From an uncultured Thermoproteaceae archaeon (GTDB taxonomy: Archaea > Thermoproteota > Thermoprotei > Thermoproteales > Thermocladiaceae): a stretch of DNA of 64,000 bases. A program made the position numbers and the translations under genes. The stretch is from contig CAZNTG010000015.1 in assembly GCA_964575955.1 (NCBI GenBank), positions 1-64,000 of the forward strand, written 5' to 3'. Positions within the stretch are counted from its first letter, which is position 1, and each line of letters begins with the position of its first letter. The notes under the pieces were generated by a model that did not search any database, was not told the origin of the DNA, and worked only from the letters and a program-made list of their open reading frames with translations. This document shows, in pieces, positions 1 to 64,000 of the stretch.

Positions 1-114
1 TTATTCATTTTATTCATTTTATTCATTTTATTCATTTTATTCATTTTATTCATTTTATTCATTTTATTCATTTTATTCATTTTATTCATTTTATTCATTT
101 TATTCATTTTATTC
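1..114. repeat. Perfect 9-bp tandem repeat (TTATTCATT)n, about 12.7 copies visible, runs off the window start
   Basis: Read directly: identical units with no spacers, ending at ...TTATTC (114). Confidence 0.97.
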
Positions 115-217
115 TAATTGCATGCACGTTCTGAGTTGTTATATTAGTTGATTTATAATTTTATTTATATGGTAAGAGAATAAGGTTAATAAAGTGGTCT
201 ATAGGATACAGTTATAT

Positions 218-625
218 ATGTCTGAATCATTAAGCTCTGCAATAGATAGGGCTGTTAAGAGATTTATAGATATGTGCGGAGATCATGTAGAAGAGGTGGT
301 TATAACAAGACCTGATGGTTTGATAGTGTATGCATATGTTCCACCTGGTTCTAAGTATGATGCTAGAGGTATTGCAGCATTAGTATCGCTATTGATGGGT
401 TCTAGTAAGAGGATATATGGACAACTTAGGGGAGGCGATATAGATTCTGTAATAATTGATGGTAAGAGAGGTAAGATACTTATAAAGTATATAGACTTGG
501 ATGGATCTGGAGTATATGTTAGTGTCATAACACCTACTGACAATCCTGAACCTAATATCGGTCTAATACTATTAGCATTGGACAATCTTGGAAATAGGCT
601 AAAGGAGATATTTAAAGGTGTATAA
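218..625 (+). CDS. Roadblock/LC7 (MglB-like) domain protein, copy 1
   Basis: VVITRPDGLIV...IAALVS...SVIIDGKRGKILI...PNIGLILL matches the Roadblock pattern; ATG 218 preferred over GTG 194. Confidence 0.85.
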   Translation: MSESLSSAIDRAVKRFIDMCGDHVEEVVITRPDGLIVYAYVPPGSKYDARGIAALVSLLMGSSKRIYGQLRGGDIDSVIIDGKRGKILIKYIDLDGSGVYVSVITPTDNPEPNIGLILLALDNLGNRLKEIFKGV

Positions 626-644
626 CTATAAGACTGTATAGCGT

Positions 645-1118
645 ATGGTGAGTCGAGTGAGTACATTAATTCTCGGAAATATAATCGAAGCTCTTGTAGA
701 TCTAGTTGGCGAAGAAGCTGTTACAACAGTTATACGTGTAGCAATACAGAGAACAGCTGAAGAGCTTTTATCAATATATGGTGTCAAGTCTGGCGACTTG
801 AACACACTATCAAGAGAGTTGTCAGAAATTATGAAGAAAGAGCTAGATGTAGAATTGAAGGTTAACATTCAGGAGAATGGAAATAGGATAGTTCTTGAAA
901 TCGAAAATTGCAAATTTGGAACTTTGCAGAGCTTAATGCTTCAAAAGGTTTCAAATGTCTTAAAATCTCGAAAATTATGTATCCTAGCATTATTATGTCT
1001 ATCGCTAATCGAGAAAATTTTGGGTAAAAGGTACGACGTTGGTACTATAATATGCGAGAGTGGTAAAGCGAGAATAGAAATATTAAGTCCAGAACTATAT
1101 CTAGCGAGAGGATTTTGA
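645..1118 (+). CDS. V4R-like Cys-containing domain protein, copy 1
   Basis: Helical N-half, then LEIENCKF...KLCIL...IICESGKARIEI; three Cys spaced as in the V4R/MetOD1 fold. Confidence 0.6.
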   Translation: MVSRVSTLILGNIIEALVDLVGEEAVTTVIRVAIQRTAEELLSIYGVKSGDLNTLSRELSEIMKKELDVELKVNIQENGNRIVLEIENCKFGTLQSLMLQKVSNVLKSRKLCILALLCLSLIEKILGKRYDVGTIICESGKARIEILSPELYLARGF

Positions 1119-1194
1119 ACCCATATAGGTAACACTTCTAACCACTCAGTATAGAGATGTTAAGCTTAAAAATCTCGCATATGAACTTATCAAA

Positions 1195-1608
1195 ATGTCC
1201 CATACTGAACCTCTCTCAACTGTACTAGATAAGATTGTGAGAAAATTTGTAGATATGTGCGGTAAAGCTGTGCAAGATGTAGTAATAGCTAGGTCTGACG
1301 GACTAGTGGTGTATTCATATAGTACAAGCTTAAATCCAACGCAGAGAAGAAGCATAGCTGCACTAATCTCATTATTGATGGGTTCTAGCAAGAAGATATA
1401 TTCTCAATTGAGGGATGACGAACTTGTGAGTATAATAATGGAAGGTAGAAGAAGTAAAATAATATTGAAATCTATAACCTTACCATCAGGTAGAGACGTC
1501 TATGTTAGTGTGTTAGTCTCTTCGGTTGATGAAGGTGAGCCAAATATCGGATTAATATTGTTAATGTTAGATAATCTTGTAGAAAAGCTAAGAGAAGTAT
1601 TTAGGTGA
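1195..1608 (+). CDS. Roadblock/LC7 domain protein, copy 2
   Basis: VVIARSDGLVV, IAALISLLMGSS, EPNIGLILL; clear paralog of 218..625. Confidence 0.85.
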   Translation: MSHTEPLSTVLDKIVRKFVDMCGKAVQDVVIARSDGLVVYSYSTSLNPTQRRSIAALISLLMGSSKKIYSQLRDDELVSIIMEGRRSKIILKSITLPSGRDVYVSVLVSSVDEGEPNIGLILLMLDNLVEKLREVFR

Positions 1609-2090
1609 TTTATATGACAGTTGGAGAATATAAGATTGGTAGACTACTTTTAAAGAATATAGTTGAGAGTATTGCTAATTTAGCTGGAGAAGATGCATTA
1701 ACAACAATAATAGATATGGCTTCTCACAAAACTGCGTTAGAGCTTATGAAATTGAGTAATGTATCGTTAGAGAAGGTTTCTGATGTTAGAGAAGCTTTTG
1801 AGAAAGCATTTTCAATTCTTAGAAGATTTCTAAAGTTTAACATAGAGAAGATAGATATTCATAATGATGGTATTAGTATAAGTATTAGAGGATGCGAATG
1901 CATATTCTCAGTTCCTGAACTTAAAATTATGGATAATGTACGTAGTATGTTGAGAGCTAGAAAGTTATGTATATTAGTGTTAATGGCATGTTCAATAGTT
2001 GAGACATTGATAGGTCAGGTATATACTATTAAAGATATGAGATGTATTGAGGGTAATGCAGATATCGTATTAACGAGTAGCATCTTCTAA
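1605..2090 (+). CDS. V4R-like Cys-containing domain protein, copy 2
   Basis: ISIRGCECIF...RKLCIL...MRCIEGNADIVL; paralog of 645..1118; overlaps the Roadblock stop (GTGA). Confidence 0.6.
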   Translation: MIYMTVGEYKIGRLLLKNIVESIANLAGEDALTTIIDMASHKTALELMKLSNVSLEKVSDVREAFEKAFSILRRFLKFNIEKIDIHNDGISISIRGCECIFSVPELKIMDNVRSMLRARKLCILVLMACSIVETLIGQVYTIKDMRCIEGNADIVLTSSIF

Positions 2091-2091
2091 G

Positions 2092-4008
2092 CTACTTTCT
2101 AAGTAGTTTACTAACTTTTTCATATAAAATTTCTAATATATGCTCATCTGCATATATGCCAGATGGTGGATCTACAAGTTTTTTCAATCTTATAGGTATG
2201 CCATCTAGTCTGTATGCTGTTCCCTCACATTCAATTCCTGTTAATGCTACAGGTATTACAATATCAGCATATTTCAAAGTTTCACATACTTTAGGTGTTA
2301 GTAATATTACAGGTATCTTTTCAACATTCTTCATAACTTCTCCAGGAAATGATGCTGCTGGATCTGCACCTGCTACAAATAGTAGATCTGTCTCTCCTCT
2401 TCTCAGTATATCTACAGCTGTTGTTACTCCAGGTATGTATCTTGGATATCTTTTAGATAGATCAATACCGAATGGTGCTCCATAAGTCCATAGAAATACC
2501 ATATTCGCACCTGTAACGTTGAAGTGTCCTCTCATTGCTATTATTATAGCTTTTGTATGTTCATTAAGTTCTTGAATTATCTTTATTGCCTCTTCAATAT
2601 TCTTAAACTTACCACGACTATGTGTAAGTCCAACACCGAAGAATAGTATTACGTAGTTTGCTTTTCTTAAATCTTCACAGAATTTTTCAAATTCTTCAAC
2701 ACTTATTCCAGCGATATTATCCTTTTCAATTTCTAAATCTCTAAGACACATTCTAATACCTGTCAATATCTCATAGTCACGACCAGGTTTTACTATAAAT
2801 TGAGTATCTACATCTTTAACATACTCAATAGCATTTACAGGACATATACGTATACATAATCCACACTCTCTACACTTGGAGATGTCTACATCATAAGTCT
2901 TTAAACCAAGTTTACCAATTCTCTTTCTAATAACTTCAGGACAAGATTCAAAACACATGTCACAACCTGTACATCTTTTAAGATCTATACCTGTAGGTCT
3001 TTGTGGTGCTACATCTCTAACATCTATGATGTATACCTTTCTATCTCTCCTACCTTTAATGAGCTTACCCTCCCTATTTATAAATCTGTATGTGAAATTT
3101 GGATGTGCATGTGAAGGATTCCAACCCCAAAAAATTACTAGATCTGCATAATGTGTTGTAAATCCTAAAGTAAAATCACTATGTCCAGTCTCTGCAACAG
3201 CCATGAGTGTTGGTCCATGACATACAGATGATGTATTATCAACAACACCACCAACAAGTTCAGCAATTTTTAAACCAAGTCTAATAGCTTCACATGTAGT
3301 ACAACTCCAACCGTAGAATAGTGGATATCTAGAGTTTACTAGTAGATTAGCAATTTCATCAATAGCTCTCTCAAGATCTACCTCTACAAACTCACCATTC
3401 TCTCTTCTCTTAAGTGGTTTCAATACTCTATCTCTATGATAATTTACAAACTTAGCTCTACCTATAACACAACATTCTTCAACATCTATAATCTCTTCAC
3501 CACACATCTTAACTCTAACACCATCACACAATAATCCACAGAATGGACATACAGCTCTTAGAAACTTTATAGAACCTCTACGCACTACTCTATCTCCAAT
3601 TCCAGGAATATTCTTCAAAAATTGTAATTCTTTATCAACAATATCTTCCTGCTTATCAACTTTACATACTCTCACTCTAACCTGCTTGTAGTTTGGTGTT
3701 GCTGAAGCTTCAGTATATGGTGGTATTATCTTATTAATATATGATCCATATGGTACAAAGATAACACCTTCAGGACATGTATTATCAATTTTTACATACA
3801 TATCTACACAATTATCTTCTCTACATACATAAACAACATCACCATCTTTAACATCTATCTTCTCGGCATCTTTAGAATTTATATGTATAGTTTTGACACA
3901 TGTCACATATTCTCTAGAAAATCTACCAAAATTTTCAAGATAGTAACCCTGCTCTATAGATCTTCCTGTTGTTAATAGAATTTCAATACATCTATCAACT
4001 TTAGACAT
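2092..4008 (-). CDS. fwdB: Formylmethanofuran dehydrogenase FwdD-FwdB fusion with internal 2x[4Fe-4S] ferredoxin
   Basis: N-term LLTTGRSIEQG...PEGVIFVPYG (FwdD); CPFCGLLCD, SSVCHGPT, WGWNPSHAHP, MRGHFNVTG, GTAYRLDG (FwdB); two CxxCxxCxxxCP motifs inserted. Confidence 0.9.
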   Translation of the reverse strand: MSKVDRCIEILLTTGRSIEQGYYLENFGRFSREYVTCVKTIHINSKDAEKIDVKDGDVVYVCREDNCVDMYVKIDNTCPEGVIFVPYGSYINKIIPPYTEASATPNYKQVRVRVCKVDKQEDIVDKELQFLKNIPGIGDRVVRRGSIKFLRAVCPFCGLLCDGVRVKMCGEEIIDVEECCVIGRAKFVNYHRDRVLKPLKRRENGEFVEVDLERAIDEIANLLVNSRYPLFYGWSCTTCEAIRLGLKIAELVGGVVDNTSSVCHGPTLMAVAETGHSDFTLGFTTHYADLVIFWGWNPSHAHPNFTYRFINREGKLIKGRRDRKVYIIDVRDVAPQRPTGIDLKRCTGCDMCFESCPEVIRKRIGKLGLKTYDVDISKCRECGLCIRICPVNAIEYVKDVDTQFIVKPGRDYEILTGIRMCLRDLEIEKDNIAGISVEEFEKFCEDLRKANYVILFFGVGLTHSRGKFKNIEEAIKIIQELNEHTKAIIIAMRGHFNVTGANMVFLWTYGAPFGIDLSKRYPRYIPGVTTAVDILRRGETDLLFVAGADPAASFPGEVMKNVEKIPVILLTPKVCETLKYADIVIPVALTGIECEGTAYRLDGIPIRLKKLVDPPSGIYADEHILEILYEKVSKLLRK

Positions 4009-4016
4009 GGAAGTAC

Positions 4017-4853
4017 CTATGAAGGTTTTTCAATAAGTCTAATCTTTTTAAGTAGTTTACCATCACGTGAATGTGGTGTTCTTACAAGTTGATCATTATA
4101 CTTCTCAATTTCTCTAGCCTCATCTGCAAGTTTTGAAGCAATAAACATCATTTCATGAGCTGCGGATGCTATTAACGTATATTTTTCCCATTCCTTAATC
4201 TTAAAACATGCCTCTGTAGTTAGCTCAGCTACATGTCTAGCAATTTCATATGCTGCAATAGCTTTAGATAATGCATATGGATTTTTAATTTCCGAATATT
4301 CAATAACGTGATATTTATCAAATACTACTCTTGGAAGTTCTACCTTCTCACCACTCTTCAATTGTTCTACTACTCTATCAATATTCTTAACAATACATCT
4401 ATAAACTCCACATACAGTTAATACTTTTATAACGTATGTATTGTACATACACATCTCAGACATATCTAGAAATTCTCTTCTAGCACCAATCATAGAGTCT
4501 GCAAGAACTATTATATATCCATAACCATCCTCTTCAAGCTTCTTAACAATACTCTTAGCAGCTCCATCACTAATAACTATTATTGGTTTATTAGAACTTT
4601 TTAATAATTCTCTAATCTTTGTAGGTCCTGGAAGAGATGCATTTGGACTAACAACAATGTATAGATCATGATTATCTTCTAAAGCTCTCTTTGCAACTTT
4701 TTCACATAGATCTTCAATCATTTTTGAACCTGTTGAATATACAACAGTTCTAATATCTTCTCTATCAGCTCTCTCATCAAGTGCATATTCTAGAAGTACT
4801 GATGAGCCAATACATCCACATTTAACAACTCCAATACTAACTATCTTAGACAC
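4017..4853 (-). CDS. mtd: F420-dependent methylene-H4MPT dehydrogenase
   Basis: LDERADREDI, SPNASLPGP, DSMIGARREFLD, AAHEMM, DEAREIEK, RTPH are Mtd signatures. Confidence 0.93.
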   Translation of the reverse strand: MSKIVSIGVVKCGCIGSSVLLEYALDERADREDIRTVVYSTGSKMIEDLCEKVAKRALEDNHDLYIVVSPNASLPGPTKIRELLKSSNKPIIVISDGAAKSIVKKLEEDGYGYIIVLADSMIGARREFLDMSEMCMYNTYVIKVLTVCGVYRCIVKNIDRVVEQLKSGEKVELPRVVFDKYHVIEYSEIKNPYALSKAIAAYEIARHVAELTTEACFKIKEWEKYTLIASAAHEMMFIASKLADEAREIEKYNDQLVRTPHSRDGKLLKKIRLIEKPS

Positions 4854-5025
4854 CTAGTAGAGCTATTGTACAGATATTTAAGTTTAGGCATAGTTCTATA
4901 ACGATAGATTGTTAAGAAGATTATCAATATTGTAAAATTTGAGAAGAAATTTAGAGCGGTTAGGAATCCGAACTATTGCTATAAGGAGTGTAAAGTTTAA
5001 ATATGTAAAACACTTATTAAGTAAC

Positions 5026-6858
5026 ATGCCTTTTGTAGATATAGCAAATGAGGATATTAGAAAACTTGTTGAAGAAGCCGAAAGGAGAAATATAGATACA
5101 CCACATGTTAGAAGATTGAAAGTTTCTCAATGTAAGATTGGTAGAGAGGGATTATGTTGTAATGTATGTTCTGAAGGACCATGCATACTCTCTGAGAAGT
5201 ATCCATATGGTGTCTGTGGTCTAAATGTTCATCAAGTTGTAGCTAAAAATCTTCTTAGACATGTTGCTGCAGGTGTTGCATGTTATGTACATGTTTGTGA
5301 AAATACTGCTAGATCATTGTTAGAGTTAGACTATGTTAAAGATAGAGATAAGCTTGAGAAAGTATGTAAGATATTTAACATAGATGTTAATCATAAAAGA
5401 CTTGCTAAACTAGTTATCGAAGACATATATAGACCTAGATGGATTGAAAGTTTTATAGTTACTAAACTTGCATATAAGCCAAGACTTGAAGTATTTAGAA
5501 GATTAGGAATAGTTCCAGGCGGTGCAAAATCTGAGATTGTTGATGCACTAGTTAAGACATCTACAAACTTAAACGCTAATGTGATAGACATGCTCTTACA
5601 TGTATTGAAACTTGGACTTATCATGGGGTATGTCGCTCTTAGAATGAATACCTGGATGAATGATATAATACTTGGAACTCCAAAGGTTGAGATGTTAGAG
5701 TCAGGTATTGGTAAGATTGATCCAACATGTGTAAATATATTAACTACAGGACATCAGACAGTACTACAACAGGCAGTTATTGAGTATGCATCTTCAAGTG
5801 AAGCTCAGGAATTAGCTAAGAGAGCAGGTGCATCAGGTATAAATATTATAGGTGGTACATGTGTTGGTCAAGATATACAGTCAAGATGGACATATCTCAA
5901 AAATAGCTGTTTTATAGGTCAATGCGTTAATAATTTTGGAACAGAACCGTTAGTTGCTAGTGGACTTATTGATGCTGTTGTTTCAGAATTTAACTGTACA
6001 TTTCCGGGACTTACAAATATTTCAAAAATTACAGGAACAAAATTGATAGCTATTGACGATGTTGCATATATTGAAGATGCAACACTACTACAGTGGAGTC
6101 CTGAAAAAGCTAGAGAAATTGCTAAGAAAGTTGTTGAACTTGCAATTGAAGCTTTCAAATCTAGATCTAGAAGGTTAGAAAGGTTTGGAAAAGTTAAGAA
6201 AGCTGTAGTAGGATTTAGTGAAGATTATATAGAGAAGAATCTGCTAGATAGGTTACTACAGCTAATAGCTGACTGTAAGATTAGAGGTATTGTAGCTCTT
6301 GTAGGTTGTTCAAATTTGATAAGTAGAGGTCATGATGTTTTGATTAGAGATTTAGCAATTGAATTATTGAAGAGAAACATAATGATATGGACTGCAGGTT
6401 GTACATCATATGGTCTTCAAGGTCTTGGATTTATGAGTGAAGAAGCATTAAGATATGCTGGAGATGATCTACAAGATGCTTGTAGAGAATTGAACCTACC
6501 GCCAGTGTGGGATTTTGGATTATGTATGAGTATTTCAAGAATAGTATACATAGCTGAGAAGATATCTGAGAAGTTGAATGTTGACCTACCTGACTTACCT
6601 ATAGCTGTCTCAGCACCACAATGGCTTGAAGAACAGGCACTTGGAGATGCTGCATATGCATTAGCATGCGGCTTTCTACTTCATGTATATCCATCACCGT
6701 TCATAGATGGTTCAACAGTCGTCAAATCTATACTTACTGAAAAGCTTGTAGATATCACAGGTGGCAAACTATATATTGAGGATGATCCTGTGAAAGCTGC
6801 TGAAACTATTGAAAAACATATTAATGATAGAAGGAGGAGATTAAATTTAAAGACTTAA
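5026..6858 (+). CDS. cooS: CooS-type Ni,Fe CO dehydrogenase family protein (non-canonical active site)
   Basis: QCKIGREGLCCNVCSEGPC...VCG (D/B clusters), TGH, FNCT, VGCS, AGCT, GLC (C cluster); ATG 5026 preferred over TTG 4939. Confidence 0.88.
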   Translation: MPFVDIANEDIRKLVEEAERRNIDTPHVRRLKVSQCKIGREGLCCNVCSEGPCILSEKYPYGVCGLNVHQVVAKNLLRHVAAGVACYVHVCENTARSLLELDYVKDRDKLEKVCKIFNIDVNHKRLAKLVIEDIYRPRWIESFIVTKLAYKPRLEVFRRLGIVPGGAKSEIVDALVKTSTNLNANVIDMLLHVLKLGLIMGYVALRMNTWMNDIILGTPKVEMLESGIGKIDPTCVNILTTGHQTVLQQAVIEYASSSEAQELAKRAGASGINIIGGTCVGQDIQSRWTYLKNSCFIGQCVNNFGTEPLVASGLIDAVVSEFNCTFPGLTNISKITGTKLIAIDDVAYIEDATLLQWSPEKAREIAKKVVELAIEAFKSRSRRLERFGKVKKAVVGFSEDYIEKNLLDRLLQLIADCKIRGIVALVGCSNLISRGHDVLIRDLAIELLKRNIMIWTAGCTSYGLQGLGFMSEEALRYAGDDLQDACRELNLPPVWDFGLCMSISRIVYIAEKISEKLNVDLPDLPIAVSAPQWLEEQALGDAAYALACGFLLHVYPSPFIDGSTVVKSILTEKLVDITGGKLYIEDDPVKAAETIEKHINDRRRRLNLKT

Positions 6859-7787
6859 CTTCTAGATTCTAACTCTCTCTTAAACTCTCTCCTTAAAAAT
6901 TCTAACAACTCTATTGGTAGTATTAGAAGAACTTTCTGATTAGGATCTTTAGATATATCTGAAAGTGTGTGTAATACTCTTAGTGTTAATGCTGCAGGTG
7001 TTTTTGATATTATCTCAGCAGCTTTTGCAAGATTTTCAGCAGCTATAAGCTCTCCCTCAGACTTTATAATATTACTACGTTTCTCTCTTTCAGCCTCTGC
7101 CTGTCTTGCAATTATACTCTTCATATTTTCAGGAATTATAATATCTTGAAGTTTTACAGATACAATCCTTATACCCCAATCAACAGCAATTTCATCAACA
7201 ATCTTTCTAATAATCTCACCAATCTGCTCACGCTTCTGTAATACATCATCAAGATCATGACTACCAATAACATCTCTAAGCACAGTCTGTGCATATAGTA
7301 TTGTTGCTCTTCTATAATTTTCAACATTTAGAATAGCCTTTTCAGGATTTTCAACCTTAAAAAATACAACACCATTAACTTTAACAGACACATTATCTCT
7401 AGTAACAACCTCCTGCTCAGGAATATCAACAGCACGAACACGAAGATCAATCTTTCTCAAACTCTGCACTATAGGTGCAATCCAAACAATACCAGGATTT
7501 AACAAACCTGAAAATTTACCAAGAGTAAACAACACACCACGCTCATACTCATAAATCACCCTAATACCAGCTAAAGAATATATCAAAACTATAAAACACA
7601 AAACTTTCAACCAGATCGGCCCAATAAACATGCCAACTATAGACAACACAACCAAAGTCCAAAAAACACCCCACTGACTTGGATTCCTATACCTAACACT
7701 CACACAATCGAAAAACATCGAAAAAATATAAACATACCTACCTGAAGGTATAATCATACCTTCTAAACACATTTTTACACAGAACAT
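6855..7787 (-). CDS. SPFH/band 7 stomatin-like protein (true start probably downstream of 7787)
   Basis: YERGVLFTLG, QEVVTRDNVSV, AQTVLRDVIG, ARQAEAERE. Confidence 0.92.
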   Translation of the reverse strand: MFCVKMCLEGMIIPSGRYVYIFSMFFDCVSVRYRNPSQWGVFWTLVVLSIVGMFIGPIWLKVLCFIVLIYSLAGIRVIYEYERGVLFTLGKFSGLLNPGIVWIAPIVQSLRKIDLRVRAVDIPEQEVVTRDNVSVKVNGVVFFKVENPEKAILNVENYRRATILYAQTVLRDVIGSHDLDDVLQKREQIGEIIRKIVDEIAVDWGIRIVSVKLQDIIIPENMKSIIARQAEAEREKRSNIIKSEGELIAAENLAKAAEIISKTPAALTLRVLHTLSDISKDPNQKVLLILPIELLEFLRREFKRELESRS

Positions 7788-7839
7788 GCTATAGTGAGAT
7801 TAGAAATTCCGTATAGAAGAATCTACGAGTATCTAGTCC

Positions 7840-8751
7840 TCAGCCTTGTACATCATTTGCGGGTCTTATGTATATCGACTCTATTGGTAACGAGTATCCT
7901 AGTGACATTCTTACATGATTAATAAACCTTTTCAATTTTTCATTGAAACGTCTATCGCATGTAATTACGATTATTCTATCTTTTGAGGATTCTATCTTAG
8001 ATATGTAAATGTCAAGGTATATCCCTGCAAGCAGGACAAGATCACCATTCTCATGTCTATAGCTTATCCCGATATTTTCTAGAAATTTATGACATTCTTC
8101 GAGTGTCTTCGAACCACATACTTTTAAACACTCCACTTCCCAGATACTTAAGATACTCTTCATTATAAGCTCACTAAGTTCATCAAGAATCTGTATTAAG
8201 CTTTTGTTAGATAGTAATATAAGCTCATTAATTATTTCATAATACTTATCTAACATTCTTATTAGAGGTATTGATGTAGCCTCATCACGTAGTTGCTCTA
8301 ATACTTGTACAAATCTTTTAATAAAATAGATATGTTTAAGCTTCGTAAGATGTCTCGACAATATATGAAGTATATAACTCGCATAGTAAAACTCTCTATA
8401 GCCATAACTCAGCACAAGAGAATCTAACTCTTTTGCAAACATTTTCAATCCATCTTCAATATTATTGAAGTAAATCTTGCTTAGTTTTCGTAATATCTCT
8501 ACGACTCTTCTTGAATATCTTCTAAAATATTTTTTACTTTCTATAACTTCTTCAGTAATGGGATGGTATAAGTTGTATAGTTGTTTGAGAGAACTTTTTA
8601 ATGTTATTTTAATGAGTTCTCTAGTTACGTAAGGTATGACAAATTTGATATCAGCCCTAGAGCATTTTAAACCAATTTCTTGAAGTTTCAAGCATAATTC
8701 TCTCCTGGTAGTACGTGCAAAAATTCCAACATCAGGGATGATGAGTATCAT
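7840..8751 (-). CDS. Putative PIN-domain nuclease with large helical insertion
   Basis: N-term ILIIPDVGIF and IPYVTRELI; C-term NGDLVLLAG and IIVITCDRRF are the PIN acidic motifs, unusually far apart. Confidence 0.55.
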   Translation of the reverse strand: MILIIPDVGIFARTTRRELCLKLQEIGLKCSRADIKFVIPYVTRELIKITLKSSLKQLYNLYHPITEEVIESKKYFRRYSRRVVEILRKLSKIYFNNIEDGLKMFAKELDSLVLSYGYREFYYASYILHILSRHLTKLKHIYFIKRFVQVLEQLRDEATSIPLIRMLDKYYEIINELILLSNKSLIQILDELSELIMKSILSIWEVECLKVCGSKTLEECHKFLENIGISYRHENGDLVLLAGIYLDIYISKIESSKDRIIVITCDRRFNEKLKRFINHVRMSLGYSLPIESIYIRPANDVQG

Positions 8752-9527
8752 ATTTTCTTCATTGATTCTATAATCATCTCAAGAATTGAAATTAAGATGT
8801 CTATATTTTCAACAATTAGCCTTGTTGATATAATATCACAATATATCATGTTTGTATATTCAAATAATTGTCTTAGATTTATCTTTCTCAATTTATACAT
8901 GTGAATTAGAACTGCTAATACAAAATCGAAGAAGCCGGCTAACTGCTGTAGAAGTTGAAGTATTTCGAGTTTAGTATAAGGTCTCTCGGTTATTAGGTTA
9001 TAGAGACTCCTATATAATGATTGTAATATTGCAATACTTCTATTAATAATGACCATCAGTTCTGCCTTTTCGCCATGTCTAATCATCTCTTCTATGAGCT
9101 TATCTCTAACATGTGTAGTAAACCACGTATAGAGTTCGTATACCCTTGCTATCTTATTTCTGACATCGTATAATTTTAAGAGTTTAGGTATCTTCTCAAT
9201 ATACTTCCTGACATCTTTAATTACTGATGAGAAAGTATTGGAAATTATTCGATAGATATCGAATGTAGAACTTATATTTGAAAGTGATATGCAATGTCTT
9301 GCACATATATCAACAATCTCATATATCGATTCAATAAGTTCCCTAAATTCTTGACTATCAATGCCTAAAATTGTTCTAACTCTCTCTACTATAATGTCAA
9401 TATCAGCATAAAGCTTGCGATAAGTATGATAAGGTTCCGAGATTAGAGAGTAATGTAATTCTTGTTCGATAGTGTTCTTAATATCCCTGTCTAAAACCAG
9501 TAATTCTATCCTACCTAGATAGCTCAT
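8748..9527 (-). CDS. Hypothetical alpha-helical protein, middle gene of the Panacea-PIN operon
   Basis: 259-aa ORF with 4-bp ATGA overlaps to both neighbours; no motif recognised. Confidence 0.7.
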   Translation of the reverse strand: MSYLGRIELLVLDRDIKNTIEQELHYSLISEPYHTYRKLYADIDIIVERVRTILGIDSQEFRELIESIYEIVDICARHCISLSNISSTFDIYRIISNTFSSVIKDVRKYIEKIPKLLKLYDVRNKIARVYELYTWFTTHVRDKLIEEMIRHGEKAELMVIINRSIAILQSLYRSLYNLITERPYTKLEILQLLQQLAGFFDFVLAVLIHMYKLRKINLRQLFEYTNMIYCDIISTRLIVENIDILISILEMIIESMKKI

Positions 9528-9955
9528 TGTATATCAATTTTAGATAAAGGTCTAGCTTTTCTAACTTCCGGAAGTTCATACACATATCTCAACAATTCTT
9601 CCAATTTCCTAAATCCCCACTCATTGATTACACTATCAATCACTTCACGTATAGACTTGTCAGAAATTATATGTTCCTTAATATCGGTAGTGTACACTTT
9701 CATATTCTTCCTATACTCACTTCTAACTAATCCATACATTTCTAATACATCTAAAATTGTAAGTACATCTTTACTAAACGGTCCATACCACCATAGAACC
9801 CAGTCAAATAATGGTTCAAAACCTCTATGTGAAAATTCTCTATCAATTAGATAGAGAAGTTTCATTAATTTTGTTTTTCCACATTTTCGAAGTCTAGATA
9901 GTACGTACATTATAATGTCAATTCTTAACTTAAATTTTTCAACTGGAGATTTCAC
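9524..9955 (-). CDS. Panacea (DUF4065/SocA-like) antitoxin-domain protein
   Basis: KTKLMKLLYLID...WVLWWYGPFSKDV...L...VYELPE pattern. Confidence 0.8.
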   Translation of the reverse strand: MKSPVEKFKLRIDIIMYVLSRLRKCGKTKLMKLLYLIDREFSHRGFEPLFDWVLWWYGPFSKDVLTILDVLEMYGLVRSEYRKNMKVYTTDIKEHIISDKSIREVIDSVINEWGFRKLEELLRYVYELPEVRKARPLSKIDIQ

Positions 9956-9997
9956 ATAATATCGAGAACTTACAAATATTAAATACTATCTGTCTAC

Positions 9998-10045
9998 TCA
10001 GTCTGGGACGGCTTCTTCATTTTCTGTATCAGGAGTTTTCATCAT
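9998..10045 (-). ncRNA. Box C/D methylation-guide sRNA
   Basis: Minus strand: C ATGATGA - AAACTCCTGATA - D' CAGA - C' ATGAAGA - AGCCGTCCCAGA - D CTGA; C box overlaps the stop of the upstream phosphatase. Confidence 0.85.
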
Positions 10046-10917
10046 TAGTCTTGTCTTGCATTTCTTATCTTTATATCATTTTTCTCTATTATTAGTATTT
10101 TTGGTTCTACGAAGCTGTATGGTCCTGATTTTGATGTGAATATTGTTAGTACTTTCTTATTATGGTTCCATTTATATCCCTGTGAATTATATTCATGTGC
10201 TCTTACTATCATTTTTAGGTTGTTTTTTGTTAAGAATTCTTCTGTTACATCTTGACCCCACCAATATATGCATAATCCACCTTCTATACATCCTCCACGT
10301 AGGTAGTTTGGTACAAATCCCTGTACTTCATCTGAAGGGTCATTCCAAAGTATTTGAAATGCTATTGGATCTTTTGGTTGTTCATCACATTTTGGTATTT
10401 GTTTAACTTCTTCAGGTTTTGCTAGTCCTCTAGCTAGTCCTCCATGTACTGCAAATATCTCATTATTTACTAATGCTGCATATGGGAGATTACAGTATAC
10501 TGATTTGAGTATTGTCATATATATTAGATAACTCTTATCTTCAAGTTTACTCTGAAGTTCAAATATGAAACCATACTCCAAGTTCATGTATGGTGATTCA
10601 TGATTACCTCTAAGCATGTATACATGTTCAGGATATTCTAACTTCAACATTAAAACTCTTGTCAAAGTTTCAATCTGATATTCACCTCTATCAACATAAT
10701 CACCTAGAAACAGAATTTTCCATTCAGGTGGTCTATATCTAGATAAGATACTCTGTAGAGATATGTAATCACCATGAAGATCACCAACAATAACAATCTT
10801 ATCACCACTCAACTCAACAAGCTGACTTTCAGATTTTAACAAACTTTCAATCCTATCCTTATTATCAACATAGAAGTTTACTATATCGTCAATAGTTAAA
10901 TCAGGCATAGATATCAT
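10045..10917 (-). CDS. PPP-family Ser/Thr protein phosphatase
   Basis: GDLHG, GDYVDRG, RGNHE, HGG, LWNDP, RAHE. Confidence 0.93.
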   Translation of the reverse strand: MISMPDLTIDDIVNFYVDNKDRIESLLKSESQLVELSGDKIVIVGDLHGDYISLQSILSRYRPPEWKILFLGDYVDRGEYQIETLTRVLMLKLEYPEHVYMLRGNHESPYMNLEYGFIFELQSKLEDKSYLIYMTILKSVYCNLPYAALVNNEIFAVHGGLARGLAKPEEVKQIPKCDEQPKDPIAFQILWNDPSDEVQGFVPNYLRGGCIEGGLCIYWWGQDVTEEFLTKNNLKMIVRAHEYNSQGYKWNHNKKVLTIFTSKSGPYSFVEPKILIIEKNDIKIRNARQD

Positions 10918-10968
10918 GTGTAGACCTTACTGATAAACATTTATTATATATTCCCCATATACACATAG

Positions 10969-11838
10969 TTGAATGTGGAATGTGAAATATTAGCTGAATT
11001 TCAAAAAATTACACTACATAGACTAGTGACATTAGTTAGAAATATCTACTCTAAATTTAAGATATTTCCAATTGATATAAGTATTAGAAGTGTTGTAGAG
11101 TGGATTTGTAGACTAACATATACATACTCAGAATGGAAAGATATGTTAAACATGTATATAGAAATTTCAAATTTTAACGATCTATGTGAAATACTTAGAG
11201 AAAAGAAGCTACATCTAATATATACAAGATATGGAACATATCTAGACTGTATATCATTTAGAGATTATGATGGAAGTGAGATAATTACAATATGTGAAGA
11301 TCCAGAACTTAAGAAAGAATTTAAAAGGATAGTAATCTTAAACCTCGAGAGGATTTTAAAATATGTTAAAGTGAGGATTAAAGTAATTGCACGTAGAGGT
11401 TTAAAGATTGGTAATTACATATTTGAAATTCCTGAGTATAGTACATACTTCACAATACCAATATACTACATACTACATGTAGGTGGCATTAATGAAAAAT
11501 TACTAACATGGGCTATATACTCATCAATTGCACTTAGTAGAGAGATAATTAATGATAGTATGATTGCACTTGGAATACTATTCTTTAATAGAGAGTTGAT
11601 AGAGGTTGACTATGCTAGATTCTTTATGACCGATTTTGAGATTAGGAAGATTGTAGAGTATATTCCAGACATAATGATTAGAGAGAAAGATAGAATACTA
11701 ACATTGACATATCGTGGTAAAGACCTCTTGAGATCTATAAGAGTTGGATCTAGTATATTAAAATTAACATATTTAGACTATCTAGAATTTCTATTAAATG
11801 GTGTAGAGATAAGACCTGTAAGACTATTCATATACTAG
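10969..11838 (+). CDS. Hypothetical protein
   Basis: 289-aa ORF filling the gap with host-like codon style; no firm motif. Confidence 0.65.
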   Translation: MNVECEILAEFQKITLHRLVTLVRNIYSKFKIFPIDISIRSVVEWICRLTYTYSEWKDMLNMYIEISNFNDLCEILREKKLHLIYTRYGTYLDCISFRDYDGSEIITICEDPELKKEFKRIVILNLERILKYVKVRIKVIARRGLKIGNYIFEIPEYSTYFTIPIYYILHVGGINEKLLTWAIYSSIALSREIINDSMIALGILFFNRELIEVDYARFFMTDFEIRKIVEYIPDIMIREKDRILTLTYRGKDLLRSIRVGSSILKLTYLDYLEFLLNGVEIRPVRLFIY

Positions 11839-11839
11839 A

Positions 11840-13729
11840 CTAGGTTATCGGTCTATATTGTGGTCTCATACTTAATCTTCTAGGCATATAGAGTCCACAT
11901 CTTGGATAATTATCAATCTCTCTTTCAATAGTTTCTACTAGCTCTTCAATACTCATCTTCCTCAAATTCTTCTCACCTCTAATTCTAACTGTGAGAATGT
12001 TTGAATTAACTTCTTCTCTACCTATAACAACTATGTAGGGTATCCACATCTTTTCAGCTTCTCTAATTCTCTTACTCACAGTTTCATCTCTATCGTCAAT
12101 ATCAACTCTAATACTTCTAGATTCTAAAATATTCGCAATATTTTCACAATATTGTAAAAATTCTGTAGTTACAGGTATTAACCTAACCTGTATTGGACAT
12201 ATCCATGTTGGTAATCTTGGAATTTTTCCACACTTCTCATCTATTGCAGCTTTTTGAAATAGAGCGTATATATAACGTTCAACACTGCCGATAAGTGCTG
12301 TATGTATAATTACAGGATACCTATCCTCTCCTGTTGATGTTCTATACTTAATTCCAAATCTAGAAGCATTACCAATATCAATCTGCATTGTAGCTATCTC
12401 TCTAGGTCTTTCAAGCTCATCAATTATGTGAAATTCTGCATTTAAAACCCAATAATACTTCTTCTCTCTAATAACTTTGACTAATATTGGCTTATCTTCA
12501 ATCTTTGATAGTTGTTTTAAATATTCAACGTTGTTAATATAGAAGTCTTCAGTAACATTATATAGAGATACATAGTCAAGACCTATCTTCCTAATTTCAT
12601 CAAATATAACTTCATGAACTTTCAAACACATATTTTTAGCATCTTCAAGATCTTTAGTAAATATGTGTAGATCAGGCATTGTAAATTTTCTAACTCTAAA
12701 ACATAGTACTGTCTCTCCTGGCTGTTCATATCTGTAACTATCTGCAATTTCGAGAACACCAAAAGGTAAGTCTCTATAGCTTATAATCCAGTCTTTAATC
12801 ATTGAAAATTGTTGAAAACAGGCTGCATATCTTAGAACAAGTTTTTCACCATCACTATCTATTATGTACATTCTTTCTCCAAAAAGTTTTGCATGTTCTT
12901 CTATTGGTTTACAGGATAGCTTAAACATATTTGTACCACGTACTTTAAATATGGGTATTCCAAGTCTATTAGCAACTTGCCATGAATATTTTTCAACTAG
13001 CTCATACATTATACATGCTTCAGGTCCAAATCTCATATGTCCAATATCTGACATGGGCTCCCACTCAATTCCAAACTTCTTACAGTATGTCAAGTATCTA
13101 GGCTCCTCACCACCCTTCAATTCTTCTCTAAGTGCTTCTTTACTTACAAGAATGTCAAAATCTCTATACCTACCTCTAAACTTTGTTAAGTACTCATCAA
13201 CCTTTAGAACTTCACCATCAGGAGTTATAACTACAAAATAACTTTCAACCTCAACTTTCTCTCTCTTCTCTTCTCCAATCTTCAATTCCTTAATCTCAGG
13301 TTCATAGCTTCTACTAAGTTCAGATAGTGGATGACCATAACATCTTATTTCAAAACTTTTATAATATCCGAATGGTGCAGTTATGACTTTAATATTTCTA
13401 CTTTCAGCAATTTTCTTAGCTATATCACAAATCTTCTCATATATCTTAATAGCTTTTGAAGGTTTTGCAAGTCTAGAACTTAGATGTGCATATGGGTATA
13501 TTACTAAATTTTTAGCATTAACTTTATAGAATACTTGTAATATATCTTCAATAATTTTAGAGAGATAATTCTCATCTTCAATATCTACATCTTCAATCGT
13601 TGTAAATACTACTAATGCATTTTCTGCAGAAGCTTCAACTCTACTACTATCAATATCTGGAATATCTTTCAAAGCCTTCTCTCTAACTTTATACCAAAAC
13701 TTCTCAGCATGTATTAGTAGTATCCTCAC
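11840..13729 (-). CDS. thrS: Threonyl-tRNA synthetase (archaeal type with N-terminal editing domain)
   Basis: MRILLIHA, YPYAHLS, PFGYYK, GHPLSELSR, LRYAACF, YRYEQPGE, IIHTALIGSVER. Confidence 0.97.
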   Translation of the reverse strand: MRILLIHAEKFWYKVREKALKDIPDIDSSRVEASAENALVVFTTIEDVDIEDENYLSKIIEDILQVFYKVNAKNLVIYPYAHLSSRLAKPSKAIKIYEKICDIAKKIAESRNIKVITAPFGYYKSFEIRCYGHPLSELSRSYEPEIKELKIGEEKREKVEVESYFVVITPDGEVLKVDEYLTKFRGRYRDFDILVSKEALREELKGGEEPRYLTYCKKFGIEWEPMSDIGHMRFGPEACIMYELVEKYSWQVANRLGIPIFKVRGTNMFKLSCKPIEEHAKLFGERMYIIDSDGEKLVLRYAACFQQFSMIKDWIISYRDLPFGVLEIADSYRYEQPGETVLCFRVRKFTMPDLHIFTKDLEDAKNMCLKVHEVIFDEIRKIGLDYVSLYNVTEDFYINNVEYLKQLSKIEDKPILVKVIREKKYYWVLNAEFHIIDELERPREIATMQIDIGNASRFGIKYRTSTGEDRYPVIIHTALIGSVERYIYALFQKAAIDEKCGKIPRLPTWICPIQVRLIPVTTEFLQYCENIANILESRSIRVDIDDRDETVSKRIREAEKMWIPYIVVIGREEVNSNILTVRIRGEKNLRKMSIEELVETIEREIDNYPRCGLYMPRRLSMRPQYRPIT

Positions 13730-13764
13730 AGAACGTAGTTATTGTAGTGTAAGATATTTTACAT

Positions 13765-14394
13765 TTATGCTAGTCTTTTAGCAAGTTCAAAAACTATATC
13801 AACTATCCTGTAGAACTCTTCTATATTTGAAAAATGTGAGTATAGGTATATGCATCTAGAGTTTGGATCATAAGCAACATGCCTTATAGGTAATCTACAA
13901 TTATTAAATATTTGATAAAAAATTCTAGAAGTCTCATAATCATCATATAGTAAAACCTTACCATTATCTAATACTTCTCTATTAAAATTCTTATCACTAT
14001 CTTCCAATATCTTCATTGAAAACTTCACATCACATACATGAACTTCACCTCTATTAACATCTTTTGAATATCCTAAAATCATCATAACTCTATCACCTTT
14101 ACCAAATATTTTTGACACGAGATAGTAGAGTAAACTACATCTTGGTAATGTTAAAAATGATATTAACACATCTCTAGGTTCTTCATCTCTGACATACCTA
14201 GCTCTAAAACCAATATATGGACCTATAATATCATATTCCTTACTTACAGGTCTAAATTTATTTTCTAGAAATTTCATACTATCATTAATATATTTGACAT
14301 TTACATCTCTACCCTTAAAATATTGATATATTTCAAACAGTATGAGAATTATTGAAAGTATTAGGATGTATATACCGATGTTGAGTATCACCAT
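13765..14394 (-). CDS. Hypothetical membrane-anchored protein
   Basis: N-terminal hydrophobic helix; 209 aa. Confidence 0.65.
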   Translation of the reverse strand: MVILNIGIYILILSIILILFEIYQYFKGRDVNVKYINDSMKFLENKFRPVSKEYDIIGPYIGFRARYVRDEEPRDVLISFLTLPRCSLLYYLVSKIFGKGDRVMMILGYSKDVNRGEVHVCDVKFSMKILEDSDKNFNREVLDNGKVLLYDDYETSRIFYQIFNNCRLPIRHVAYDPNSRCIYLYSHFSNIEEFYRIVDIVFELAKRLA

Positions 14395-14422
14395 CTCGAT
14401 AAGTGTGTTGTAGAAGTGTTAT

Positions 14423-14499
14423 TGGTAGCGGGGGGTGGATTTGAACCACCGACCTCGGGGTTATGAGCCCCGCAGGATACCTGGCTTCCCCACCCCGCT
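14423..14499 (-). tRNA. Initiator tRNA-Met (CAT), intronless, CCA encoded
   Basis: AGCGGGGTGGGGAAGCCAGGTATCCTGCGGGGCTCATAACCCCGAGGTCGGTGGTTCAAATCCACCCCCCGCTACCA; A1-U72 pair and G-C-rich anticodon stem. Confidence 0.96.
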
Positions 14500-14621
14500 T
14501 GTTCGTGTTTTAGTGTTTGTGTAGTTTTTTAAATCATTCTCTATGTAGTTGTAATATTCCTGATTGATGTTTGTGCTATTTTTATCTAAAGTTTTAAATA
14601 TTGAACATTATTGTTAGTTGT

Positions 14622-14672
14622 GTGATGAGGTTAGCTAGGTCTGAATTGCTGATGAACCCTCTGCGCTTCTGA
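14622..14672 (+). ncRNA. Box C/D guide sRNA
   Basis: C GTGATGA - GGTTAGCTAGGT - D' CTGA - C' CTGATGA - ACCCTCTGCGCTT - D CTGA; TTTAAATA about 25 nt upstream. Confidence 0.88.
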
Positions 14673-14730
14673 ACATTCTGCATTATTGACATAATTCTTT
14701 AAAATTTATGAATCTAATCTTGTACTTAGT

Positions 14731-15765
14731 ATGGCAACGTTCGGTCTAGGTCTTATGATAACTACGTATATATGTTTTATAATACTTGTAGTAGTGTTTG
14801 CTAGTAGAGCAGGTAGAGTTGCAACATTACCAACACCTATAAGATGGGAGATATATCCTGTTCCTCATGAAGAACCTGAGAAAGCTCATCGTGGAAGTTC
14901 TTATTATGAAGATTTAGAGTGGTGGAAGAAGCCTAGACATCTATGGCATGCAGGTGAGTTGAAGGAGACTTTGAAGGAGATGTTATTTATGGTTAGACTT
15001 TTTGAGAGGAAGAGAATTGTCTGGATATTTAGCTATCCATTTCATGTAGGTATATACCTAATACTTGCATGGATAATACTACTATTCATAGGTGCTATAA
15101 CTGAGATATGTGGACTACCTGTAGCTGTACCTGCAAGTACAGTACACTACACAGGTCCTCTAAAGTATTTGATAATCGGAAACTTCGCACCATTCAATCA
15201 CCCATGGTCGATATTCCTATATGTGGTGACTATGATTGCAGGATATGTAGGTGCTGCATGTCTAATATTTGGATGTGTTGGATTGATAGTTTTGAGATTT
15301 GCAAAATCTGAACTTAGAAGATATACAAGATTTGCAGACTATTTCAACCTATTCTTCATACTTGCAGTAGTAGTATCAGGATGGGTTGCTGCCGCATATG
15401 ATCCAACATTTACAATAGCTAGAGAATATATGAGAGCATTACTAACATTTACTCCAGTCGAATATCTAATAGCTAAATTTGGAATTACTGGACTACCACC
15501 AGCAGTATCAGTACAGGTAGTCATATTTGAAGTATTCTTAGCGTACTACCCATTCACAAGAATGATACATGGACCATTAAAATATGTTAGCTATCACAAA
15601 GTTGCTTGGGATAATGCACCAAGAATACCTGGAGTTAGGACTAGTCTAGATGCTCTAATAAACAAGTATCTAGACTATGTATTAACTTGGGAAGGACCAC
15701 ATGTACCTAAAGGACATAAGTGGAGAGATCTTAGAACAGTCTGGCCCGAGGTGAGAAAAACATAA
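14731..15765 (+). CDS. dsrM: DsrM/HmeC-like (NarI family) membrane cytochrome b
   Basis: RWEIYPVPHE, GSSYYE, YPFHVGIYL, YYPFTRMIH; multiple TM helices; upstream of DsrK-like gene. Confidence 0.8.
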   Translation: MATFGLGLMITTYICFIILVVVFASRAGRVATLPTPIRWEIYPVPHEEPEKAHRGSSYYEDLEWWKKPRHLWHAGELKETLKEMLFMVRLFERKRIVWIFSYPFHVGIYLILAWIILLFIGAITEICGLPVAVPASTVHYTGPLKYLIIGNFAPFNHPWSIFLYVVTMIAGYVGAACLIFGCVGLIVLRFAKSELRRYTRFADYFNLFFILAVVVSGWVAAAYDPTFTIAREYMRALLTFTPVEYLIAKFGITGLPPAVSVQVVIFEVFLAYYPFTRMIHGPLKYVSYHKVAWDNAPRIPGVRTSLDALINKYLDYVLTWEGPHVPKGHKWRDLRTVWPEVRKT

Positions 15766-15798
15766 AACATACTCAAAAATTTAAAAAGGGTGTAAATT

Positions 15799-17442
15799 AT
15801 GTCTTCTGCTAAGTCAAAATCTAAGATAATTCCTGAAGAGAGACTTAAAGATCCAAGTAAGTTAAGACCAGAAGATCTAGCAATTCCTGAGGAAGTACAG
15901 GTTACACGTCTTGTAGATGAGTGGTTAATGCCTCTACCTTTCATAAAGCCTGAAGAAGAACCAAAACCAAAACCACCCCCTGAATCATGGAGGAAGGAGA
16001 TGCTTAATCTACTTCTAGATGGTTTTGCAAATTTCCCAATTTTAAGACCAAAATCTAAGGAGGAGGAACAGGAAATTGTTAGGAAGTTTATTGAAGGTAT
16101 TAAGAAGCTGTTCTCAATTCCAGACAATTGGACTCAGATAAAGCCACTAATACTCACAGTTGAGTATTGTGCTAGATGTCAAACATGTGCTGAAGTATGT
16201 CAAATATTTATATCAGCAGGTAAGAGACATGAGTATCTAAGACCAACATTTAAGACAGAGATTCTGAGAATGCTATATGAGAAGTATGTTAAAGGTAAGA
16301 AGAATGTTCCAATAGAAGCAAACATATACCTCATAGCAAGACTGTACGAACTTGCATATAGATGTACTGTATGTAGAAGATGTTTCCAATTCTGTCCACT
16401 TGGACTAGATCAAGGAATTGTAACTAGAGAACTTAGAAAACTCTTCAGTCAACAGTTTGGTTGGGCACCTAAAGAACTACATGAACTAGGAACAGTACAG
16501 CAGTTGAGAGTTGGTTCATCAACAGGTACATCACCAAAAGCAATGCTTCAAATGGTTAAGTGGATGGAGGAGGATATTAAGGAGAAGACTGGTAAGAGGA
16601 TTAGAATTCCTGTTGATGAGAAAGGTGCAGATATATTGATAATACACAACTATGGAGAATTTCTATCATGGCCAGAAAATCCTGAGGCATTTGCAATAAT
16701 ATTTGAAGAAGCAGGAATTAGCTGGACTCTCGCAAGCATACCACCAGGATATGATGCTGTAAACTACGGACTATACTACGATGATGTACAGCTAGCTAAG
16801 ATAGCTATGGCACATCTAGAAGTTGCTAGAAAGCTAGAGGTTAAGAAGGTTATTATTGGTGAGTGTGGTCATGCACATAGAGCACTTATACAACTAGCAG
16901 ATAGAGTACTACCTGACGATTTGAAAGATATACCAAGAGAATCATGTATGCCACTACTCGCAGAGCTTGTAGAGAAGGGTAAGCTAAATCTAGATCCTGA
17001 AAAGAATAACTTCCCAGTAACACTACACGATCCATGTAACATGGTTAGAATGATGGGTATTGTAGAACCACAGAGAAGAATACTCAGAAAGATATGTCCA
17101 CTATTTAGAGAGATGGAGCCACATGGAGTAAAGAACTTCTGCTGCGGTGCAGGTGGTGCATTTGCAATAATGTATGGATACAACTTCCCAGACTGGAAGT
17201 ATAAAGTTGCTGGTAGAATGAAGGTTAAGCAGACATTAGAAGCATTTAAAGATTGTATTGATCCAAAAATACCAAAGTATCTATGTGCTCCATGTAGTAA
17301 CTGTAAAGGTATGATTAGAGACACATTCACATACTACAACATATGGGAGAGATTTAGAATACTGTATGGAGGTCTAGTAGAGTTGATAGTTAACGCAATG
17401 GTAGATATAGAAAAGCCATTCATAGAGTGGGAGTGGAGATAA
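15799..17442 (+). CDS. dsrK: DsrK/HmeD-like (HdrD family) Fe-S protein
   Basis: CARCQTCAEVC, CTVCRRCFQFCP, ECGHA, HDPCN, CCGAGG, CAPCSNC. Confidence 0.82.
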   Translation: MSSAKSKSKIIPEERLKDPSKLRPEDLAIPEEVQVTRLVDEWLMPLPFIKPEEEPKPKPPPESWRKEMLNLLLDGFANFPILRPKSKEEEQEIVRKFIEGIKKLFSIPDNWTQIKPLILTVEYCARCQTCAEVCQIFISAGKRHEYLRPTFKTEILRMLYEKYVKGKKNVPIEANIYLIARLYELAYRCTVCRRCFQFCPLGLDQGIVTRELRKLFSQQFGWAPKELHELGTVQQLRVGSSTGTSPKAMLQMVKWMEEDIKEKTGKRIRIPVDEKGADILIIHNYGEFLSWPENPEAFAIIFEEAGISWTLASIPPGYDAVNYGLYYDDVQLAKIAMAHLEVARKLEVKKVIIGECGHAHRALIQLADRVLPDDLKDIPRESCMPLLAELVEKGKLNLDPEKNNFPVTLHDPCNMVRMMGIVEPQRRILRKICPLFREMEPHGVKNFCCGAGGAFAIMYGYNFPDWKYKVAGRMKVKQTLEAFKDCIDPKIPKYLCAPCSNCKGMIRDTFTYYNIWERFRILYGGLVELIVNAMVDIEKPFIEWEWR

Positions 17443-17445
17443 AAA

Positions 17446-17495
17446 TCAGAGGTACTCCCTATCTTCACTATTCTGCATAATCCTCTGTTCATCAC
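17446..17495 (-). ncRNA. Box C/D guide sRNA
   Basis: Minus strand: C GTGATGA - ACAGAGGATTATG - D' CAGA - C' GTGAAGA - TAGGGAGTACCT - D CTGA. Confidence 0.85.
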
Positions 17496-17566
17496 CTGCA
17501 ATATATCCTTAAGGTATGTCTTAAATTTTTGTCATATCTAAACCATTCTTCTCGAGGTGGTTAAGA

Positions 17567-19132
17567 ATTGTTTCAAATAGAGACATCATAGTACTTCCAG
17601 AGGAGTATGTAGATATTTTAAAATGTGTAGAATCAGGTACAACATCTGTAGATGAGATATCTAAGAAGATTGGTAGAGATGTTAGTTCACTAATGAGAAT
17701 ATTGGCAGAACTTGAATATAGAGGTCTTATTAGAACTTTAAGAACACCTGTAAAATATGTAGAATTAACTGATGAAGGATTAAACTATGCAGAGGTTGGA
17801 TTACCTGAATATAGACTATTAACACATCTAAAAGATAAGTTTAAGAATGTAAATGAGCTAAGTCTTGAAGAATTATTGAATAGTTGTAGAGAGATTTTTA
17901 GTGAAAAAATGTGTAGTATAGTGATTAGTAATTTAGTGAGAAGTGGATTGTGTAGAATAGTTGAGAAGAAGTTAATATTTAGAGAAGGTATTGATAATGC
18001 TTTAAAAGTTGTTGAAGAAAAGCAGAAAATTCTTGAAGAATTAAAGAGATTAAGTACTGTTGAAATTTCAATACTTCCACAAGATATTGTACAAGAGTTT
18101 CAAAAGAGAAAGCTTGTGAGAATTCGTGAGAAAGTTAAGATAAGTATAGAATTGACTGAACAATGTAGAAAACTTCTAAATGAAGGTAAGATAATACCTG
18201 CTAAGGTTGTAACATCATTAACGTCAGAGATGTTGAGAAGTGGTGAGTGGAGTAGAGTTATATTGAAAGAATTCGATCTATCAATTCCTGTTCCTGAGAG
18301 AGAATGTGCATTTCCACACTTCATGAGAGAATTCTTAAACATTGTTAGAGACATATTCATAGAGCTTGGCTTTGAAGAAGTTCATGGGCCTATATGTGAG
18401 ATTGAGTTTTGGAATTTTGATGCACTATTTCAAGCACAGGATCATCCTGCTAGAGAAGTTCATGATACATTCTTCATAAAGTATCCTCAATATGGTGAGA
18501 AACCTCCTGATGAGTATATAGAGAAGGTGAGTAGTGTACATAGAGATGGGTGGATTACAGGTAGTAGAGGTTGGAGATATGAGTGGAAGATTGATAGAGC
18601 ATTAAGATTGATATTGAGAACTCAGACAACAGCTGTAACAATTAGAACACTATATGAGAGAGGTGAAGGTGAGTATAGAGTATTCACAATAGGGAAGGTG
18701 TTTAGACCTGAAACATTAGATCCAAAACATGCAATGGAATTCTATCAAGCTGATGGTATTGTTGTTGGTAGAGATGTCAAATTTAAACATCTATTAGGAA
18801 TATTGGAAACATTCGTCAAAAAGTTAGGTCTTGAGAAAGTCATGTTTAAACCAGCATACTTCCCATTTACATGTCCATCAGCTGAAGGATATGTATGGCA
18901 TGAGAAGCTTGGATGGGTTGAATTTGTTGGATGTGGAGTATTTAGACCTGAAGTTGTGATACCTGCAGGTTTGAAAAATTGTAAAGTACTTGCATTTGGC
19001 ATGGGTCTTGATAGACTAGCAATGACTCTACTCGAGATTGACGATATTAGAGATATTCATTCTAAAGATATTGAAAAATTGAAGGATTGCTACATGAAGT
19101 ATATACGTAGAATATGGATGTTGAAGACATGA
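17567..19132 (+). CDS. pheS: Phenylalanyl-tRNA synthetase alpha subunit (probable ATT start at 17567; first ATG 17693)
   Basis: FWNFDALFQAQDHPARE, LRTQTT, GKVFRPE, YFPFT, FGMGLDRL; frame open 42 codons upstream of the ATG and encodes the N-terminal wHTH. Confidence 0.93.
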   Translation: MVSNRDIIVLPEEYVDILKCVESGTTSVDEISKKIGRDVSSLMRILAELEYRGLIRTLRTPVKYVELTDEGLNYAEVGLPEYRLLTHLKDKFKNVNELSLEELLNSCREIFSEKMCSIVISNLVRSGLCRIVEKKLIFREGIDNALKVVEEKQKILEELKRLSTVEISILPQDIVQEFQKRKLVRIREKVKISIELTEQCRKLLNEGKIIPAKVVTSLTSEMLRSGEWSRVILKEFDLSIPVPERECAFPHFMREFLNIVRDIFIELGFEEVHGPICEIEFWNFDALFQAQDHPAREVHDTFFIKYPQYGEKPPDEYIEKVSSVHRDGWITGSRGWRYEWKIDRALRLILRTQTTAVTIRTLYERGEGEYRVFTIGKVFRPETLDPKHAMEFYQADGIVVGRDVKFKHLLGILETFVKKLGLEKVMFKPAYFPFTCPSAEGYVWHEKLGWVEFVGCGVFRPEVVIPAGLKNCKVLAFGMGLDRLAMTLLEIDDIRDIHSKDIEKLKDCYMKYIRRIWMLKT

Positions 19133-19182
19133 AGTAACATTTAACTATCTATAGACGCTCAATATAGTGGGAGATCAATATT

Positions 19183-20106
19183 GTGTCAATAGACTCAGAC
19201 GGATCAGGACTCAGAGTATATAAAAATGTTAAAGAGCTAATTAGAGGTCTATGGCCAACACCTCTAGTAAGACTTGAATCTTTTGGAGATGTATGGGCTA
19301 AATTAGAATTTTTCAATCCTCTAAGTAGAAGTATTAAAGATAGAGTAGCATACTACATAGTTGAGAGATATAAAGTAAAATGTAGAAAGATACTAGATGC
19401 AACATCAGGAAATTATGGAATCGCTCTTGCACTACTATCTAAAATATATGGTCTAGACCTAACATTACTGCTACCGAAGAGAGTTGAGAAATATGTCAAG
19501 ACTATATTGAGAGTAATTGATGTAAATTACATAGAGACTAACATAGAGTTAAATAATGAAGATATGATAAGAAAATGTGAAGAAGTATCTCAAATGTTAG
19601 AAGCATGTTTTATAAATCAATTTGAAAATCCTTCAAATCCTGAAGCACACTACCTATATACAGGTAGAGAAATTGTAAATCAATTTAAATCTATATCTAA
19701 AAAACCTGACATACTTATAGCAGCTGTTGGAACTAGTGGTCATATATGTGGTATTAGTAGAGCTCTAAAAGAGAATTTTGAAGATGTTAAAGTTGTTGGT
19801 GTTGTCTGTAGAGCTGATAGTCATATACCAGGTATGAAACCTATAAATGCTGGTATTAGATGGTTAGACTCTGTAGATTATATTGTCGAAGTATCTCTAG
19901 AAGATGCTGTACGTGGTGTTATTGAGGTAGCACGTAGAGAAGGACTATTGATAGGGCTTAGTAGTGGTGCTGTTGTTACTGTCTTAGAGAGATTTGCTAT
20001 GGAGAAGTTTGGTAGAGATAAGACATATCTACTGATATTTCCTGACGATATATTTAAGTACATTGATACTCTAGATAGAGTATTAAGCATGTTAAAAGTA
20101 TCTTAA
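19183..20106 (+). CDS. PLP-dependent cysteine synthase family protein
   Basis: PTPLVRL, KLEFFNPLSRSIKDR, TSGNYG, NQFEN, VGTSGH, GLSSGA. Confidence 0.88.
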   Translation: MSIDSDGSGLRVYKNVKELIRGLWPTPLVRLESFGDVWAKLEFFNPLSRSIKDRVAYYIVERYKVKCRKILDATSGNYGIALALLSKIYGLDLTLLLPKRVEKYVKTILRVIDVNYIETNIELNNEDMIRKCEEVSQMLEACFINQFENPSNPEAHYLYTGREIVNQFKSISKKPDILIAAVGTSGHICGISRALKENFEDVKVVGVVCRADSHIPGMKPINAGIRWLDSVDYIVEVSLEDAVRGVIEVARREGLLIGLSSGAVVTVLERFAMEKFGRDKTYLLIFPDDIFKYIDTLDRVLSMLKVS

Positions 20107-20192
20107 CTAAATAACACCGAAAGTTTCACCCCTCTCTATAAGTAATATTTTGCGATAGTTTAAAAAGGAAGTATACTGAATGTATACATAGA

Positions 20193-20432
20193 ATGTTTAG
20201 AGTATATGTTAATCACATTAAAGGAAGAGTATTAATAAGTGGTAGAGATGAAGATAGAGAACTAATTAGACAAGGTTGGAAAGTTGTGTACAGAACAACA
20301 TCATGGAGAAAAGCTTACGAATATGCTAGAAAATTAGCAAACAAGTACGACTACATACTTGAGTGGTATCTTGAAGAGATGTTAACATTCACAACTGAGA
20401 AAATATCAACAAAACTCCTTAGTCTTAACTAA
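20193..20432 (+). CDS. Small hypothetical protein
   Basis: 79-aa ORF with ATG after an AT-rich promoter-like region. Confidence 0.65.
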   Translation: MFRVYVNHIKGRVLISGRDEDRELIRQGWKVVYRTTSWRKAYEYARKLANKYDYILEWYLEEMLTFTTEKISTKLLSLN

Positions 20433-21335
20433 TCCCGTTAATGTAGGAATAACTATTGCTCTACCATCAGGTAGATATTTAATATCTATAAATCCAGATC
20501 TCCATAACTTGAGTATAGACTTATCAACGACAGACTTATCAACACCGTACTGATGTGATATACTCTCTCTTAAAGCTTGTAGAGACATAAATCCAAGTTC
20601 TGATAATGTTGATAATATCTCTAAATCAATCCTCTCAAGTCTTTGAGATGATAGTGAAAATGCAATATTACCAATATTGGAGATATGTGTAGATAATTTA
20701 CATCTAACAATACTATCATCTCTAATCTTAAATACACCACACTCCTTAGGTATTGATGGAATATTTTGAATATATAGTTCATCAAATATATTTAAAAATC
20801 TTGGAGGTCTACAGGTAAATATGTAGGTACTATACTTCCTGAATATTAGAACGATATCTAAAATTTGATCAACATCATGTACATAGCATAGTACAGGTTT
20901 TTCACTCTTTAATATATTCCTAATATAGTATAGTATTAAGATTGATAAGAATGTTGCAATATTGTCAAATGGTGGAATTATTATACAATTAGCTTCATTT
21001 GATTTATCAGAATCTTGACAAATACCTTTTAAAATATCTATGAGATAGTTAAGTTTAACATCTCTAAAGCTGTAGTTTAGTAGATTATCAATAATTTCAC
21101 ATAAATTTCTAGATCTAGATATTACATCTCTAAGTATTCCATATTCTTCATTTGTAATGTTGAATAGTTTTAATATTAAACTCATGATAAATGTCTTAAA
21201 CTTACTATCTGAGGTATCTATACTCTTATAAATGTTGTAAGTTCCTTCAAATGGTGTTATTAATATTCCTCCACATTTCTTAACTTTACTATACACTACA
21301 TCAAATGCTCTTAATCCAACTACAATACTTATCAT
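20406..21335 (-). CDS. Hypothetical protein with C-terminal winged HTH
   Basis: DLEILSTLSELG...VDKSILKLWRSGFIDI...PTLTG is wHTH-like. Confidence 0.55.
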   Translation of the reverse strand: MISIVVGLRAFDVVYSKVKKCGGILITPFEGTYNIYKSIDTSDSKFKTFIMSLILKLFNITNEEYGILRDVISRSRNLCEIIDNLLNYSFRDVKLNYLIDILKGICQDSDKSNEANCIIIPPFDNIATFLSILILYYIRNILKSEKPVLCYVHDVDQILDIVLIFRKYSTYIFTCRPPRFLNIFDELYIQNIPSIPKECGVFKIRDDSIVRCKLSTHISNIGNIAFSLSSQRLERIDLEILSTLSELGFMSLQALRESISHQYGVDKSVVDKSILKLWRSGFIDIKYLPDGRAIVIPTLTGLVKTKEFC

Positions 21336-21382
21336 GTAATTTTCTACTCTACTTCTAGACTATTAGAGCTTATGTTTAAAGA

Positions 21383-22036
21383 TTGAGTATGTTAATATAT
21401 GGCATGATAATTCACGATATACTGAACAAGATAGTTAGATACTACATATCTAAATACTTTAGCTGGCTCTTTGAAGGACCTAGAGAGAATAGCTATGCTG
21501 TATATGAGGTGTTAGAGTGTAAAGCTAAGGTTGAGTTTACAAGATCACTACCATATACCATAGTTAGCACATTTATGTCTCCATCATCAATAATAGGATT
21601 GCTTGTTCATGAAGGATTTGGATCTATATTCTCAGATGTGTGTTCTACATATTGTAAAGTATATTCTAAAGAAGTTGAAGTTGATGGTGTTAAATATGTT
21701 ATAAATGGGTGGCCAGACTACTACGACGGTTATAGGGTGATAGAGTTGAAATATACTTCTCATCCTGTGAAAGAACCTGAAAATAGACATATACAACAGG
21801 TAAGAATGTATCTATGGCTTACAGAAGCTAGAAAAGGGTATCTACTATACATAACTCCTAGGAAGGTATATGAATTTGAAATTGATAATCCAATGACAAA
21901 TGAGGAAGTTGTTGAATTAATAAAGAATTGGACATCACCAAGAGATCCTTCAGAATGTACACAATGCATATTTAGATCAGTATGTCCTTACAGTGTTGAG
22001 AGAGTTGAAAGACAGTCAAAAGAGCAGAGAGAATAG
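21383..22036 (+). CDS. cas4: Solo Cas4-family PD-(D/E)XK nuclease
   Basis: N-term Cys (VLECK), GLLVH, GWPD, IELK, QVRMY, C-term ECTQCIFRSVC. Confidence 0.85.
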   Translation: MSMLIYGMIIHDILNKIVRYYISKYFSWLFEGPRENSYAVYEVLECKAKVEFTRSLPYTIVSTFMSPSSIIGLLVHEGFGSIFSDVCSTYCKVYSKEVEVDGVKYVINGWPDYYDGYRVIELKYTSHPVKEPENRHIQQVRMYLWLTEARKGYLLYITPRKVYEFEIDNPMTNEEVVELIKNWTSPRDPSECTQCIFRSVCPYSVERVERQSKEQRE

Positions 22037-22037
22037 T

Positions 22038-22772
22038 TTATTCAAAATTTTGATAATCAGATACAACACTCTCAACCTCTCTCAAAATGAGATCTCTATA
22101 AATACTATACTTAAAAGCTTCTCCATGACCGGGAAGTATTAATGTACTATTATCAAGAATATTATCAATCTTCATAATACTTTCAAACATCTTTCTAGGA
22201 TTAGAATGTGGTAAATCAACTCTACCAATACCACCTTCAAGTATTGTATCACCAGTAATTGCTAGGTCTACATCTTCAAAATATAGTACTGAACTACCCA
22301 TAGTATGTCCAGGAGTGTGTATTAACAATATGTTTAGATTATCGATACATATTCTATACCCATCTTCAAGTAATATGTCAGGTCTATGTTTTCTATGTCC
22401 AAATATGTCAGGATCGTAGTCATATAATCCTAAAGTCATCTTAATTAATTCATGTTCTGTATAGTCATCAAGTAGGTATGCATCAGCTCTATGTATCATA
22501 ATTCTACAATTTATAAACTCTTTAAAATCAACATTAGCACAAGTATGATCAAGATGTCCATGAGTGTTAAATATATCAACTCTATTAACATCATTTAAAA
22601 ACTTATGAATTATCTCAGCTATGATGTGTTTATTAGAGATGTTAAATCCTGGATCGACTATAAGTGCATATTCTCCACATTTAACTACGTATGTATTTGT
22701 TCTATAGTGGTTAGATATTACTCTAAATATCTTTAACTTATCACTATCTAACAATATTTCCATTAATCTCAC
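22038..22772 (-). CDS. MBL-fold metallo-hydrolase
   Basis: THGHLDH, TPGHT, TGD, PGHG. Confidence 0.93.
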   Translation of the reverse strand: MRLMEILLDSDKLKIFRVISNHYRTNTYVVKCGEYALIVDPGFNISNKHIIAEIIHKFLNDVNRVDIFNTHGHLDHTCANVDFKEFINCRIMIHRADAYLLDDYTEHELIKMTLGLYDYDPDIFGHRKHRPDILLEDGYRICIDNLNILLIHTPGHTMGSSVLYFEDVDLAITGDTILEGGIGRVDLPHSNPRKMFESIMKIDNILDNSTLILPGHGEAFKYSIYRDLILREVESVVSDYQNFE

Positions 22773-23815
22773 TCTTCAATTATTATCTCTTCACTTATTG
22801 GTATAATTTTGTCATTAAATATCACAACTCTAATATGAGAACCTTCAGGAATATCTAGATATCCTAGATCTATTACTCTATCTTTAAACTCAGCTATTGT
22901 TTTATCACCTCTCTTACGTATCTTCGCAGTATGTATTTCAACTTTTAATTTTCTTATATCTCTCTTAATTATGTCGTTTATATTCATTCTAACGTTTTGT
23001 TGTGTATCTAGGTCTTTCATATATACACTATTTCTAGATACTGCAAGTATGTAGTATGCACCTCTACCATCTATAGATATTACATCACCTCTCTTTATAT
23101 TTAAAATATGTATACTTATTGTTAGTCTTGTAATTGGTCTACCACTTCTATCCATTCCAACAAGCTTATGAGACTCTATCATCCTACTTGGAAATGTTCT
23201 ATGAATTGCAGATGCTATAGCTCTAGCTATTGTATTATTTGTAAGTTTAATATCAAATCCGTAATCTCTCTCTTCAATATCTATAACAGCACCTCTTTGA
23301 ACTTCTTCACTTTTAGCAAGTACCTGATTTATTATATGCCTAATAAGCATTAGATCATCTTTAGTATAGTTCTCACCAACATATCTAACCTGTATAAGTG
23401 CCTTCTCTTTACCAATAATTATACTTCTACATGTTGGACATACATCTGGTACAAGCTTAATGTATACCTTGTACTCTTCACAATACTCTTCACTAATCTT
23501 ATCACTAGCCTTACCACATACTACAATTGGAACTTCCTGTTCACCTTCCTGTAATTCGAAATCACCAATATCTACTCTAGATATTATACCTCTAGTTTTT
23601 AATAATTCTAAAATATGTTTCTTAATAACATCTATCCTTCTAGTCCATCTACCTCTATAAAGTACTGAACCACAGTTTACACATACCTTAAATGTTAACC
23701 TATCAATACTTGGAAGATTTTTAACTAGAGGATTATTTTTCCTGAAACAATTTTCACAAAGACCATCAATAAGCCTATCCGTCTCTCTACCACATATAGG
23801 ACATATACGTCTCAT
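22769..23815 (-). CDS. nmd3: NMD3-family ribosome biogenesis protein
   Basis: CPICG...LCENC, CVNCG, CPTC...IQVR. Confidence 0.9.
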   Translation of the reverse strand: MRRICPICGRETDRLIDGLCENCFRKNNPLVKNLPSIDRLTFKVCVNCGSVLYRGRWTRRIDVIKKHILELLKTRGIISRVDIGDFELQEGEQEVPIVVCGKASDKISEEYCEEYKVYIKLVPDVCPTCRSIIIGKEKALIQVRYVGENYTKDDLMLIRHIINQVLAKSEEVQRGAVIDIEERDYGFDIKLTNNTIARAIASAIHRTFPSRMIESHKLVGMDRSGRPITRLTISIHILNIKRGDVISIDGRGAYYILAVSRNSVYMKDLDTQQNVRMNINDIIKRDIRKLKVEIHTAKIRKRGDKTIAEFKDRVIDLGYLDIPEGSHIRVVIFNDKIIPISEEIIIEE

Positions 23816-23858
23816 ATCTTCAAGAGTATACTCTCAACATAATAAAATTTTATAAAGA

Positions 23859-23925
23859 TGTAAGATCCCCGCGGCTCGTCAGGTAGCCTCACAGGAAGCC
23901 GCCTCGGCTTCCTCAGCTACCATCT
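23859..23925 (-). ncRNA. K-turn stem-loop RNA, H/ACA-like pseudouridylation guide candidate
   Basis: Minus strand GGTAGC-TGA-GGAAGCCG-agg-CGGCTTCC-TGTGA-G-GCTACC (K-turn hairpin), then a GC-rich single strand and ACA; TTTATAAA about 20-25 nt upstream. Confidence 0.6.
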
Positions 23926-23974
23926 CTAGATTATGGAAGTGTATTTATAAACCTTCTATCAAGATATTTAAATA

Positions 23975-24027
23975 CCCCAGCACAGCTGACATGTGAAGAG
24001 GGGCCTCTCGGCCTGACTTGGTGATGG
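23975..24027 (+). ncRNA. Atypical or partial box C/D unit
   Basis: CCCCAGCACAG-CTGA-cat-GTGAAGA-GGGGCCTCTCGGC-CTGA-cttg-GTGATGG; boxes present but in non-standard order. Confidence 0.45.
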
Positions 24028-24037
24028 TCTTAGAAAA

Positions 24038-24087
24038 ATGATGATCTGGACCTTCAATGATTTGGTGATTAGGCTGAGCTAGGCTGA
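24038..24087 (+). ncRNA. Box C/D guide sRNA (D guide probably targets tRNA D-arm)
   Basis: C ATGATGA - TCTGGACCTTCA - D' ATGA - C' GTGATTA - GGCTGAGCTAGG - D CTGA; guide complements UAGCUCAGCC, a common tRNA 5' motif. Confidence 0.8.
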
Positions 24088-24118
24088 TAAAAAGAAAAAG
24101 ATCTTAACCTATATTTTA

Positions 24119-25936
24119 TTGAGAGATGTGTTAAAGTTTAGTAAGCAAATTAGAGATCCAGTACTTGGATGGATATGGTTGACAGACGAGGAGACTAGGC
24201 TTATAGATTCCTGTCCCTACATACAGAGATTGAGATATGTACATCAGCTAGGTCTTGCACATCTAGTATATCCAACAGCTAGACATACAAGATTTGAACA
24301 TAGTCTAGGTGTAATGCATATTTCTACAAAAATGTTTCAAACACTTGTAGATAGAGAAAAGAGTTCAAAAATACTTCAAGATCTTATAGATAAACTAGGT
24401 ATTAAAGATCAAAAAATGTCAACACTACTACAACACTTAAGGATAGCAGCATTACTACACGATATAGGTCATTACCCATTTTCACACAGTCTAGATAACT
24501 TCTTATCATCAATACTTTCAGAGATATTGAAGATACCAGAATTTAGAGACATACTAGATGTAGAGGATAGAGATGTAAAATATATAGAAAATATATCATC
24601 ATCACTATACATAGCTAAAGAACATGAATGTATAACATATACACTACTATCAAAGAATTTGGAATTATTAAAAGTAGTGGAAGAATCCATACCAAATATC
24701 GATATTAGACTAGTTAAAGATATACTATTCACAGACATATTTAATCAAATTATAGAACTTAACATAAATATAGAATATATGAAAGATGATATTGATAGAG
24801 TTAAAAAATATGATAAAGATATTTTAAAAGGCTTAAAACTGCTTCACAATATAATATCAAGTAGTTTAGACTCAGACAGGATAGACTACATGTTAAGAGA
24901 TCTATACTTCACAGGTGCTAGTGTAAGTACAAACATAACTCTAGGAGACGTTGAAAGAATATTAACAAATATGGATGTCATTGAAGATGATGAAGGAGTA
25001 TTAATAACATATAATGAAAAAGCTAGAGCATCATTAGAAGGGTTTGTAATAGCTAGATACAACTTATATAAATGGGTATATCTTCATCATAAAGTTACAC
25101 TAATGTCAACACTCATGAGACTACTATACATGTTAATATTGACAAATATTGATAAAATTGTAAATATTGAAATGGTTATAAGACATGTTAAAGATATTAT
25201 AGAATTCTTAACAGGATGTATAGATAGTGTAAGTATTATGAGATTAACAGACTACTACGTATATACAATGTTATCAAGACATTATAAAGAACTTATAGAA
25301 GTTTTAGGAAATGCTGGTAAATATATAATAGAAAGTCTACTTATAAGAAAGAATTACTTTAAACCAATATGGAAGAGAGATGTAGAGTTTGAACATATAT
25401 TAAAAATTGCAACAGGTGAAGATGCTAATCAATTCAATGCTAGAATTGGAGCATTAATATATGAAGTTAGTAAGAATCCAAAAATATTTAATGAACTATT
25501 ATCAATATTCTATAGAAGATTAATACATGAATTGAAGATAGCTTCAGAAATATACAATATTGATAATCACACCAGAGAGTGTATTGAAAAACTATGCTCA
25601 AACTTAGAGAAGGATCCCATAGTTAATGTTGTTATAGGATATGTATACTTTGAACCTGATGTAAATATATACATATCGTCTATAGATAGGAGTAAGGTTG
25701 ATCTAAAAGATATATCACCACTAACAGTGTCAGTAAAAGAGGCTTGGGATAGATCACCAAAGATATTCATATATATAAATAGTAGTGAAATATCTAACAT
25801 ATGTACTAAAGATAATATTGAAACACTTATGAAGATATTGAAGATATGTATTATAAAGGCTCTAGATTCATCAATTAAGGACTTAGTAAATATATATCCT
25901 AAATCTTCCTTGCATAAAGTCCAAATCCTTCAATAG
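24119..25936 (+). CDS. HD-domain phosphohydrolase (dNTP triphosphohydrolase/SAMHD1-like)
   Basis: IRDPV, QRLRYVHQLG, HTRFEHSLG, LLHDIGHYPFSH, LDSDRIDYMLRD, VYLHH. Confidence 0.9.
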   Translation: MRDVLKFSKQIRDPVLGWIWLTDEETRLIDSCPYIQRLRYVHQLGLAHLVYPTARHTRFEHSLGVMHISTKMFQTLVDREKSSKILQDLIDKLGIKDQKMSTLLQHLRIAALLHDIGHYPFSHSLDNFLSSILSEILKIPEFRDILDVEDRDVKYIENISSSLYIAKEHECITYTLLSKNLELLKVVEESIPNIDIRLVKDILFTDIFNQIIELNINIEYMKDDIDRVKKYDKDILKGLKLLHNIISSSLDSDRIDYMLRDLYFTGASVSTNITLGDVERILTNMDVIEDDEGVLITYNEKARASLEGFVIARYNLYKWVYLHHKVTLMSTLMRLLYMLILTNIDKIVNIEMVIRHVKDIIEFLTGCIDSVSIMRLTDYYVYTMLSRHYKELIEVLGNAGKYIIESLLIRKNYFKPIWKRDVEFEHILKIATGEDANQFNARIGALIYEVSKNPKIFNELLSIFYRRLIHELKIASEIYNIDNHTRECIEKLCSNLEKDPIVNVVIGYVYFEPDVNIYISSIDRSKVDLKDISPLTVSVKEAWDRSPKIFIYINSSEISNICTKDNIETLMKILKICIIKALDSSIKDLVNIYPKSSLHKVQILQ

Positions 25937-26810
25937 TCTTAATAATTTGAAAGCCAGCCTCTTTAAGCCTCTTTATAACTCCCTTCATAACATTCAAACC
26001 TCTATATTTAGAACCTGTAGCTCCTGTATAGTGAAATAATATTCCACCTCTCTTCAATATTCTCCTAAATTCTTTATAAAGTTCTAGACTATATAAATCA
26101 CCTGTTGTTGACATAAGTCTTGGAGGATCGTGTAGTATATAGTTAAAATATTCATCATCAATAATTTCAACAATATCTAAAATAGATGCGTTAACTATAT
26201 CAACTTTATAATTTTTCAAGAATGTTGAGTATGGATTAAGTCTAGATATTTGAAGTACTTGTGAATCAATTTCTACAGACAATATGTATGATGCTCCTCT
26301 ATCTAGTGCAGCACTAGCTGTATATCCTAGACATGCACAGGTATCTAACACTTTATCTCCCTTCTTCACATACAGAACCTTCATCTTGGCATCTTCTATA
26401 GGATCTCTCTGTAATGTATGCATTACAATTCCATTAATTATCAATGTTGGAGCCCAATTTTCATATACTTGGCATAGTTTATAGAAGTTATCTTTCCAAA
26501 ATACTGTCCTGTAGATACCATCTCTATCTATGTATATTAGAGATTTACAAGTTTCATCACTCTCTCTATCAATATAATCTTCTAAGCATTCTAAAAAGTA
26601 AGATCTTTCAATACATGTATAATTACCTATTTTAACAATATCTTTATAAATCTCTATTCTGAAGTTAAAGTATGATGTATATGTATATTCTTCACTATTT
26701 CTCAATATCATTAATAATCTTTGAGCGTCCCAAAATGTGAGTATTGGCGTATGTATTTGGTAGTTTGAAACTTTCACACACCTCACTATATAATGTAACG
26801 TAAACAACAC
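25899..26810 (-). CDS. Archaeal SAM-dependent methyltransferase (true start may be downstream)
   Basis: APTLIINGIVMH, VLDTCACLGYTA, HDPPR, LFHYTG. Confidence 0.88.
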   Translation of the reverse strand: MLFTLHYIVRCVKVSNYQIHTPILTFWDAQRLLMILRNSEEYTYTSYFNFRIEIYKDIVKIGNYTCIERSYFLECLEDYIDRESDETCKSLIYIDRDGIYRTVFWKDNFYKLCQVYENWAPTLIINGIVMHTLQRDPIEDAKMKVLYVKKGDKVLDTCACLGYTASAALDRGASYILSVEIDSQVLQISRLNPYSTFLKNYKVDIVNASILDIVEIIDDEYFNYILHDPPRLMSTTGDLYSLELYKEFRRILKRGGILFHYTGATGSKYRGLNVMKGVIKRLKEAGFQIIKTIEGFGLYARKI

Positions 26811-26842
26811 CTCTTAATATCATATAACACATGTATATGTAG

Positions 26843-27067
26843 ATGAGAGACAACTTATCAATTCTAAATGTCAGACTTGAACTAGTTAAGAAACTTTCAG
26901 ATAGAGAGCTACCTATTGAGGAATTTGAGAAAATTCTACTTGAGTTGAGCAGAGATTTTGAAGATATAGATAGATTGAAAATGAGTATTGCAGATCTCAT
27001 AAAAGTAAAGAATAGTAGAGTATCGCTAAGCAGAGAAGGATTACTACTTCTATCACTACTTAGATAG
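26843..27067 (+). CDS. Small hypothetical protein, possibly wHTH
   Basis: 74-aa ORF, ADLIKVKNSRVSLSREG. Confidence 0.5.
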   Translation: MRDNLSILNVRLELVKKLSDRELPIEEFEKILLELSRDFEDIDRLKMSIADLIKVKNSRVSLSREGLLLLSLLR

Positions 27068-28184
27068 AGTAGAGTAGTAGTATAAGTCCTAGGATTATCG
27101 ATATTAGAAATATTGGAGTAGCATACTTATGGTAAGATTTCATAGAGATACCCGAGAGTCTAACAGCTATGAAATTCGCTAAAGAACCTATGACTGTACC
27201 AAGACCTGCAACATTAACTCCATACAACAATGCTATCAAAGTCCTATCCTTAATTGCTTGATTTATTAGGAGTATTGTTGAAGGAACATTGCTAACAAAT
27301 TGTGAAATTATTATCGAAAATAGGTATGTCCATGTAGGACTACGTATGATATTTGTAAATATGTTACATTTTCTTAAGATAAGTGCAATTTGTCCAAAAT
27401 CTGCAAACATGAGTATAAATAACAGAATTAGTAGATAGTCAACTTTCTTAAATACTCTATAATTAGCTAGAAGTATCGCAATAACTGTCACTAGTGTTGC
27501 AATTATGATCTTATTAAACTCTATCATAACTATGTCAAAGATTAGTAATATCGTAGATATAGTTGCAAGTTTTTTATCTATATCAACCTCAAATTTATAA
27601 AATCCCCTAGCATGCACATTTCTCTGACTTCTCAAGTATATGTAGATTATGGATAGTAAACTTATGGATAGTAGAAGTACTAGTGGTGCTGTTATTATGC
27701 AAAATTTTAAGAATGATATTTTACTAAATCTCCATATTATTATATTTTGAGGATTTCCTATTGGTGTTAATGTTGATCCTATATTTGCACTAGCTGCAAT
27801 ATCTATAACTATTATAGATTTATCAATTTCTAAAATATCTGCGATATATAGTGAGAGAGGTGTAAACATTATTACAGTACAGTCGTTCATTATAAACATT
27901 GCAGATATTGATGATAGTATTGTTAGCAGTATTATTACTAGCTTTCTATTATTTCTACATCTCTCTATTATATCTATAGCTACTTTTTGAAATAGTCTAG
28001 ATTCTTCAAAACTTCTTGAAAGTAGGATAAATATGAATATTGTTAATATTGTGTCTACATCTACTAATTTTGGTATTTTCTCTAAAAATCTTGGTATAGA
28101 TATCGCAAATATGATGAATATTATAGCTAGTATTATTAGAAATATCTCCTTTAGAATTAATCTCCTTATCTTATCCATTCTCAT
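27060..28184 (-). CDS. ArsB/SLC13-type anion permease
   Basis: FIMND, SANIGSTLTPIGNPQN, SQFVSNVP, GSLAN. Confidence 0.9.
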   Translation of the reverse strand: MRMDKIRRLILKEIFLIILAIIFIIFAISIPRFLEKIPKLVDVDTILTIFIFILLSRSFEESRLFQKVAIDIIERCRNNRKLVIILLTILSSISAMFIMNDCTVIMFTPLSLYIADILEIDKSIIVIDIAASANIGSTLTPIGNPQNIIIWRFSKISFLKFCIITAPLVLLLSISLLSIIYIYLRSQRNVHARGFYKFEVDIDKKLATISTILLIFDIVMIEFNKIIIATLVTVIAILLANYRVFKKVDYLLILLFILMFADFGQIALILRKCNIFTNIIRSPTWTYLFSIIISQFVSNVPSTILLINQAIKDRTLIALLYGVNVAGLGTVIGSLANFIAVRLSGISMKSYHKYATPIFLISIILGLILLLYSI

Positions 28185-28274
28185 CGCTAGATACTTCGTG
28201 TATATTTAGACACATCTAATTAACGATATCTAAAAGGGCAATCTTTAAAGAGGGTTTACATATCGTGAATTTAA

Positions 28275-28583
28275 ATGCCTAGAAAAGCTAGAATTAGAAT
28301 TTGGGGTACTGATCATAGAAAAGTTGAAGAGCTTGCTCGAGAGATAGTTGATATTGCTAAGAAGTGTGGTGTAAATGTGTCAGGTCCAATACCATTACCA
28401 ACACGTAGATTGATAGTTACTGTGAGAAGAGCTCCTAGTGGTCAGGGATATCACACATTTGATCATTGGGAACTTAGAATTCATAAGAGGTTGATAGATA
28501 TGGATGCTGATGAGAGAGCATTAAAACAACTTATGAGAATTAGAGTTCCTGAAGATGTTAAGATAGAGATAGAGCTAATTTAG
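28275..28583 (+). CDS. rps10: 30S ribosomal protein S10 (uS10)
   Basis: SGPIPLPT, RRAPSGQG, WELRIHKRLID. Confidence 0.98.
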   Translation: MPRKARIRIWGTDHRKVEELAREIVDIAKKCGVNVSGPIPLPTRRLIVTVRRAPSGQGYHTFDHWELRIHKRLIDMDADERALKQLMRIRVPEDVKIEIELI

Positions 28584-29602
28584 CGAGGTCTAACTTTCCT
28601 AAGCTTAATACCAACCATCTCAGAAATAGTTTGAACAACACTTCTCATAATCTTTCTCATCCAAACATCTTGACTTTTAGGAATAGCTGCAGCACCAGCC
28701 TTATCATGTCCACCACCCTGTCCATTAAACACGGTTGAAATCTTTCTACAGAGCTCAGCCATAGATATATTATTCAACTTTGTACGTGCAATAATTCTAA
28801 ATTCTTCATCATGTTCAGAAACTACTACAGCAATATCACATCCAGCATCTAAAAGAACTCTTGCAAGCGATGCTTCATGTGCACTTACATGACTGATACA
28901 TAATATATTATTATCAAATCTGTAAGCTTCCATCCTCATAATACCTTTAATTCTAGCCATCTTCTCATCAAAAGGTAACTCTCTACTGAATAATGCATTT
29001 ACAATATTTTCAAACTCTATATCAAACTTCTTCAATAGATTAGACAATATCTCAAATGTTGTAGCGTTAGCCTTAGAAAATCTTCTACTATCAATCAATA
29101 TTGCAGCTATTGAAAGTATTGCTAAATCTCTATCAACAATATCTACAAGTTCAGGAATTTCTCTATAAATTATCTCACATGTTGATGTAGCATATTTATC
29201 AGCAACTATGTGTAGATCTTTAACACCTATATTATCACTCCTGATAGAGTGATGATCTATCCACAAAACTCTCTTCACTCTATTTAAAACATTTGTAAAA
29301 TTTCCAATTTGAACTATAGAACTTACATCAACTATTATTAGAGTATCGAAATCTCTAATAACTAGTTTATTGAAATCATCAATATAAAACTCATCATAAT
29401 GTTTCATCTTCATTTTAGTTAAGAAATCTTTAACACTTTTAGATATTCCTTCAGGTATTGATATTATTATCTTACTAAGTCCTATACTTCTTAAATATCT
29501 ATATATGAGTATTGTTGATACAAATCCGTCGAGATCTGCATTTCTATGGGTTATTATTAGTGTTGGTTCTTGAGAATTGTTTAATAATTCTTTCAATCTC
29601 AT
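28580..29602 (-). CDS. DHH/DHHA1 phosphoesterase
   Basis: THRNADLDG, IVD, IDHH, GGGHDKAG. Confidence 0.92.
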   Translation of the reverse strand: MRLKELLNNSQEPTLIITHRNADLDGFVSTILIYRYLRSIGLSKIIISIPEGISKSVKDFLTKMKMKHYDEFYIDDFNKLVIRDFDTLIIVDVSSIVQIGNFTNVLNRVKRVLWIDHHSIRSDNIGVKDLHIVADKYATSTCEIIYREIPELVDIVDRDLAILSIAAILIDSRRFSKANATTFEILSNLLKKFDIEFENIVNALFSRELPFDEKMARIKGIMRMEAYRFDNNILCISHVSAHEASLARVLLDAGCDIAVVVSEHDEEFRIIARTKLNNISMAELCRKISTVFNGQGGGHDKAGAAAIPKSQDVWMRKIMRSVVQTISEMVGIKLRKVRPR

Positions 29603-29918
29603 CCTTACTTACCTTAAAATTTCTTTTTAATATGTGATTAATAACTTTATCAAGTATTTGAAAGCCATATTCAACAGCTGAATCTGCAACTTCTCTCAAC
29701 ATCTCATCTTTAACTAGTAGATCAGTCTCTATGTTTACATCTATCTCGAAGTTTAGTTTCTCATAATCGAGAATTCTAACTGTGACATCGATATCTCTAA
29801 TCCTCCTACCTTTCAATCTATCAATTATGTAGTCCACAACTTTTGAGGCTACTAGAGATGCTACATATCTGAGAAGTTCTTTACTATCCTCCTCCACCTC
29901 CACTTGGTGCTCCACCAC
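29544..29918 (-). CDS. Conserved archaeal protein (DUF3194-like); start uncertain
   Basis: DIDVTV...IDVNI...AVEYGF; sits between prefoldin beta and DHH, as is typical in archaea. Confidence 0.6.
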   Translation of the reverse strand: MVEHQVEVEEDSKELLRYVASLVASKVVDYIIDRLKGRRIRDIDVTVRILDYEKLNFEIDVNIETDLLVKDEMLREVADSAVEYGFQILDKVINHILKRNFKVSKDEIERIIKQFSRTNTNNNP

Positions 29919-30270
29919 CCATTCCTGACTGTCTTAATGCTTCACTAATTTTTGATCTCAATTCTTCAATCTGTTTTCTCAGTAGTGATTCTTGTCTTGA
30001 TAAGCTTGTTAAATTTAGTTTTAGAAGCTCTTCTCTCTCTTTCAACTCATTTAATGCTTGTTCTTTAGTTACTGATATCAGATATGTTCCAACTATTTTA
30101 AATATTCTAGCATCTTGAGGAATTTTTTCAATCTCACTTATAGTTCTTTCAATCTCCTTAATCTCATTCTCAACTTGCTGTTTTAAGACTAGGACATTTT
30201 GAAGTTGTGCCTGTAACATCTGTAGTTTCTCTATGTCAGCTTGTAGAGATGGTGGTACAGTCCCACTCAT
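29884..30270 (-). CDS. pfdB: Prefoldin beta subunit
   Basis: Coiled coil, IFKIVGTYLI hairpin, Gly-rich tail. Confidence 0.92.
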   Translation of the reverse strand: MSGTVPPSLQADIEKLQMLQAQLQNVLVLKQQVENEIKEIERTISEIEKIPQDARIFKIVGTYLISVTKEQALNELKEREELLKLNLTSLSRQESLLRKQIEELRSKISEALRQSGMGGGAPSGGGGG

Positions 30271-30307
30271 AGTACTATGCTACTTTAACAATCTACTATT
30301 TATTTAT

Positions 30308-30583
30308 TTACTCAAGTTCTCCAAACTCTATGAGATAGGTCAAGTATAGACATTTTAGTAGACCGTTAATCACACTTCTAAGACTTGTAATATCTCTACC
30401 ATATCCAGTAATTACTAGTCTACTTCCTGATAGTTCAATACTACATCTACCTCTATGAAATTTTAATTCTTTTTCAAGAGGTTTCAAACTTCTATATAGG
30501 TTATGTATATGTTCTTCAGAATCTTCTAAAATAATTTCAATCTTATTACTCCAATAATCTTCAGCTATCGTTCCCTTCTTCAT
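30308..30583 (-). CDS. pcc1: KEOPS subunit Pcc1
   Basis: LYRSLKP...DITSLRSVINGLL; upstream of prefoldin beta. Confidence 0.75.
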   Translation of the reverse strand: MKKGTIAEDYWSNKIEIILEDSEEHIHNLYRSLKPLEKELKFHRGRCSIELSGSRLVITGYGRDITSLRSVINGLLKCLYLTYLIEFGELE

Positions 30584-31537
30584 CTATCTGTCCCCGTGTA
30601 GGGTCATCACAGACTTCTGAAGTATTGAACATAATTTATCTGCTAAAAGTCTTGCTATTCTTCTCCTAGCTTCATATGTTTCAGACCCTATGTGTGGTGT
30701 TATTATTACTCTAGGATGTTTAACAAGCTCAATCTCCCACTCTTCTTTTGGAGGTTCATTTTCTAAGACATCTAGAGCAGCTACACTTATCTTTCCACTT
30801 TTCAATGCTTCTAATAGTGCTTTAGTGTCTACAATCTCTCCTCTACTAGTATTTATGAATATTACACCATCCTTCATCATGTCAAACTCTCTCTTTGAAA
30901 TCATGTGGTATGTAGATTTTGTTAATGGTACATGTAGTGAAATTATGTCACATTTTGGTAATAGTTCTTCTAGACTGCTTGCAAGCTCTATTTTCAATCT
31001 CTCAGCTTTCTCTCTAACATCTGCAATATCGTACGCAATTATGTGCATACCTATAACTTTAGCAATTTCCGCAACTCTAGTACCAATTCTACCTAATCCA
31101 ATAATACCTAAAGTCTTACCTTGAAGTTCAAAACCTACATATTTTCCCTTTGGCCATTGACCATCTTTTACAAGTCTATCAAATAGTGTTATGTATCTAG
31201 CAGCTGCTATCATTAGACCGATAGTTAGCTCTGCAACAGATTCTGTAGGTCCTTCAGGTGTGTTTATAACTTCAATTCCTCTAGACCTCGCATATTCAAC
31301 ATCAATATTGTCAAGTCCAACACCTGCTCTAGCTATTACTTTCAAATTCTTACCTTCATCAATAACCTTTCTATCAACCTTAGTTCTACTTCTAACAACT
31401 AGAACTTCATAATTTTTAACAATATTCAACAACTCATCTCTAGATATTCCAGGTCTATAGTCAACATTAAAACCTCTACTAGTCAACTCACTTATCAAAT
31501 CTTCATCTACAGTATCCGTTATCAAGATTCGAACCAT
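30584..31537 (-). CDS. serA: D-3-phosphoglycerate dehydrogenase / D-2-hydroxyacid dehydrogenase
   Basis: RAGVGLDNID, GIIGLGRIG, NTSRG, LDVLENEP, TPHIG. Confidence 0.82.
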   Translation of the reverse strand: MVRILITDTVDEDLISELTSRGFNVDYRPGISRDELLNIVKNYEVLVVRSRTKVDRKVIDEGKNLKVIARAGVGLDNIDVEYARSRGIEVINTPEGPTESVAELTIGLMIAAARYITLFDRLVKDGQWPKGKYVGFELQGKTLGIIGLGRIGTRVAEIAKVIGMHIIAYDIADVREKAERLKIELASSLEELLPKCDIISLHVPLTKSTYHMISKREFDMMKDGVIFINTSRGEIVDTKALLEALKSGKISVAALDVLENEPPKEEWEIELVKHPRVIITPHIGSETYEARRRIARLLADKLCSILQKSVMTLHGDR

Positions 31538-31674
31538 TGTGTACTTTAGTAACTATATCAGAACTAATTTAAGAGTTTTAACTATAGTATACACATACTA
31601 TACTTCTCTAATACCTACCTGTGCAGAGGAACAAGACTAATAAGACTGGTATACTATAATACGTTCAGGTACAC

Positions 31675-32349
31675 ATGCCTGAGAGAGTAGTGATCAGGGG
31701 GAGACCAGAAGATTTAGAAAAGGCAGCTACAGAAGAGGCAATTGAGAGAGGTGAAGCTAGGTCAGTAGTTGAGGAAGTTGAAGGTAGGAAAGTTCTACGT
31801 ATTAGATGGATTACAGGTAAGACATCTGCAGGTAGATTATTTGGAAGGTATGGTAAAGAGGGAAGACCAGACTTCTTCAGACTACTCTTTGGAGCAATTG
31901 CAGGAAGTTTGAAAGAGCAGTTTGGTGAGAAGGGTGATGAAATGTTTAATAAATTGAGAGAGTCTAAAGAGTTTAAGGAAAGTCTTTCAAGACTATTTGA
32001 AGAGATGAAGAGCTGGTTCTTTAATGATATTGTGCCAAAATATGGTATTGAACCTGGAGATATATTTGTAATAACTGCAGAACTAGAAGTTGATCTAGAC
32101 ACAGGACGTATTGAGTGGAATAGAGATAAGACAAGTATAATATACTGGATTAGAAGTGATAAATTACAAGAGAAGTGTAAAGAGATTGTACAGCCAAGTG
32201 AAGAGGTTGAAAAGCTCAAAAAGGCATTAGAAGAGAAAGAAAGAGAGTTAGAACAACTTAGAAGAGAGTTGGAGGAGTTGAAGAAGAAGCTTGCAGCTAA
32301 AAAGAAGACAAAGAAGAAAGAGAAAGAAGAGAGTGAAGAAGAGGAGTAA
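31675..32349 (+). CDS. ThermoDBP single-stranded DNA-binding protein (Thermoproteales-type)
   Basis: IRWITGKTSAGRLFGRYG..GRPDFF.LLFGA.AGSL.EQFG...WNRDKT..IYWIRSD matches the recalled Thermoproteus tenax ThermoDBP; C-terminal leucine zipper and charged tail. Confidence 0.9.
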   Translation: MPERVVIRGRPEDLEKAATEEAIERGEARSVVEEVEGRKVLRIRWITGKTSAGRLFGRYGKEGRPDFFRLLFGAIAGSLKEQFGEKGDEMFNKLRESKEFKESLSRLFEEMKSWFFNDIVPKYGIEPGDIFVITAELEVDLDTGRIEWNRDKTSIIYWIRSDKLQEKCKEIVQPSEEVEKLKKALEEKERELEQLRRELEELKKKLAAKKKTKKKEKEESEEEE

Positions 32350-32398
32350 TAAAACGTTAAAATTTAGACAAATCCAAAGATGAGATGAGAGATCAAAC

Positions 32399-33265
32399 AT
32401 GGCTGAGAAACCTGTAGCTAAACCAATATCTTTTGAAGAAATTAAGAAGAGAGTTCAAGAATCTATACGAGATATAAAAGTCAAGATAGCTGTAATATCT
32501 GGAAAAGGTGGTGTTGGTAAGAGTTTCGTATCTGCATCAATAGCAGTAGGATTTGCACTTAGAGGATTTAGAGTTGGTGTAATTGATGCAGACGTCTATG
32601 GACCAACAATACCGAAGATGTTAGGTGTTTCAAGACCTAGAGAACTACTTGTAGATCAGACTGTTGAGAAGATAATACCACCACACGGTCCTCTAGGCAT
32701 TAAAGTTATGTCAACAGAATTCTTACTTCCAAGTGAGGAAACACCTGTAATATGGAGAGGACCACTAGTAGCGAGATTGCTAGAAGAGTTCTTTACTAGA
32801 GTATATTGGGGTGGTACTGATGTTCTAGTTATAGATCTACCTCCAGGTACTGGTGATGAACCATTAACAATCGCTCAACTACTTGCAGAACAGCTTGATG
32901 GTACTGTCATAGTTACAATACCTAGTGAAATATCGAAGAGAATTGTTAGAAAGGCTATAGAATTTGCAAGACGTGTAGAAGTTCCAATTATTGGACTTGT
33001 AGAAAATATGAGTTACTTCTACTGTCCAAAATGTGGAGAGAAGTATTACATATTTGGTAAAGAGATAGGTAAGATACTTGCTGAAGAGGCAGGTATACCA
33101 TTCCTAGGATCAATACCTCTAGATCCTAGAATTAGTGAAGCAAATGACTCAGGTATACCATTCATATTGAAATATCCTGATTCAGAAGCTACAAAGGCAA
33201 TACTAGACATAGTTGACAAACTACTAGACAAGTTTATGCCAAAACTCACAGGTAGACAAGGATAG
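32399..33265 (+). CDS. mrp: Mrp/ApbC/Nbp35 Fe-S cluster carrier ATPase
   Basis: SGKGGVGKS, DADVYGP, VIWRGP, DLPPGTGD, ENMS..CPKC. Confidence 0.94.
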   Translation: MAEKPVAKPISFEEIKKRVQESIRDIKVKIAVISGKGGVGKSFVSASIAVGFALRGFRVGVIDADVYGPTIPKMLGVSRPRELLVDQTVEKIIPPHGPLGIKVMSTEFLLPSEETPVIWRGPLVARLLEEFFTRVYWGGTDVLVIDLPPGTGDEPLTIAQLLAEQLDGTVIVTIPSEISKRIVRKAIEFARRVEVPIIGLVENMSYFYCPKCGEKYYIFGKEIGKILAEEAGIPFLGSIPLDPRISEANDSGIPFILKYPDSEATKAILDIVDKLLDKFMPKLTGRQG

Positions 33266-33302
33266 AGAAATCTTATAAATTTACAAAGAAGAACTCAGCA
33301 TA

Positions 33303-34613
33303 GTGTCATCATTAGAAGACTCATCACTAATAGGCAAAGTTGGAGAAATATTAGACATAGTTAGGCAGCATAATGTGTGGAGAAGATTTGAAACAATAAA
33401 CTTGATTGCAAGTGAAAATGTTATGTCACCACTAGCCGAGTATGTGTATCTTAACGATATGATGGGTAGATATGCAGAAGGACCAACAGGTGCAAAATTG
33501 TATCAAGGTACTAAGTATATGGATATTCTTGAAAGAATTTGTGAAGAACTACTTTCAAAATTATTCAACTCTAAGTTTGTAGATATTAGACCAGTATCAG
33601 GAACTGTAGCTAACATAGCTGCACTATACGCCGTCACTGAGGCTGGTGATCTTGTTGCATCACTTCCAATATCTGCAGGTGCACATATAAGTCATAGAAA
33701 GGTTGGTGCTGTAGGTGTATTAAGATTAAAAACTGTAGATCTACCATGGAATTCTGAAATATTTAATATAGATGTTGATAAGGCAGTTAAAATAATTGAA
33801 GAATATAAACCAAAAGTAGTAATTCTTGGAGGATCTGTATACCTATTTCCACATCCAATAAAGGAGATTAGTGATGCTGCACATAGCGTTAATGCAGTTG
33901 TAATACATGATTCAGCACACGTACTTGGACTAATAGCAGGTAGAGTATTTCCAAATCCACTAGAACATGGATGTGATATAATGACAGCAAGTACACACAA
34001 GACATTTCCAGGACCGCAGGGTGGTGTAATATTTACAAATAATGAAGAACTCTCGAAGAAAATTGAAAATGCTGTATTTCCAGGAGTAACATCAAACTAT
34101 CATCAACATAGATATCCATCACTTGCAATAACAACCATAGAAATGATGATATTTGGAGAACAATATGCAAAACAGATAGTTAAAAATGCTAAAAGACTAG
34201 CAGAAGCACTATATGAGAGAGGATTTAAAGTATTGGGTGAAAATCTTGGATTTACACAAAGTCATCAAGTATTGATAGATGTTAGAGATCTTGGAGGTGG
34301 TGAGAAATGTGCAAAATTGCTAGAGGAAGCAAACATAATAGTAAATAAGAATATGCTACCAGGAGATAAGAATCCACAAAATCCAAGTGGTATACGCATA
34401 GGTGTTCAAGAAGTTACAAGATGGGGATTTAAAGAGGAAGATATGGAAGTTATTGCAGAATTTATGACAGACATATTAATAAGAGGTAAAGATCCAAAGA
34501 CAATTAGACATAAAGTTGTAGAATTTAGAAAGAGATTTAGAGAAGTTAAATATGGATTCTCAATAAAAGACTTCAATGTAGATAAATGCAGTATAATAGA
34601 TCTATTGAAGTAG
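33303..34613 (+). CDS. glyA: Serine hydroxymethyltransferase
   Basis: NLIASEN, RYAEG, DSAHVLGL, STHKTFPGPQGG, SGIRIG. Confidence 0.96.
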   Translation: MSSLEDSSLIGKVGEILDIVRQHNVWRRFETINLIASENVMSPLAEYVYLNDMMGRYAEGPTGAKLYQGTKYMDILERICEELLSKLFNSKFVDIRPVSGTVANIAALYAVTEAGDLVASLPISAGAHISHRKVGAVGVLRLKTVDLPWNSEIFNIDVDKAVKIIEEYKPKVVILGGSVYLFPHPIKEISDAAHSVNAVVIHDSAHVLGLIAGRVFPNPLEHGCDIMTASTHKTFPGPQGGVIFTNNEELSKKIENAVFPGVTSNYHQHRYPSLAITTIEMMIFGEQYAKQIVKNAKRLAEALYERGFKVLGENLGFTQSHQVLIDVRDLGGGEKCAKLLEEANIIVNKNMLPGDKNPQNPSGIRIGVQEVTRWGFKEEDMEVIAEFMTDILIRGKDPKTIRHKVVEFRKRFREVKYGFSIKDFNVDKCSIIDLLK

Positions 34614-34666
34614 TGAAGTACAGGAATGTGATAACTTTAAAATAGTAGATAACTCTCAAATACGTA

Positions 34667-35279
34667 ATGAGAAAAATATTGATAATACTAATAGCTTCAA
34701 TACTTACATTAATTACAGTAATCTTAGCTATTCAATTCATATTGAGTAAGCCTATAATAATTATTAAAGGAATATACAAACCAAAGACAAATGTTGAAGT
34801 ATTTCAATGTAGATTTAATATTGGTGAAATATCTCCAGGCTATCTCTATAAAAAGGTTTGCATGTAGAAGATCTATACAGTCAGACAATGGTTATTATGC
34901 TATTAAGTTTAATGTGGAATCTATAAATCTCTTATTTAGTAATGATACAAATTTCACAATAGGAATTACTGATAAGTATGGAAATCTATATGCTGAATAT
35001 ATATGCCATCCTGATAGTGTAGTGTATACACTCTGTATATCGTCAAACAATACTACATGCCTTATTGAATATTTCAGATGTAGACCTACAATATGTGGAA
35101 TTGAGAGAGTGTGTATAAATTCTAGCTGTGAAGTTCCTGAAAATTCATGTATATTACCATCAGGTGTGTATAATGTACATGTTGATGTTAATGGATATGT
35201 AGAACATTACTACAATGTGAGCATCATTTTCAAGATATTTATCAATGCTACCATATATAGTGTTAGAACATCTCGATAA
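34667..35279 (+). pseudogene. Secreted Cys-rich protein split by a frameshift near 34845-34860
   Basis: ORF 34667..34867 has the signal/TM anchor and stops; overlapping +1 frame ORF continues to 35279. Confidence 0.55.
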
Positions 35280-35321
35280 TACTCTAGTTTAATTCAAAAT
35301 AGTTAAACATTTCCTATTTTT

Positions 35322-35852
35322 GTGTCTAGTAGAGTCTTAAGGAGAATTTTGAAGACTATAGCCATACTTCTTGGAGATGATGAAGGTCTATACATATGTA
35401 TGCCATCATCATTAGTACATAAGGTATTTGAGAAGATGAATATAGTTTCAAGGGAAGGAGAATTGTTAGATCTTGTAAATGAGGGTTGTGTTAAAGTTCA
35501 GAAGTTTGGTAGAGGTTCTAGACTATGTGTTCGTAAGGATGATGAACTTGTAAAAATTAGAGATTTCATATTTGAACCTGAGGTATCTAAGATAAGTTTA
35601 GATGAATTTGAAAAACTCTTCGATGAAACATTAATAAAACTTAGGAATAGTTCAGTTACAGGTTTTGTAGATCTTGGAAAAGTTAGAGATTTCATGATGC
35701 GTAACTATGGAATACCTGAAGACTTATTCATAAACTATGCAACTAAGTTAATATCTTCTAAGAAGTGGAAATATGCTACATGTCATGGAGGTAGTCTAAG
35801 ACTTAAGATTTGTGGTGTACAGGTAGGTCTTGTAAAGTTGGTGAGAAGATGA
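35322..35852 (+). CDS. Hypothetical protein, wHTH-like domains
   Basis: 176 aa; C-term GFVDLGKVRDF...GIPEDLF; stop overlaps next start (ATGA). Confidence 0.6.
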   Translation: MSSRVLRRILKTIAILLGDDEGLYICMPSSLVHKVFEKMNIVSREGELLDLVNEGCVKVQKFGRGSRLCVRKDDELVKIRDFIFEPEVSKISLDEFEKLFDETLIKLRNSSVTGFVDLGKVRDFMMRNYGIPEDLFINYATKLISSKKWKYATCHGGSLRLKICGVQVGLVKLVRR

Positions 35853-36688
35853 GACATCTAATAGCATCAACTAGACATGTAGGACAGATTGTTGGTAGAA
35901 GATGGCAAGAGGCTAGAGAATTAGCGTTGAAATATATTAGACAGGGAAGACCTATAGTAGCAATTGTTGGTAGAGCTGGCTGTGGAAAAACTCACATAAT
36001 GTTGAGCATCTATGAAGAATTGAAGGATTACGTGAGATCTTTCATAGATACAACAACTCTAGAAAATAGAACATTAAGTACCATAGTTAGTGCAGTTGCA
36101 TCAACACAAACAATAATAAATCTTGTAAAATATGCAAAATGTTCTAGAGGAGATGAATATTGTAAAAGACTTAGAGAACTACTATCATCAGGAATACACA
36201 ACTTCATAGAATATTCAAAAAGATGGCCAATAGAATTTCTAAAGGATTTAACAAGACTAGCACAATCTAGAGGATATAGAGGACTTATAATATTCATAGA
36301 TGAAGGAGCAATATCTAGTGATGATCCACAAATAACACAGTATGTGAGAACACTACACGCATTTAGAAATCTATGCTCACAGATAGAAGGACTACACATA
36401 GTATTTAGCATACTTCCAGACGTGTTAGAGTATATAGCTAAGATAGATGTACCACTAATGGACATATTGAGAACAGGACTAGTATACCTACCTGACTATG
36501 TTGAAAAAGAAGAAATTGAAGAATTAGCAAAAATATACCCAACAAAGCAAGAATGTCTAAATAAGATACTTGAAAACTATGACACACTACCACCACTAAC
36601 AGTAAGACAAGCAATATGTCTACTACAGGAATGTGAAAATCCAACAATATGTGGAATAGAGGAAAGCCTAGAAGTAAAAGTTGAATAG
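35849..36688 (+). CDS. P-loop (AAA-like) ATPase
   Basis: Walker A GRAGCGKT, Walker B LIIFIDE; ATG 35849. Confidence 0.82.
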   Translation: MRHLIASTRHVGQIVGRRWQEARELALKYIRQGRPIVAIVGRAGCGKTHIMLSIYEELKDYVRSFIDTTTLENRTLSTIVSAVASTQTIINLVKYAKCSRGDEYCKRLRELLSSGIHNFIEYSKRWPIEFLKDLTRLAQSRGYRGLIIFIDEGAISSDDPQITQYVRTLHAFRNLCSQIEGLHIVFSILPDVLEYIAKIDVPLMDILRTGLVYLPDYVEKEEIEELAKIYPTKQECLNKILENYDTLPPLTVRQAICLLQECENPTICGIEESLEVKVE

Positions 36689-36725
36689 AGAAAACAATTA
36701 AAACATAGAGAAAAAACAAGAACAG

Positions 36726-36941
36726 AGCGGTACTCCGCGGACAGGCAAATAGCCGGACACCACCGGCGACGGGGTGTCCGAGGAAACTCCCCCACCGTGC
36801 CGCGGGCCCGTGGGGGTAACCCCGATATATGCGGGCGGTGGCTCAAATAAGGGCCGATGAACTACCGCGGGGGGATGGCCCGGGTAGAGCCTGAGAGGAA
36901 TGTTACAGAAGGGGGGTTATGCCTGTCCGCGGAGTACCGCT
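36726..36941 (+). ncRNA. rnpB: RNase P RNA, minimal type T-like (~216 nt)
   Basis: GC-rich island; 22-bp terminal helix; CR-I GAGGAAACTCCCCC and CR-V ACAGAAGGGGGGTTAT form P4; too short to hold an S-domain. Confidence 0.92.
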
Positions 36942-36947
36942 GTCTAT

Positions 36948-37508
36948 TTATATCTTCTTCCAGTGTATTACTGTTCTAATCTTCTCTATACATCTCGTAC
37001 AGTATTTTGCTTCTTTTAGATCTACCTCAATTATTGTGTTTGAGAATGACATTACACATCTCTTATCTATACAATGTTCTAGACATAGTGTATGTCCTAG
37101 TTCATGTAGAATCTCCTTCTTCAATCTTTCATAGAATAGATGTTCAACATCTTGATGTGGATAGTATGTTTGTTTTAATCTCTTTGTAAATACTATTGCA
37201 ATATTTCCACACATCTCAGCAATTCCAAATATGAAGTTTAGTCCAGGTACATAACCATCATGATCAACAACTATAACATACTTTTCAGAGAAATTTTCAG
37301 GATTTATACTACTTCTCAAGAAGTTTAATAGTTCTTCACCATTTATCTGATTTCTAGACTTGTTATAGAATTCTAATGCTAAATCTTCAATATTTTCATT
37401 AATTATAAAACTTACCTCAGTGCTAACTATACTATTCAATAATTCATCAATATATTCAATAACTACCTCAGGTATTGATATGTGTGAAATAACGTTTATA
37501 CGTAGCAT
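36948..37508 (-). CDS. amzA: Archaemetzincin zinc metalloprotease
   Basis: GLNFIFG, HELGHTLCLEHC...CVMSFS...CTRC. Confidence 0.92.
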   Translation of the reverse strand: MLRINVISHISIPEVVIEYIDELLNSIVSTEVSFIINENIEDLALEFYNKSRNQINGEELLNFLRSSINPENFSEKYVIVVDHDGYVPGLNFIFGIAEMCGNIAIVFTKRLKQTYYPHQDVEHLFYERLKKEILHELGHTLCLEHCIDKRCVMSFSNTIIEVDLKEAKYCTRCIEKIRTVIHWKKI

Positions 37509-37525
37509 AGCTATACTTGATGTAG

Positions 37526-37575
37526 ATGATGATTGGTCCCCTCAGCAGATTGATGAAGATCCATTGCAGTGCTGA
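37526..37575 (+). ncRNA. Box C/D guide sRNA
   Basis: C ATGATGA - TTGGTCCCCTCAG - D' CAGA - C' ATGAAGA - TCCATTGCAGTG - D CTGA. Confidence 0.87.
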
Positions 37576-37581
37576 TATTGA

Positions 37582-38112
37582 TCACCTGTAGAAGTACTTG
37601 TATGCTAATATTCCAATTATCGTCTTACCATCAACAATTTCACCATTCTCAATCATTCTCAAAGCATCTTCAATATCTACCTCTCTAATCTCCATATACT
37701 TCTCTTCAGGACTCATCTCAGCTTGAGGTTTACCTACCTTCTTAAGATTTTCCATAACTACAATATGGATCATCTCATTAGTATATCCTGGAGTTGGGTA
37801 GAAACTTATAAGCTTCTTAACAATCTCAGCTTCATAACCAGTCTCTTCTAGAAGTTCTCTCTTAGCACACTGTACAATATCTTCTCCAGGCTTTAAAATA
37901 CCTGCAGGTAGCTCATATATATGTCTATCAAGTGCTGGTCTATACCTATATTCTAGAAGTATAGTACCTGGTCTTACAAACGCTAACATTGCAACAGCAC
38001 CTCTATGCTCAATAACATCACGCTCCTGTAATCCTTCAGGAGTCTCTATAACATATCTACACAACTTAAACACCCTACCTTCATATATAGTATCTCTACG
38101 TACCAACCTCAT
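37582..38112 (-). CDS. Nudix hydrolase (ADP-ribose pyrophosphatase-like)
   Basis: ELPAG...AKRELLEETG, YPTPG, DGKT; ATG 38112. Confidence 0.92.
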   Translation of the reverse strand: MRLVRRDTIYEGRVFKLCRYVIETPEGLQERDVIEHRGAVAMLAFVRPGTILLEYRYRPALDRHIYELPAGILKPGEDIVQCAKRELLEETGYEAEIVKKLISFYPTPGYTNEMIHIVVMENLKKVGKPQAEMSPEEKYMEIREVDIEDALRMIENGEIVDGKTIIGILAYKYFYR

Positions 38113-38126
38113 AGACACACATCGCA

Positions 38127-38975
38127 TTAAGAACTTTTTAAATATGCAATATAGATAGAATCTTGACATTGAACTTTAACATCTCTAAACTCTTCAATAT
38201 CTAAATCAACGACATGTATAGAATGGTCAACTTTAAACACTTTTATAAGCTTTATAACATTTTCAAAATTTAGATCAGATATATTACAGGTAATTACGAG
38301 CTCGATATTACTATCTCTCTTAAAGCGTAGACGTTTTCTACAGGGAAATTCAAGCATGTTTATAGCAATATGTATTGGAGATACATTATTTACATAATAC
38401 ACACTCTCTTTACACTCAACATTCTTAATAATATTATCAACAACATCTCTATCAAGAATCTTATCAACAAGAATAACACGAATATTTGAAGATTGAGAAT
38501 TTAAAAATCTCTTAATCTCATACTGTGATAAACTTAGAATATTATCAATATTTTCAGTAGATACAAGCTCTATAATTCTATTAGGAACATTTGGAGTATA
38601 TAGAACATGTTCAGCAGATCTTAAAAGTCTAAGCGATTTTAAATTTAAATACTTAGGTAATCCAAGACCAATATCAACAATGTACAATCCAGGCTTAATA
38701 TCATCAGGTTTATGCAATTTCCAAGCCTTACCAGGAATTAGTGAATATAGAGTCCTCCTATTATTAGTTAAATCAAAAACTGTACGTACAATATTCAACT
38801 GTTTCAATATTTTTAGAACTCTCCTAATAGTTTTTGGTGAAAGTCCAGTACCTGAAACTATATCTTGAAAAGAGAGATATTGTCTACAATTGATTAAATG
38901 TTCAAGTAGCATATAGTTAATTACGCATCTAATAGTCTTAGAAGTTGCAAAGTTGTTACTGTCGCATGTGTTCAT
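38127..38975 (-). CDS. wHTH regulator fused to a degenerate tetrapyrrole-methylase-like domain
   Basis: LSFQDIVSGTGLSPKTIRRVLKILKQLNIV (HTH), then PGLYIVDIGLGLPKYLNLKSLRLLRSAEHVLY, resembling the TP_methylase N-terminus. Confidence 0.62.
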   Translation of the reverse strand: MNTCDSNNFATSKTIRCVINYMLLEHLINCRQYLSFQDIVSGTGLSPKTIRRVLKILKQLNIVRTVFDLTNNRRTLYSLIPGKAWKLHKPDDIKPGLYIVDIGLGLPKYLNLKSLRLLRSAEHVLYTPNVPNRIIELVSTENIDNILSLSQYEIKRFLNSQSSNIRVILVDKILDRDVVDNIIKNVECKESVYYVNNVSPIHIAINMLEFPCRKRLRFKRDSNIELVITCNISDLNFENVIKLIKVFKVDHSIHVVDLDIEEFRDVKVQCQDSIYIAYLKSS

Positions 38976-39017
38976 AATTCTTCACGATAAATAATGTGTA
39001 GACTATACTTTTAAAGA

Positions 39018-39443
39018 TTAGTCCAAAAACTTTATATATTTATCAAAAATAGTGGACAATGACATATACATGCTCTCTATCAATTTCCTTAACATACGTA
39101 ATACAGTATTAACTAACATGGAAATACTTAACATCTCTAAAACTCCTCCATATACAACACATCTCCAAACTAGATAGCATAAATCATCTATAATACATCT
39201 AAAATATACTAATCTAGTAATGTCTAGACTTTGTTTCATATCGACACTCTTCAAGTATTCAATAAAGCTATCTAACTTCTTAACAAAGAATTCAAGTTGA
39301 TTATATAGATATTGAAGTATCTCAATATTTCTAATATTAAAAACTCTATGAGATGTGTAGTGTATAGTATATATATCGCATAGTAATACTCCTACAAATG
39401 TTGTTATTATATAGTAATATTTATCAAATACTTCTTCACACAT
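39018..39443 (-). CDS. Hypothetical protein
   Basis: 141-aa ORF coupled to the upstream phosphoesterase. Confidence 0.55.
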   Translation of the reverse strand: MCEEVFDKYYYIITTFVGVLLCDIYTIHYTSHRVFNIRNIEILQYLYNQLEFFVKKLDSFIEYLKSVDMKQSLDITRLVYFRCIIDDLCYLVWRCVVYGGVLEMLSISMLVNTVLRMLRKLIESMYMSLSTIFDKYIKFLD

Positions 39444-40212
39444 AGTCTAGTATTGATTTCTTATCTTCAAATCTTAGATCTCTAATACCTTCTATAGATA
39501 ATTCATATATCTTCCAACTATCATTACAACTTTCTAACACATATATGCAATATTTTTCAGGAAATGATGAATTTAACACTATAGATTTACCAATTTTTAC
39601 AAGTCTAGTATTAGATTTATGTGCATGACCATGAATTATGAACATTTTTCTATTTGCAATATATTTCTCAAGTTTGTCTGTTCCAAGCATTTTCCAAATT
39701 TTGACATTTTCTCCCTGTAGTGTTCTGTATGTTGGTGCGTAGTGTATTAGTAGTATGTTTATACTATTATCATCAAGTTTTTCAATTGTACTTATTAGGT
39801 ATTCTAATCTTCTTCTATATATTTCATATATATTTTTTATATTTTTTAATTGCCAAATTGTTGGTTTATCAAGTACACCTCTACTACCAATAATTTTAAC
39901 ATTCTTACTATCTATCTCAATCTCTTTTTCAGAATCTTCTAACCACTCTACTTCAGGTATAGTTTTTCTAGCTTGTGCTATTACTTCTTCATAATCTTCA
40001 TTACCTGGACATGCTATTATGGGTGCACTTGTTATTGATCTTATAGTGAGTACTAGATTTTTGAGACCTTGAATATTTCCTCTCTCCATTAGATCTCCAG
40101 CAATTAGTACTAGATTGATATTTTTTAGAAAATCTCTATACTTGTTCAATAGTGTTGAAAATCGATTAAGATACTTTGGAGAATGTATATCTGCTGTAGC
40201 TAGTATTCTCAT
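39436..40212 (-). CDS. Calcineurin-like metallophosphoesterase
   Basis: ADIH, AGDL, GNED, HYAP, HGHAH. Confidence 0.9.
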   Translation of the reverse strand: MRILATADIHSPKYLNRFSTLLNKYRDFLKNINLVLIAGDLMERGNIQGLKNLVLTIRSITSAPIIACPGNEDYEEVIAQARKTIPEVEWLEDSEKEIEIDSKNVKIIGSRGVLDKPTIWQLKNIKNIYEIYRRRLEYLISTIEKLDDNSINILLIHYAPTYRTLQGENVKIWKMLGTDKLEKYIANRKMFIIHGHAHKSNTRLVKIGKSIVLNSSFPEKYCIYVLESCNDSWKIYELSIEGIRDLRFEDKKSILDYV

Positions 40213-40275
40213 ACTGTAACATATCTATCATCAATTAAAACATTTTAGACACTATCACACTCTCAGTGTCAGAGT

Positions 40276-40950
40276 ATGCATAGACTAAACGTGACTATAG
40301 AGTTTAAGAATGGTAATGAGAGAGATATTGAGATAGCTGTAAATGAACTAATAGTCTTCTCATGGACAGGTAGGAATATAGATATTGTTAAGAAGCTTGT
40401 TGAAGAAAGAGAGAAGTTTGGTATAAAACCAAAAACAATACCAGAATACTACAGACTACAGCCATACCTGATAACTACAAGTAACTATATACGTAAGATA
40501 TCTGAAACACATGCAGGAGAGGTTGAGTATGTACTATTGATACGTAATGAAGATGAGATATTTATCACAGTTGGAAGCGATCACACAGATCTAGATGCAG
40601 AGAGATGTAGCATCTTAGCAGGTAAGCATATGTATCCTAAGGTAGTTGCTAGAAGAGCATGGCCATTAGAGGAAGTTGAAGATCATATAGATAAGATAAT
40701 ATTGAGAAGTTGGATACTTGAAGATAGTAGAAAGGTAATATATCAAGAAGGTTCATTAAGCCTATTAGTAAGACCAGACAAATTGATAGAGCAGGTTAAG
40801 GAGATTGTTGGAGATTTAAGAAATGTTGTAGTATTCTCAGGAACAATACCAACAAATACAGGACAGTTAAAAGTTAGTGAATACTTTGAAATTAAAATGA
40901 TAGATCCTGTACTTAATAGAGAGATATCACACTACTATTGGATTGATTAA
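40276..40950 (+). CDS. DUF2848 / fumarylacetoacetate-hydrolase-like protein
   Basis: WTGRN, GEVEY, VGSDHTD, YQEG, FSGT. Confidence 0.82.
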   Translation: MHRLNVTIEFKNGNERDIEIAVNELIVFSWTGRNIDIVKKLVEEREKFGIKPKTIPEYYRLQPYLITTSNYIRKISETHAGEVEYVLLIRNEDEIFITVGSDHTDLDAERCSILAGKHMYPKVVARRAWPLEEVEDHIDKIILRSWILEDSRKVIYQEGSLSLLVRPDKLIEQVKEIVGDLRNVVVFSGTIPTNTGQLKVSEYFEIKMIDPVLNREISHYYWID

Positions 40951-42218
40951 AAAACTATATTAACAATTTTAATACATTCTCTCAACATTTCTACAGGATA
41001 GAAAATACCTATAATAATGACTAAAGCTGTAAGTATTACTAACGGTATTATCAATCTTCTACTAACATTACTAGATCTATAATTTCTATATAGCTTAATG
41101 TAGTATGGCACTGATAGTACACTATTAGCTATGACTAATATTGCAAGCCATACTTGACCACAACTCAATATGTATAGTATTATGAAGAGTTTTGGCCAAA
41201 AACCTATGAGTGGCGGTATTCCTATTAAGGATAGTGCATGTATTAGAGATATACCTCTAACATTTCTATAATCAGTATCTAAACCTATAAATAGGGCACA
41301 TTTAGAAATTGCAACAGAGATTATATGAAATATAAACACTCCAAGACATGGTAGTAGAAGTTTTTCATTTAAAAATCCTACAGATAAGACAGCAATACCA
41401 TATCCTGTCTGTGCAATAGTTGAAAATGCTAATATATGTTCAATATCTTTTGAAAATAGTGCACCGAGATTTCCAATAAACATTGTAATTATAGAGATTG
41501 TAGATAATGTTAAGAATAGTGTGTAGTTCATACTAACATCAATACTATAAAATACTCTACATAATGCCAATATTGCAACAATCTTCATAAACGATGCAAG
41601 CATAGCTACAGACTCTCTATCACTACCCTTATATACGTCAGGTATCCACACATGTAGAGGAACAATACCAAGTTCATACGCTATTCCAAAAAGTATTAAT
41701 AGTATTGGAATGATAATCACGTTACGTAAAACCTCTAGGTAAGATATTCCAAATATGAGAAGTGTTGCACCAATAGCTGAGAATACTAGATATTTAATAC
41801 AGGAAATTATAGAACTTCTACTTCTAGCTCTAGCAAGTAATGGTGCAAATATTGCAGAAGTTACTAACCATATACATGCTACAGTTATGAAGTTTTTAAA
41901 CAATATTAAAAATATTGATAGATAACTAATTATTAGATATATTAGAGATTGTGCAGGTGTAAATTTATAATCAACAATCTCTAAACAGGAAGAGGAACAT
42001 AGTAATACTATCAATATGACTAGTATAGGTATAGCACTACAAGATAGTTCATGATTAAGATTAGCTACATATAGTAGATATATGTATGGTATTGATGTTA
42101 AAATTATGCTTAAATATTTAGAAATTTTATACAATCTAAAAATCCATAACAGTAAAATTATGACTATTGATACTGTTAGTAGTAATGTTAATTGTGATAA
42201 TATAACTTCCATAGACAT
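40947..42218 (-). CDS. nuoN: Complex I-like antiporter subunit N
   Basis: KYLVFSAIG, VPLHVWIPDVY, LAFSTIAQTGY, GIPPLIGFWPK. Confidence 0.85.
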   Translation of the reverse strand: MSMEVILSQLTLLLTVSIVIILLLWIFRLYKISKYLSIILTSIPYIYLLYVANLNHELSCSAIPILVILIVLLCSSSCLEIVDYKFTPAQSLIYLIISYLSIFLILFKNFITVACIWLVTSAIFAPLLARARSRSSIISCIKYLVFSAIGATLLIFGISYLEVLRNVIIIPILLILFGIAYELGIVPLHVWIPDVYKGSDRESVAMLASFMKIVAILALCRVFYSIDVSMNYTLFLTLSTISIITMFIGNLGALFSKDIEHILAFSTIAQTGYGIAVLSVGFLNEKLLLPCLGVFIFHIISVAISKCALFIGLDTDYRNVRGISLIHALSLIGIPPLIGFWPKLFIILYILSCGQVWLAILVIANSVLSVPYYIKLYRNYRSSNVSRRLIIPLVILTALVIIIGIFYPVEMLRECIKIVNIVF

Positions 42219-42221
42219 AGT

Positions 42222-44087
42222 CTAAATAACGTGTAGAATTATAACAAGTACTAGTAGTGTCATTACTGCTAAAATACTTGCATATGCTAAATCTCTAATA
42301 AACTTCTCAACATGTATCTTACTCACTAATCTACATACTCTATCTACAAAACTTCTAGGAAATTTAAAGTGAATAATATTATCTATAATCTTATCAATAC
42401 TATACATACTACGCATAATTTTTATAATATTAGAACTATGTATTATAGAGTCTATAAGTGTTGAAATTTTATAAATTTCCTTAAACATTTTCATAAATAT
42501 TTTAGGTATTAACATGTCTATCATGTATGGAAGTCCAAGTCTTAACTTTAAGATTTTGATAATATTTCTAAATCTAATTTTTGAGAAATATCTTATTGCT
42601 AGTAGTATACATAGTATAGATATTGTCTGAGATATTATTGTCATTATTGTTATTTCTATACTAATCCTAAAGAAGTAGTACAGTATGTATGGCATGGTCA
42701 TTATTATTAGAGTTGAATATTCCATAAATCTATCTTTAATATCAACTTCCTCAATACTTTCAATACCTTCTTTCTTAAGTTTCCAAAATGTTAAGATTAT
42801 CTTCATTAGTAGTAATATTGAGATTATGTGTGTTGTTAATAGTAGTGGTATTGTATATTGTGGTGATAATTCTATAGATTTTTCAGTCATTATAAATCCA
42901 AGACTTGGAAAGATGACACCGAACAAGTTTGCTGATGATAGTATTAGTGCAGTATATGCTTGTCTAAATCTTAGAAATACCTTAATATCATCTATAAATC
43001 TTGTCTTAGCTACATGCATTGTGTATCCACATGTCATGAATAGACACGCTTTACTTAGACCATGTGCAAGTAGTATTACTAGTCCTAGTATTAGGTAGTC
43101 TATGTTTAGAGTATACCAGTATAGTATTGATGTGTATAGTAGTAATCCTACATATATTGTTGTTGATGCTGCTAAGATAACTTTAACTTCTCTAGATGCA
43201 AGACCTAGAATACCTGAAACTACAGTTGAGGATAGTGTATAGATTAGTAATGGCTGTACTACACTACTTGGAATGTGTAAATATGGAGCGATTTTAAATA
43301 TTGTAAATGCACCAGCATTAACAAGTGTTGTAGAGTGTATCATGGCTGATGCAGGTGTTGGACCTGCCATAGCTGTGAATAGCCATTCTGTGAATGGTAT
43401 CTGTGCTGATGGTACTAATGTTGCAAATATGATTAAGAATTGTACAAGCGTATTACTAATCTTCAACAATGATGGTAGTAGGACAGATTTAGCATATGTA
43501 AATGCTAGACAGGAAGCAATCAACATACTACACGTACCAACACTAGTAATCATTATAGCTCTAAATGCTGCCTGTGATGGAGACCATAGTAATGACATTC
43601 CTCTACATGTATATCCTTCACCAACATATCTCTCAGGTTCATCTCTATACCAATGACCTATGAGAGAGTAGCTACATAACTCTAAAATATTCCAAGATAT
43701 TGTAATAGTTATTAAATCGTATGAAAAGAATAGTAATAATGTTCCAAAATACATAAGTGAACTAAACATGAAAAACCATCCTCTTCTATAGTCATCCCAT
43801 AGATAACCTATAGAGTATAGCTCTACAAGTAGTATTATCAATGTTGCAGATATTGCATACAATATCCATATCTTATCAATACATAATGCAAGTGTCAAGT
43901 TTCCAATATCAAAATATTTTAATACTAACCTATGCTTAGTGTAGAAGTATAGATATATTAAAAGTATGAGATCTACAAATGATGCAATACATGTAGCATA
44001 GCCTCTTCTAAGTAATAATTCTAAAATTCCTGCAAATATTGGTAATAGTAGTATTGTTAAAACTATGAATATAACCATACTACACAC
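42222..44087 (-). CDS. nuoL: Complex I-like antiporter subunit L
   Basis: SAQIPFTEWLFTAMAGPTPASAMIHSTTLVNAG, HGLSKACLF. Confidence 0.87.
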   Translation of the reverse strand: MCSMVIFIVLTILLLPIFAGILELLLRRGYATCIASFVDLILLIYLYFYTKHRLVLKYFDIGNLTLALCIDKIWILYAISATLIILLVELYSIGYLWDDYRRGWFFMFSSLMYFGTLLLFFSYDLITITISWNILELCSYSLIGHWYRDEPERYVGEGYTCRGMSLLWSPSQAAFRAIMITSVGTCSMLIASCLAFTYAKSVLLPSLLKISNTLVQFLIIFATLVPSAQIPFTEWLFTAMAGPTPASAMIHSTTLVNAGAFTIFKIAPYLHIPSSVVQPLLIYTLSSTVVSGILGLASREVKVILAASTTIYVGLLLYTSILYWYTLNIDYLILGLVILLAHGLSKACLFMTCGYTMHVAKTRFIDDIKVFLRFRQAYTALILSSANLFGVIFPSLGFIMTEKSIELSPQYTIPLLLTTHIISILLLMKIILTFWKLKKEGIESIEEVDIKDRFMEYSTLIIMTMPYILYYFFRISIEITIMTIISQTISILCILLAIRYFSKIRFRNIIKILKLRLGLPYMIDMLIPKIFMKMFKEIYKISTLIDSIIHSSNIIKIMRSMYSIDKIIDNIIHFKFPRSFVDRVCRLVSKIHVEKFIRDLAYASILAVMTLLVLVIILHVI

Positions 44088-45558
44088 CTCTAGAGAGTAT
44101 TATATAGTTAAATTTTGATACACCGAATAGTAACATATTCAATACTTGAGGTATCATTAATACTATAGTCAATATTGATAATAATATTATTGGTATATCC
44201 ATTGAGTAGAGTGGTCTAACTCTTCTAAGATGTTGAGCTGTTCCAAAGTATAGTCTTCTCATTGCATAGAAGCAGTATGCTATTGTTACTAGTAGTGCTA
44301 TTATGTACATAATTATCATGAATATCTTAAGATTTAGAGAAAGTGCAGCAACAGTATTCAACATTGTCAATGTTAAATATATTTTTGAGAAAAGTCCAAT
44401 ATTAAATATTCCTGATAGACTTATAAATCCTATAATACCAGCAACAGCTACAGGTCTATAGACGTCGTAGAGTCCAAATAGATCTGTGAAAGATCTATAT
44501 CCAAGCCTTGTTATACAAAATCCACCGAACATGAATAGTAGTGATTTTGCAAGTGCATGTGCTATAAATACTAGAATTAGTGCAACTTCACCAATGTAGT
44601 TACACAATGCTATACAAATAACCATGGATCCCATGTGTGAAATTGATGAATATGCTAGAAATCTCTTAATATCATTCTCACTAAGTGCCATAGCTCCTCC
44701 ATATATCATAGTTATAATACCATAGGCTGTTAATGGTATTGATATTGATTTTAGAAGAGTGCTGTAAAATGTGTGTAATATCTCCATCAATACAAATCCT
44801 GCAATACCAATATGGACAGGACTGAGTATAGCACTGACAGGTGAGGGAGCTTCTGCATGTGCCCATGGAAGCCAGAAATGTACCATAAATGTGCCCATCT
44901 TTATTAAAAATCCTACTAAGATTAGGAAGAATGCAACATATACATAACCTGCATATTGTATATGTATGCTAGTTATCATAAACGTACCATATTGAACATA
45001 CATCAATATTATTCCACATAGTACTAACAGTGATGCAACTTGACTCCACACTAAGTACAATAGTGCAACTCTATATCTATCTCCATAACCATACATTAAG
45101 ATTAGTAGAAAACTTGTAATAGCTGCAAGTTCTAAAAATATGAACATTATAATTAAATTCCTACTATACACCATCCCCATTAGTCCAAGTATGTATAAGA
45201 TGTATAGTATGTAATATCTTGAAAGATCTAGACCAATCTTCAATTCTTCACATCTATGTTCCATATAGCTTAATGAGTATATTGATACGCATGTTGCTAC
45301 AATTCCTGTTGTTAATATTATTGGTGCTGATATTGGATTAATCCAGAAAACTACATTTCCAATATATGGTATTTGAATATACTTCTCAACTATGAGTATC
45401 GTATGCTTATAGTAGTATATTAGTGATGGTATTAGCATAGATATGCAGGATATTGTAGACATTATGCATCTAGCAATGTTTGATATAGTTCTAAATCTGA
45501 GTAGTCCTATCAGGATTGTTATAGCTATTGGTATGTATAGTAGAAATATTTCAATCAT
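44080..45558 (-). CDS. nuoM: Complex I-like antiporter subunit M
   Basis: HFWLPWAHAEAPSPVSAILS, LAYSSISHMG; ATG 45558. Confidence 0.87.
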   Translation of the reverse strand: MIEIFLLYIPIAITILIGLLRFRTISNIARCIMSTISCISMLIPSLIYYYKHTILIVEKYIQIPYIGNVVFWINPISAPIILTTGIVATCVSIYSLSYMEHRCEELKIGLDLSRYYILYILYILGLMGMVYSRNLIIMFIFLELAAITSFLLILMYGYGDRYRVALLYLVWSQVASLLVLCGIILMYVQYGTFMITSIHIQYAGYVYVAFFLILVGFLIKMGTFMVHFWLPWAHAEAPSPVSAILSPVHIGIAGFVLMEILHTFYSTLLKSISIPLTAYGIITMIYGGAMALSENDIKRFLAYSSISHMGSMVICIALCNYIGEVALILVFIAHALAKSLLFMFGGFCITRLGYRSFTDLFGLYDVYRPVAVAGIIGFISLSGIFNIGLFSKIYLTLTMLNTVAALSLNLKIFMIIMYIIALLVTIAYCFYAMRRLYFGTAQHLRRVRPLYSMDIPIILLSILTIVLMIPQVLNMLLFGVSKFNYIILSRGV

Positions 45559-45565
45559 ACCTACA

Positions 45566-45868
45566 CTAGCTAACCTCTTCTTCAATTTCTTTTTCCTCAA
45601 TAACTCTATAACCTGATCTAGCAAGATAGTACAGTAATCCTATCATTAATGTTGTCTCCATTATTGATGATGCTATATATGTGAATGTCAGTATTGAAGA
45701 TCTTATTGGACTTGTCAGATATAGTATTACTAATGCTGTAAGTCCTGATAGAAATAGCACTTCTAGACCAATTAGAAGTCTTACAAGATCTCTACTAACA
45801 CTTACAACTCCTACACCTATTGATAGTACTATGAATGATAATGCTATTAGAATATTAATAATGTTCAC
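45566..45868 (-). CDS. nuoK: Complex I-like subunit K
   Basis: RDLVRLLIGLE; three TM helices; operon position. Confidence 0.82.
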   Translation of the reverse strand: MNIINILIALSFIVLSIGVGVVSVSRDLVRLLIGLEVLFLSGLTALVILYLTSPIRSSILTFTYIASSIMETTLMIGLLYYLARSGYRVIEEKEIEEEVS

Positions 45869-46350
45869 TGGGTTACCCCTCTTCGGCAGAGTTGTATTAC
45901 TATTAAAAACATTACTACAGTAAGTACTATTAACAGTATTGTGATAGTTCCATATTCTGAATTATTTATAAGTGATGATGTTATCACACTAAGTGAATAT
46001 TTACTTACAGGATACTTAACACATAGATGCTTAATAAACATTGCTATTGAGATTCCAATAATAGATCCAAGAATGATGATAGGTAAAGCTCTTCTAAAAC
46101 CTATTACAGGACTCTTCAACTCTATTGCAGATGCTGCAACAATTATAAATGTTATAACAACACCAACATACACTATCAATACTAAGATTGTTAGAAAAAT
46201 ATTTGAAAATATGTAAGATATTGTAGCTATAGTAATAGCAGATATTAATAATAGTATTGCTGCAACAACATTATCTCTAACTTTTAAAATTCCTAAACAT
46301 GAGACTACACATATTGTAGATAATGTCAACAATATGACTAGTATATCCAT
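45865..46350 (-). CDS. nuoJ: Complex I-like subunit J
   Basis: LIVYVGVV motif; hydrophobic; operon position. Confidence 0.8.
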   Translation of the reverse strand: MDILVILLTLSTICVVSCLGILKVRDNVVAAILLLISAITIATISYIFSNIFLTILVLIVYVGVVITFIIVAASAIELKSPVIGFRRALPIIILGSIIGISIAMFIKHLCVKYPVSKYSLSVITSSLINNSEYGTITILLIVLTVVMFLIVIQLCRRGVTQ

Positions 46351-46374
46351 ACTCTTTGAAAGATTATTGAAAAT

Positions 46375-48042
46375 TTATCTATCACACTCAGGTGGAAAGT
46401 GACCAAAACTTCCATAAATTGCAGGTACATCTGCAAGTCTATACCCAACCATTGCATTCATCATTCCGAGTAGATTGTAGTATGATGGTGTTACAATTCT
46501 AAATCTATACAATCTCTCACTATCTTTCTGTGGAAATATTTGAATATATGTTAAACCTCTACCTGCTTCAACATATGAGTCACATGATCTTTTTGGAAGT
46601 ATTAATCTACTGAGAAGTTTAATAATATCTCTAGGTTCTCTAAATTCTATACCAACTTCTCTACATATGTTAATGAGATCTTCAGATACTACACTACCTT
46701 TAGGAAGTTTTTTCAAAATTTGTTTAATTATATTAATACTCTGCTCTATCTCTAAAATTCTTAAAAGCATTCTTGAATATGCATCACCACGATCTAGAAC
46801 AGGAATTTCAAACTCAACCTCATTATAGTACTCATATTTTAGTTCTTTTCTAGCATCATAGTATAATCCTGATGCTCTTAAATTTGGTCCTACCAAATTT
46901 AGCTTTCTAGCACTATCTCTATCTAAAATACCAACATCTACAAGTCTTGCCTTTACAGCTGAATTTTCTATAAAGATATTTTTGAAAGATTTTAACCATC
47001 TCTCTATTGTGTTTACTGTATTTTCAATAAGTTTAACTATATCTTCATTAAAATCATATCTAACACCTCCAGGTATGATACATGTTGGTGCATGTCTAGA
47101 ACCTGCATATCTTGAAAATATTTCACATATAGTTTCTCTAAGTTCAAAACACCACATATATCCTGTACTATGTCCAATCATTATTGATAATATTCCAAGA
47201 TCGTATAGATGTGTACCTATTCTAGAAAGTTCAGCTAATATTGTTCTAATTGCTCTAGCTCTTTCAGGTACTTTAATTTTCAAAATCTTCTCAATACAGT
47301 GTACGTATGGTAGTACTATGTTTATAGGATCTGTAAGTGATACTCTCTCAAGTATTGGTATTATTGATATGAAGTGTCTATCTTCAACAATCTTCTCAAC
47401 TCCCCTATGTACATATCCTGGATCTGGTTCTACATTTTTAACAATATCTCCCTCTAAGAATAGTATAAATCTGAAATGTCCACTTCCTGGATGTTGTGGA
47501 CCTACGACTAGACTAATCAATCTTTCATTTTTTGATAATTCTTCAACTCTCTCAATAATGAATAGGTTCCATCTAAGCCATGTTTCTCTCCTCTCTTCTC
47601 TATCAATTTTATAAGCCTTCTCAATATTCTTCTCCTGTAATATCTTTATAGCTTTTAAAACAGCTTCAGGTAGTGGTGGACATCCAGGAACATACACATC
47701 TACAGGAACTACATCTTCAGCCTTAACAACATGATAACTTCCTGAAAATATTCCATAATTAGCTGAGCAGGAACCCATAGCTATGACATATTTAGGCTCT
47801 GGCATCTGGTCATATATAAGTCTTATATGTTTAGCCATTTTTCTCGTAATTGTTCCTTCAATGATTAGAAGATTGCATTGTCTAAGTGCTGGCATTGGTA
47901 GTACACCATGTCTCTCAGCATCGAATCCAGGTGCGAATACATGTGCAAATTCTACACCACAACATGCAGTTACTAGATGTACTGGCCATAGTGAGTATCC
48001 TATAGCCCATCTAAGTACTCTATCTATCATATTTATACCCAT
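46375..48042 (-). CDS. nuoB: NuoB-NuoD fusion protein (no NuoC domain)
   Basis: TACCGVE, AMGSC, VPGCPP (NuoB) joined by a short linker to GPQHPGS, GYVHRGVEK, EAGRG, PPECDR (NuoD). Confidence 0.87.
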   Translation of the reverse strand: MGINMIDRVLRWAIGYSLWPVHLVTACCGVEFAHVFAPGFDAERHGVLPMPALRQCNLLIIEGTITRKMAKHIRLIYDQMPEPKYVIAMGSCSANYGIFSGSYHVVKAEDVVPVDVYVPGCPPLPEAVLKAIKILQEKNIEKAYKIDREERRETWLRWNLFIIERVEELSKNERLISLVVGPQHPGSGHFRFILFLEGDIVKNVEPDPGYVHRGVEKIVEDRHFISIIPILERVSLTDPINIVLPYVHCIEKILKIKVPERARAIRTILAELSRIGTHLYDLGILSIMIGHSTGYMWCFELRETICEIFSRYAGSRHAPTCIIPGGVRYDFNEDIVKLIENTVNTIERWLKSFKNIFIENSAVKARLVDVGILDRDSARKLNLVGPNLRASGLYYDARKELKYEYYNEVEFEIPVLDRGDAYSRMLLRILEIEQSINIIKQILKKLPKGSVVSEDLINICREVGIEFREPRDIIKLLSRLILPKRSCDSYVEAGRGLTYIQIFPQKDSERLYRFRIVTPSYYNLLGMMNAMVGYRLADVPAIYGSFGHFPPECDR

Positions 48043-48383
48043 TCTTCAAGTCTTGAAGAATATCTTAAACCAATTATTAATGATAACACTATGACAATAA
48101 CACACATAGCTACTAGATATGCAAATTTCAATACTTGACCACATGTAGATAGTACTAGTATGTACAGTGATGCACATTCAAGACATACTGCCATAAATAC
48201 AAATCCGAAATATTGCATTATAAGCTTCTTTCTAACTCTATCTATAGGTGGATTACCAGCTTCAAATCTCAAGACTTTCAACCTCTTCAAACCTCTATAT
48301 CTTCTAGATATTAAAACGCCTAAGATAACTATACATAGAAGTACTAAAATGCAAAATGCGACGTATATAAATACCCAAATCAT
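48033..48383 (-). CDS. nuoA: Complex I-like subunit A
   Basis: RFEAGNPP, MQYF; three TM helices. Confidence 0.85.
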   Translation of the reverse strand: MIWVFIYVAFCILVLLCIVILGVLISRRYRGLKRLKVLRFEAGNPPIDRVRKKLIMQYFGFVFMAVCLECASLYILVLSTCGQVLKFAYLVAMCVIVIVLSLIIGLRYSSRLEEWV

Positions 48384-48431
48384 TTCAAAATATAGAAGCT
48401 AAACGTATTAAATATCTTATCACTATACTAA

Positions 48432-50033
48432 GTGTCTTCAAACTCTGTATCTTCACTAGAGATGGCTGTAATAGATAGAAATTGTGAGTATCTTGGAATT
48501 CCTAGAAGAATATTGATGGAAAATGCTGGACGTGAAGTTGCTAAATATATAGTTGAAAATTTTCCAAATATTAGAAAGATAACTGTAGTATCAGGACTTG
48601 GAGATAATGGTGGTGATGGTGCTGTAGCTGCTAGATATCTCTACGAGTGGGGTAGAGATGTCAAATTTATACTACTTGGAAAAGTATCTGATTCAAAATC
48701 TGAAATTGCTAGACAAAATTTTGAAATTAATAAGAGTATTGGTATAGACTTTATAGAAATTACAAACACATTTGAACTATACGCAAACATGGAATTGATA
48801 GTTTCCTGGCCTGAAGTTGTGGTAGATGCAGTGTTAGGAACAGGAATTAGAGGTGCATTAAGAGAACCACAATACTCAGCTATAAAACTCATAAATATGT
48901 CAAAAGCATTGAAAATATCTGTAGATGTTCCAAGTGGTCTAGATCCAGATAGTGGAGATGTTAGAGATATAGCAGTTAAAGCTGACGTAACAATAACAAT
49001 GCATAAACCAAAGAGAGGACTTCTACTAGAAAAAGCTTCTAGATATGTTGGTAAACTTGTCACTGTAGATATTGGAATACCAAGAGAAGCAGAACATGTT
49101 GTAGGTCCAGGAGATCTACTATACCTAAATTGGAGAAGGAGAAGAGAAAGTAGGAAAGGTGAGCATGGTAGAGTAGTCATTGTTGGTGGTTCTGATGAAT
49201 TCGCAGGTGCACCAGCATTAGCAGCATTGTCAGCATTTAGAGTTGGTGTAGATATTGTAACAGTCATAGCACCAAGATCGGCAGCCCATGATATAAGATC
49301 ACAAACACCAAATCTGATAGTGATACCTATAGAGGGAAGATACTTCACACCACAACATGTAGATCAAGTATATCAATACTGTACAAGAGCTGACATAGTA
49401 CTTCTAGGTCCTGGAATATCTACAAGAGATGAAACACTTGAATTTGCTGCAGAATTATTTAAAAAACTTGTTGAGAGTGGTAAGAAGATTGTTATTGATG
49501 CTGACGGTATTAAAGCAATAGCAAAATATGAACTTACAAATTACATAAAACCAAATACAATAGTAACACCACATCAGAGAGAGTATAAGATGCTTACTGG
49601 TATGGAGATACCAAACATATCAAACCCATGGAAGAGAGCTGAAGAAATTTCAAAACAGGTTAAAGAAAAGTTTAATGGAGGTATAATAGTTTTGAAAGGA
49701 AATATAGACATTGTGACAGATGGATATAGATGGAAGATAAATATGACAGGTAATCCAGCAATGACAGTTGGAGGCACTGGTGATGTACTTTCAGGAACTG
49801 TAGCAGCAATGTGCACTAAATGTCAAGATATGTTTGAAGCAGCATGTATATCAATATTCGTAGTAGGTCTTGCAGGTGATTTAGCAGTGAGAAAATATGG
49901 ATATCACATACTTCCAACAGACGTAATTGAAAATATTCCAAAAGTGTTGAAAACTCTTCTAGAAGAGGATAGAGAGATAGATATAGTAATGCATGATCAA
50001 TCTAGAAGATTGCTAGGTAAGTTTGTAGATTAG
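48432..50033 (+). CDS. nnr: Bifunctional NAD(P)HX epimerase/dehydratase
   Basis: LMENAG, GDNGGDG, DVPSG, GAPALAA, DADG, GGTGDVLSG. Confidence 0.95.
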   Translation: MSSNSVSSLEMAVIDRNCEYLGIPRRILMENAGREVAKYIVENFPNIRKITVVSGLGDNGGDGAVAARYLYEWGRDVKFILLGKVSDSKSEIARQNFEINKSIGIDFIEITNTFELYANMELIVSWPEVVVDAVLGTGIRGALREPQYSAIKLINMSKALKISVDVPSGLDPDSGDVRDIAVKADVTITMHKPKRGLLLEKASRYVGKLVTVDIGIPREAEHVVGPGDLLYLNWRRRRESRKGEHGRVVIVGGSDEFAGAPALAALSAFRVGVDIVTVIAPRSAAHDIRSQTPNLIVIPIEGRYFTPQHVDQVYQYCTRADIVLLGPGISTRDETLEFAAELFKKLVESGKKIVIDADGIKAIAKYELTNYIKPNTIVTPHQREYKMLTGMEIPNISNPWKRAEEISKQVKEKFNGGIIVLKGNIDIVTDGYRWKINMTGNPAMTVGGTGDVLSGTVAAMCTKCQDMFEAACISIFVVGLAGDLAVRKYGYHILPTDVIENIPKVLKTLLEEDREIDIVMHDQSRRLLGKFVD

Positions 50034-50512
50034 AGTTCTATTAACTTAAGATTAGCATTTCCAGATTCACACTCTACCGATACTATATCCATTTTCTTCC
50101 CTATTTGATGTTCTATTACATATTTAACAAACGACGCTACTGGGCATGGTCTTTTTCCAAACATCTGCTTATAGACATCCCATCTCATCATTACACATCC
50201 ACACAATCCTTTGAATGTACAATTCTTAACTTCTATAAACATCTCTCTACTTCCCATCTTAAAGTTTATATCATCTACGGCTTTGATCTTACTGCTGGTT
50301 AACGCTTTCTTAATACTTCCAAGAAGTTTTTCTAAATCTTTAACATCTTCTATTAGTCCAGATTCAACAGCAAATCTTGCAGCAAGATCTATAGCTAGCT
50401 CTATTATTGAAATCGTTGTCTCTCCACCCATGGCTATGTGTGCTGCTACTAGTAGTGTTGTTATTGCTAGATCTTTAATATCTTCGACAGGTAGTTGTAG
50501 TTGTGAGGTCAT
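50030..50512 (-). CDS. V4R-like Cys-containing domain protein, copy 3
   Basis: IEVKNCTFKGLCGC...RPCPVA...VECESGNANLKL; homologous to 645..1118 and 1605..2090. Confidence 0.62.
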   Translation of the reverse strand: MTSQLQLPVEDIKDLAITTLLVAAHIAMGGETTISIIELAIDLAARFAVESGLIEDVKDLEKLLGSIKKALTSSKIKAVDDINFKMGSREMFIEVKNCTFKGLCGCVMMRWDVYKQMFGKRPCPVASFVKYVIEHQIGKKMDIVSVECESGNANLKLIEL

Positions 50513-50525
50513 TATAACACCTGTA

Positions 50526-50942
50526 CTATCTTAGTATTTCTCTTATTTTTGAAATATATCTATCAAGTTCAAGTAGTATAAGGCCTAGATTTGCATCATT
50601 AGGTGTTAATATTCCTATAAATATCTCTCGTGTATCGATGTTTATCGGTCTTATAATTAACTTACCTGAGTCTCCCTCAATGAGTATTAAACTTACATTA
50701 CCATTCTTCAACTGTCTAAATATTCTCCTACTGGAACCAACAGCTGCCGTAACCATTGCAGATATAGCTCTCTCATCCATCCTCTGCTCTCTAACTCTGT
50801 ATGAGAATATGACTAGTCCATCAGGTCTTGTTATCACTAGACCCTCTATATCTGGACTACATCTCGATACGAAATCCCTAGATATCTCTTCTAACTGTCT
50901 AGTAACTGCTTCAGGACCACTAAATGGAAGTTCCGTCGACAT
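50526..50942 (-). CDS. Roadblock/LC7 domain protein, copy 3
   Basis: LVITRPDGLVI, ISAMV..AVGSSRRI, LIEGDSGKLII, ANLGLILL. Confidence 0.87.
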   Translation of the reverse strand: MSTELPFSGPEAVTRQLEEISRDFVSRCSPDIEGLVITRPDGLVIFSYRVREQRMDERAISAMVTAAVGSSRRIFRQLKNGNVSLILIEGDSGKLIIRPINIDTREIFIGILTPNDANLGLILLELDRYISKIREILR

Positions 50943-51014
50943 ATATCAATTACTCTTGAATTGGAGTTAATAAACATTTACACTTTAGGCAGTTTTAGGG
51001 ATATATAAATTAGC

Positions 51015-51067
51015 GTGATGAGGGATCCCAGAACTGAGAAATTGATGAAGGTCCCCGAGGACGCTGA
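51015..51067 (+). ncRNA. Box C/D guide sRNA
   Basis: C GTGATGA - GGGATCCCAGAA - D' CTGA - C' TTGATGA - AGGTCCCCGAGGACG - D CTGA. Confidence 0.85.
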
Positions 51068-51068
51068 T

Positions 51069-51941
51069 ATGATATTTAAGGTTGAGATACCTCTACACGT
51101 GTCAGGAATATGGACAATAGAGTGGCATAGAGATGAAGTAGAGTCAGGATCTAGAGGTGCAGGGTTAGTCCTCGAACCAACAGTTGAAGCATATGTAAAA
51201 TATCAAAATAACTACAATAATGAAGTGGTAATAAATGGAGAAAAAATAGAATTAAAAAACTTCAAAGTAATAGATAGATTAATAGAGAGTAGAAGTAGAT
51301 TTAGAATTGAAGTATTTGCAAAGGCAAGACTTGGATATGGATATGGACTAAGTGCAGCATTGTCAATAATATACTCACTATCTAAAAACATGTTTAAAGA
51401 TGTTGAAAAATGTCTAAAACTTGCACATATATCTGAAGTTAAGTGCTTAACAGGTCTTGGAGATGTCATTGCTGAAGTATATGGAGGTGATATAGAAGTT
51501 AGATTAAAATCGGGAGCACCAAAAATTGGGAAAATATGTAAAGTAGTGTTGAGAAAGAAGATTAAGGTTCTAATTACAGAGCTTGAAAAATATTATGAAG
51601 ATACTAGAGAGATGTTGATGTATAGATTTGAGAGAATTAAGAAGTATGGATTAAAATTTCTGAATATGTTTATTAAGAATCCAGATATTGAAAATTATAT
51701 ATACACATCATACCTATTCTCTAAAAGTATTGGATATATTAGAGATGATATTGAGAATTTCTTAAGAAGTTATAAGAGGTATTATGTAGGTTTTTATATT
51801 AAGAAGAGACTTTTAGTAGTAATTCCTGAGAAGGATTTTGAACTTGATATTAAACAATTACTTTACTCTAAATTTGGTAATTGTAAGGTATTCTATACTA
51901 CTAGTAATGGATTGAGAATAGTTAGCCAAGGCTTCCTCTAA
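51069..51941 (+). CDS. Pantoate kinase (GHMP family)
   Basis: PLHVSG, GSRGAG, LGYGYGLSAA, AHISEV..LTGLGDV, GAP; ATG 51069 directly after the sRNA. Confidence 0.85.
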   Translation: MIFKVEIPLHVSGIWTIEWHRDEVESGSRGAGLVLEPTVEAYVKYQNNYNNEVVINGEKIELKNFKVIDRLIESRSRFRIEVFAKARLGYGYGLSAALSIIYSLSKNMFKDVEKCLKLAHISEVKCLTGLGDVIAEVYGGDIEVRLKSGAPKIGKICKVVLRKKIKVLITELEKYYEDTREMLMYRFERIKKYGLKFLNMFIKNPDIENYIYTSYLFSKSIGYIRDDIENFLRSYKRYYVGFYIKKRLLVVIPEKDFELDIKQLLYSKFGNCKVFYTTSNGLRIVSQGFL

Positions 51942-53454
51942 CAATACCTGCCTCTACTAGGTATTTCACACTTTCAGCTTTTCCAAAGTTTTTATAGAAG
52001 TAGTGTATTAGTTCTCTATGCTTATCTACCCATTCTTCATGTATTGGTTCAACATTTATGTAATTTTTCAATTCTTCTAGATCATCCATGAGTAGTTTAA
52101 ATGCTTTACTATCCATATACTTTCTAGCCAGTGATATATCTAGTAGTGCTAGATCAAACTCTAGGTCTTTATATATTATTGGTGATATTTCTCTAATTAT
52201 CAACTCTAGAGCATCTTTACCAAGTTCCTTCTCAACTCTACTAAGTCCACGACCAAGTCCTATAATTGTTGGAGGTATACCCATTGTGTATAATGCTGCT
52301 ACAAAGTTTATTGCTCTTGGAAGTACTATATTTCTATCTTCAACAATTTCAACAATTTCTCTATCTTCACTAAACATTGCACTTTCCTGAATACTTCTAG
52401 AGTATTTTGTAACATCCATTCTATCTCTCCTCTTTGGTATGAAGCTATTTATTATTAATATCTTATCTGTCAATCTTACAATTAGTCTTAGATATTCTGC
52501 TACAAGTATTTTACATGCTTTCTTTAGAGTATTCTCCTCATCTTCACCATATATTCTAGGTGCTCTACCAACCTTATCCTGTAGATTTGATAGTACTTCT
52601 CTAACAGCATTTGGACCCATGTCAAATCTTATTCCTGACTGTATTGTTACTGTGTAGAACCATCTATACGTATCTGCAAACTCGTTAACAGCTTCAGGAC
52701 TTAGATGACCTCTAAATGGTAGTCTACCAACACCAATTATTGGGTATATCTTAACACCAAGCTCCTTGCTAAGCTTCCAAAGTTTTGAAAGTGCAATCTT
52801 TATACTAATTATAGATGGTGCATGTCCATAGATCATTGCAGGATCAGACTTGCCAATCATTATTCTAGCCTCATTCTTCTCTGTAAATAGTGCAGATTCT
52901 ACAAGCCATCTCCTTATAAGTCTATCAATCTCAAGCATTACTTCAACATCCTCTATCAATGGAATAACACTAACATCAAAACCAAGTTTTCTACCTGCCT
53001 CATCTTCAAGAAGTTTTTGAATATTCCATAATCTTCTCTGAAGTTTTAGTAATTCATCAGGACTTCCAGTCATTGGATTAATAACATACTTAACAGCTTC
53101 AGGAATCTCAATGTTCGTTATTAATGATGATATTAGAACTATTAGATGTCTATCAAGATTTTCAAGTCTAGGATTTGGAAGTCTTGGAGTTAGTATGAAA
53201 TCTCTACCAGCAACATATCCAAGTCTTGTAAGTTCTTCAGCAATCCACTTAACTTGATGATATGGTGTTAACTTTCCCTCATAGTCAACCATCTTCTCAT
53301 CACAACAATAACCACCAGATTCGAAATCCATAATATCCTTAACAGCTTCCTGAACTTCCTCATTAGCATCAATACACCTACTAGCAGAATCAGGATGTTG
53401 AGTACACATTGCAAGCGGTATACCTATTCTAGATAGCTGCTTTACTGAACTCAC
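51922..53454 (-). CDS. ppcA: Archaeal phosphoenolpyruvate carboxylase
   Basis: MCTQHPD, DYEGK, IPLIED, KSDPA, PFRGH, TIQS, LPRAI, RGSLG. Confidence 0.95.
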   Translation of the reverse strand: MSSVKQLSRIGIPLAMCTQHPDSASRCIDANEEVQEAVKDIMDFESGGYCCDEKMVDYEGKLTPYHQVKWIAEELTRLGYVAGRDFILTPRLPNPRLENLDRHLIVLISSLITNIEIPEAVKYVINPMTGSPDELLKLQRRLWNIQKLLEDEAGRKLGFDVSVIPLIEDVEVMLEIDRLIRRWLVESALFTEKNEARIMIGKSDPAMIYGHAPSIISIKIALSKLWKLSKELGVKIYPIIGVGRLPFRGHLSPEAVNEFADTYRWFYTVTIQSGIRFDMGPNAVREVLSNLQDKVGRAPRIYGEDEENTLKKACKILVAEYLRLIVRLTDKILIINSFIPKRRDRMDVTKYSRSIQESAMFSEDREIVEIVEDRNIVLPRAINFVAALYTMGIPPTIIGLGRGLSRVEKELGKDALELIIREISPIIYKDLEFDLALLDISLARKYMDSKAFKLLMDDLEELKNYINVEPIHEEWVDKHRELIHYFYKNFGKAESVKYLVEAGIVRGSLG

Positions 53455-53506
53455 ACAATACTCAAATCTAAAAGTTAGTCACATTTATAAGGTTAATCAT
53501 GTATCC

Positions 53507-54298
53507 ATGAGAATAATGGTAGATATATATAAGGTTACCGAATTCTTAGATAAGTATCTAGGTGTTCAAAATTTTGAAGATATAGACATAGTAGTTAATG
53601 GCCTCGAAATTGAAGGTTCTCAAGAAATTGAAAAAGCCATATTTGCAGTAAGTCTTACAGAGAGAGTAGTAGACATATGTATAGAAGAGAATTGTAATGC
53701 AATATTTCTACATCATGGAATACTACTAAGAGGAAGTAGAGGTTCAGAAATAATCTTAAAAACAATAAGAGGAAGTTTTAGAAGAATATTAAAGAAAATA
53801 CTACAAAATGATATAAACATAATAGCATACCACCTACCGCTAGACGCACATCCAGAAATTGGAAATAATATAACAATAGCAAAAATACTAAATCTAACAA
53901 ACATAGAGTGGATACCTGAGAAGAGAGGACCACCAATAGGAATTGTAGGAGAGTTAGAAAATGAAAGAGATAGAGAAGAAATACTAAAGATAGTTAAAGA
54001 GAGAATTAATGAAAAATCGGTACTACTACCTCACGGTCCTGAAAAAGTTAAGAAAATAGCCATAGTGTCCGGAGCTGGATCAGAGTATGTATATAGATTT
54101 AGGAGAGGTGAGATAGATCTACTACTGACAGGCGAGGTTAAAGAAAGTTGCGAAGTATATGCAATAAATGAGGGAATAAATATCATAGTTGCTGGACATT
54201 ACCATACAGAGCTAGTGGGAATGCGAAACCTTTCCAAAATTGTATGTAGTAGATTTAGTATTAGCACTATGGTGGTAGAAGAAAGACAGAACATTTAA
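53507..54298 (+). CDS. Nif3-like dinuclear metal centre protein
   Basis: NGLEI, HHG, YHLPLDAHPEIGNN, SGAG, GHYHTE. Confidence 0.93.
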   Translation: MRIMVDIYKVTEFLDKYLGVQNFEDIDIVVNGLEIEGSQEIEKAIFAVSLTERVVDICIEENCNAIFLHHGILLRGSRGSEIILKTIRGSFRRILKKILQNDINIIAYHLPLDAHPEIGNNITIAKILNLTNIEWIPEKRGPPIGIVGELENERDREEILKIVKERINEKSVLLPHGPEKVKKIAIVSGAGSEYVYRFRRGEIDLLLTGEVKESCEVYAINEGINIIVAGHYHTELVGMRNLSKIVCSRFSISTMVVEERQNI

Positions 54299-54366
54299 CT
54301 TTTGCGTTGAATAAACGAAGAAAATGTTTAAAATATACCGAATGAAAATCTGTACCATAGATAGGT

Positions 54367-55458
54367 GTGAATGCAAAGAAGTACATTTTGCTTATAATTA
54401 CTCTAGTTGTTATAATAGCAGTACTCGCATTTTTAACTGTATTGAGATATATTAAACAAGGTATATACGTATCTTCACATAAATCTGAGAATGTATTATA
54501 TAATATTCTTTATGAACTGCTTAAGACTCCAAGTAATGTATCAATATCATATATGCAATCTTACATAGAAGCATCTTTAAAACTTATTTCAAAAGCCGGC
54601 ATGCCCTTTAGTGCATATTCGCTCAGACATGTAGTGTTAAAATATGTGAATGTCTTTTACACGAAGAAGCCGGGATTTAAAATATTTGGCATTGATGGCA
54701 AAGAACTCAACATATGTATAACTAGTAATGTGGGAAGAGAATGTACAAATTTTAGCGATTTCATCTACATAATATACATTTCTAATAAAAGTAGTGTTGA
54801 ATGTTTTAGAGGAAGTGCTACGATATTAATACGCGGTAAGGTATATAGATTATCAACACACGGAGTATGTATAACTCTGAGATACAACATTACACCAGAT
54901 GAATTATATAGAGTATACTTAACATCTTTACGAAATATGCTAAACTTAGCTAAGTGTTTAGATGGCCTATGTAATCTAAGGGGTACTGTGAATTATGTAC
55001 ACATGCTAAAGTACTATATTACTAGTCAATTAGCTAGATCGAATGTAGCTTATGTAGGAATAGTTAAGGTATATAAGGAAAGTAGTAGCTTACTAAAATT
55101 GCTTAAGCTCAATCTGTGGAAAATAGATTCCTCCGTGAATGTAAGTAAACATGAGCTTAGTGCAGAGGGGAAATTATATTCCTTAAGCAAAAATGTTAAG
55201 TGTGAAGTAAGCTTCAAGATAGTAGAAAACTATACTCTTACTAGGAGAATTAATACTAAGTATATACTTTCAATAATTAATAAGATGGAGAGGTTGAATA
55301 TAAACACATTGTTACTAAAGAAATCTCTAAAAATAAAGTACTTATTATATGCAATAACACTGTTAAGAAATGTATCCATACCCACACCTCTAGTTAGTGT
55401 ATACATAATGCCGGCTGAATTATCTCTCCTTATATCCCTACTGTATAAATACATATAG
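54367..55458 (+). CDS. Hypothetical membrane-anchored/surface protein
   Basis: N-terminal KK plus TM helix, hydrophobic C-terminus; 363 aa. Confidence 0.65.
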   Translation: MNAKKYILLIITLVVIIAVLAFLTVLRYIKQGIYVSSHKSENVLYNILYELLKTPSNVSISYMQSYIEASLKLISKAGMPFSAYSLRHVVLKYVNVFYTKKPGFKIFGIDGKELNICITSNVGRECTNFSDFIYIIYISNKSSVECFRGSATILIRGKVYRLSTHGVCITLRYNITPDELYRVYLTSLRNMLNLAKCLDGLCNLRGTVNYVHMLKYYITSQLARSNVAYVGIVKVYKESSSLLKLLKLNLWKIDSSVNVSKHELSAEGKLYSLSKNVKCEVSFKIVENYTLTRRINTKYILSIINKMERLNINTLLLKKSLKIKYLLYAITLLRNVSIPTPLVSVYIMPAELSLLISLLYKYI

Positions 55459-55572
55459 TGTATAAAATTGTAACTCTTCTAAAGTCAACCTCATCACATA
55501 GCAACATTCTACTCGAGGAACAAAATAGTAATAAATCTCTATACCGATATAGAAGTTAGAGGTGAAGCATCT

Positions 55573-55950
55573 ATGAATGCTCATAAATTCTCAGATAGAA
55601 AGAAGACAGATCTGAGTAATGAGGTCGCTAGAATACTAGACGACGTAAAGAAATTCCATGTACATAAGGCTGATGGTACAACTGTAGAGGAGGTTGTTTC
55701 AGCACTTCAAGAAGTTGAAAGTGTTATAAAACAGAGGGATTTCGAGGATAAGACCATGATAACAGAGCTCTCTAAACTAGATTTTGAAGAACTAAGAAGA
55801 AAAAGAGATTTTTTGATAACTCAAACAAGAAGTCTACTGAGAGATATTTATGTACTTTCATCGCAAATACGAAAGAATGTAAGACTTATAAAAATGATAA
55901 ATAGAATACTTGAAAAGAAACTTCTAGAGAAGAGAAGCAGCGAGCTGTAA
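55573..55950 (+). CDS. Hypothetical coiled-coil protein
   Basis: SD GAGGTG upstream; charged helical 125 aa. Confidence 0.7.
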   Translation: MNAHKFSDRKKTDLSNEVARILDDVKKFHVHKADGTTVEEVVSALQEVESVIKQRDFEDKTMITELSKLDFEELRRKRDFLITQTRSLLRDIYVLSSQIRKNVRLIKMINRILEKKLLEKRSSEL

Positions 55951-55955
55951 ATACA

Positions 55956-56810
55956 TCATGAGATTATAAATTTCACATATTCGTCTTCCTCCGTTGACAG
56001 AAAATGTTCTGCTATCTTATGTATTATATCGCTTCTATCATTCTTGATACAGTACATATAGAGTTCTAGGAAGACCTCAGGTAAATCCTTTTCAACTTCT
56101 GCAAACTTTAGTCTTCTATAGTTGATCTTGTATATACTTAATCCATATTGCCTTCTTATACTCTCTACTTCTTCATAAACTTCTCTCCGTATGTAATCCA
56201 TCATAGATAACTTTATCTTGTTTAGTATTACCTTTACATTAGGCTTTCTATTTAAAAATCGTTCAAGAGCTTCACATTGCTTTTTTAAGTATGCAACATG
56301 TTCTTTAACAGGTTCTATGACGAACACTATATCATCAACAAACTTCAGTACATTGGCTATGGCTTCATAAAGCCTCATGGATGGTAAGTCAACTATGACA
56401 AAGATGTTTCTCTGCTTTAACGCTTGAAATACATCATTGAGAATAGAGAAATCCGCCAATTCTTTAAGCTCATCTGGAGATGCATAGCCGGCAGGAATTA
56501 TTATAAATGGTTTATTGTCGATTTGATATAGTGTTTTCCTGATATCGCATTTACCTAACAGGTAATCTAGGAGACCATACCTTCCAGGTTCATTGTGACA
56601 CGACTTGATTAAATCTCTATAGGATACTTGTCTCGATAATTCCTGGAGTATTATTCCAATTTGATTCATATCAATGCTTAGATCAACTAAAACGACTTTG
56701 TAAGGTATGTCTGGGTTTTCAACTAGTAGTATTGATGTGAATATACTTAGTGTCGTCTTTCCAGTTCCCCCTTTTTCGCCACTATAGAATGCCACAACTT
56801 TCGCGCTCAT
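55956..56810 (-). CDS. MinD/ParA-family ATPase
   Basis: Deviant Walker A KGGTGKTT, VVLVDL, IIPAG, VIVDLP, VILNK. Confidence 0.88.
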   Translation of the reverse strand: MSAKVVAFYSGEKGGTGKTTLSIFTSILLVENPDIPYKVVLVDLSIDMNQIGIILQELSRQVSYRDLIKSCHNEPGRYGLLDYLLGKCDIRKTLYQIDNKPFIIIPAGYASPDELKELADFSILNDVFQALKQRNIFVIVDLPSMRLYEAIANVLKFVDDIVFVIEPVKEHVAYLKKQCEALERFLNRKPNVKVILNKIKLSMMDYIRREVYEEVESIRRQYGLSIYKINYRRLKFAEVEKDLPEVFLELYMYCIKNDRSDIIHKIAEHFLSTEEDEYVKFIIS

Positions 56811-56873
56811 CTAGAGTAATTGAATTGGAGAAGAGGTTTTAATGTGTGTTCGCTTAAACTTAAATATCGAATT

Positions 56874-58307
56874 ATGAAACTGCTTAGAAAAATATACGAA
56901 TCTCGCACCCGGTATAACTTCAGGACTATATTTGGGAATTCTATAACAGTTAGAATAAGTGATGGCATGTATATAGTCGAAGATGAGGAAGAGGAAAAAG
57001 TTCCGGAAAGACTATACGAAAAGTATATCATACAGGAAATTAAACCAAGCCAACTTGTAAGCGATCTTTTAGCAAGAGAGGATTTAACAAGTGCACAAAA
57101 GTACTACATCTTCAAGAAGCTAACTTTTGGTATCTTTACAGCCCCTATATTAGATCCAGAAATAAAAAATATCAATATAAATGATAGATGTTGCATACTA
57201 ACTCACTCTTTAGGTGATATTATATATGCTGTAAAATATACTCCGTCGGACGTTGAAAAAGTCAGAGTTGCTCTAGAAAGAGAACTTGAGAAGACATGTT
57301 CTCTAACAAATCCTATTCTCGAAGGATCTGTAGCTTTCATAGACTTTGTTATGCGTATTAGCGTTACCGCGAGAGGTCTCGGAGTTGCGCCTATGACACA
57401 AATATCGATACGTAAGCATGTGAAATCGTACTATACATTAATAGACCAAATAAAATCAAAGTTTATCAATACAACCTTGGCCGCATTGCTAGCTCTCAAC
57501 TGGGCCATGCCAATAAGCGCATCTATGGTTGTATGTGGCCCAATGGGAAGTAGAAAAACATCACTATTAGGTTGCTTGATACAATTCGTAGAACCAAACT
57601 GTATTGTCGGTATTATTCAAGACGATCCTGAGCTTGATATACGTGAGCTACCTGGAATGTATATAGAGTGGCATTGTGCAAGAAAAACTCTCACACATGA
57701 GGGAGTGAGAGAAATAAAGTTAGTTGATTTGATATATGCAGCCTTGAGAAAAAATTATCGAAAAATAATCATTGCAGAGGTTAGAAATCCTGAAGAGATA
57801 TATGCATACATTCAGCTATTGAAAGTGACGTATGGAGCTGGAACAACAATACACGCTCTTAGCATAGATACACTCCAAAAACGTCTTCTATCTGCAAGAG
57901 CTGGAGCGTTAACTGTCGATAAATATGATCTAGAACCTATAAAGATGGCTATCATCTGTGGATTTGCTCAGAGAAAACCTAAACTACTTCAGGTAGCACA
58001 TGTAGACTTCGTTAAAGAGACGTATACCATGATATCCAAGTTTGCCGAAGCAGACTGGATAATAGATGAGGAAAAGGTAACTAAGTATGTAAAGGAATTG
58101 GCAGATATAAACAATATACCTCAATCTGAAGCTATAGCGCTTCTAAATGATATAAGAAGATTTCTAGATCTAGCATCAGAGTTAGAGGTCGACCTAGATG
58201 CGTATGCATTTAGGAACTACATACTCGACTTGTACAAGTACGGCTTAGACTACGTTAAGAATGAACTGATTAGACTTATGAGCGAGATAACCGTTATAAC
58301 TCTGTAA
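56874..58307 (+). CDS. Type IV pilus assembly ATPase (TadA/FlaI/VirB11-like)
   Basis: PILDPEI, ISIRK, GPMGSRKTS, IQDDPEL, ALRK..IIIAEVR, TTIHA; ATG 56874. Confidence 0.87.
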   Translation: MKLLRKIYESRTRYNFRTIFGNSITVRISDGMYIVEDEEEEKVPERLYEKYIIQEIKPSQLVSDLLAREDLTSAQKYYIFKKLTFGIFTAPILDPEIKNININDRCCILTHSLGDIIYAVKYTPSDVEKVRVALERELEKTCSLTNPILEGSVAFIDFVMRISVTARGLGVAPMTQISIRKHVKSYYTLIDQIKSKFINTTLAALLALNWAMPISASMVVCGPMGSRKTSLLGCLIQFVEPNCIVGIIQDDPELDIRELPGMYIEWHCARKTLTHEGVREIKLVDLIYAALRKNYRKIIIAEVRNPEEIYAYIQLLKVTYGAGTTIHALSIDTLQKRLLSARAGALTVDKYDLEPIKMAIICGFAQRKPKLLQVAHVDFVKETYTMISKFAEADWIIDEEKVTKYVKELADINNIPQSEAIALLNDIRRFLDLASELEVDLDAYAFRNYILDLYKYGLDYVKNELIRLMSEITVITL

Positions 58308-58888
58308 TGTGGACGCTATATATAGAGGTAGCGGCATTAATATTGATCATAGTATTCTCATTAGCAATCTTGTTTATTTACATAGTAAACAATACATACA
58401 GTATGATTACATGCTCGTTCGACAAGATTGACATAGTAAATGTGGGAGAGAGGCTTATAATAACTTCAAGTCCCGAAGATATAGCTGTCCTTATTTACAC
58501 AATATGTGTTTACTCGATAAATGGGAGCTATGTCTTAAACTATACTACTACGACATCGATAACACCTACATATCTACCTTTGCCATCCCGAAACTGTATA
58601 TATGTAGTATTATCATCTTCAAACTATAATTTAACGTCGGTGTATACTGGCACACAATCCGGAACTCTTCGTTATACTACATTATATATATCGATGTGCG
58701 GCATTCAGTATACCTCACCGGGTTCTGATTGTCAACCTTGGATTCTCATCAACATAACATATGATGAAAATGGTTATATAACTAATGTTCAAGTTTTAGA
58801 CAAAAGTGTCATGTTTACGAAATATTGTGAAGGTATTCCTATCCTTTACGAGTGGCTGGGAGGACTTATAAAAGAAGTCGCTAGATAG
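58307..58888 (+). CDS. Putative minor pilin / pilus accessory protein
   Basis: N-terminal TM helix with early Glu; Thr/Ser/Asn-rich beta domain; pilus locus. Confidence 0.55.
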   Translation: MWTLYIEVAALILIIVFSLAILFIYIVNNTYSMITCSFDKIDIVNVGERLIITSSPEDIAVLIYTICVYSINGSYVLNYTTTTSITPTYLPLPSRNCIYVVLSSSNYNLTSVYTGTQSGTLRYTTLYISMCGIQYTSPGSDCQPWILINITYDENGYITNVQVLDKSVMFTKYCEGIPILYEWLGGLIKEVAR

Positions 58889-58900
58889 TCTACAACAGTA

Positions 58901-59281
58901 ATGTATACTATAATTGATTTACTCTTTGCAGGTCTCATATTTATCATTGGCGTAGCAGTGATAATTCTACTTACTATAAGCGGAACTACTATAAACGTGT
59001 CATTAGGACAAGGGGTATTAACATGTCTATATAAGTATGTTGAAAATGGCCTACTAGAAAAACTTCTTGTAGAACATAACTATCTCAGTATTGAGTCCGT
59101 GGTTAGAGGTTGCGGAGCAGAAAATGCTATTATAGAGTGCTATGACGGAAATTGGCAGCTTATAGAGATATATCCCTCAAACACCATTTTAGGAAAATGT
59201 GTTCAATATTTATCTTTAGGTCTCGTTTTTAATACGACAGAGATGCAGCGTATTTATGTACTCATCATTTGTATAAAGTAA
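58901..59281 (+). CDS. Putative minor pilin
   Basis: MYTIIDLLFAGLIFII TM start; pilus locus. Confidence 0.55.
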   Translation: MYTIIDLLFAGLIFIIGVAVIILLTISGTTINVSLGQGVLTCLYKYVENGLLEKLLVEHNYLSIESVVRGCGAENAIIECYDGNWQLIEIYPSNTILGKCVQYLSLGLVFNTTEMQRIYVLIICIK

Positions 59282-59663
59282 TAATCACGTAAAGCTGAGG
59301 TTTTCCAGTACCACTTGTAAAGTTATAGTAGGAGTAGCAATGTATCACGTGAAAACCTTGAGCAATATATAAGTTTCGTGTCTCGGTATACCTTACGTAA
59401 GTAACTATATGTACATAATCGGGAAAGGCCACCACTGTCGGACCAACTCTCAGCTTATTAAAACTAGGTGTTACAGCTATATTACCACTACTATATACAG
59501 CCATGTTAATAGAGGATCCTGGATACTTTATGACAAAATCTACGCATTTTACAATGTCAGTCTCAATGTTATAACTGAGTAAAATTTGCTGAACTCCAAT
59601 AAATATTACACAACACATAATGCAGACAAACAACGTTATCAGTGCTAACTCGAGGGCATCCAT
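59265..59663 (-). CDS. Putative minor pilin
   Basis: MDALELALITLFVCIMCC start (ATG 59663); the upstream part of the listed ORF is antisense to the major pilin. Confidence 0.55.
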   Translation of the reverse strand: MDALELALITLFVCIMCCVIFIGVQQILLSYNIETDIVKCVDFVIKYPGSSINMAVYSSGNIAVTPSFNKLRVGPTVVAFPDYVHIVTYVRYTETRNLYIAQGFHVIHCYSYYNFTSGTGKPQLYVIITLYK

Positions 59664-59706
59664 CAAGTAACCATTAAAAAATTTTGAGAAATTAACGTTT
59701 AACAGT

Positions 59707-60288
59707 ATGAAAGAGGTCCGTAAAAGAAACACATTCGGTGGTATAAGTACGGTCATAGTAATGGCACTCGTAATTGCAGCAAGTATAGCAATAGCAGTAT
59801 ACTTCATAGCGTACTTCATAGGATTAAGTAGCAGTGTAGCAGGAACAGCTCAAGCAATAGCAACAGTAGGCAGTTTCTCTACAAGTGGTGTCTCAATAAC
59901 GGTTAAAAATACCGGCACTGTAGGCATAGAAGGACTTGCCATTGAAATTTCAGGAAACGAAACACAATACATAGGAGTCTATTTTAAGAACGGTACGAAC
60001 TATCTATCAATAGGTTCAGGAAACACTATTACTATCTTCTGTCAACCAACAACAACGGGTCTCAATTGTACGGCCTCAACATCTCAGCCCGGTATCACAG
60101 GATCTATTATAAAAGTCTTCGTAGCGAATGGAACTCCACCCTCAACATTTAGTGATCTAATTTCCTCAACTAGTACAAATACTATACTCGAGATTAATGC
60201 AGGCCAGACATATAAGGTGTCAGTGTTAGTTTACTACGCGAATGGAAAGACTCAGTTATTAGCTTTAGGCACATACACGGCCTCTTAG
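59707..60288 (+). CDS. Archaeal type IV (probably major) pilin
   Basis: Class III signal peptide MKEVRKRNTFGG|ISTVIVMALVIAASIA; ITVKNTG; YKVSV..ANG. Confidence 0.85.
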   Translation: MKEVRKRNTFGGISTVIVMALVIAASIAIAVYFIAYFIGLSSSVAGTAQAIATVGSFSTSGVSITVKNTGTVGIEGLAIEISGNETQYIGVYFKNGTNYLSIGSGNTITIFCQPTTTGLNCTASTSQPGITGSIIKVFVANGTPPSTFSDLISSTSTNTILEINAGQTYKVSVLVYYANGKTQLLALGTYTAS

Positions 60289-60370
60289 ACTTAGGTCTTT
60301 TCCAATCTCAAAATACCTCACTCTCTAGATTTCTTTCTTACACCTTCTGTCTTCTAATCTGTTCTCTTTA
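60289..60370 (+). terminator. Pyrimidine-rich tract after the pilin gene (probable terminator)
   Basis: TCTTTTCC...TTTCTTTCTT...CTTCTGTCTTCT. Confidence 0.35.
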
Positions 60371-60413
60371 GATACTACATTGCTTTACATAAAGTAATTT
60401 TTTTAGTTATTAG

Positions 60414-60977
60414 TTGATTGTTATTAAAGATAGTCGTATGGGTTTTAGTTATGTTATAGTAATGGCGCTCGTGATTGTAGCATGTATATGCATCACGATC
60501 TATGTCCTTTCAATTATTCTACCCCCCTATATGAATCTTATCTCGTCTTACTCGGACTTTGTAGTTACATCGTACTACTTATCTTCCAAGTTTATTGAGG
60601 TTTCTATCAAGAATGTGGGTAGTATGCCCATAGTATCCATAAATATAACAGTGGTAAATACAACAGGAGCAGATATTCTAAATATTAATTTTGGTCAAGA
60701 TAATTTTGAAATACCTAGACAAGTCTCAGTATCATGTAGTTGTATTTTTAGCAGCTCCTGGTATTGTGAATGCATACCATCTACAGCAGTTAACACTAGT
60801 TCCTCTTTATATGCCTGTACTCCATCATCATCATCGATTTCTGAACATCTCTGTACTATTGAAATAGCTAACGATAAACCACTTACACCTGGGTACGTTT
60901 ATAGGATATATATTTACGTTAAATTTAAAAATGGACTTATTAAAGCGAGAAGCTTAAGTATGGTTGCGTCATCTTAG
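60414..60977 (+). CDS. Type IV pilin, second class III-signal protein
   Basis: KDSRMG|FSYVIVMALVIVA; VSIKNVG; PGYVYRI; paralog of 59707..60288. Confidence 0.8.
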   Translation: MIVIKDSRMGFSYVIVMALVIVACICITIYVLSIILPPYMNLISSYSDFVVTSYYLSSKFIEVSIKNVGSMPIVSINITVVNTTGADILNINFGQDNFEIPRQVSVSCSCIFSSSWYCECIPSTAVNTSSSLYACTPSSSSISEHLCTIEIANDKPLTPGYVYRIYIYVKFKNGLIKARSLSMVASS

Positions 60978-60983
60978 ACCATA

Positions 60984-62435
60984 ATGGGCTTTATTGAGAA
61001 TGTGTGCGCTATAGTTGGCTGCTCTAGAGATAGTGTCAGTAAGGAGATCCTCATTATAGTAACCTCAATAGTACTGACTGTAGTCATATCGATATTACTA
61101 ATCTTTATATCAGTTAGGATTCCTAGACTTAAACCAATTCTAGCAATCGTACCTCTTCTCTTTACTATTCCGACTTTGTCTATCTCCAGATGTAAGTGTA
61201 TATTAGAGTACCTAAAGTTCACAAGCAGTCTAGGTAGAGAAGAACTCTATGCATGTGTAGCTATACTGGTACTTTCACTACTTGGCTCATGGAATTATGT
61301 CTCAAGGGTGCTACAACACGGATTTCCAGCAACAGCACGTGTACTAAGAAGTAAATCAAACATAGGTTCAAAATTGTTCAAAGAAGTCAAAGACATAGTC
61401 GAAAACATAGTATTCAAGGATGGTACTCTACCACATGTAGCACGTGAGAGAATAATGCATACACTTAGAATGAGTATAGAAGATTATGGAACTCTTACTC
61501 AAATTCTCATAACTGGCTTAGCAATGCTCTATATGTTTTTCATAGTAATTTCATTTTTAAGTTTCATGTCCCCTATGTTTAACCCCTCCATGTTCGTATT
61601 TATTGTAACTTTTCTAACATTTATATTCTCCGCATTAATAATGTCGAAATCCCCTATTCACGATTATGCCATTACCGAATTGAAGGAAAAAATTAAGTTA
61701 ATACTACCGACGAGCATAATTGTGTTCATAATATCTCTTATAGTAATACATGATTTTTCGATATCAGCTCACATACTACTCATATCGTTTTTTATATTAG
61801 GCTTAGCATTGCTAAAATGTTCCAGGAAAATAGATAAGATAGATAATGCTGTCGTATGGGATAGAGTTCTAAATCTTAGACTTATCAAAGGTGTACCTGT
61901 TGATCAGGCACTTCAAACTATTCTTGGTAGAGATGTTTACGAGATATATACAAGAACTTATCCGTTTAATGCAATAAAAAACCTCTTAACACATCTCGAA
62001 GATATTGGCGGACTTGGCATAGTTAGGATGTTTAGAGAGATGATCGTGGAGATATTTAATGCTATGAACAAGGTTATGAAAAACGTTAAAGTTAATGTGT
62101 TGATGCTCGTAGGATTTGCATTAGCTATGATAGGTATGCAGATATGGTTTGTAACGCTTCTATTACCTGCATTAAAGATGATGAAAATGTTCGGTTTTAG
62201 TTTAACCTCAGTTCCAGCATATACAAATTTGCCGATTCAGATGTCCCCCGAAGCGATAGTACAATCATTAAATACAACAATAACATACGTACCCCCAATA
62301 GTAACACTTGCAGTATTTATGATAATGCGAGGTTGTAGTAGTAGCACCAGAGCTATGAAAATAGCACTAGTTACAGCAATAGTATTACTATGTACTCAAG
62401 TAATAGTGAAATACTTTATAGTGCCGCACCTATAA
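60984..62435 (+). CDS. TadC/FlaJ-like multi-pass pilus platform protein
   Basis: About 9 TM helices in two repeats with cytoplasmic domains (KGVPVDQAL...EDIGG); pilus locus. Confidence 0.65.
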   Translation: MGFIENVCAIVGCSRDSVSKEILIIVTSIVLTVVISILLIFISVRIPRLKPILAIVPLLFTIPTLSISRCKCILEYLKFTSSLGREELYACVAILVLSLLGSWNYVSRVLQHGFPATARVLRSKSNIGSKLFKEVKDIVENIVFKDGTLPHVARERIMHTLRMSIEDYGTLTQILITGLAMLYMFFIVISFLSFMSPMFNPSMFVFIVTFLTFIFSALIMSKSPIHDYAITELKEKIKLILPTSIIVFIISLIVIHDFSISAHILLISFFILGLALLKCSRKIDKIDNAVVWDRVLNLRLIKGVPVDQALQTILGRDVYEIYTRTYPFNAIKNLLTHLEDIGGLGIVRMFREMIVEIFNAMNKVMKNVKVNVLMLVGFALAMIGMQIWFVTLLLPALKMMKMFGFSLTSVPAYTNLPIQMSPEAIVQSLNTTITYVPPIVTLAVFMIMRGCSSSTRAMKIALVTAIVLLCTQVIVKYFIVPHL

Positions 62436-62448
62436 AATATTCCAAGAA

Positions 62449-62778
62449 ATGCCTACTCCGGCTATAGTATACGCCATAGTGACTATCGGATTAATATCGA
62501 TATGTCTATTTCTGATATACACTATGTTAGTACATAAGCTTGTTTTAAATAATAGCATTGTCGTTCTAGACTACTATGTCAGAATTGATAGATATGCAGT
62601 ACTTAAGGTATCATCTAACACTAGCGTGTATGTTAAGGAAAAACCGAATTCGTGCACGATTATAAAACCCAGCAGTGATACTGTCTATGTAATCTGTGAC
62701 TGCAGATACATGAATAATACGACGTTAGTTATATGTGGAGGAAAATTCTGTAAAGCATTCTTTGTATGGTGTAAATAA
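62449..62778 (+). CDS. Putative minor pilin
   Basis: N-terminal TM helix and small Cys-containing beta domain. Confidence 0.5.
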   Translation: MPTPAIVYAIVTIGLISICLFLIYTMLVHKLVLNNSIVVLDYYVRIDRYAVLKVSSNTSVYVKEKPNSCTIIKPSSDTVYVICDCRYMNNTTLVICGGKFCKAFFVWCK

Positions 62779-63434
62779 TGAGACTTACGTTAGCAACTTT
62801 CATAATAATGTTGACAATAATTCTAGCAATAATCTTTATTAAGTACAGACCGAACCCTATCTACTACATATCGCTTGAGAAATACTATGCTGCAGATGCA
62901 CATTGTACAGCATGGGCATATTTAACAAATCAAAGCTTTGCAGAATGTCTAGATACTTTCCTATTAAGAGCTAATTCAAACATTATATATAGTATTATAT
63001 TGACCAAATATCGATACGATACTGTGCTAGAGAAGTTAAATCTTCAATTGTTGAGGGAAAAGTGTGTGGATATGTATAGCATACTCACTTCGTTAATTAC
63101 TTTAAGTAACGAAGGCTATATCGTAGTGAATGCCTTGAGCTACAAATATTATAATGGTACGCTATGTCTAAATAGGCCTAAGATATGTTTAAGCTACTGT
63201 GCATATATGCTTGTCATCAAGGTAAAGCCTGGTATATACTACGTATTCACCGATAGAGCATTACTTAGTATAAACGTAACAGTCACTAGTACGAGTAATG
63301 TCGTATGTACATACAGTAGGACATTACTCATGAGTTTAAACATGTCAGCAATAGTTATTAAATGCAGTTCTGAAACTACAAATTACAAAATTGAAATTAT
63401 TGATGAAAGAGGTATTAACGTTACTATAAGCTAG
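62778..63434 (+). CDS. Putative pilus accessory / membrane-anchored protein
   Basis: N-terminal TM helix; coupled to the previous gene (TAATG). Confidence 0.5.
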   Translation: MRLTLATFIIMLTIILAIIFIKYRPNPIYYISLEKYYAADAHCTAWAYLTNQSFAECLDTFLLRANSNIIYSIILTKYRYDTVLEKLNLQLLREKCVDMYSILTSLITLSNEGYIVVNALSYKYYNGTLCLNRPKICLSYCAYMLVIKVKPGIYYVFTDRALLSINVTVTSTSNVVCTYSRTLLMSLNMSAIVIKCSSETTNYKIEIIDERGINVTIS

Positions 63435-64000
63435 TGGTCTCTTTTAAACCCTCCATTTCTAATATCTTCTCAACAAGTCTTTTTAGATACCCACGCTTTA
63501 CTATATACTGTGCCACTGTTAGAGGACTTTTCTCATCTTTAACTACATCTAATTCTGGCACTATTGTAATATCCAGATCTTTAAGCTCTGAAGGGTCTAT
63601 ATTGAATAGCTTTTTAACAGTCTTGCTATCATACTTGACATTACTAGGCCACATATTTAACACGTATAGGACTCCTATAACCTTCTCTTCTACTTTTATG
63701 GACTTCCCTATTTTACTTATCTCCTTAAGTATCCTCATGTATGGTCTAAGTACCACAACAAGACAATCACAGATTTTTAGACACTTTTTAATACTAGTTT
63801 CTTCAATATATGTTGGAAAATCTATTATAGCGAACTTGACCTCCCTCTTTAATCTCCTATTTATTATTTCCACTATAGCCCTTATACTGTCTATCAATCT
63901 ATCATTCATGTGGTCAATGTATGGCAACTGTATTGCCGTGCTTAATGATTGCTCTTCTAAAACATTTAATCTCTTTCTCTCTATACCAACTACTATGAGG
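63424..64000 (-). CDS. MinD/ParA-family ATPase, C-terminal part (5' end beyond the window)
   Basis: FAIIDFP, CDCLVVVLRP, VLNM; frame open to the window edge. Confidence 0.7.
   Translation of the reverse strand, partial: LIVVGIERKRLNVLEEQSLSTAIQLPYIDHMNDRLIDSIRAIVEIINRRLKREVKFAIIDFPTYIEETSIKKCLKICDCLVVVLRPYMRILKEISKIGKSIKVEEKVIGVLYVLNMWPSNVKYDSKTVKKLFNIDPSELKDLDITIVPELDVVKDEKSPLTVAQYIVKRGYLKRLVEKILEMEGLKETTSL

Follow-up and report, generated by a model that had tools for sequence, protein, structure and literature searches.

Roadblock/LC7 proteins are usually taken as regulators of small GTPases, and the Roadblock fold is related to the longin fold. The TRAPP subunit Bet3 is presumed to descend from V4R. 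The conservons of Streptomyces hold, besides the Roadblock protein CvnB, the sensor-kinase-like CvnA, CvnC, and the GTPase CvnD. In the MglA/MglB system of Myxococcus and Thermus, the cognate of the Roadblock protein is a Ras-like GTPase, and the eukaryotic TRAPP core and Ragulator bring together Bet3/V4R-type and longin/Roadblock-type folds. The relation of Bet3 to V4R is described in parts of PMC2253512 and PMC10933270, and an excerpt of Galperin et al. 2018 (PMC5847659) links V4R, H-NOX, MetOD1, and ATC_hydrolase via a common 3-Cys cluster. Orphan MglB homologues (328 of 749) were uncharacterised as of PMC4316618, and the relevant section of that paper likewise gives no orphan archaeal Roadblock protein as characterised.

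The gene pairs in this report each consist of a Roadblock/LC7 gene followed by a gene for a V4R-like cysteine protein. Like MglB, the Roadblock protein here is small and single-domain and shares a short operon with a presumed partner, but that partner is the cysteine protein instead of a Ras-like GTPase, and no such GTPase is detectable. The best PDB matches of the Roadblock profile are themselves Roadblock proteins, 9jue_D (2.5e-9), 7f8m_A, and 3leq_A (E 5.1e-8), the last being Streptomyces CvnB5; the conservon is also a multi-copy signalling operon built round a Roadblock protein, although the pairs are without counterparts of CvnA, CvnC, and CvnD. The architecture of the presumed complex is reminiscent of TRAPP and Ragulator, as a resemblance only, and the pairs have no GTPase substrate or membrane link.

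A related archaeal arrangement is found in two other Thermoproteota (genomes G047 and G044; loci L114 and L115), in operons ordered ParA-like ATPase, V4R, Roadblock, and Arf/Ras-like GTPase. The V4R and Roadblock genes of these operons are adjacent and co-oriented, as in the pairs here, but their V4R is canonical, with an N-terminal domain fused to it (260-270 aa), and is accompanied by the GTPase and the ParA-like ATPase. The pairs lack both NTPases, have a PF27323-type partner, and are multiplied five-fold. The operons support a general V4R-Roadblock partnership. What the present case brings is a Roadblock with a fixed, co-duplicating V4R-type partner in a genome without a detected small GTPase. 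Taken with the operons, it suggests a conserved V4R-Roadblock core to which the GTPase is an optional extra.

Further associations occur in the phylum. A Roadblock gene lies with two V4R genes at G044:C4, and all three Roadblock loci of a sister family carry a Cys-less V4R-like protein (hhalign to V4R, 96.3%). In a sample of 121 genomes, 3 of 27 non-own Roadblock matches lie <1 kb from a PF02830 match, while a Roadblock occurs within 1.5 kb of V4R at 1 of the 30 V4R loci examined, so the association is recurrent but not general. A contig scan with the PF27323 set gave 5 loci, none with a Roadblock neighbour, and the 6 Roadblock-match loci of three Methanopyri-type genomes have no neighbour matching the partner, PF27323, or V4R profiles. 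We did not find a Roadblock-V4R pairing described in the literature, though the arCOG neighbourhood tables in supplementary files could hold one.

Roadblock-partner pairs in the window and the source genome

The window, by which we mean the whole stretch of 64,000 nucleotides analysed, contains three pairs. Pair A comprises Roadblock/LC7 A at 218-625 on the + strand (135 aa; orthogroup A; PF03259 E 2e-7, 31.1 bits) and partner A at 645-1118, + strand (157 aa), a PF27323-type, V4R-like protein with cysteines C89, C112, C121, and C137. The orthologues of Roadblock A start at an identical MSESLSS. In pair B, also on the + strand, Roadblock/LC7 B occupies 1195-1608 (137 aa; PF03259 E 1.1e-8, 35.2 bits) and partner B 1614-2090 (158 aa); GTG 1605 is a further possible opening of this ORF, but orthologues begin at the equivalent Met, which makes ATG 1614 the more likely start. 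Pair C lies on the - strand, with Roadblock/LC7 C at 50526-50942 (138 aa; PF03259 E 7.1e-7, 29.3 bits) and partner C at 50030-50512 (160 aa), whose five cysteines are arranged as C-x-F-x-x-L-C-x-C ... RPC ... C-x-x-G. All three Roadblocks score above the PF03259 gathering cut-off of 23 bits, which bears out their preliminary identification. The threefold order, Roadblock and then a Cys protein of ~160 aa, is also as first described, and so are the Roadblock motifs FIDMC/FVDMC/FVSRC, GSSxxI, and NxGLILL and the partner motif C-x-F...C...C-x-x-G, the latter present in the window's three partners.

Three pairs proved to be an undercount, for the source genome G000 (1.52 Mb, 94.7% complete) has five. 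The fourth lies at G000:C5:10464-11368, with a Roadblock scoring 25.6 bits against PF03259, and the fifth at G000:C6:186472-187388, with a Roadblock found by the family-specific profile only. The partner gene is directly downstream of the Roadblock gene in 5 of 5 cases, at junctions of -4 to +19 nt, and each unit is probably a co-translated two-gene operon. Inspection by eye showed no common motif upstream of the five pairs.

Sequence comparison places the paralogy of the window pairs far beyond chance. Roadblock A matches Roadblock C at a BLASTP E of 1e-34 and is 53% identical to Roadblock B; partner A matches partners B and C at 2e-22 and 2e-11, respectively. The four family-bearing genomes hold 17 distinct pairs in 6 orthogroups, five of which are represented in G000. 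Distance matrices of Roadblocks and partners are strongly correlated (Mantel r = 0.94, reached in 0 of 5000 permutations), with the orthologue groups dominating the signal. Both trees join A and B with support 99/97, Roadblock B as sister to A and partner B as sister to or nested with A, and D groups with F at 99/97 in the Roadblock tree and 81/82 in the partner tree. The matching trees show that the pairs duplicated as units, the co-duplication counts being non-independent because the only genomes known to have the family are four incomplete, closely related ones. The Roadblocks of the genus form a single clade (support 92/96). Both genes are under strong purifying selection, with pN of 0.09-0.34 against pS of 0.71-0.91 for 8 genes compared between G000 and G004; for Roadblock A the values against its G004 orthologue are 0.094 and 0.727.

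The partner family is very rare, with 13 cluster representatives among 1.84 billion, and it was found in 4 of the 7 genomes of a single genus but in 0 of 34 other genomes of the order. DNA of the source organism is present in a hydrothermal-vent metagenome; a metagenome scan with the Roadblock alignment found no relative. Six partner genes in related genomes stand alone, without a Roadblock, and one such unpaired group is sister to the paired group E in the partner tree. The partner is not strictly dependent on the Roadblock, given these six genes and the unpaired PF27323 relatives of Methanopyri. A search for longer partner forms returned no fused Roadblock-partner protein, which is weak evidence.

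Relation of the partner to PF27323 and V4R

At the profile level, the partner is clearly homologous to a new Pfam family, PF27323 (RdxA_C, "putative rubredoxin C-terminal domain," Pfam 38.1). The partner alignment, with partner C as its first row, matches a set of 15 PF27323 proteins at an hhalign probability of 98.2% (E 3.5e-14), and the partner profile reaches three proteins of that set at E 1.6e-4 to 4.8e-4 over 1.84e9 proteins. A precomputed PF27323 assignment is carried by all 15 remote matches and by 4 of 17 family members (P0003, P0012, P0016, and P0017), including the C5 copy of G000; the window's three partners carry none, and the nearest named ESM Atlas clusters of partner C are annotated PF27323 RdxA_C. 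PF27323 members have the same C...PxC...E...C pattern as the partners, but the Methanopyri and bacterial members are unpaired and lie among other genes, and one bacterial member has an N-terminal C-x-x-C extension. We found no paper on PF27323.

The preliminary description called the partners V4R-like, and this probably holds as a remote relation between profiles but not as a match to the V4R model itself. PF02830 gave zero matches at E <= 1 to all eight partners tested (6 + 2), partner A reached the cut-off of no Pfam family, and a whole-genome search of G000 with the same model reached a best E of 0.11, at an unrelated ORF. Alignment of the partners to canonical V4R by hhalign gave probabilities of 86.8% in global mode (E 4.8e-7), 56.3% in local mode (E 1.1e-4), and 56.5%, while the PF27323 set reached 61.4%. 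The global and local partner alignments are co-linear over 127-138 columns, and two of the three conserved partner cysteines align with V4R cysteines, that of RPC/KLC with the Cys of V4R "p-x-C" and that of C-x-x-G with the Cys of V4R "E-x-x-C." The partners lack the signature E-x-x-C-x3-G-x3-C-x-F, invariant in 9 aligned canonical V4R proteins, and have an invariant N-C-x-F cysteine instead; in being stand-alone proteins of ~160 aa they resemble archaeal V4R proteins. The partner is, then, weakly similar to V4R and appears to be a remote relative of that superfamily at the profile level. Sub-threshold matches of the partners to ATC_hydrolase and MetOD1, two families of the same 3-Cys group, point the same way. 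Partner profiles gave chance-level matches only against PDB sequences, and NCBIfam likewise gave chance-level matches only.

Every partner has four or five cysteines, three of them at invariant or alternating equivalent positions, and no CxxC-type Fe-S motif. A metal site at the Cys cluster is described in PMC5847659 and PMC10933270; portions of the latter describe Zn binding by 4 Cys in Thor-TRAPPC3, with a similar site in PoxR and with ligand positions that vary between homologues. The unusual F-x-x-x-C of the Roadblocks, to which the preliminary description had drawn attention, is present but may simply be a retained ancestral residue: this cysteine, at the end of helix 1, occurs in 5 of 6 orthogroups and is Tyr in paralogue E, and unpaired partners retain all of their own cysteines. 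Roadblocks of other genera have Val or Ala at this position, as do those linked to V4R elsewhere.

NTPases and candidate functions of the pairs

A Ras search of G000 returned NOG1- and FeoB-type matches only, an Arf search returned nothing above cut-off, and the GTPase of the G047 operon had no homologue in this genome (best E 0.15). No Ras/Arf/MglA-type GTPase is detected in the assembly, although, with 94.7% of the genome at hand, one could sit in the unassembled part. PF06745 (KaiC-like) has 10 matches in G000, at least 4 of them strong, and even the nearest is ~16 kb away from a pair. All five pairs are without an adjacent GTPase, KaiC, or kinase gene, as was first stated for the three, with some flanking ORFs scanned against Pfam and the rest judged by eye. 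The accompanying proposal that the pairs feed one common GTPase elsewhere is unlikely in view of these Ras, Arf, and G047-GTPase searches.

We tentatively favour a reading in which the two proteins of each pair would form a cognate heteromeric complex, a sensor-adaptor for a ligand or for redox state that has lost its dependence on a GTPase. From the gene and profile comparisons we infer a V4R-like fold and a metal site in the partner, a physical complex of the two proteins, a sensor function, and an output. On this reading the partner would belong, as a divergent PF27323-type member, to the V4R/H-NOX-like superfamily, and its three invariant-position cysteines, with a fourth Cys or a Glu, would bind a metal; Zn is the likeliest, by analogy with PoxR/MopR and Thor-TRAPPC3. 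Through this metal the beta-sheet would be anchored to a helix and a small-molecule pocket formed, and the Roadblock/LC7 subunit would serve as the platform for dimerisation and output. The pair would have arisen once, in a subclade of one uncultured hydrothermal-vent Thermoproteota genus, with later duplication of the whole unit giving six orthogroups, of which this genome has five; the paralogues presumably differ in ligand or partner specificity. Since no Ras/Arf/MglA-type GTPase was found in the genome, the module would act without one, its output probably passing through ligand- or redox-dependent protein-protein contacts with some target; no output component was identified at the pairs, whose neighbours differ each time.

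The co-operonic Arf/Ras-like GTPase and ParA-like ATPase of G047 and G044 favour a different view, that the pairs are orphans whose NTPase, the switch protein they regulate, is encoded at another locus, with the Roadblock still acting on it as a GAP/GEF-like platform and the V4R-like subunit as the gate. Candidates would be a small GTPase in the unassembled ~5%, a NOG1-, FeoB-, or GPN-type GTPase, or one of the strong KaiC-like genes (at least 4) of the organism's own genome, and orphan MglB homologues are common, as the count of 328 of 749 in part of PMC4316618 attests. We consider this unlikely, given that neither a Ras/Arf small GTPase nor a homologue of the G047 GTPase was detected (best E 0.15), that the distance to the nearest KaiC-like gene is ~16 kb, and that five pairs converging on one hub would be unusual. 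Alternatively, the cysteines themselves could be the functional elements, the partner being a thiol/metal redox or metal (Zn, Fe-S) sensor or carrier and the Roadblock Cys perhaps a ligand or the site of an inter-subunit disulphide. The number and placement of the partner cysteines, the Roadblock helix-1 Cys in 5 of 6 orthogroups where other genera have Val/Ala, the occurrence in a hydrothermal-vent metagenome, and the CooS and Fwd-type enzymes encoded by G000 all fit such a role, which is nonetheless quite improbable: stand-alone partners keep every Cys without a Roadblock, which makes an intramolecular site probable; the Roadblock of paralogue E has Tyr in place of the Cys; CxxC-type Fe-S motifs are absent; and the equivalent site in solved V4R/TRAPPC3 relatives is structural Zn, according to passages of PMC10933270.

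It is highly doubtful that the genes are co-transcribed without forming a complex, whether because the partner has a catalytic role, such as that of an ATC-hydrolase-like C-S hydrolase, or because the Roadblock acts alone. An enzymatic role was raised for the related MetOD1 in an excerpt of Galperin et al. (PMC5847659), and unpaired partner copies exist, but the ATC_hydrolase matches to the partners, from E 0.0077 (partner A) to 0.058, are weak and far below cut-off. Co-duplication through six orthogroups and the tight junctions argue for joint function, and no metabolic neighbour is conserved.

A broader extension of the favoured sensor-adaptor reading, and one we judge improbable, is that Roadblock plus a V4R/Bet3-type protein forms an ancient, general archaeal heterocomplex, a ligand-gated protein-protein switch functional by itself, to which GTPases or ParA-like or KaiC-like NTPases would have been added in some lineages while being dispensable in others. 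If so, it would be a minimal "proto-TRAPP/Ragulator" platform, and the system's natural GTPase-free state would be seen in this genus, where five to six paralogous pairs occur and no small GTPase was detected. With five paralogous pairs, cognate and non-cognate combinations can serve as each other's controls, and the proteins are small, thermostable, and co-expressible. Should the pair not bind, the finding shrinks to two small protein families expanded in one lineage.

Genomic surroundings of the pairs

Each of the five pairs has different neighbours, with no conserved metabolic neighbour among them, so the adjacency of pairs A and B to the fwd-mtd-cooS C1 cluster, remarked on in the preliminary description, looks incidental. 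A functional link is not supported, in view of the convergent transcription of the pairs and the cluster, the presence of Mtd in 7 of 7 genomes of the genus against 4 of 7 for the pair, and the fwd-mtd regions of two pair-less congeners, which contain no pair. An anti-phage defence reading was tried and rejected, PADLOC having assigned 0 families to any of the five pairs' 10 proteins. Upstream of pair A, 217 nt remain before the end of the contig; the corresponding upstream genes of a congener resemble, by eye, ABC-transporter genes.

Paired Roadblock and partner genes

Three Roadblock/LC7 genes in the window are each followed by a gene for a Cys-rich partner of ~160 residues, and the ORF listing bore out the preliminary description of these ordered pairs: A at 218 to 1118 (+), B at 1195 to 2090 (+), and C at 50942 to 50030 (−). 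All three first genes score over the Pfam Roadblock/LC7 gathering threshold, and the motifs and paralogy reported for the copies were likewise recovered, the motifs in full and the paralogy at BLASTP E values of 1e-34 for Roadblocks and 2e-22 to 2e-11 for partners. The partner genes of the window have no Pfam or NCBIfam match above the cut-off. Whole-genome searches of the source assembly (1.52 Mb, 15 contigs, 94.7% complete) brought the number of pairs to five, with the fourth located on contig 5 and the fifth on contig 6; a Roadblock gene directly precedes all five partner genes, at junctions ranging from an overlap of 4 nt to a gap of 19 nt. The start of partner B is most likely the ATG at 1614. 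At the contig start (positions 1 to 57), the 9-mer TTCATTTTA is repeated in tandem about six times, immediately 5′ of the pair A promoter region; this repeat may have caused the assembly break there.

Members of the partner family are extremely scarce. Searches with a profile built from the five copies retrieved 13 cluster representatives from a set of 1.84 billion proteins, including three distant PF27323 proteins and one repeat protein, and 17 proteins in a 5.8-billion collection, a few of which carry the source name "MAG: hypothetical protein [Crenarchaeota archaeon]". A profile search of 41 related genomes found the family in four of the seven genomes of the window's genus and in none of the 34 from the order's other genera. 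The matching Roadblock subfamily is carried by the same four genomes, and both genes are missing from the three other congeners (82 to 87% complete). The four genomes hold 17 distinct pairs in six orthogroups (A to F), together with six partner genes that have no Roadblock. By eye, the unpaired group G (L027, G004:C57; L017, G002:C38; L028, G001:C100) adjoins an ORF resembling the carbamoyl-phosphate synthase small subunit, and at two of these three loci it also lies beside one resembling a nitrogenase-component-1-type oxidoreductase.

For the 17 pairs, the identity-distance matrix of the Roadblocks is correlated with that of the partners (r = 0.94), a value that comes in large part from the orthologue groups and was reached by none of 5,000 permutations. 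Maximum-likelihood trees unite A with B (99/97 in both) and D with F (99/97 for Roadblocks, 81/82 for partners), the order between groups is concordant, and the genus Roadblocks form one clade (92/96) separate from those of neighbouring genera. The pairs are a lineage-specific expansion of one ancestral pair. Group G is the sister of paired group E (86/72). Between the source genome and its congener G004, pN (0.09 to 0.34) lies far under pS (0.71 to 0.91, saturated) for all eight genes compared, and in every pair compared the partner is the faster-evolving gene.

Identity of the partner protein

The partner had been described as V4R-like. The V4R model PF02830 matches no partner, nor is any solved structure matched at the sequence level; its similarity to canonical V4R is at profile level, weak but co-linear, with cysteines aligned. 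Clear relatives are proteins of ~145 aa, chiefly from Methanopyrus and Methanopyri MAGs and all with precomputed PF27323. The partner alignment matches this set with an hhalign probability of 98.2% (E = 3.5e-14), and by this profile comparison the two are unambiguously homologous. PF27323 is also precomputed on four of the 17 family members in the 5.8-billion collection, including the contig-5 copy of the source genome. The ESM Atlas names it RdxA_C, "putative rubredoxin C-terminal domain", and a literature search by accession and name found no paper on the family. In Methanopyri-type MAGs (L103 to L106), PF27323 relatives occupy a conserved site between ~450-aa and ~285-aa ORFs, which by eye resemble SRP54 and a GHMP-type kinase, respectively, with no Roadblock near.

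Against canonical V4R, represented by stand-alone proteins of other Thermoproteota, the partner profile is co-linear over 127 to 138 columns, with hhalign probabilities of 86.8% (global mode) and 56%; the PF27323 set reaches 61%. The invariant R-P-C/K-L-C cysteine of the partner aligns with the V4R "p-x-C" cysteine, and the C-x-x-G cysteine with that of "E-x-x-C"; the last partner cysteine of groups D and F is instead at the final V4R cysteine position. No partner has fewer than four cysteines; the fourth lies five residues past the first or within the helix following R-P-C. ATC_hydrolase and MetOD1 give weak, sub-threshold matches to partners, and both are related to V4R and H-NOX through a common three-Cys cluster, according to Galperin et al. 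(PMC5847659). Tran et al. (PMC10933270) describe four Cys that bind Zn in Thor-TRAPPC3, a similar site in PoxR, and shifts of the Zn ligand positions among their homologues. From the profile alignments, the cysteine correspondences, the ATC_hydrolase and MetOD1 matches, and these Zn sites, we infer that the partner is quite likely a remote V4R-superfamily member of the PF27323 type.

Roadblock and V4R genes elsewhere, and possible roles of the pairs

Canonical V4R was found in none of the 12 genomes sampled from the order's two families scored in the search. In favour of a V4R-Roadblock partnership, a ~150-aa protein follows Roadblock at all three loci examined in a sister family of the order; its XylR_N matches are weak (one of three above the cut-off), it aligns with canonical V4R at an hhalign probability of 96.3%, and its cysteines are lost. 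Near these genes (L039, L040, and L044, in G040, G031, and G039) there are also a second Roadblock-like ORF and a ~113- to 125-aa C-x-x-C protein. Among 121 genomes sampled from the phylum, 20 have Roadblock and 58 have V4R, and coordinate comparison placed 3 of the 27 Roadblock matches outside the source genome <1 kb from a V4R match. Two of these three matches lie in co-oriented operons of other Thermoproteota families (L114, G047:C11:594-3110; L115, G044:C10:1-2626, with one additional Roadblock), which encode a ParA/MinD-like ATPase, a 260- to 270-aa V4R protein, Roadblock, and an Arf/Ras-like small GTPase; we found no description of this operon in the literature searched. The third, on G044:C4, has the order Roadblock-V4R-V4R. 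Counting against such a partnership, a Roadblock lies within 1.5 kb of just one of the 30 V4R loci retrieved, and the PF27323 genes of Methanopyri stand unpaired. In a neighbouring genus, a ~204-aa ArsR-type HTH protein is directly 5′ of Roadblock and a UPF0047 protein is 3′ (L041 by Pfam scan; L042, L045, L050, and L062 matched by eye).

Our best reading, a tentative one, is that the pairs form a GTPase-free, diversified sensor module, for which we infer binding, fold, metal, and ligand alike. The two products of each operon would form a cognate heteromer, in which the PF27323/V4R-like subunit, held by a Cys3-4 (probably Zn) site, would bind a small ligand or sense redox state and the Roadblock subunit would serve as a dimer platform contacting the target. 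The small GTPase that accompanies V4R-Roadblock in other lineages would have been lost from, or never present in, the module of this genus, and the module would have acquired five or six different specificities. The components (orphan Roadblock proteins, V4R sensors, and PF27323) are each of an already known kind; in the article texts searched, we found no description of the fixed, co-duplicating Roadblock-PF27323 pair, of its multiplication to five copies, or of its presence in a genome where no small GTPase is detectable.

Regulation by the pairs of an NTPase encoded elsewhere, or in an unassembled part, is unlikely in our estimate. The genome has ten matches to PF06745 (KaiC-like ATPases), the nearest ~16 kb from any pair, in agreement with the earlier remark that no KaiC ATPase is next to a copy; the Ras model matches only one NOG1-type and one FeoB-type GTPase, the Arf model matches nothing above the cut-off, and the small GTPase of the L114 operon has no homologue in it. 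Somewhat less probable still is a pair that acts in redox or metal handling through thiols or a metal, with the Roadblock F-x-x-x-C cysteine taking part. That cysteine is present in five of the six orthogroups, with Tyr in group E; Roadblocks from neighbouring genera, and those linked to V4R in other lineages, have Val or Ala there. Because unpaired partners retain all their cysteines, the putative metal would probably be bound within the partner itself; the Cys of the Roadblock may simply be a retained ancestral residue. We give the lowest probability to the view that the proteins are independent and just co-transcribed, the partner possibly being an enzyme; the unpaired genes speak for it and the concordant trees against it.

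Genomic neighbourhoods

Neighbours differ from pair to pair among the five pairs of the source genome, and no PADLOC model matched. FwdB/D-like, Mtd, and CooS genes adjoin pairs A and B. On one side of pair C is the gene of an NAD(P)HX repair enzyme; on the other, an unassigned ORF and then the gene for an archaeal PEP carboxylase. Pair D is flanked by genes for a xylose-isomerase-like TIM-barrel protein and a class-III aminotransferase, and pair E is amid small unassigned ORFs, with an HhH-GPD glycosylase gene near. The adjacency of the tandem pair to the C1 (fwd-mtd-cooS) cluster is real, fwdBD being convergent with pairs A and B in a layout conserved in congeners G001 and G004, but Mtd occurs in all seven genomes of the genus and the fwd-mtd regions of two congeners without the pair contain none, so the adjacency is no evidence of function.

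At 51015 to 51941, transcribed divergently from pair C, lies a 308-aa ORF without a Pfam match at E ≤ 1e-5; its position is kept in G004. One product of the interval 2092 to 6858 is a molybdopterin-oxidoreductase-type protein (FwdB/D-like) of 638 aa into which a 2×[4Fe-4S] ferredoxin domain is inserted; Mtd and a CooS-type CO dehydrogenase are also encoded there.

Follow-up and report, generated by a model that had tools for sequence, protein, structure and literature searches.

The DNA described here, called the window, is the whole stretch of 64,000 nt formed by positions 1-64,000 of the forward strand of contig CAZNTG010000015.1 (GCA_964575955.1). The host is related to the hot-spring archaea Caldivirga and Pyrobaculum and belongs to an uncultured genus of low GC content (33%), designated g1; its genome, assembled from a metagenome, comprises 15 contigs and is 94.7% complete, with a contamination estimate of 0.53%. 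The window contains mtd, fwdDB and cooS (Table 1), and all three were found where an earlier note on this DNA had placed them, mtd and fwdDB on the same strand and cooS divergent. Mtd is full-length (PF01993, 362.4 bits vs a cut-off of 25, 273/274 profile positions covered; NF002162, 361.5 bits vs 297) and shares 70-75% identity with the Mtd of six congeners. On the minus strand, fwdDB lies 8 bases downstream of mtd, and the two genes are adjacent in 6/6 other g1 species; they constitute a two-gene operon of the H4MPT methyl branch.

Table 1. Features of the window and the matches by which they were assigned
Feature	Coordinates	Strand	Evidence
fwdDB, fused formylmethanofuran dehydrogenase subunits D + B, 638 aa	2092-4008	-	TIGR03129
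Inserted 2x[4Fe-4S] ferredoxin domain, residues ~336-405 (~65 residues)	2794-3003	-	Fer4 families, residues 341-405
FwdD-like domain, residues 9-125	3634-3984	-	PF01568 45.2 vs 26.8; 5t5i_D
mtd, F420-dependent methylene-H4MPT dehydrogenase, 278 aa, GTG start	4017-4853	-	PF01993, NF002162
AT-rich divergent spacer, mtd/cooS	4854-5025	.	Read from sequence
cooS, monofunctional Ni-CO dehydrogenase catalytic subunit	5026-6858	+	TIGR01702
ThrRS, housekeeping gene, used for contig placement	11840-13729	-	Pfam
DsrM-like + DsrK-like pair	14731-17442	+	PF02665 45.5 bits; NF045796 DsrK 306.4, under cut-off 400
ThermoDBP (ssDBP_DBD), order-specific marker	31675-32349	+	PF18361 182.6 bits
Type-T (truncated) RNase P RNA, RNaseP-T	36737-36930	+	RF02357 85.5 bits vs 60
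Nuo-like membrane complex without NuoEFG: NuoA, fused NuoB-NuoD, J-like, K, M, L, N	40947-48383	-	

CooS was recognised over profile positions 3-620 of 621 (TIGR01702, 638.5 bits vs a cut-off of 478). Its open frame can be read from a TTG at 4939 (4939-6858); homology with the congeners begins only at residue 28-30, at the ATG at 5026, which is the probable true start and leaves a divergent spacer of about 172 bp. A TTTAAATAT-like box precedes each start by about 25 bases, at 4873-4880 for mtd and 4997-5005 for cooS. By their likeness to the consensus both boxes are putative archaeal TATA elements, and the transcripts would be leaderless. Among the sequencing runs listed for this stretch there was none of RNA. 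Among the six other g1 species cooS adjoins mtd in just three, so that its coupling to the pair is not universal in the genus.

The B part of FwdDB reached 445.7 bits with TIGR03129 (cut-off 327.8), in two stretches flanking an insert, and the best solved match of the protein was 5t5i_B (E 2.2e-116). Its AlphaFold model (pLDDT 84.4) gave 5t5m_B as the best Foldseek match (E 2e-48, TM 0.92 by target length, 39% identity); the score above the equivalog cut-off and the FwdB fold together place the protein in the FwdB family. The N-terminal [4Fe-4S] motif CPFCGLLCD and the string SVCHGP align with identical strings of 5t5i_B, and residues C154, C157, C161 and C263 were invariant across 26 sequences. 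The cysteine of SVCHGP is presumably the tungsten ligand. The FwdD-like domain matched residues 2-116 of 5t5i_D (E 1.1e-15) and scored 67.2 bits with NF042908, the profile of the tungsten-type FwdD, which is under its cut-off of 175.

The insert, which is absent from the earlier note, contains two CxxCxxCxxxCP motifs, splits FwdB at the point that corresponds to 5t5i_B positions 191-201 and was modelled with a pLDDT of 82-89. In the alignment it occurred in 7/7 g1 species vs 0/4 other fused or split FwdDB, and it was found in only 13 of the 120 protein clusters listed, all of them at least 52% identical to the query. Taken alone, its best solved matches were the FwdF chains 9sw6_H (E 5.3e-20) and 5t5i_F (E 8.6e-19); this two-cluster ferredoxin domain, a feature newly noticed here, resembles an FwdF module most closely. 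The search of the genome returned no FwdF-like polyferredoxin, no protein with more than three CxxCxxCxxxC motifs and no FwdG. Probably the insert would act as a built-in electron entry that replaces the separate polyferredoxin FwdF. Compared with the Methanothermobacter wolfeii complex FwdABCDFG (5T5I/5T5M), the g1 enzyme has the same FwdB fold, the motifs CPFCGxLCD and SVCHGP, and homologues of FwdD, FwdA and FwdC, but it differs in the union of D and B in one chain, in the 2x[4Fe-4S] insert after FwdB residue 191 and in having no recognised FwdF-like polyferredoxin or FwdG. The mtd-fwdDB pair with the D-B fusion, at 33-41% identity, is shared with MAGs of other Thermoproteota (titled Bathyarchaeia, Ignisphaera, Desulfurococcales and others) and was seen at 33/80 named Mtd loci; in these organisms the fused protein has about 565-594 aa and, unlike that of g1, is devoid of the ferredoxin insert.

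The position of the host was examined with markers and with a tree. ThermoDBP and the type-T RNase P RNA, which the earlier note had reported on the contig that bears mtd, are both real, as judged from their PF18361 and RF02357 matches. In a survey of 120 genomes of the same class ThermoDBP was detected in 56, all of which belong to the order, and in 0/58 outside it; within the class it is an order-specific marker. The type-T RNase P RNA was above the cut-off in 36 of a closer set of 41 relatives, including g1 6/6, and was not detected in the one genome of genus g3 (0/1). The window ThrRS was 71/65% identical to those of g1, 61% to that of g3, 55-60% to those of the order and 41% to that of a same-class genome. 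In a quick tree of RpoB, ThrRS and L2 (1987 columns, SH-aLRT support only) the order was recovered with a support of 100 and with the window genome inside it, as was the clade g1+g3 (100), which is sister to the remainder of family f1 (f1 clade, 93). Genus g1 and its sister g3 therefore form the clade that branches first within one family of the Thermoproteales-type order; the proposal of a deep Thermoproteales lineage is correct as to the order and has to be given up where it implies a place outside the known families.

Like the cultured genera of families f1 and f2 (including closed genomes of 1.8-2.5 Mb), with which its RpoB shares 68-77% identity, g1 has ThermoDBP, the type-T RNase P and DsrAB-like genes. 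Unlike it, the cultured genera searched (g2, g4, g5, g6 and g8) had no Mtd, Mch or CdhC, and no CofH above its cut-off. This agrees with the earlier note, by which cultured Thermoproteales are not known for an Mtd/Fwd pathway, the four proteins not being found in the other f1/f2 genera searched, closed genomes included; the two closed genomes tested (G007, G010) also had no F420, H4MPT or methanofuran marker above the cut-offs. The dicarboxylate/4-hydroxybutyrate cycle is attributed to Thermoproteales in passages of two articles (PMC9802188, PMC11094006). No description of a Wood-Ljungdahl (WL) pathway in Thermoproteales was found in the literature searched.

The remaining steps, for which the earlier note had proposed a search, are encoded in the window genome. 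Scores and cut-offs were 707.8 vs 392.75 for FwdA, 220.9 vs 130.65 for FwdC, 378.6 vs 297 for Ftr and 371.1 vs 348.7 for Mer, and 595.6 vs 355.95, 355.3 vs 252.9 and 521 vs 306 for CdhC, CdhD and CdhE, respectively. CdhA was assigned as the best match with a score of 607.7, under the cut-off of 781.3, and no CdhB was recognised in the cdh locus. Every enzyme of the methyl branch (FwdABCD, Ftr, Mch, Mtd, Mer) is present, Mch passing the Pfam profile (PF02289, 181.4 bits vs 25) and not TIGR03120 (173.6, cut-off 228.8). An AcsV-like corrinoid activase and an FrhB-like protein are also encoded. Of the alternatives "part or all" of the H4MPT methyl branch left by the earlier note it is the second that applies, with CdhA/C/D/E in addition. 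McrA gave no match (PF02249) in this 94.7%-complete genome, and the organism is consequently not a methanogen.

Among the cofactor genes, CofH (449.8 vs 374.1), CofD (271.2 vs 257.45, adjoining a CofG-like radical-SAM gene), two RFAP synthases (153.9 and 145.3 vs 113.5) and MfnB (118.5 vs 22.4) exceeded their cut-offs, while an MptN-like gene scored 225.6, under its cut-off of 350; synthesis of F420, H4MPT and methanofuran is thus predicted to be encoded, judged from marker genes only. The genes are spread over contigs that also carry housekeeping genes, FwdA and Mer being on contig C3 with RpoB, and Mch, Ftr, FwdC, CofG/D/H and MfnB on contig C6 with ribosomal protein L2; on contig C9 an FrhB/FpoF-like gene adjoins cdhA. 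Taken together, the gene content predicts a complete archaeal WL route between CO2 and acetyl-CoA, of the methanogen style and without Mcr.

The distribution of these proteins was uneven. Mtd was found in 8/41 relatives (g1 6/6, g3 1/1), in 0/33 genomes of g2, g4, g5, g6, g7 and g8, and in 0/2 of f3, the deepest family of the order; in the wider samples it was found in 12/120 genomes of the class, belonging to 5/15 families, and in 77/401 genomes of the phylum. CdhC was detected in 10/41 relatives, namely g1, g3 and f3 (2/2), Mch in 9/41 (g1 5/6, g3, f3 2/2), and CofH above the cut-off in 8/41, exactly g1 and g3. The CdhC tree gave the clade f3+(g3+g1) with an SH-aLRT of 98, matching the species order. 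In the careful Mtd tree g1+g3 was supported by 99/95, and a 99/93 branch united g1+g3 with nine MAGs (titled Desulfurococcales, Ignisphaera, Sulfolobales, Scotarchaeum or Nitrososphaeria) to the exclusion of all remaining Mtds, among them those of Archaeoglobi and Bathyarchaeia. In 9/9 of these MAGs a fused fwdDB comes after mtd. Mtd sequences from four further families of the class branched elsewhere; joining them to g1+g3 was not rejected by the AU test (p 0.20), and Mtd accordingly carries little signal for or against retention.

The CdhC tree that mirrors the species tree, and the presence of CdhC and Mch in f3, favour inheritance of the pathway from the ancestor of the order with later losses. 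The word "retaining" in the earlier note is upheld by these two observations and is left undecided by the Mtd tree. As a whole, the data are probably best explained by a native g1 pathway, ancestral to the order and lost elsewhere, the losses having presumably affected the lineages to which all closed genomes belong. Counted on the species tree, retention and gain require equal numbers of events (two losses or two gains). In the other scenario, which appears possible but rather unlikely, the ancestor of g1+g3, and f3 separately or through it, got the WL and cofactor genes laterally from another lineage of Thermoproteota, for instance from the MAG lineages titled Desulfurococcales, Ignisphaera and Sulfolobales that have the nearest Mtd, the ancestor of the order being without the pathway. 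This would agree with the patchy occurrence in the class, with the missing Mtd of f3, with the grouping of the g1+g3 Mtd with MAGs outside the order and not with the four other Mtds of the class, and with the single clade g1+g3, for which one gain suffices. However, it is opposed by the species order repeated in the CdhC tree and by the Mch of f3, and it demands that 15 or more genes on five or more contigs, together with three cofactor pathways, were acquired jointly. Moreover, the mtd-fwdDB pair is an arrangement common across the phylum, and a common Mtd clade at class level is compatible with the AU test.

The composition is ordinary and native. The locus has a GC content of 0.336 vs 0.331 +/- 0.027 for genome windows, and ten pathway genes have a codon usage within the 5th-87th percentile range of 809 genes, both of which speak against lateral gain. 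The locus had been described as CTAG-rich and CpG-poor like the housekeeping genes; it is CpG-poor like the genome (observed/expected 0.25 vs 0.32), but its CTAG lies below the genome average (1.35 vs a mean of 1.94, 7.7th percentile).

FwdDB is predicted to be the tungsten/molybdenum-pterin subunit which, with FwdA and FwdC from other loci, reduces CO2 to formyl-methanofuran at the expense of low-potential electrons, and Mtd to use F420 in interconverting methenyl- and methylene-H4MPT. Through the divergent cooS, CO-derived reduced ferredoxin probably enters the Fwd step. The DsrMK-like pair of the window is a possible quinol-linked electron outlet, its link to the pathway being conjectural, and the Nuo-like complex may be an F420H2- or ferredoxin-oxidising module. 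The genome also has DsrAB, DsrC, DsrMK, an FrhB/FpoF-like protein and several [NiFe] hydrogenases.

In organisms of the Archaeoglobus type an H4MPT-dependent WL pathway without Mcr is coupled to dissimilatory sulfur-oxyanion reduction. The window genome is similar in combining Fwd, Ftr, Mch, Mtd, Mer, CdhACDE and F420 markers with no McrA, and in having DsrAB/C/MK, a Nuo-like complex lacking NuoEFG and an FpoF/FrhB-like protein. It differs in that the host is a Thermoproteales-type crenarchaeon, the Mtd is split from the Archaeoglobi clade by the 99/93 branch, and FwdD and FwdB are fused and bear a ferredoxin insert. Its gene content suggests an Archaeoglobus-like physiology, that is H2/CO-driven CO2 fixation, or acetyl-CoA oxidation, coupled to sulfite/thiosulfate reduction.

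A narrower role, in which C1 units for biosynthesis, or the handling of formaldehyde/formate, would be the task of the H4MPT enzymes, and the CODH/ACS and CooS would serve only CO detoxification or oxidation, is improbable. The H4MPT branch does persist in part in some archaea that are without the WL pathway (Haloferax matched Mch in the control), SHMT is encoded in the window, and of the two CooS genes of the genome one is accompanied by CooF and a hydrogenase of group 4, a set typical of CO-to-H2 conversion. Yet such a role would not need both branches, whereas all steps from Fwd to Mer, CdhA/C/D/E and the corrinoid activase are present and the pathway genes co-occur across seven g1 species and g3.

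That the WL genes entered the bin from another archaeon of the community, such as one of the Bathyarchaeia or Archaeoglobi, is hardly credible, even for a 15-contig metagenome assembly and with WL genes common in vent archaea, since Mtd shares its contig with ThermoDBP, the type-T RNase P and an order-type ThrRS, congeners that were assembled independently show this layout too, and the sequencing depth is even, the contamination estimate low and the composition native. In congener G004 ThrRS and Mtd are on one contig with the spacing of the window, and in congener G005 RpoB and Mtd are on one contig. The continuity of coverage, which the earlier note had proposed to check between 2 kb and 37 kb, was seen over 85-14449 in a single re-assembled Logan contig of run X1 at a depth of 19.1, the next contig having 19.6; X1 is possibly the source sample, and its contig therefore tests the assembler and not the sample. 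By layout and depth chimerism is unlikely, and none of the conditions under which the earlier note would have given up its reading was found to apply. A second study (X2) yielded short contigs at least 99% alike, and one of them runs across the junction of fwdDB and mtd.

The mtd, fwdDB and divergent cooS genes read at this locus in the earlier note were all confirmed by family profile matches (see the table). The start of cooS is likely the ATG at 5026, since the similarity to congeners begins there; with this start, the spacer separating mtd and cooS is AT-rich and 172 bp long, and a TTTAAATAT-like box, putatively an archaeal TATA box, was read about 25 bases ahead of each start. No RNA sequencing run containing window positions 2001-12000 was found. 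In 6/6 other species of the window's genus (g1), mtd and fwdDB lie side by side, with cooS divergent from them in three of these six, and the SPFH and Roadblock flanks of the region recur in two g1 species.

Features of the window and domains of the FwdDB protein
Feature	Position	Strand	Evidence and remarks
fwdDB fusion, 638 residues	2092-4008	-	FwdD and FwdB matches; 8 bases downstream of mtd
FwdD part of FwdDB	residues 9-125		5t5i_D, E 1.1e-15
FwdB part of FwdDB	residues 151-335 and 406-633		5t5i_B, E 2.2e-116; TIGR03129, 445.7 vs 327.8
Two-cluster ferredoxin domain inside FwdDB	residues ~336-405		two CxxCxxCxxxCP motifs
mtd, F420-dependent methylene-H4MPT dehydrogenase, full length	4017-4853	-	PF01993, 362.4 bits; NF002162, 361.5 vs cut-off 297
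cooS, monofunctional CO dehydrogenase	4939-6858	+	TIGR01702, 638.5 vs 478; opposite to mtd-fwdDB
ThrRS	11840-13729		on the contig of mtd
DsrMK-like pair	14731-17442		one of two in the genome
ThermoDBP	31675-32349		PF18361, 182.6 bits; on the contig of mtd
Type-T RNase P RNA	36737-36930		85.5 bits vs 60; on the contig of mtd
Nuo-like complex without NuoEFG	40947-48383		within the window

The window also holds three Roadblock/LC7 genes (194-625, 1195-1608 and 50526-50942), each paired with a gene for a protein of 157-161 amino acids without any match to a family (645-1118, 1605-2090 and 50030-50512). The three pairs are paralogous, the two adjoining fwdDB are kept in the congeners G004 and G001, and they may represent regulators of the MglB type whose partner is not recognised. 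Two overlapping genes of unknown family (7840-8751 and 8748-9527) precede a SocA/Panacea antitoxin-domain gene (9524-9955); the stretch 7840-9955, flanked by the SPFH gene and a phosphoesterase, is a candidate toxin-antitoxin or defence module.

What is new here at the enzyme level is one variant, the insert-bearing FwdDB. Alignment revealed the ferredoxin insert in 7/7 g1 species and its lack in the four other FwdDB proteins compared. In a search of 5.8 billion proteins, ferredoxin, molybdopterin and FwdD-type domains occurred together in 13 of the best 120 clusters, all 13 at least 52% identical to the query, and the next ten clusters among these 120 were fused D-B proteins without the insert. 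The AlphaFold model of FwdDB (pLDDT 84.4, pTM 0.87; insert 82-89) can be superposed on the Methanothermobacter wolfeii FwdB with a TM of 0.92 by target length and 39% identity. Taken alone, the insert was closest to single modules of the FwdF polyferredoxin (9sw6_H, E 5.3e-20; 5t5i_F, E 8.6e-19) and to MvhB, with a much weaker likeness to FwdG (E 3e-5). The open frames of the window's own genome (G000) yielded no polyferredoxin, nor any protein with more than three CxxCxxCxxxC motifs. These likenesses suggest that an FwdF-type module was captured in the form of the insert, which is a putative electron supply to the FwdB cluster; reduced ferredoxin from the neighbouring CooS or from hydrogenases would then serve CO2 reduction directly, without a polyferredoxin subunit. 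Such a protein would be a naturally simplified form of a large multi-subunit CO2-reducing enzyme and could suit structural and enzymological work.

The contig is very unlikely to be a chimera, judging by the layout shared with congeners, the linkage of pathway genes to marker genes and re-assembly from reads. ThrRS and Mtd lie on one contig of G004 with the spacing of the window, RpoB and Mtd on one contig of the congener G005, and in the own genome RpoB is joined to FwdA and Mer on contig C3 and L2 to Mch, Ftr, FwdC, CofG/D/H and MfnB on contig C6. A Logan contig of run X1, which is maybe the source sample, covers 85-14449 without any difference at a depth of 19.1, the next contig having 19.6; run X2, from another study, gave short contigs at least 99% alike, one of them bridging the fwdDB/mtd junction. 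The continuity of coverage between 2 and 37 kb, put forward as a check in the earlier note, held in part: within positions 1-20000, the range checked by reads, a single contig of even depth reaches 14449, but re-assembly breaks at about 14.4 kb. Both re-assemblies break at tRNA-Met (14423-14499), where the depth rises from 19 to 132, and in one X1 contig 34 additional letters stand between 14439 and 14440; tRNA copies from co-sampled organisms, some of them containing an intron-like insert, seem to be the cause.

In GC content, CpG depletion and codon usage the pathway genes do not stand out from the rest of the own genome. The CTAG-rich, CpG-poor native style ascribed to them earlier therefore stands for CpG, and for CTAG with a reservation, the motif being over-represented in the region (1.35) but below the genome mean (1.94). 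Fragments of [NiFe] hydrogenase large subunits occupy four contig ends of G000 (C6:1-1111, C1:1-1108, C5:18339-19328 and C6:620458-621363), which suggests that near-identical hydrogenase paralogues break the assembly.

The remaining steps of the pathway are encoded elsewhere in the genome by genes for Mch, Ftr, Mer, FwdA and FwdC and by a cdh cluster comprising CdhE, CdhD, CdhC and CdhA, the last under its equivalog cut-off; CdhB was not recognised in this cluster, and an FrhB/FpoF-like protein and an AcsV-like corrinoid activase were found. Marker genes for F420, H4MPT and methanofuran are present as well, namely CofH, CofD adjoining a CofG-like gene, two RFAP synthases, MfnB, an MptN-like ligase and a dihydropteroate-synthase-like protein. 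CofH exceeded its cut-off in 8/41 genomes, exactly those of g1 and its sister genus g3, all the others having no more than sub-threshold radical-SAM relatives, and neither CofD, RFAP synthase nor MfnB passed its cut-off in the closed genomes G007 and G010. The reading as a methanogen or alkanotroph was rejected for the lack of any McrA match in the own genome (1.52 Mb, 15 contigs, 94.7% complete, 0.53% contamination, 33% GC).

The Mch of g1 (C6:97589-98521) is far from the family profile (155-193 bits vs 307 in g3 and 354 in the family f3) and its gene clusters with those of FwdC, the dihydropteroate-synthase-like protein, Ftr and the MptN-like ligase. A divergent second Ftr-like gene (C7:100618-101619) scored 219.7 bits, under the cut-off of 297, and the RFAP-synthase paralogues (C8:11955-12890 and C7:4160-5050) are both present in G004.

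ThermoDBP and the type-T RNase P RNA, cited earlier as lineage markers, do lie on the contig of mtd, as does ThrRS, a third lineage marker. ThermoDBP was found in 56/120 genomes of the class, all 56 inside the window's order (f1, the family of g1 and g3, 26/30; f2 27/29; f3 2/2), and in 0 of 58 other class genomes; type-T RNase P exceeded its cut-off in 36/41 relatives, including 6/6 other g1 species, and in 0/1 genomes of g3 and 0/2 of f3. A tree of the ribosomal cluster (about 20 kb around L2, 30 genomes), in which 1/18 G000 genes (L2) had counterparts, was dropped; as ribosomal genes are dispersed in this lineage, RpoB, ThrRS and L2 were used instead (29 genomes, 1987 columns, quick search, SH-aLRT). 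RpoA' was left out, not being adjacent to RpoB, as was the genome G003, with no RpoB and a partial ThrRS; G028 filled 37% of the columns, and the ThrRS of G042 was masked for its odd grouping with f3. The tree placed the genome inside the Thermoproteales-type order (support 100), with f3 as the first branch, followed by the separation of f2 from f1 (93); within f1, g1+g3 (100) is sister to g5, g4 and g2 (96). The lineage is accordingly deep, as first described, in being basal within f1, but f3 and f2 split off earlier. The ThrRS of G042, a genome of another class (f14), is 54% identical to that of the window and groups with f3 inside the order, its RpoB (56% identical) falling outside, and the former may have been transferred.

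The Mtd proteins of G004 and G005 are identical to public records titled 'Thermoproteota archaeon' and 'Thermoproteales archaeon'. The genus g1 is probably JAADER01, the accession prefix of one congener being equal to this placeholder, which in the literature searched appeared in a paper on DsrAB; the available part of PMC12948486, from 2026, names 'Thermocladiaceae (except g__JAADER01)' as an oxidase-bearing clade. 'Benthortus', a genus of Caldarchaeales, was set aside.

Mtd occurs in 8/41 relatives (g1 6/6, g3 1/1) and in 0/33 genomes of g2, g4, g5, g6, g7 and g8; it was found in 12/120 genomes of the class, including single genomes of f4, f10, f12 and f65, and in 77/401 of the phylum sample. 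CdhC is present in g1 (6/6), g3 and both genomes of f3. Mch has the same spread, except that it was matched in 5/6 g1 genomes, the sixth being 69% complete. Wood-Ljungdahl genes are thus found in two early branches of the order but not in the crown groups, which include all the closed genomes. The f3 genomes G026 and G028, with CdhC and a high-scoring Mch, gave no Mtd, no CofH-like match and no clear type-T RNase P, and may rely on a different methylene-H4MPT dehydrogenase and a different form of RNase P.

Retention of these genes, as the earlier note had supposed, from an ancestor of the order and with loss elsewhere is the reading we favour with moderate confidence, because the CdhC tree is congruent, many genes and cofactor pathways are concerned and the composition is native. 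In the CdhC tree f3 is joined with (g3,(g1)) (SH-aLRT 98), the arrangement of the species tree. Counting events does not separate the readings, as two losses stand against two gains; transfer into the order is nevertheless rather unlikely, since it would have to bring in many genes with their cofactor pathways, now of native composition, along a CdhC tree that follows the order f3, g3, g1. The careful Mtd tree (52 rows, after leaving out 38/92, mostly Bathyarchaeia and near-duplicates, and two named g1 duplicates) gave a g1+g3 clade (99/95), and a 99/93 branch places it with nine MAGs titled Desulfurococcales, Ignisphaera, Sulfolobales, Scotarchaeum or Nitrososphaeria, in 9/9 of which a fused fwdDB likewise comes after mtd. 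On the other side of this branch are Archaeoglobi, Bathyarchaeia, Methanomethylicia, Asgard and four other same-class Mtds; joining g1+g3 with these four was not rejected by the AU test (p 0.20).

Cultured Thermoproteales, with the dicarboxylate/4-hydroxybutyrate cycle as their route of carbon fixation, are the standard example of crenarchaea that lack C1 chemistry based on methanopterin. In the same order, a basal clade encodes what is probably the whole H4MPT Wood-Ljungdahl pathway, with marker genes for its three special cofactors, and the still deeper f3 at least Mch and CODH/ACS; retention would make them a specific example, open to dating, of the 'ancestral Wood-Ljungdahl, repeated loss' model within Crenarchaeota. 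The pathway and each of its enzymes are already known, the novelty being their occurrence in a Thermoproteales lineage. The available parts of PMC9802188 and PMC11094006 assign Thermoproteales the dicarboxylate/4-hydroxybutyrate cycle, and the parts seen of these two and of PMC9793634, PMC10469681, PMC11362583 and PMC12948486 do not ascribe the pathway to Thermoproteales. No description of it in this order was met in the literature searched, as far as the texts were available, and supplementary metabolic tables may list such MAG genes.

The own genome resembles Archaeoglobus in combining the Wood-Ljungdahl pathway with DsrAB and no Mcr; it also encodes DsrC, one more Mbh/Ech-like complex and additional [NiFe] hydrogenases. 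By gene content, g1 may fix CO2 with H2 or CO, or alternatively oxidise acetyl-CoA through the same enzymes; in either direction, coupling to sulfite or thiosulfate reduction would run through F420H2, quinone and DsrMK. Growth conditions suggested by these genes for the vent archaea are H2 or CO with CO2, sulfite or thiosulfate, and tungsten-replete medium. It is tempting, though tentative, to speculate that the Thermoproteales ancestor was an F420/H4MPT Wood-Ljungdahl anaerobe, of which vent g1/g3 and f3 are living metabolic relics and g1 a crenarchaeal counterpart of Archaeoglobus, with an Fwd streamlined by an absorbed FwdF-type module and CO2 reduction fed by ferredoxin from CooS or hydrogenases.

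In the Nuo-like cluster of the window NuoB and NuoD are fused (46375-48042, 555 residues) with no recognisable NuoC between them, and neither NuoH nor NuoI was seen there; a separate complex on contig C11 comprises a hydrogenase-type large subunit along with NuoH, B, L and C. At C7:17581-22426 there is a second cooS (608 aa), accompanied by a CooF-like ferredoxin, a NuoI-like ferredoxin and both subunits of a group-4 [NiFe] hydrogenase, the large one in fusion with a NuoC-like domain; such an arrangement is typical of CO-dependent H2 production.
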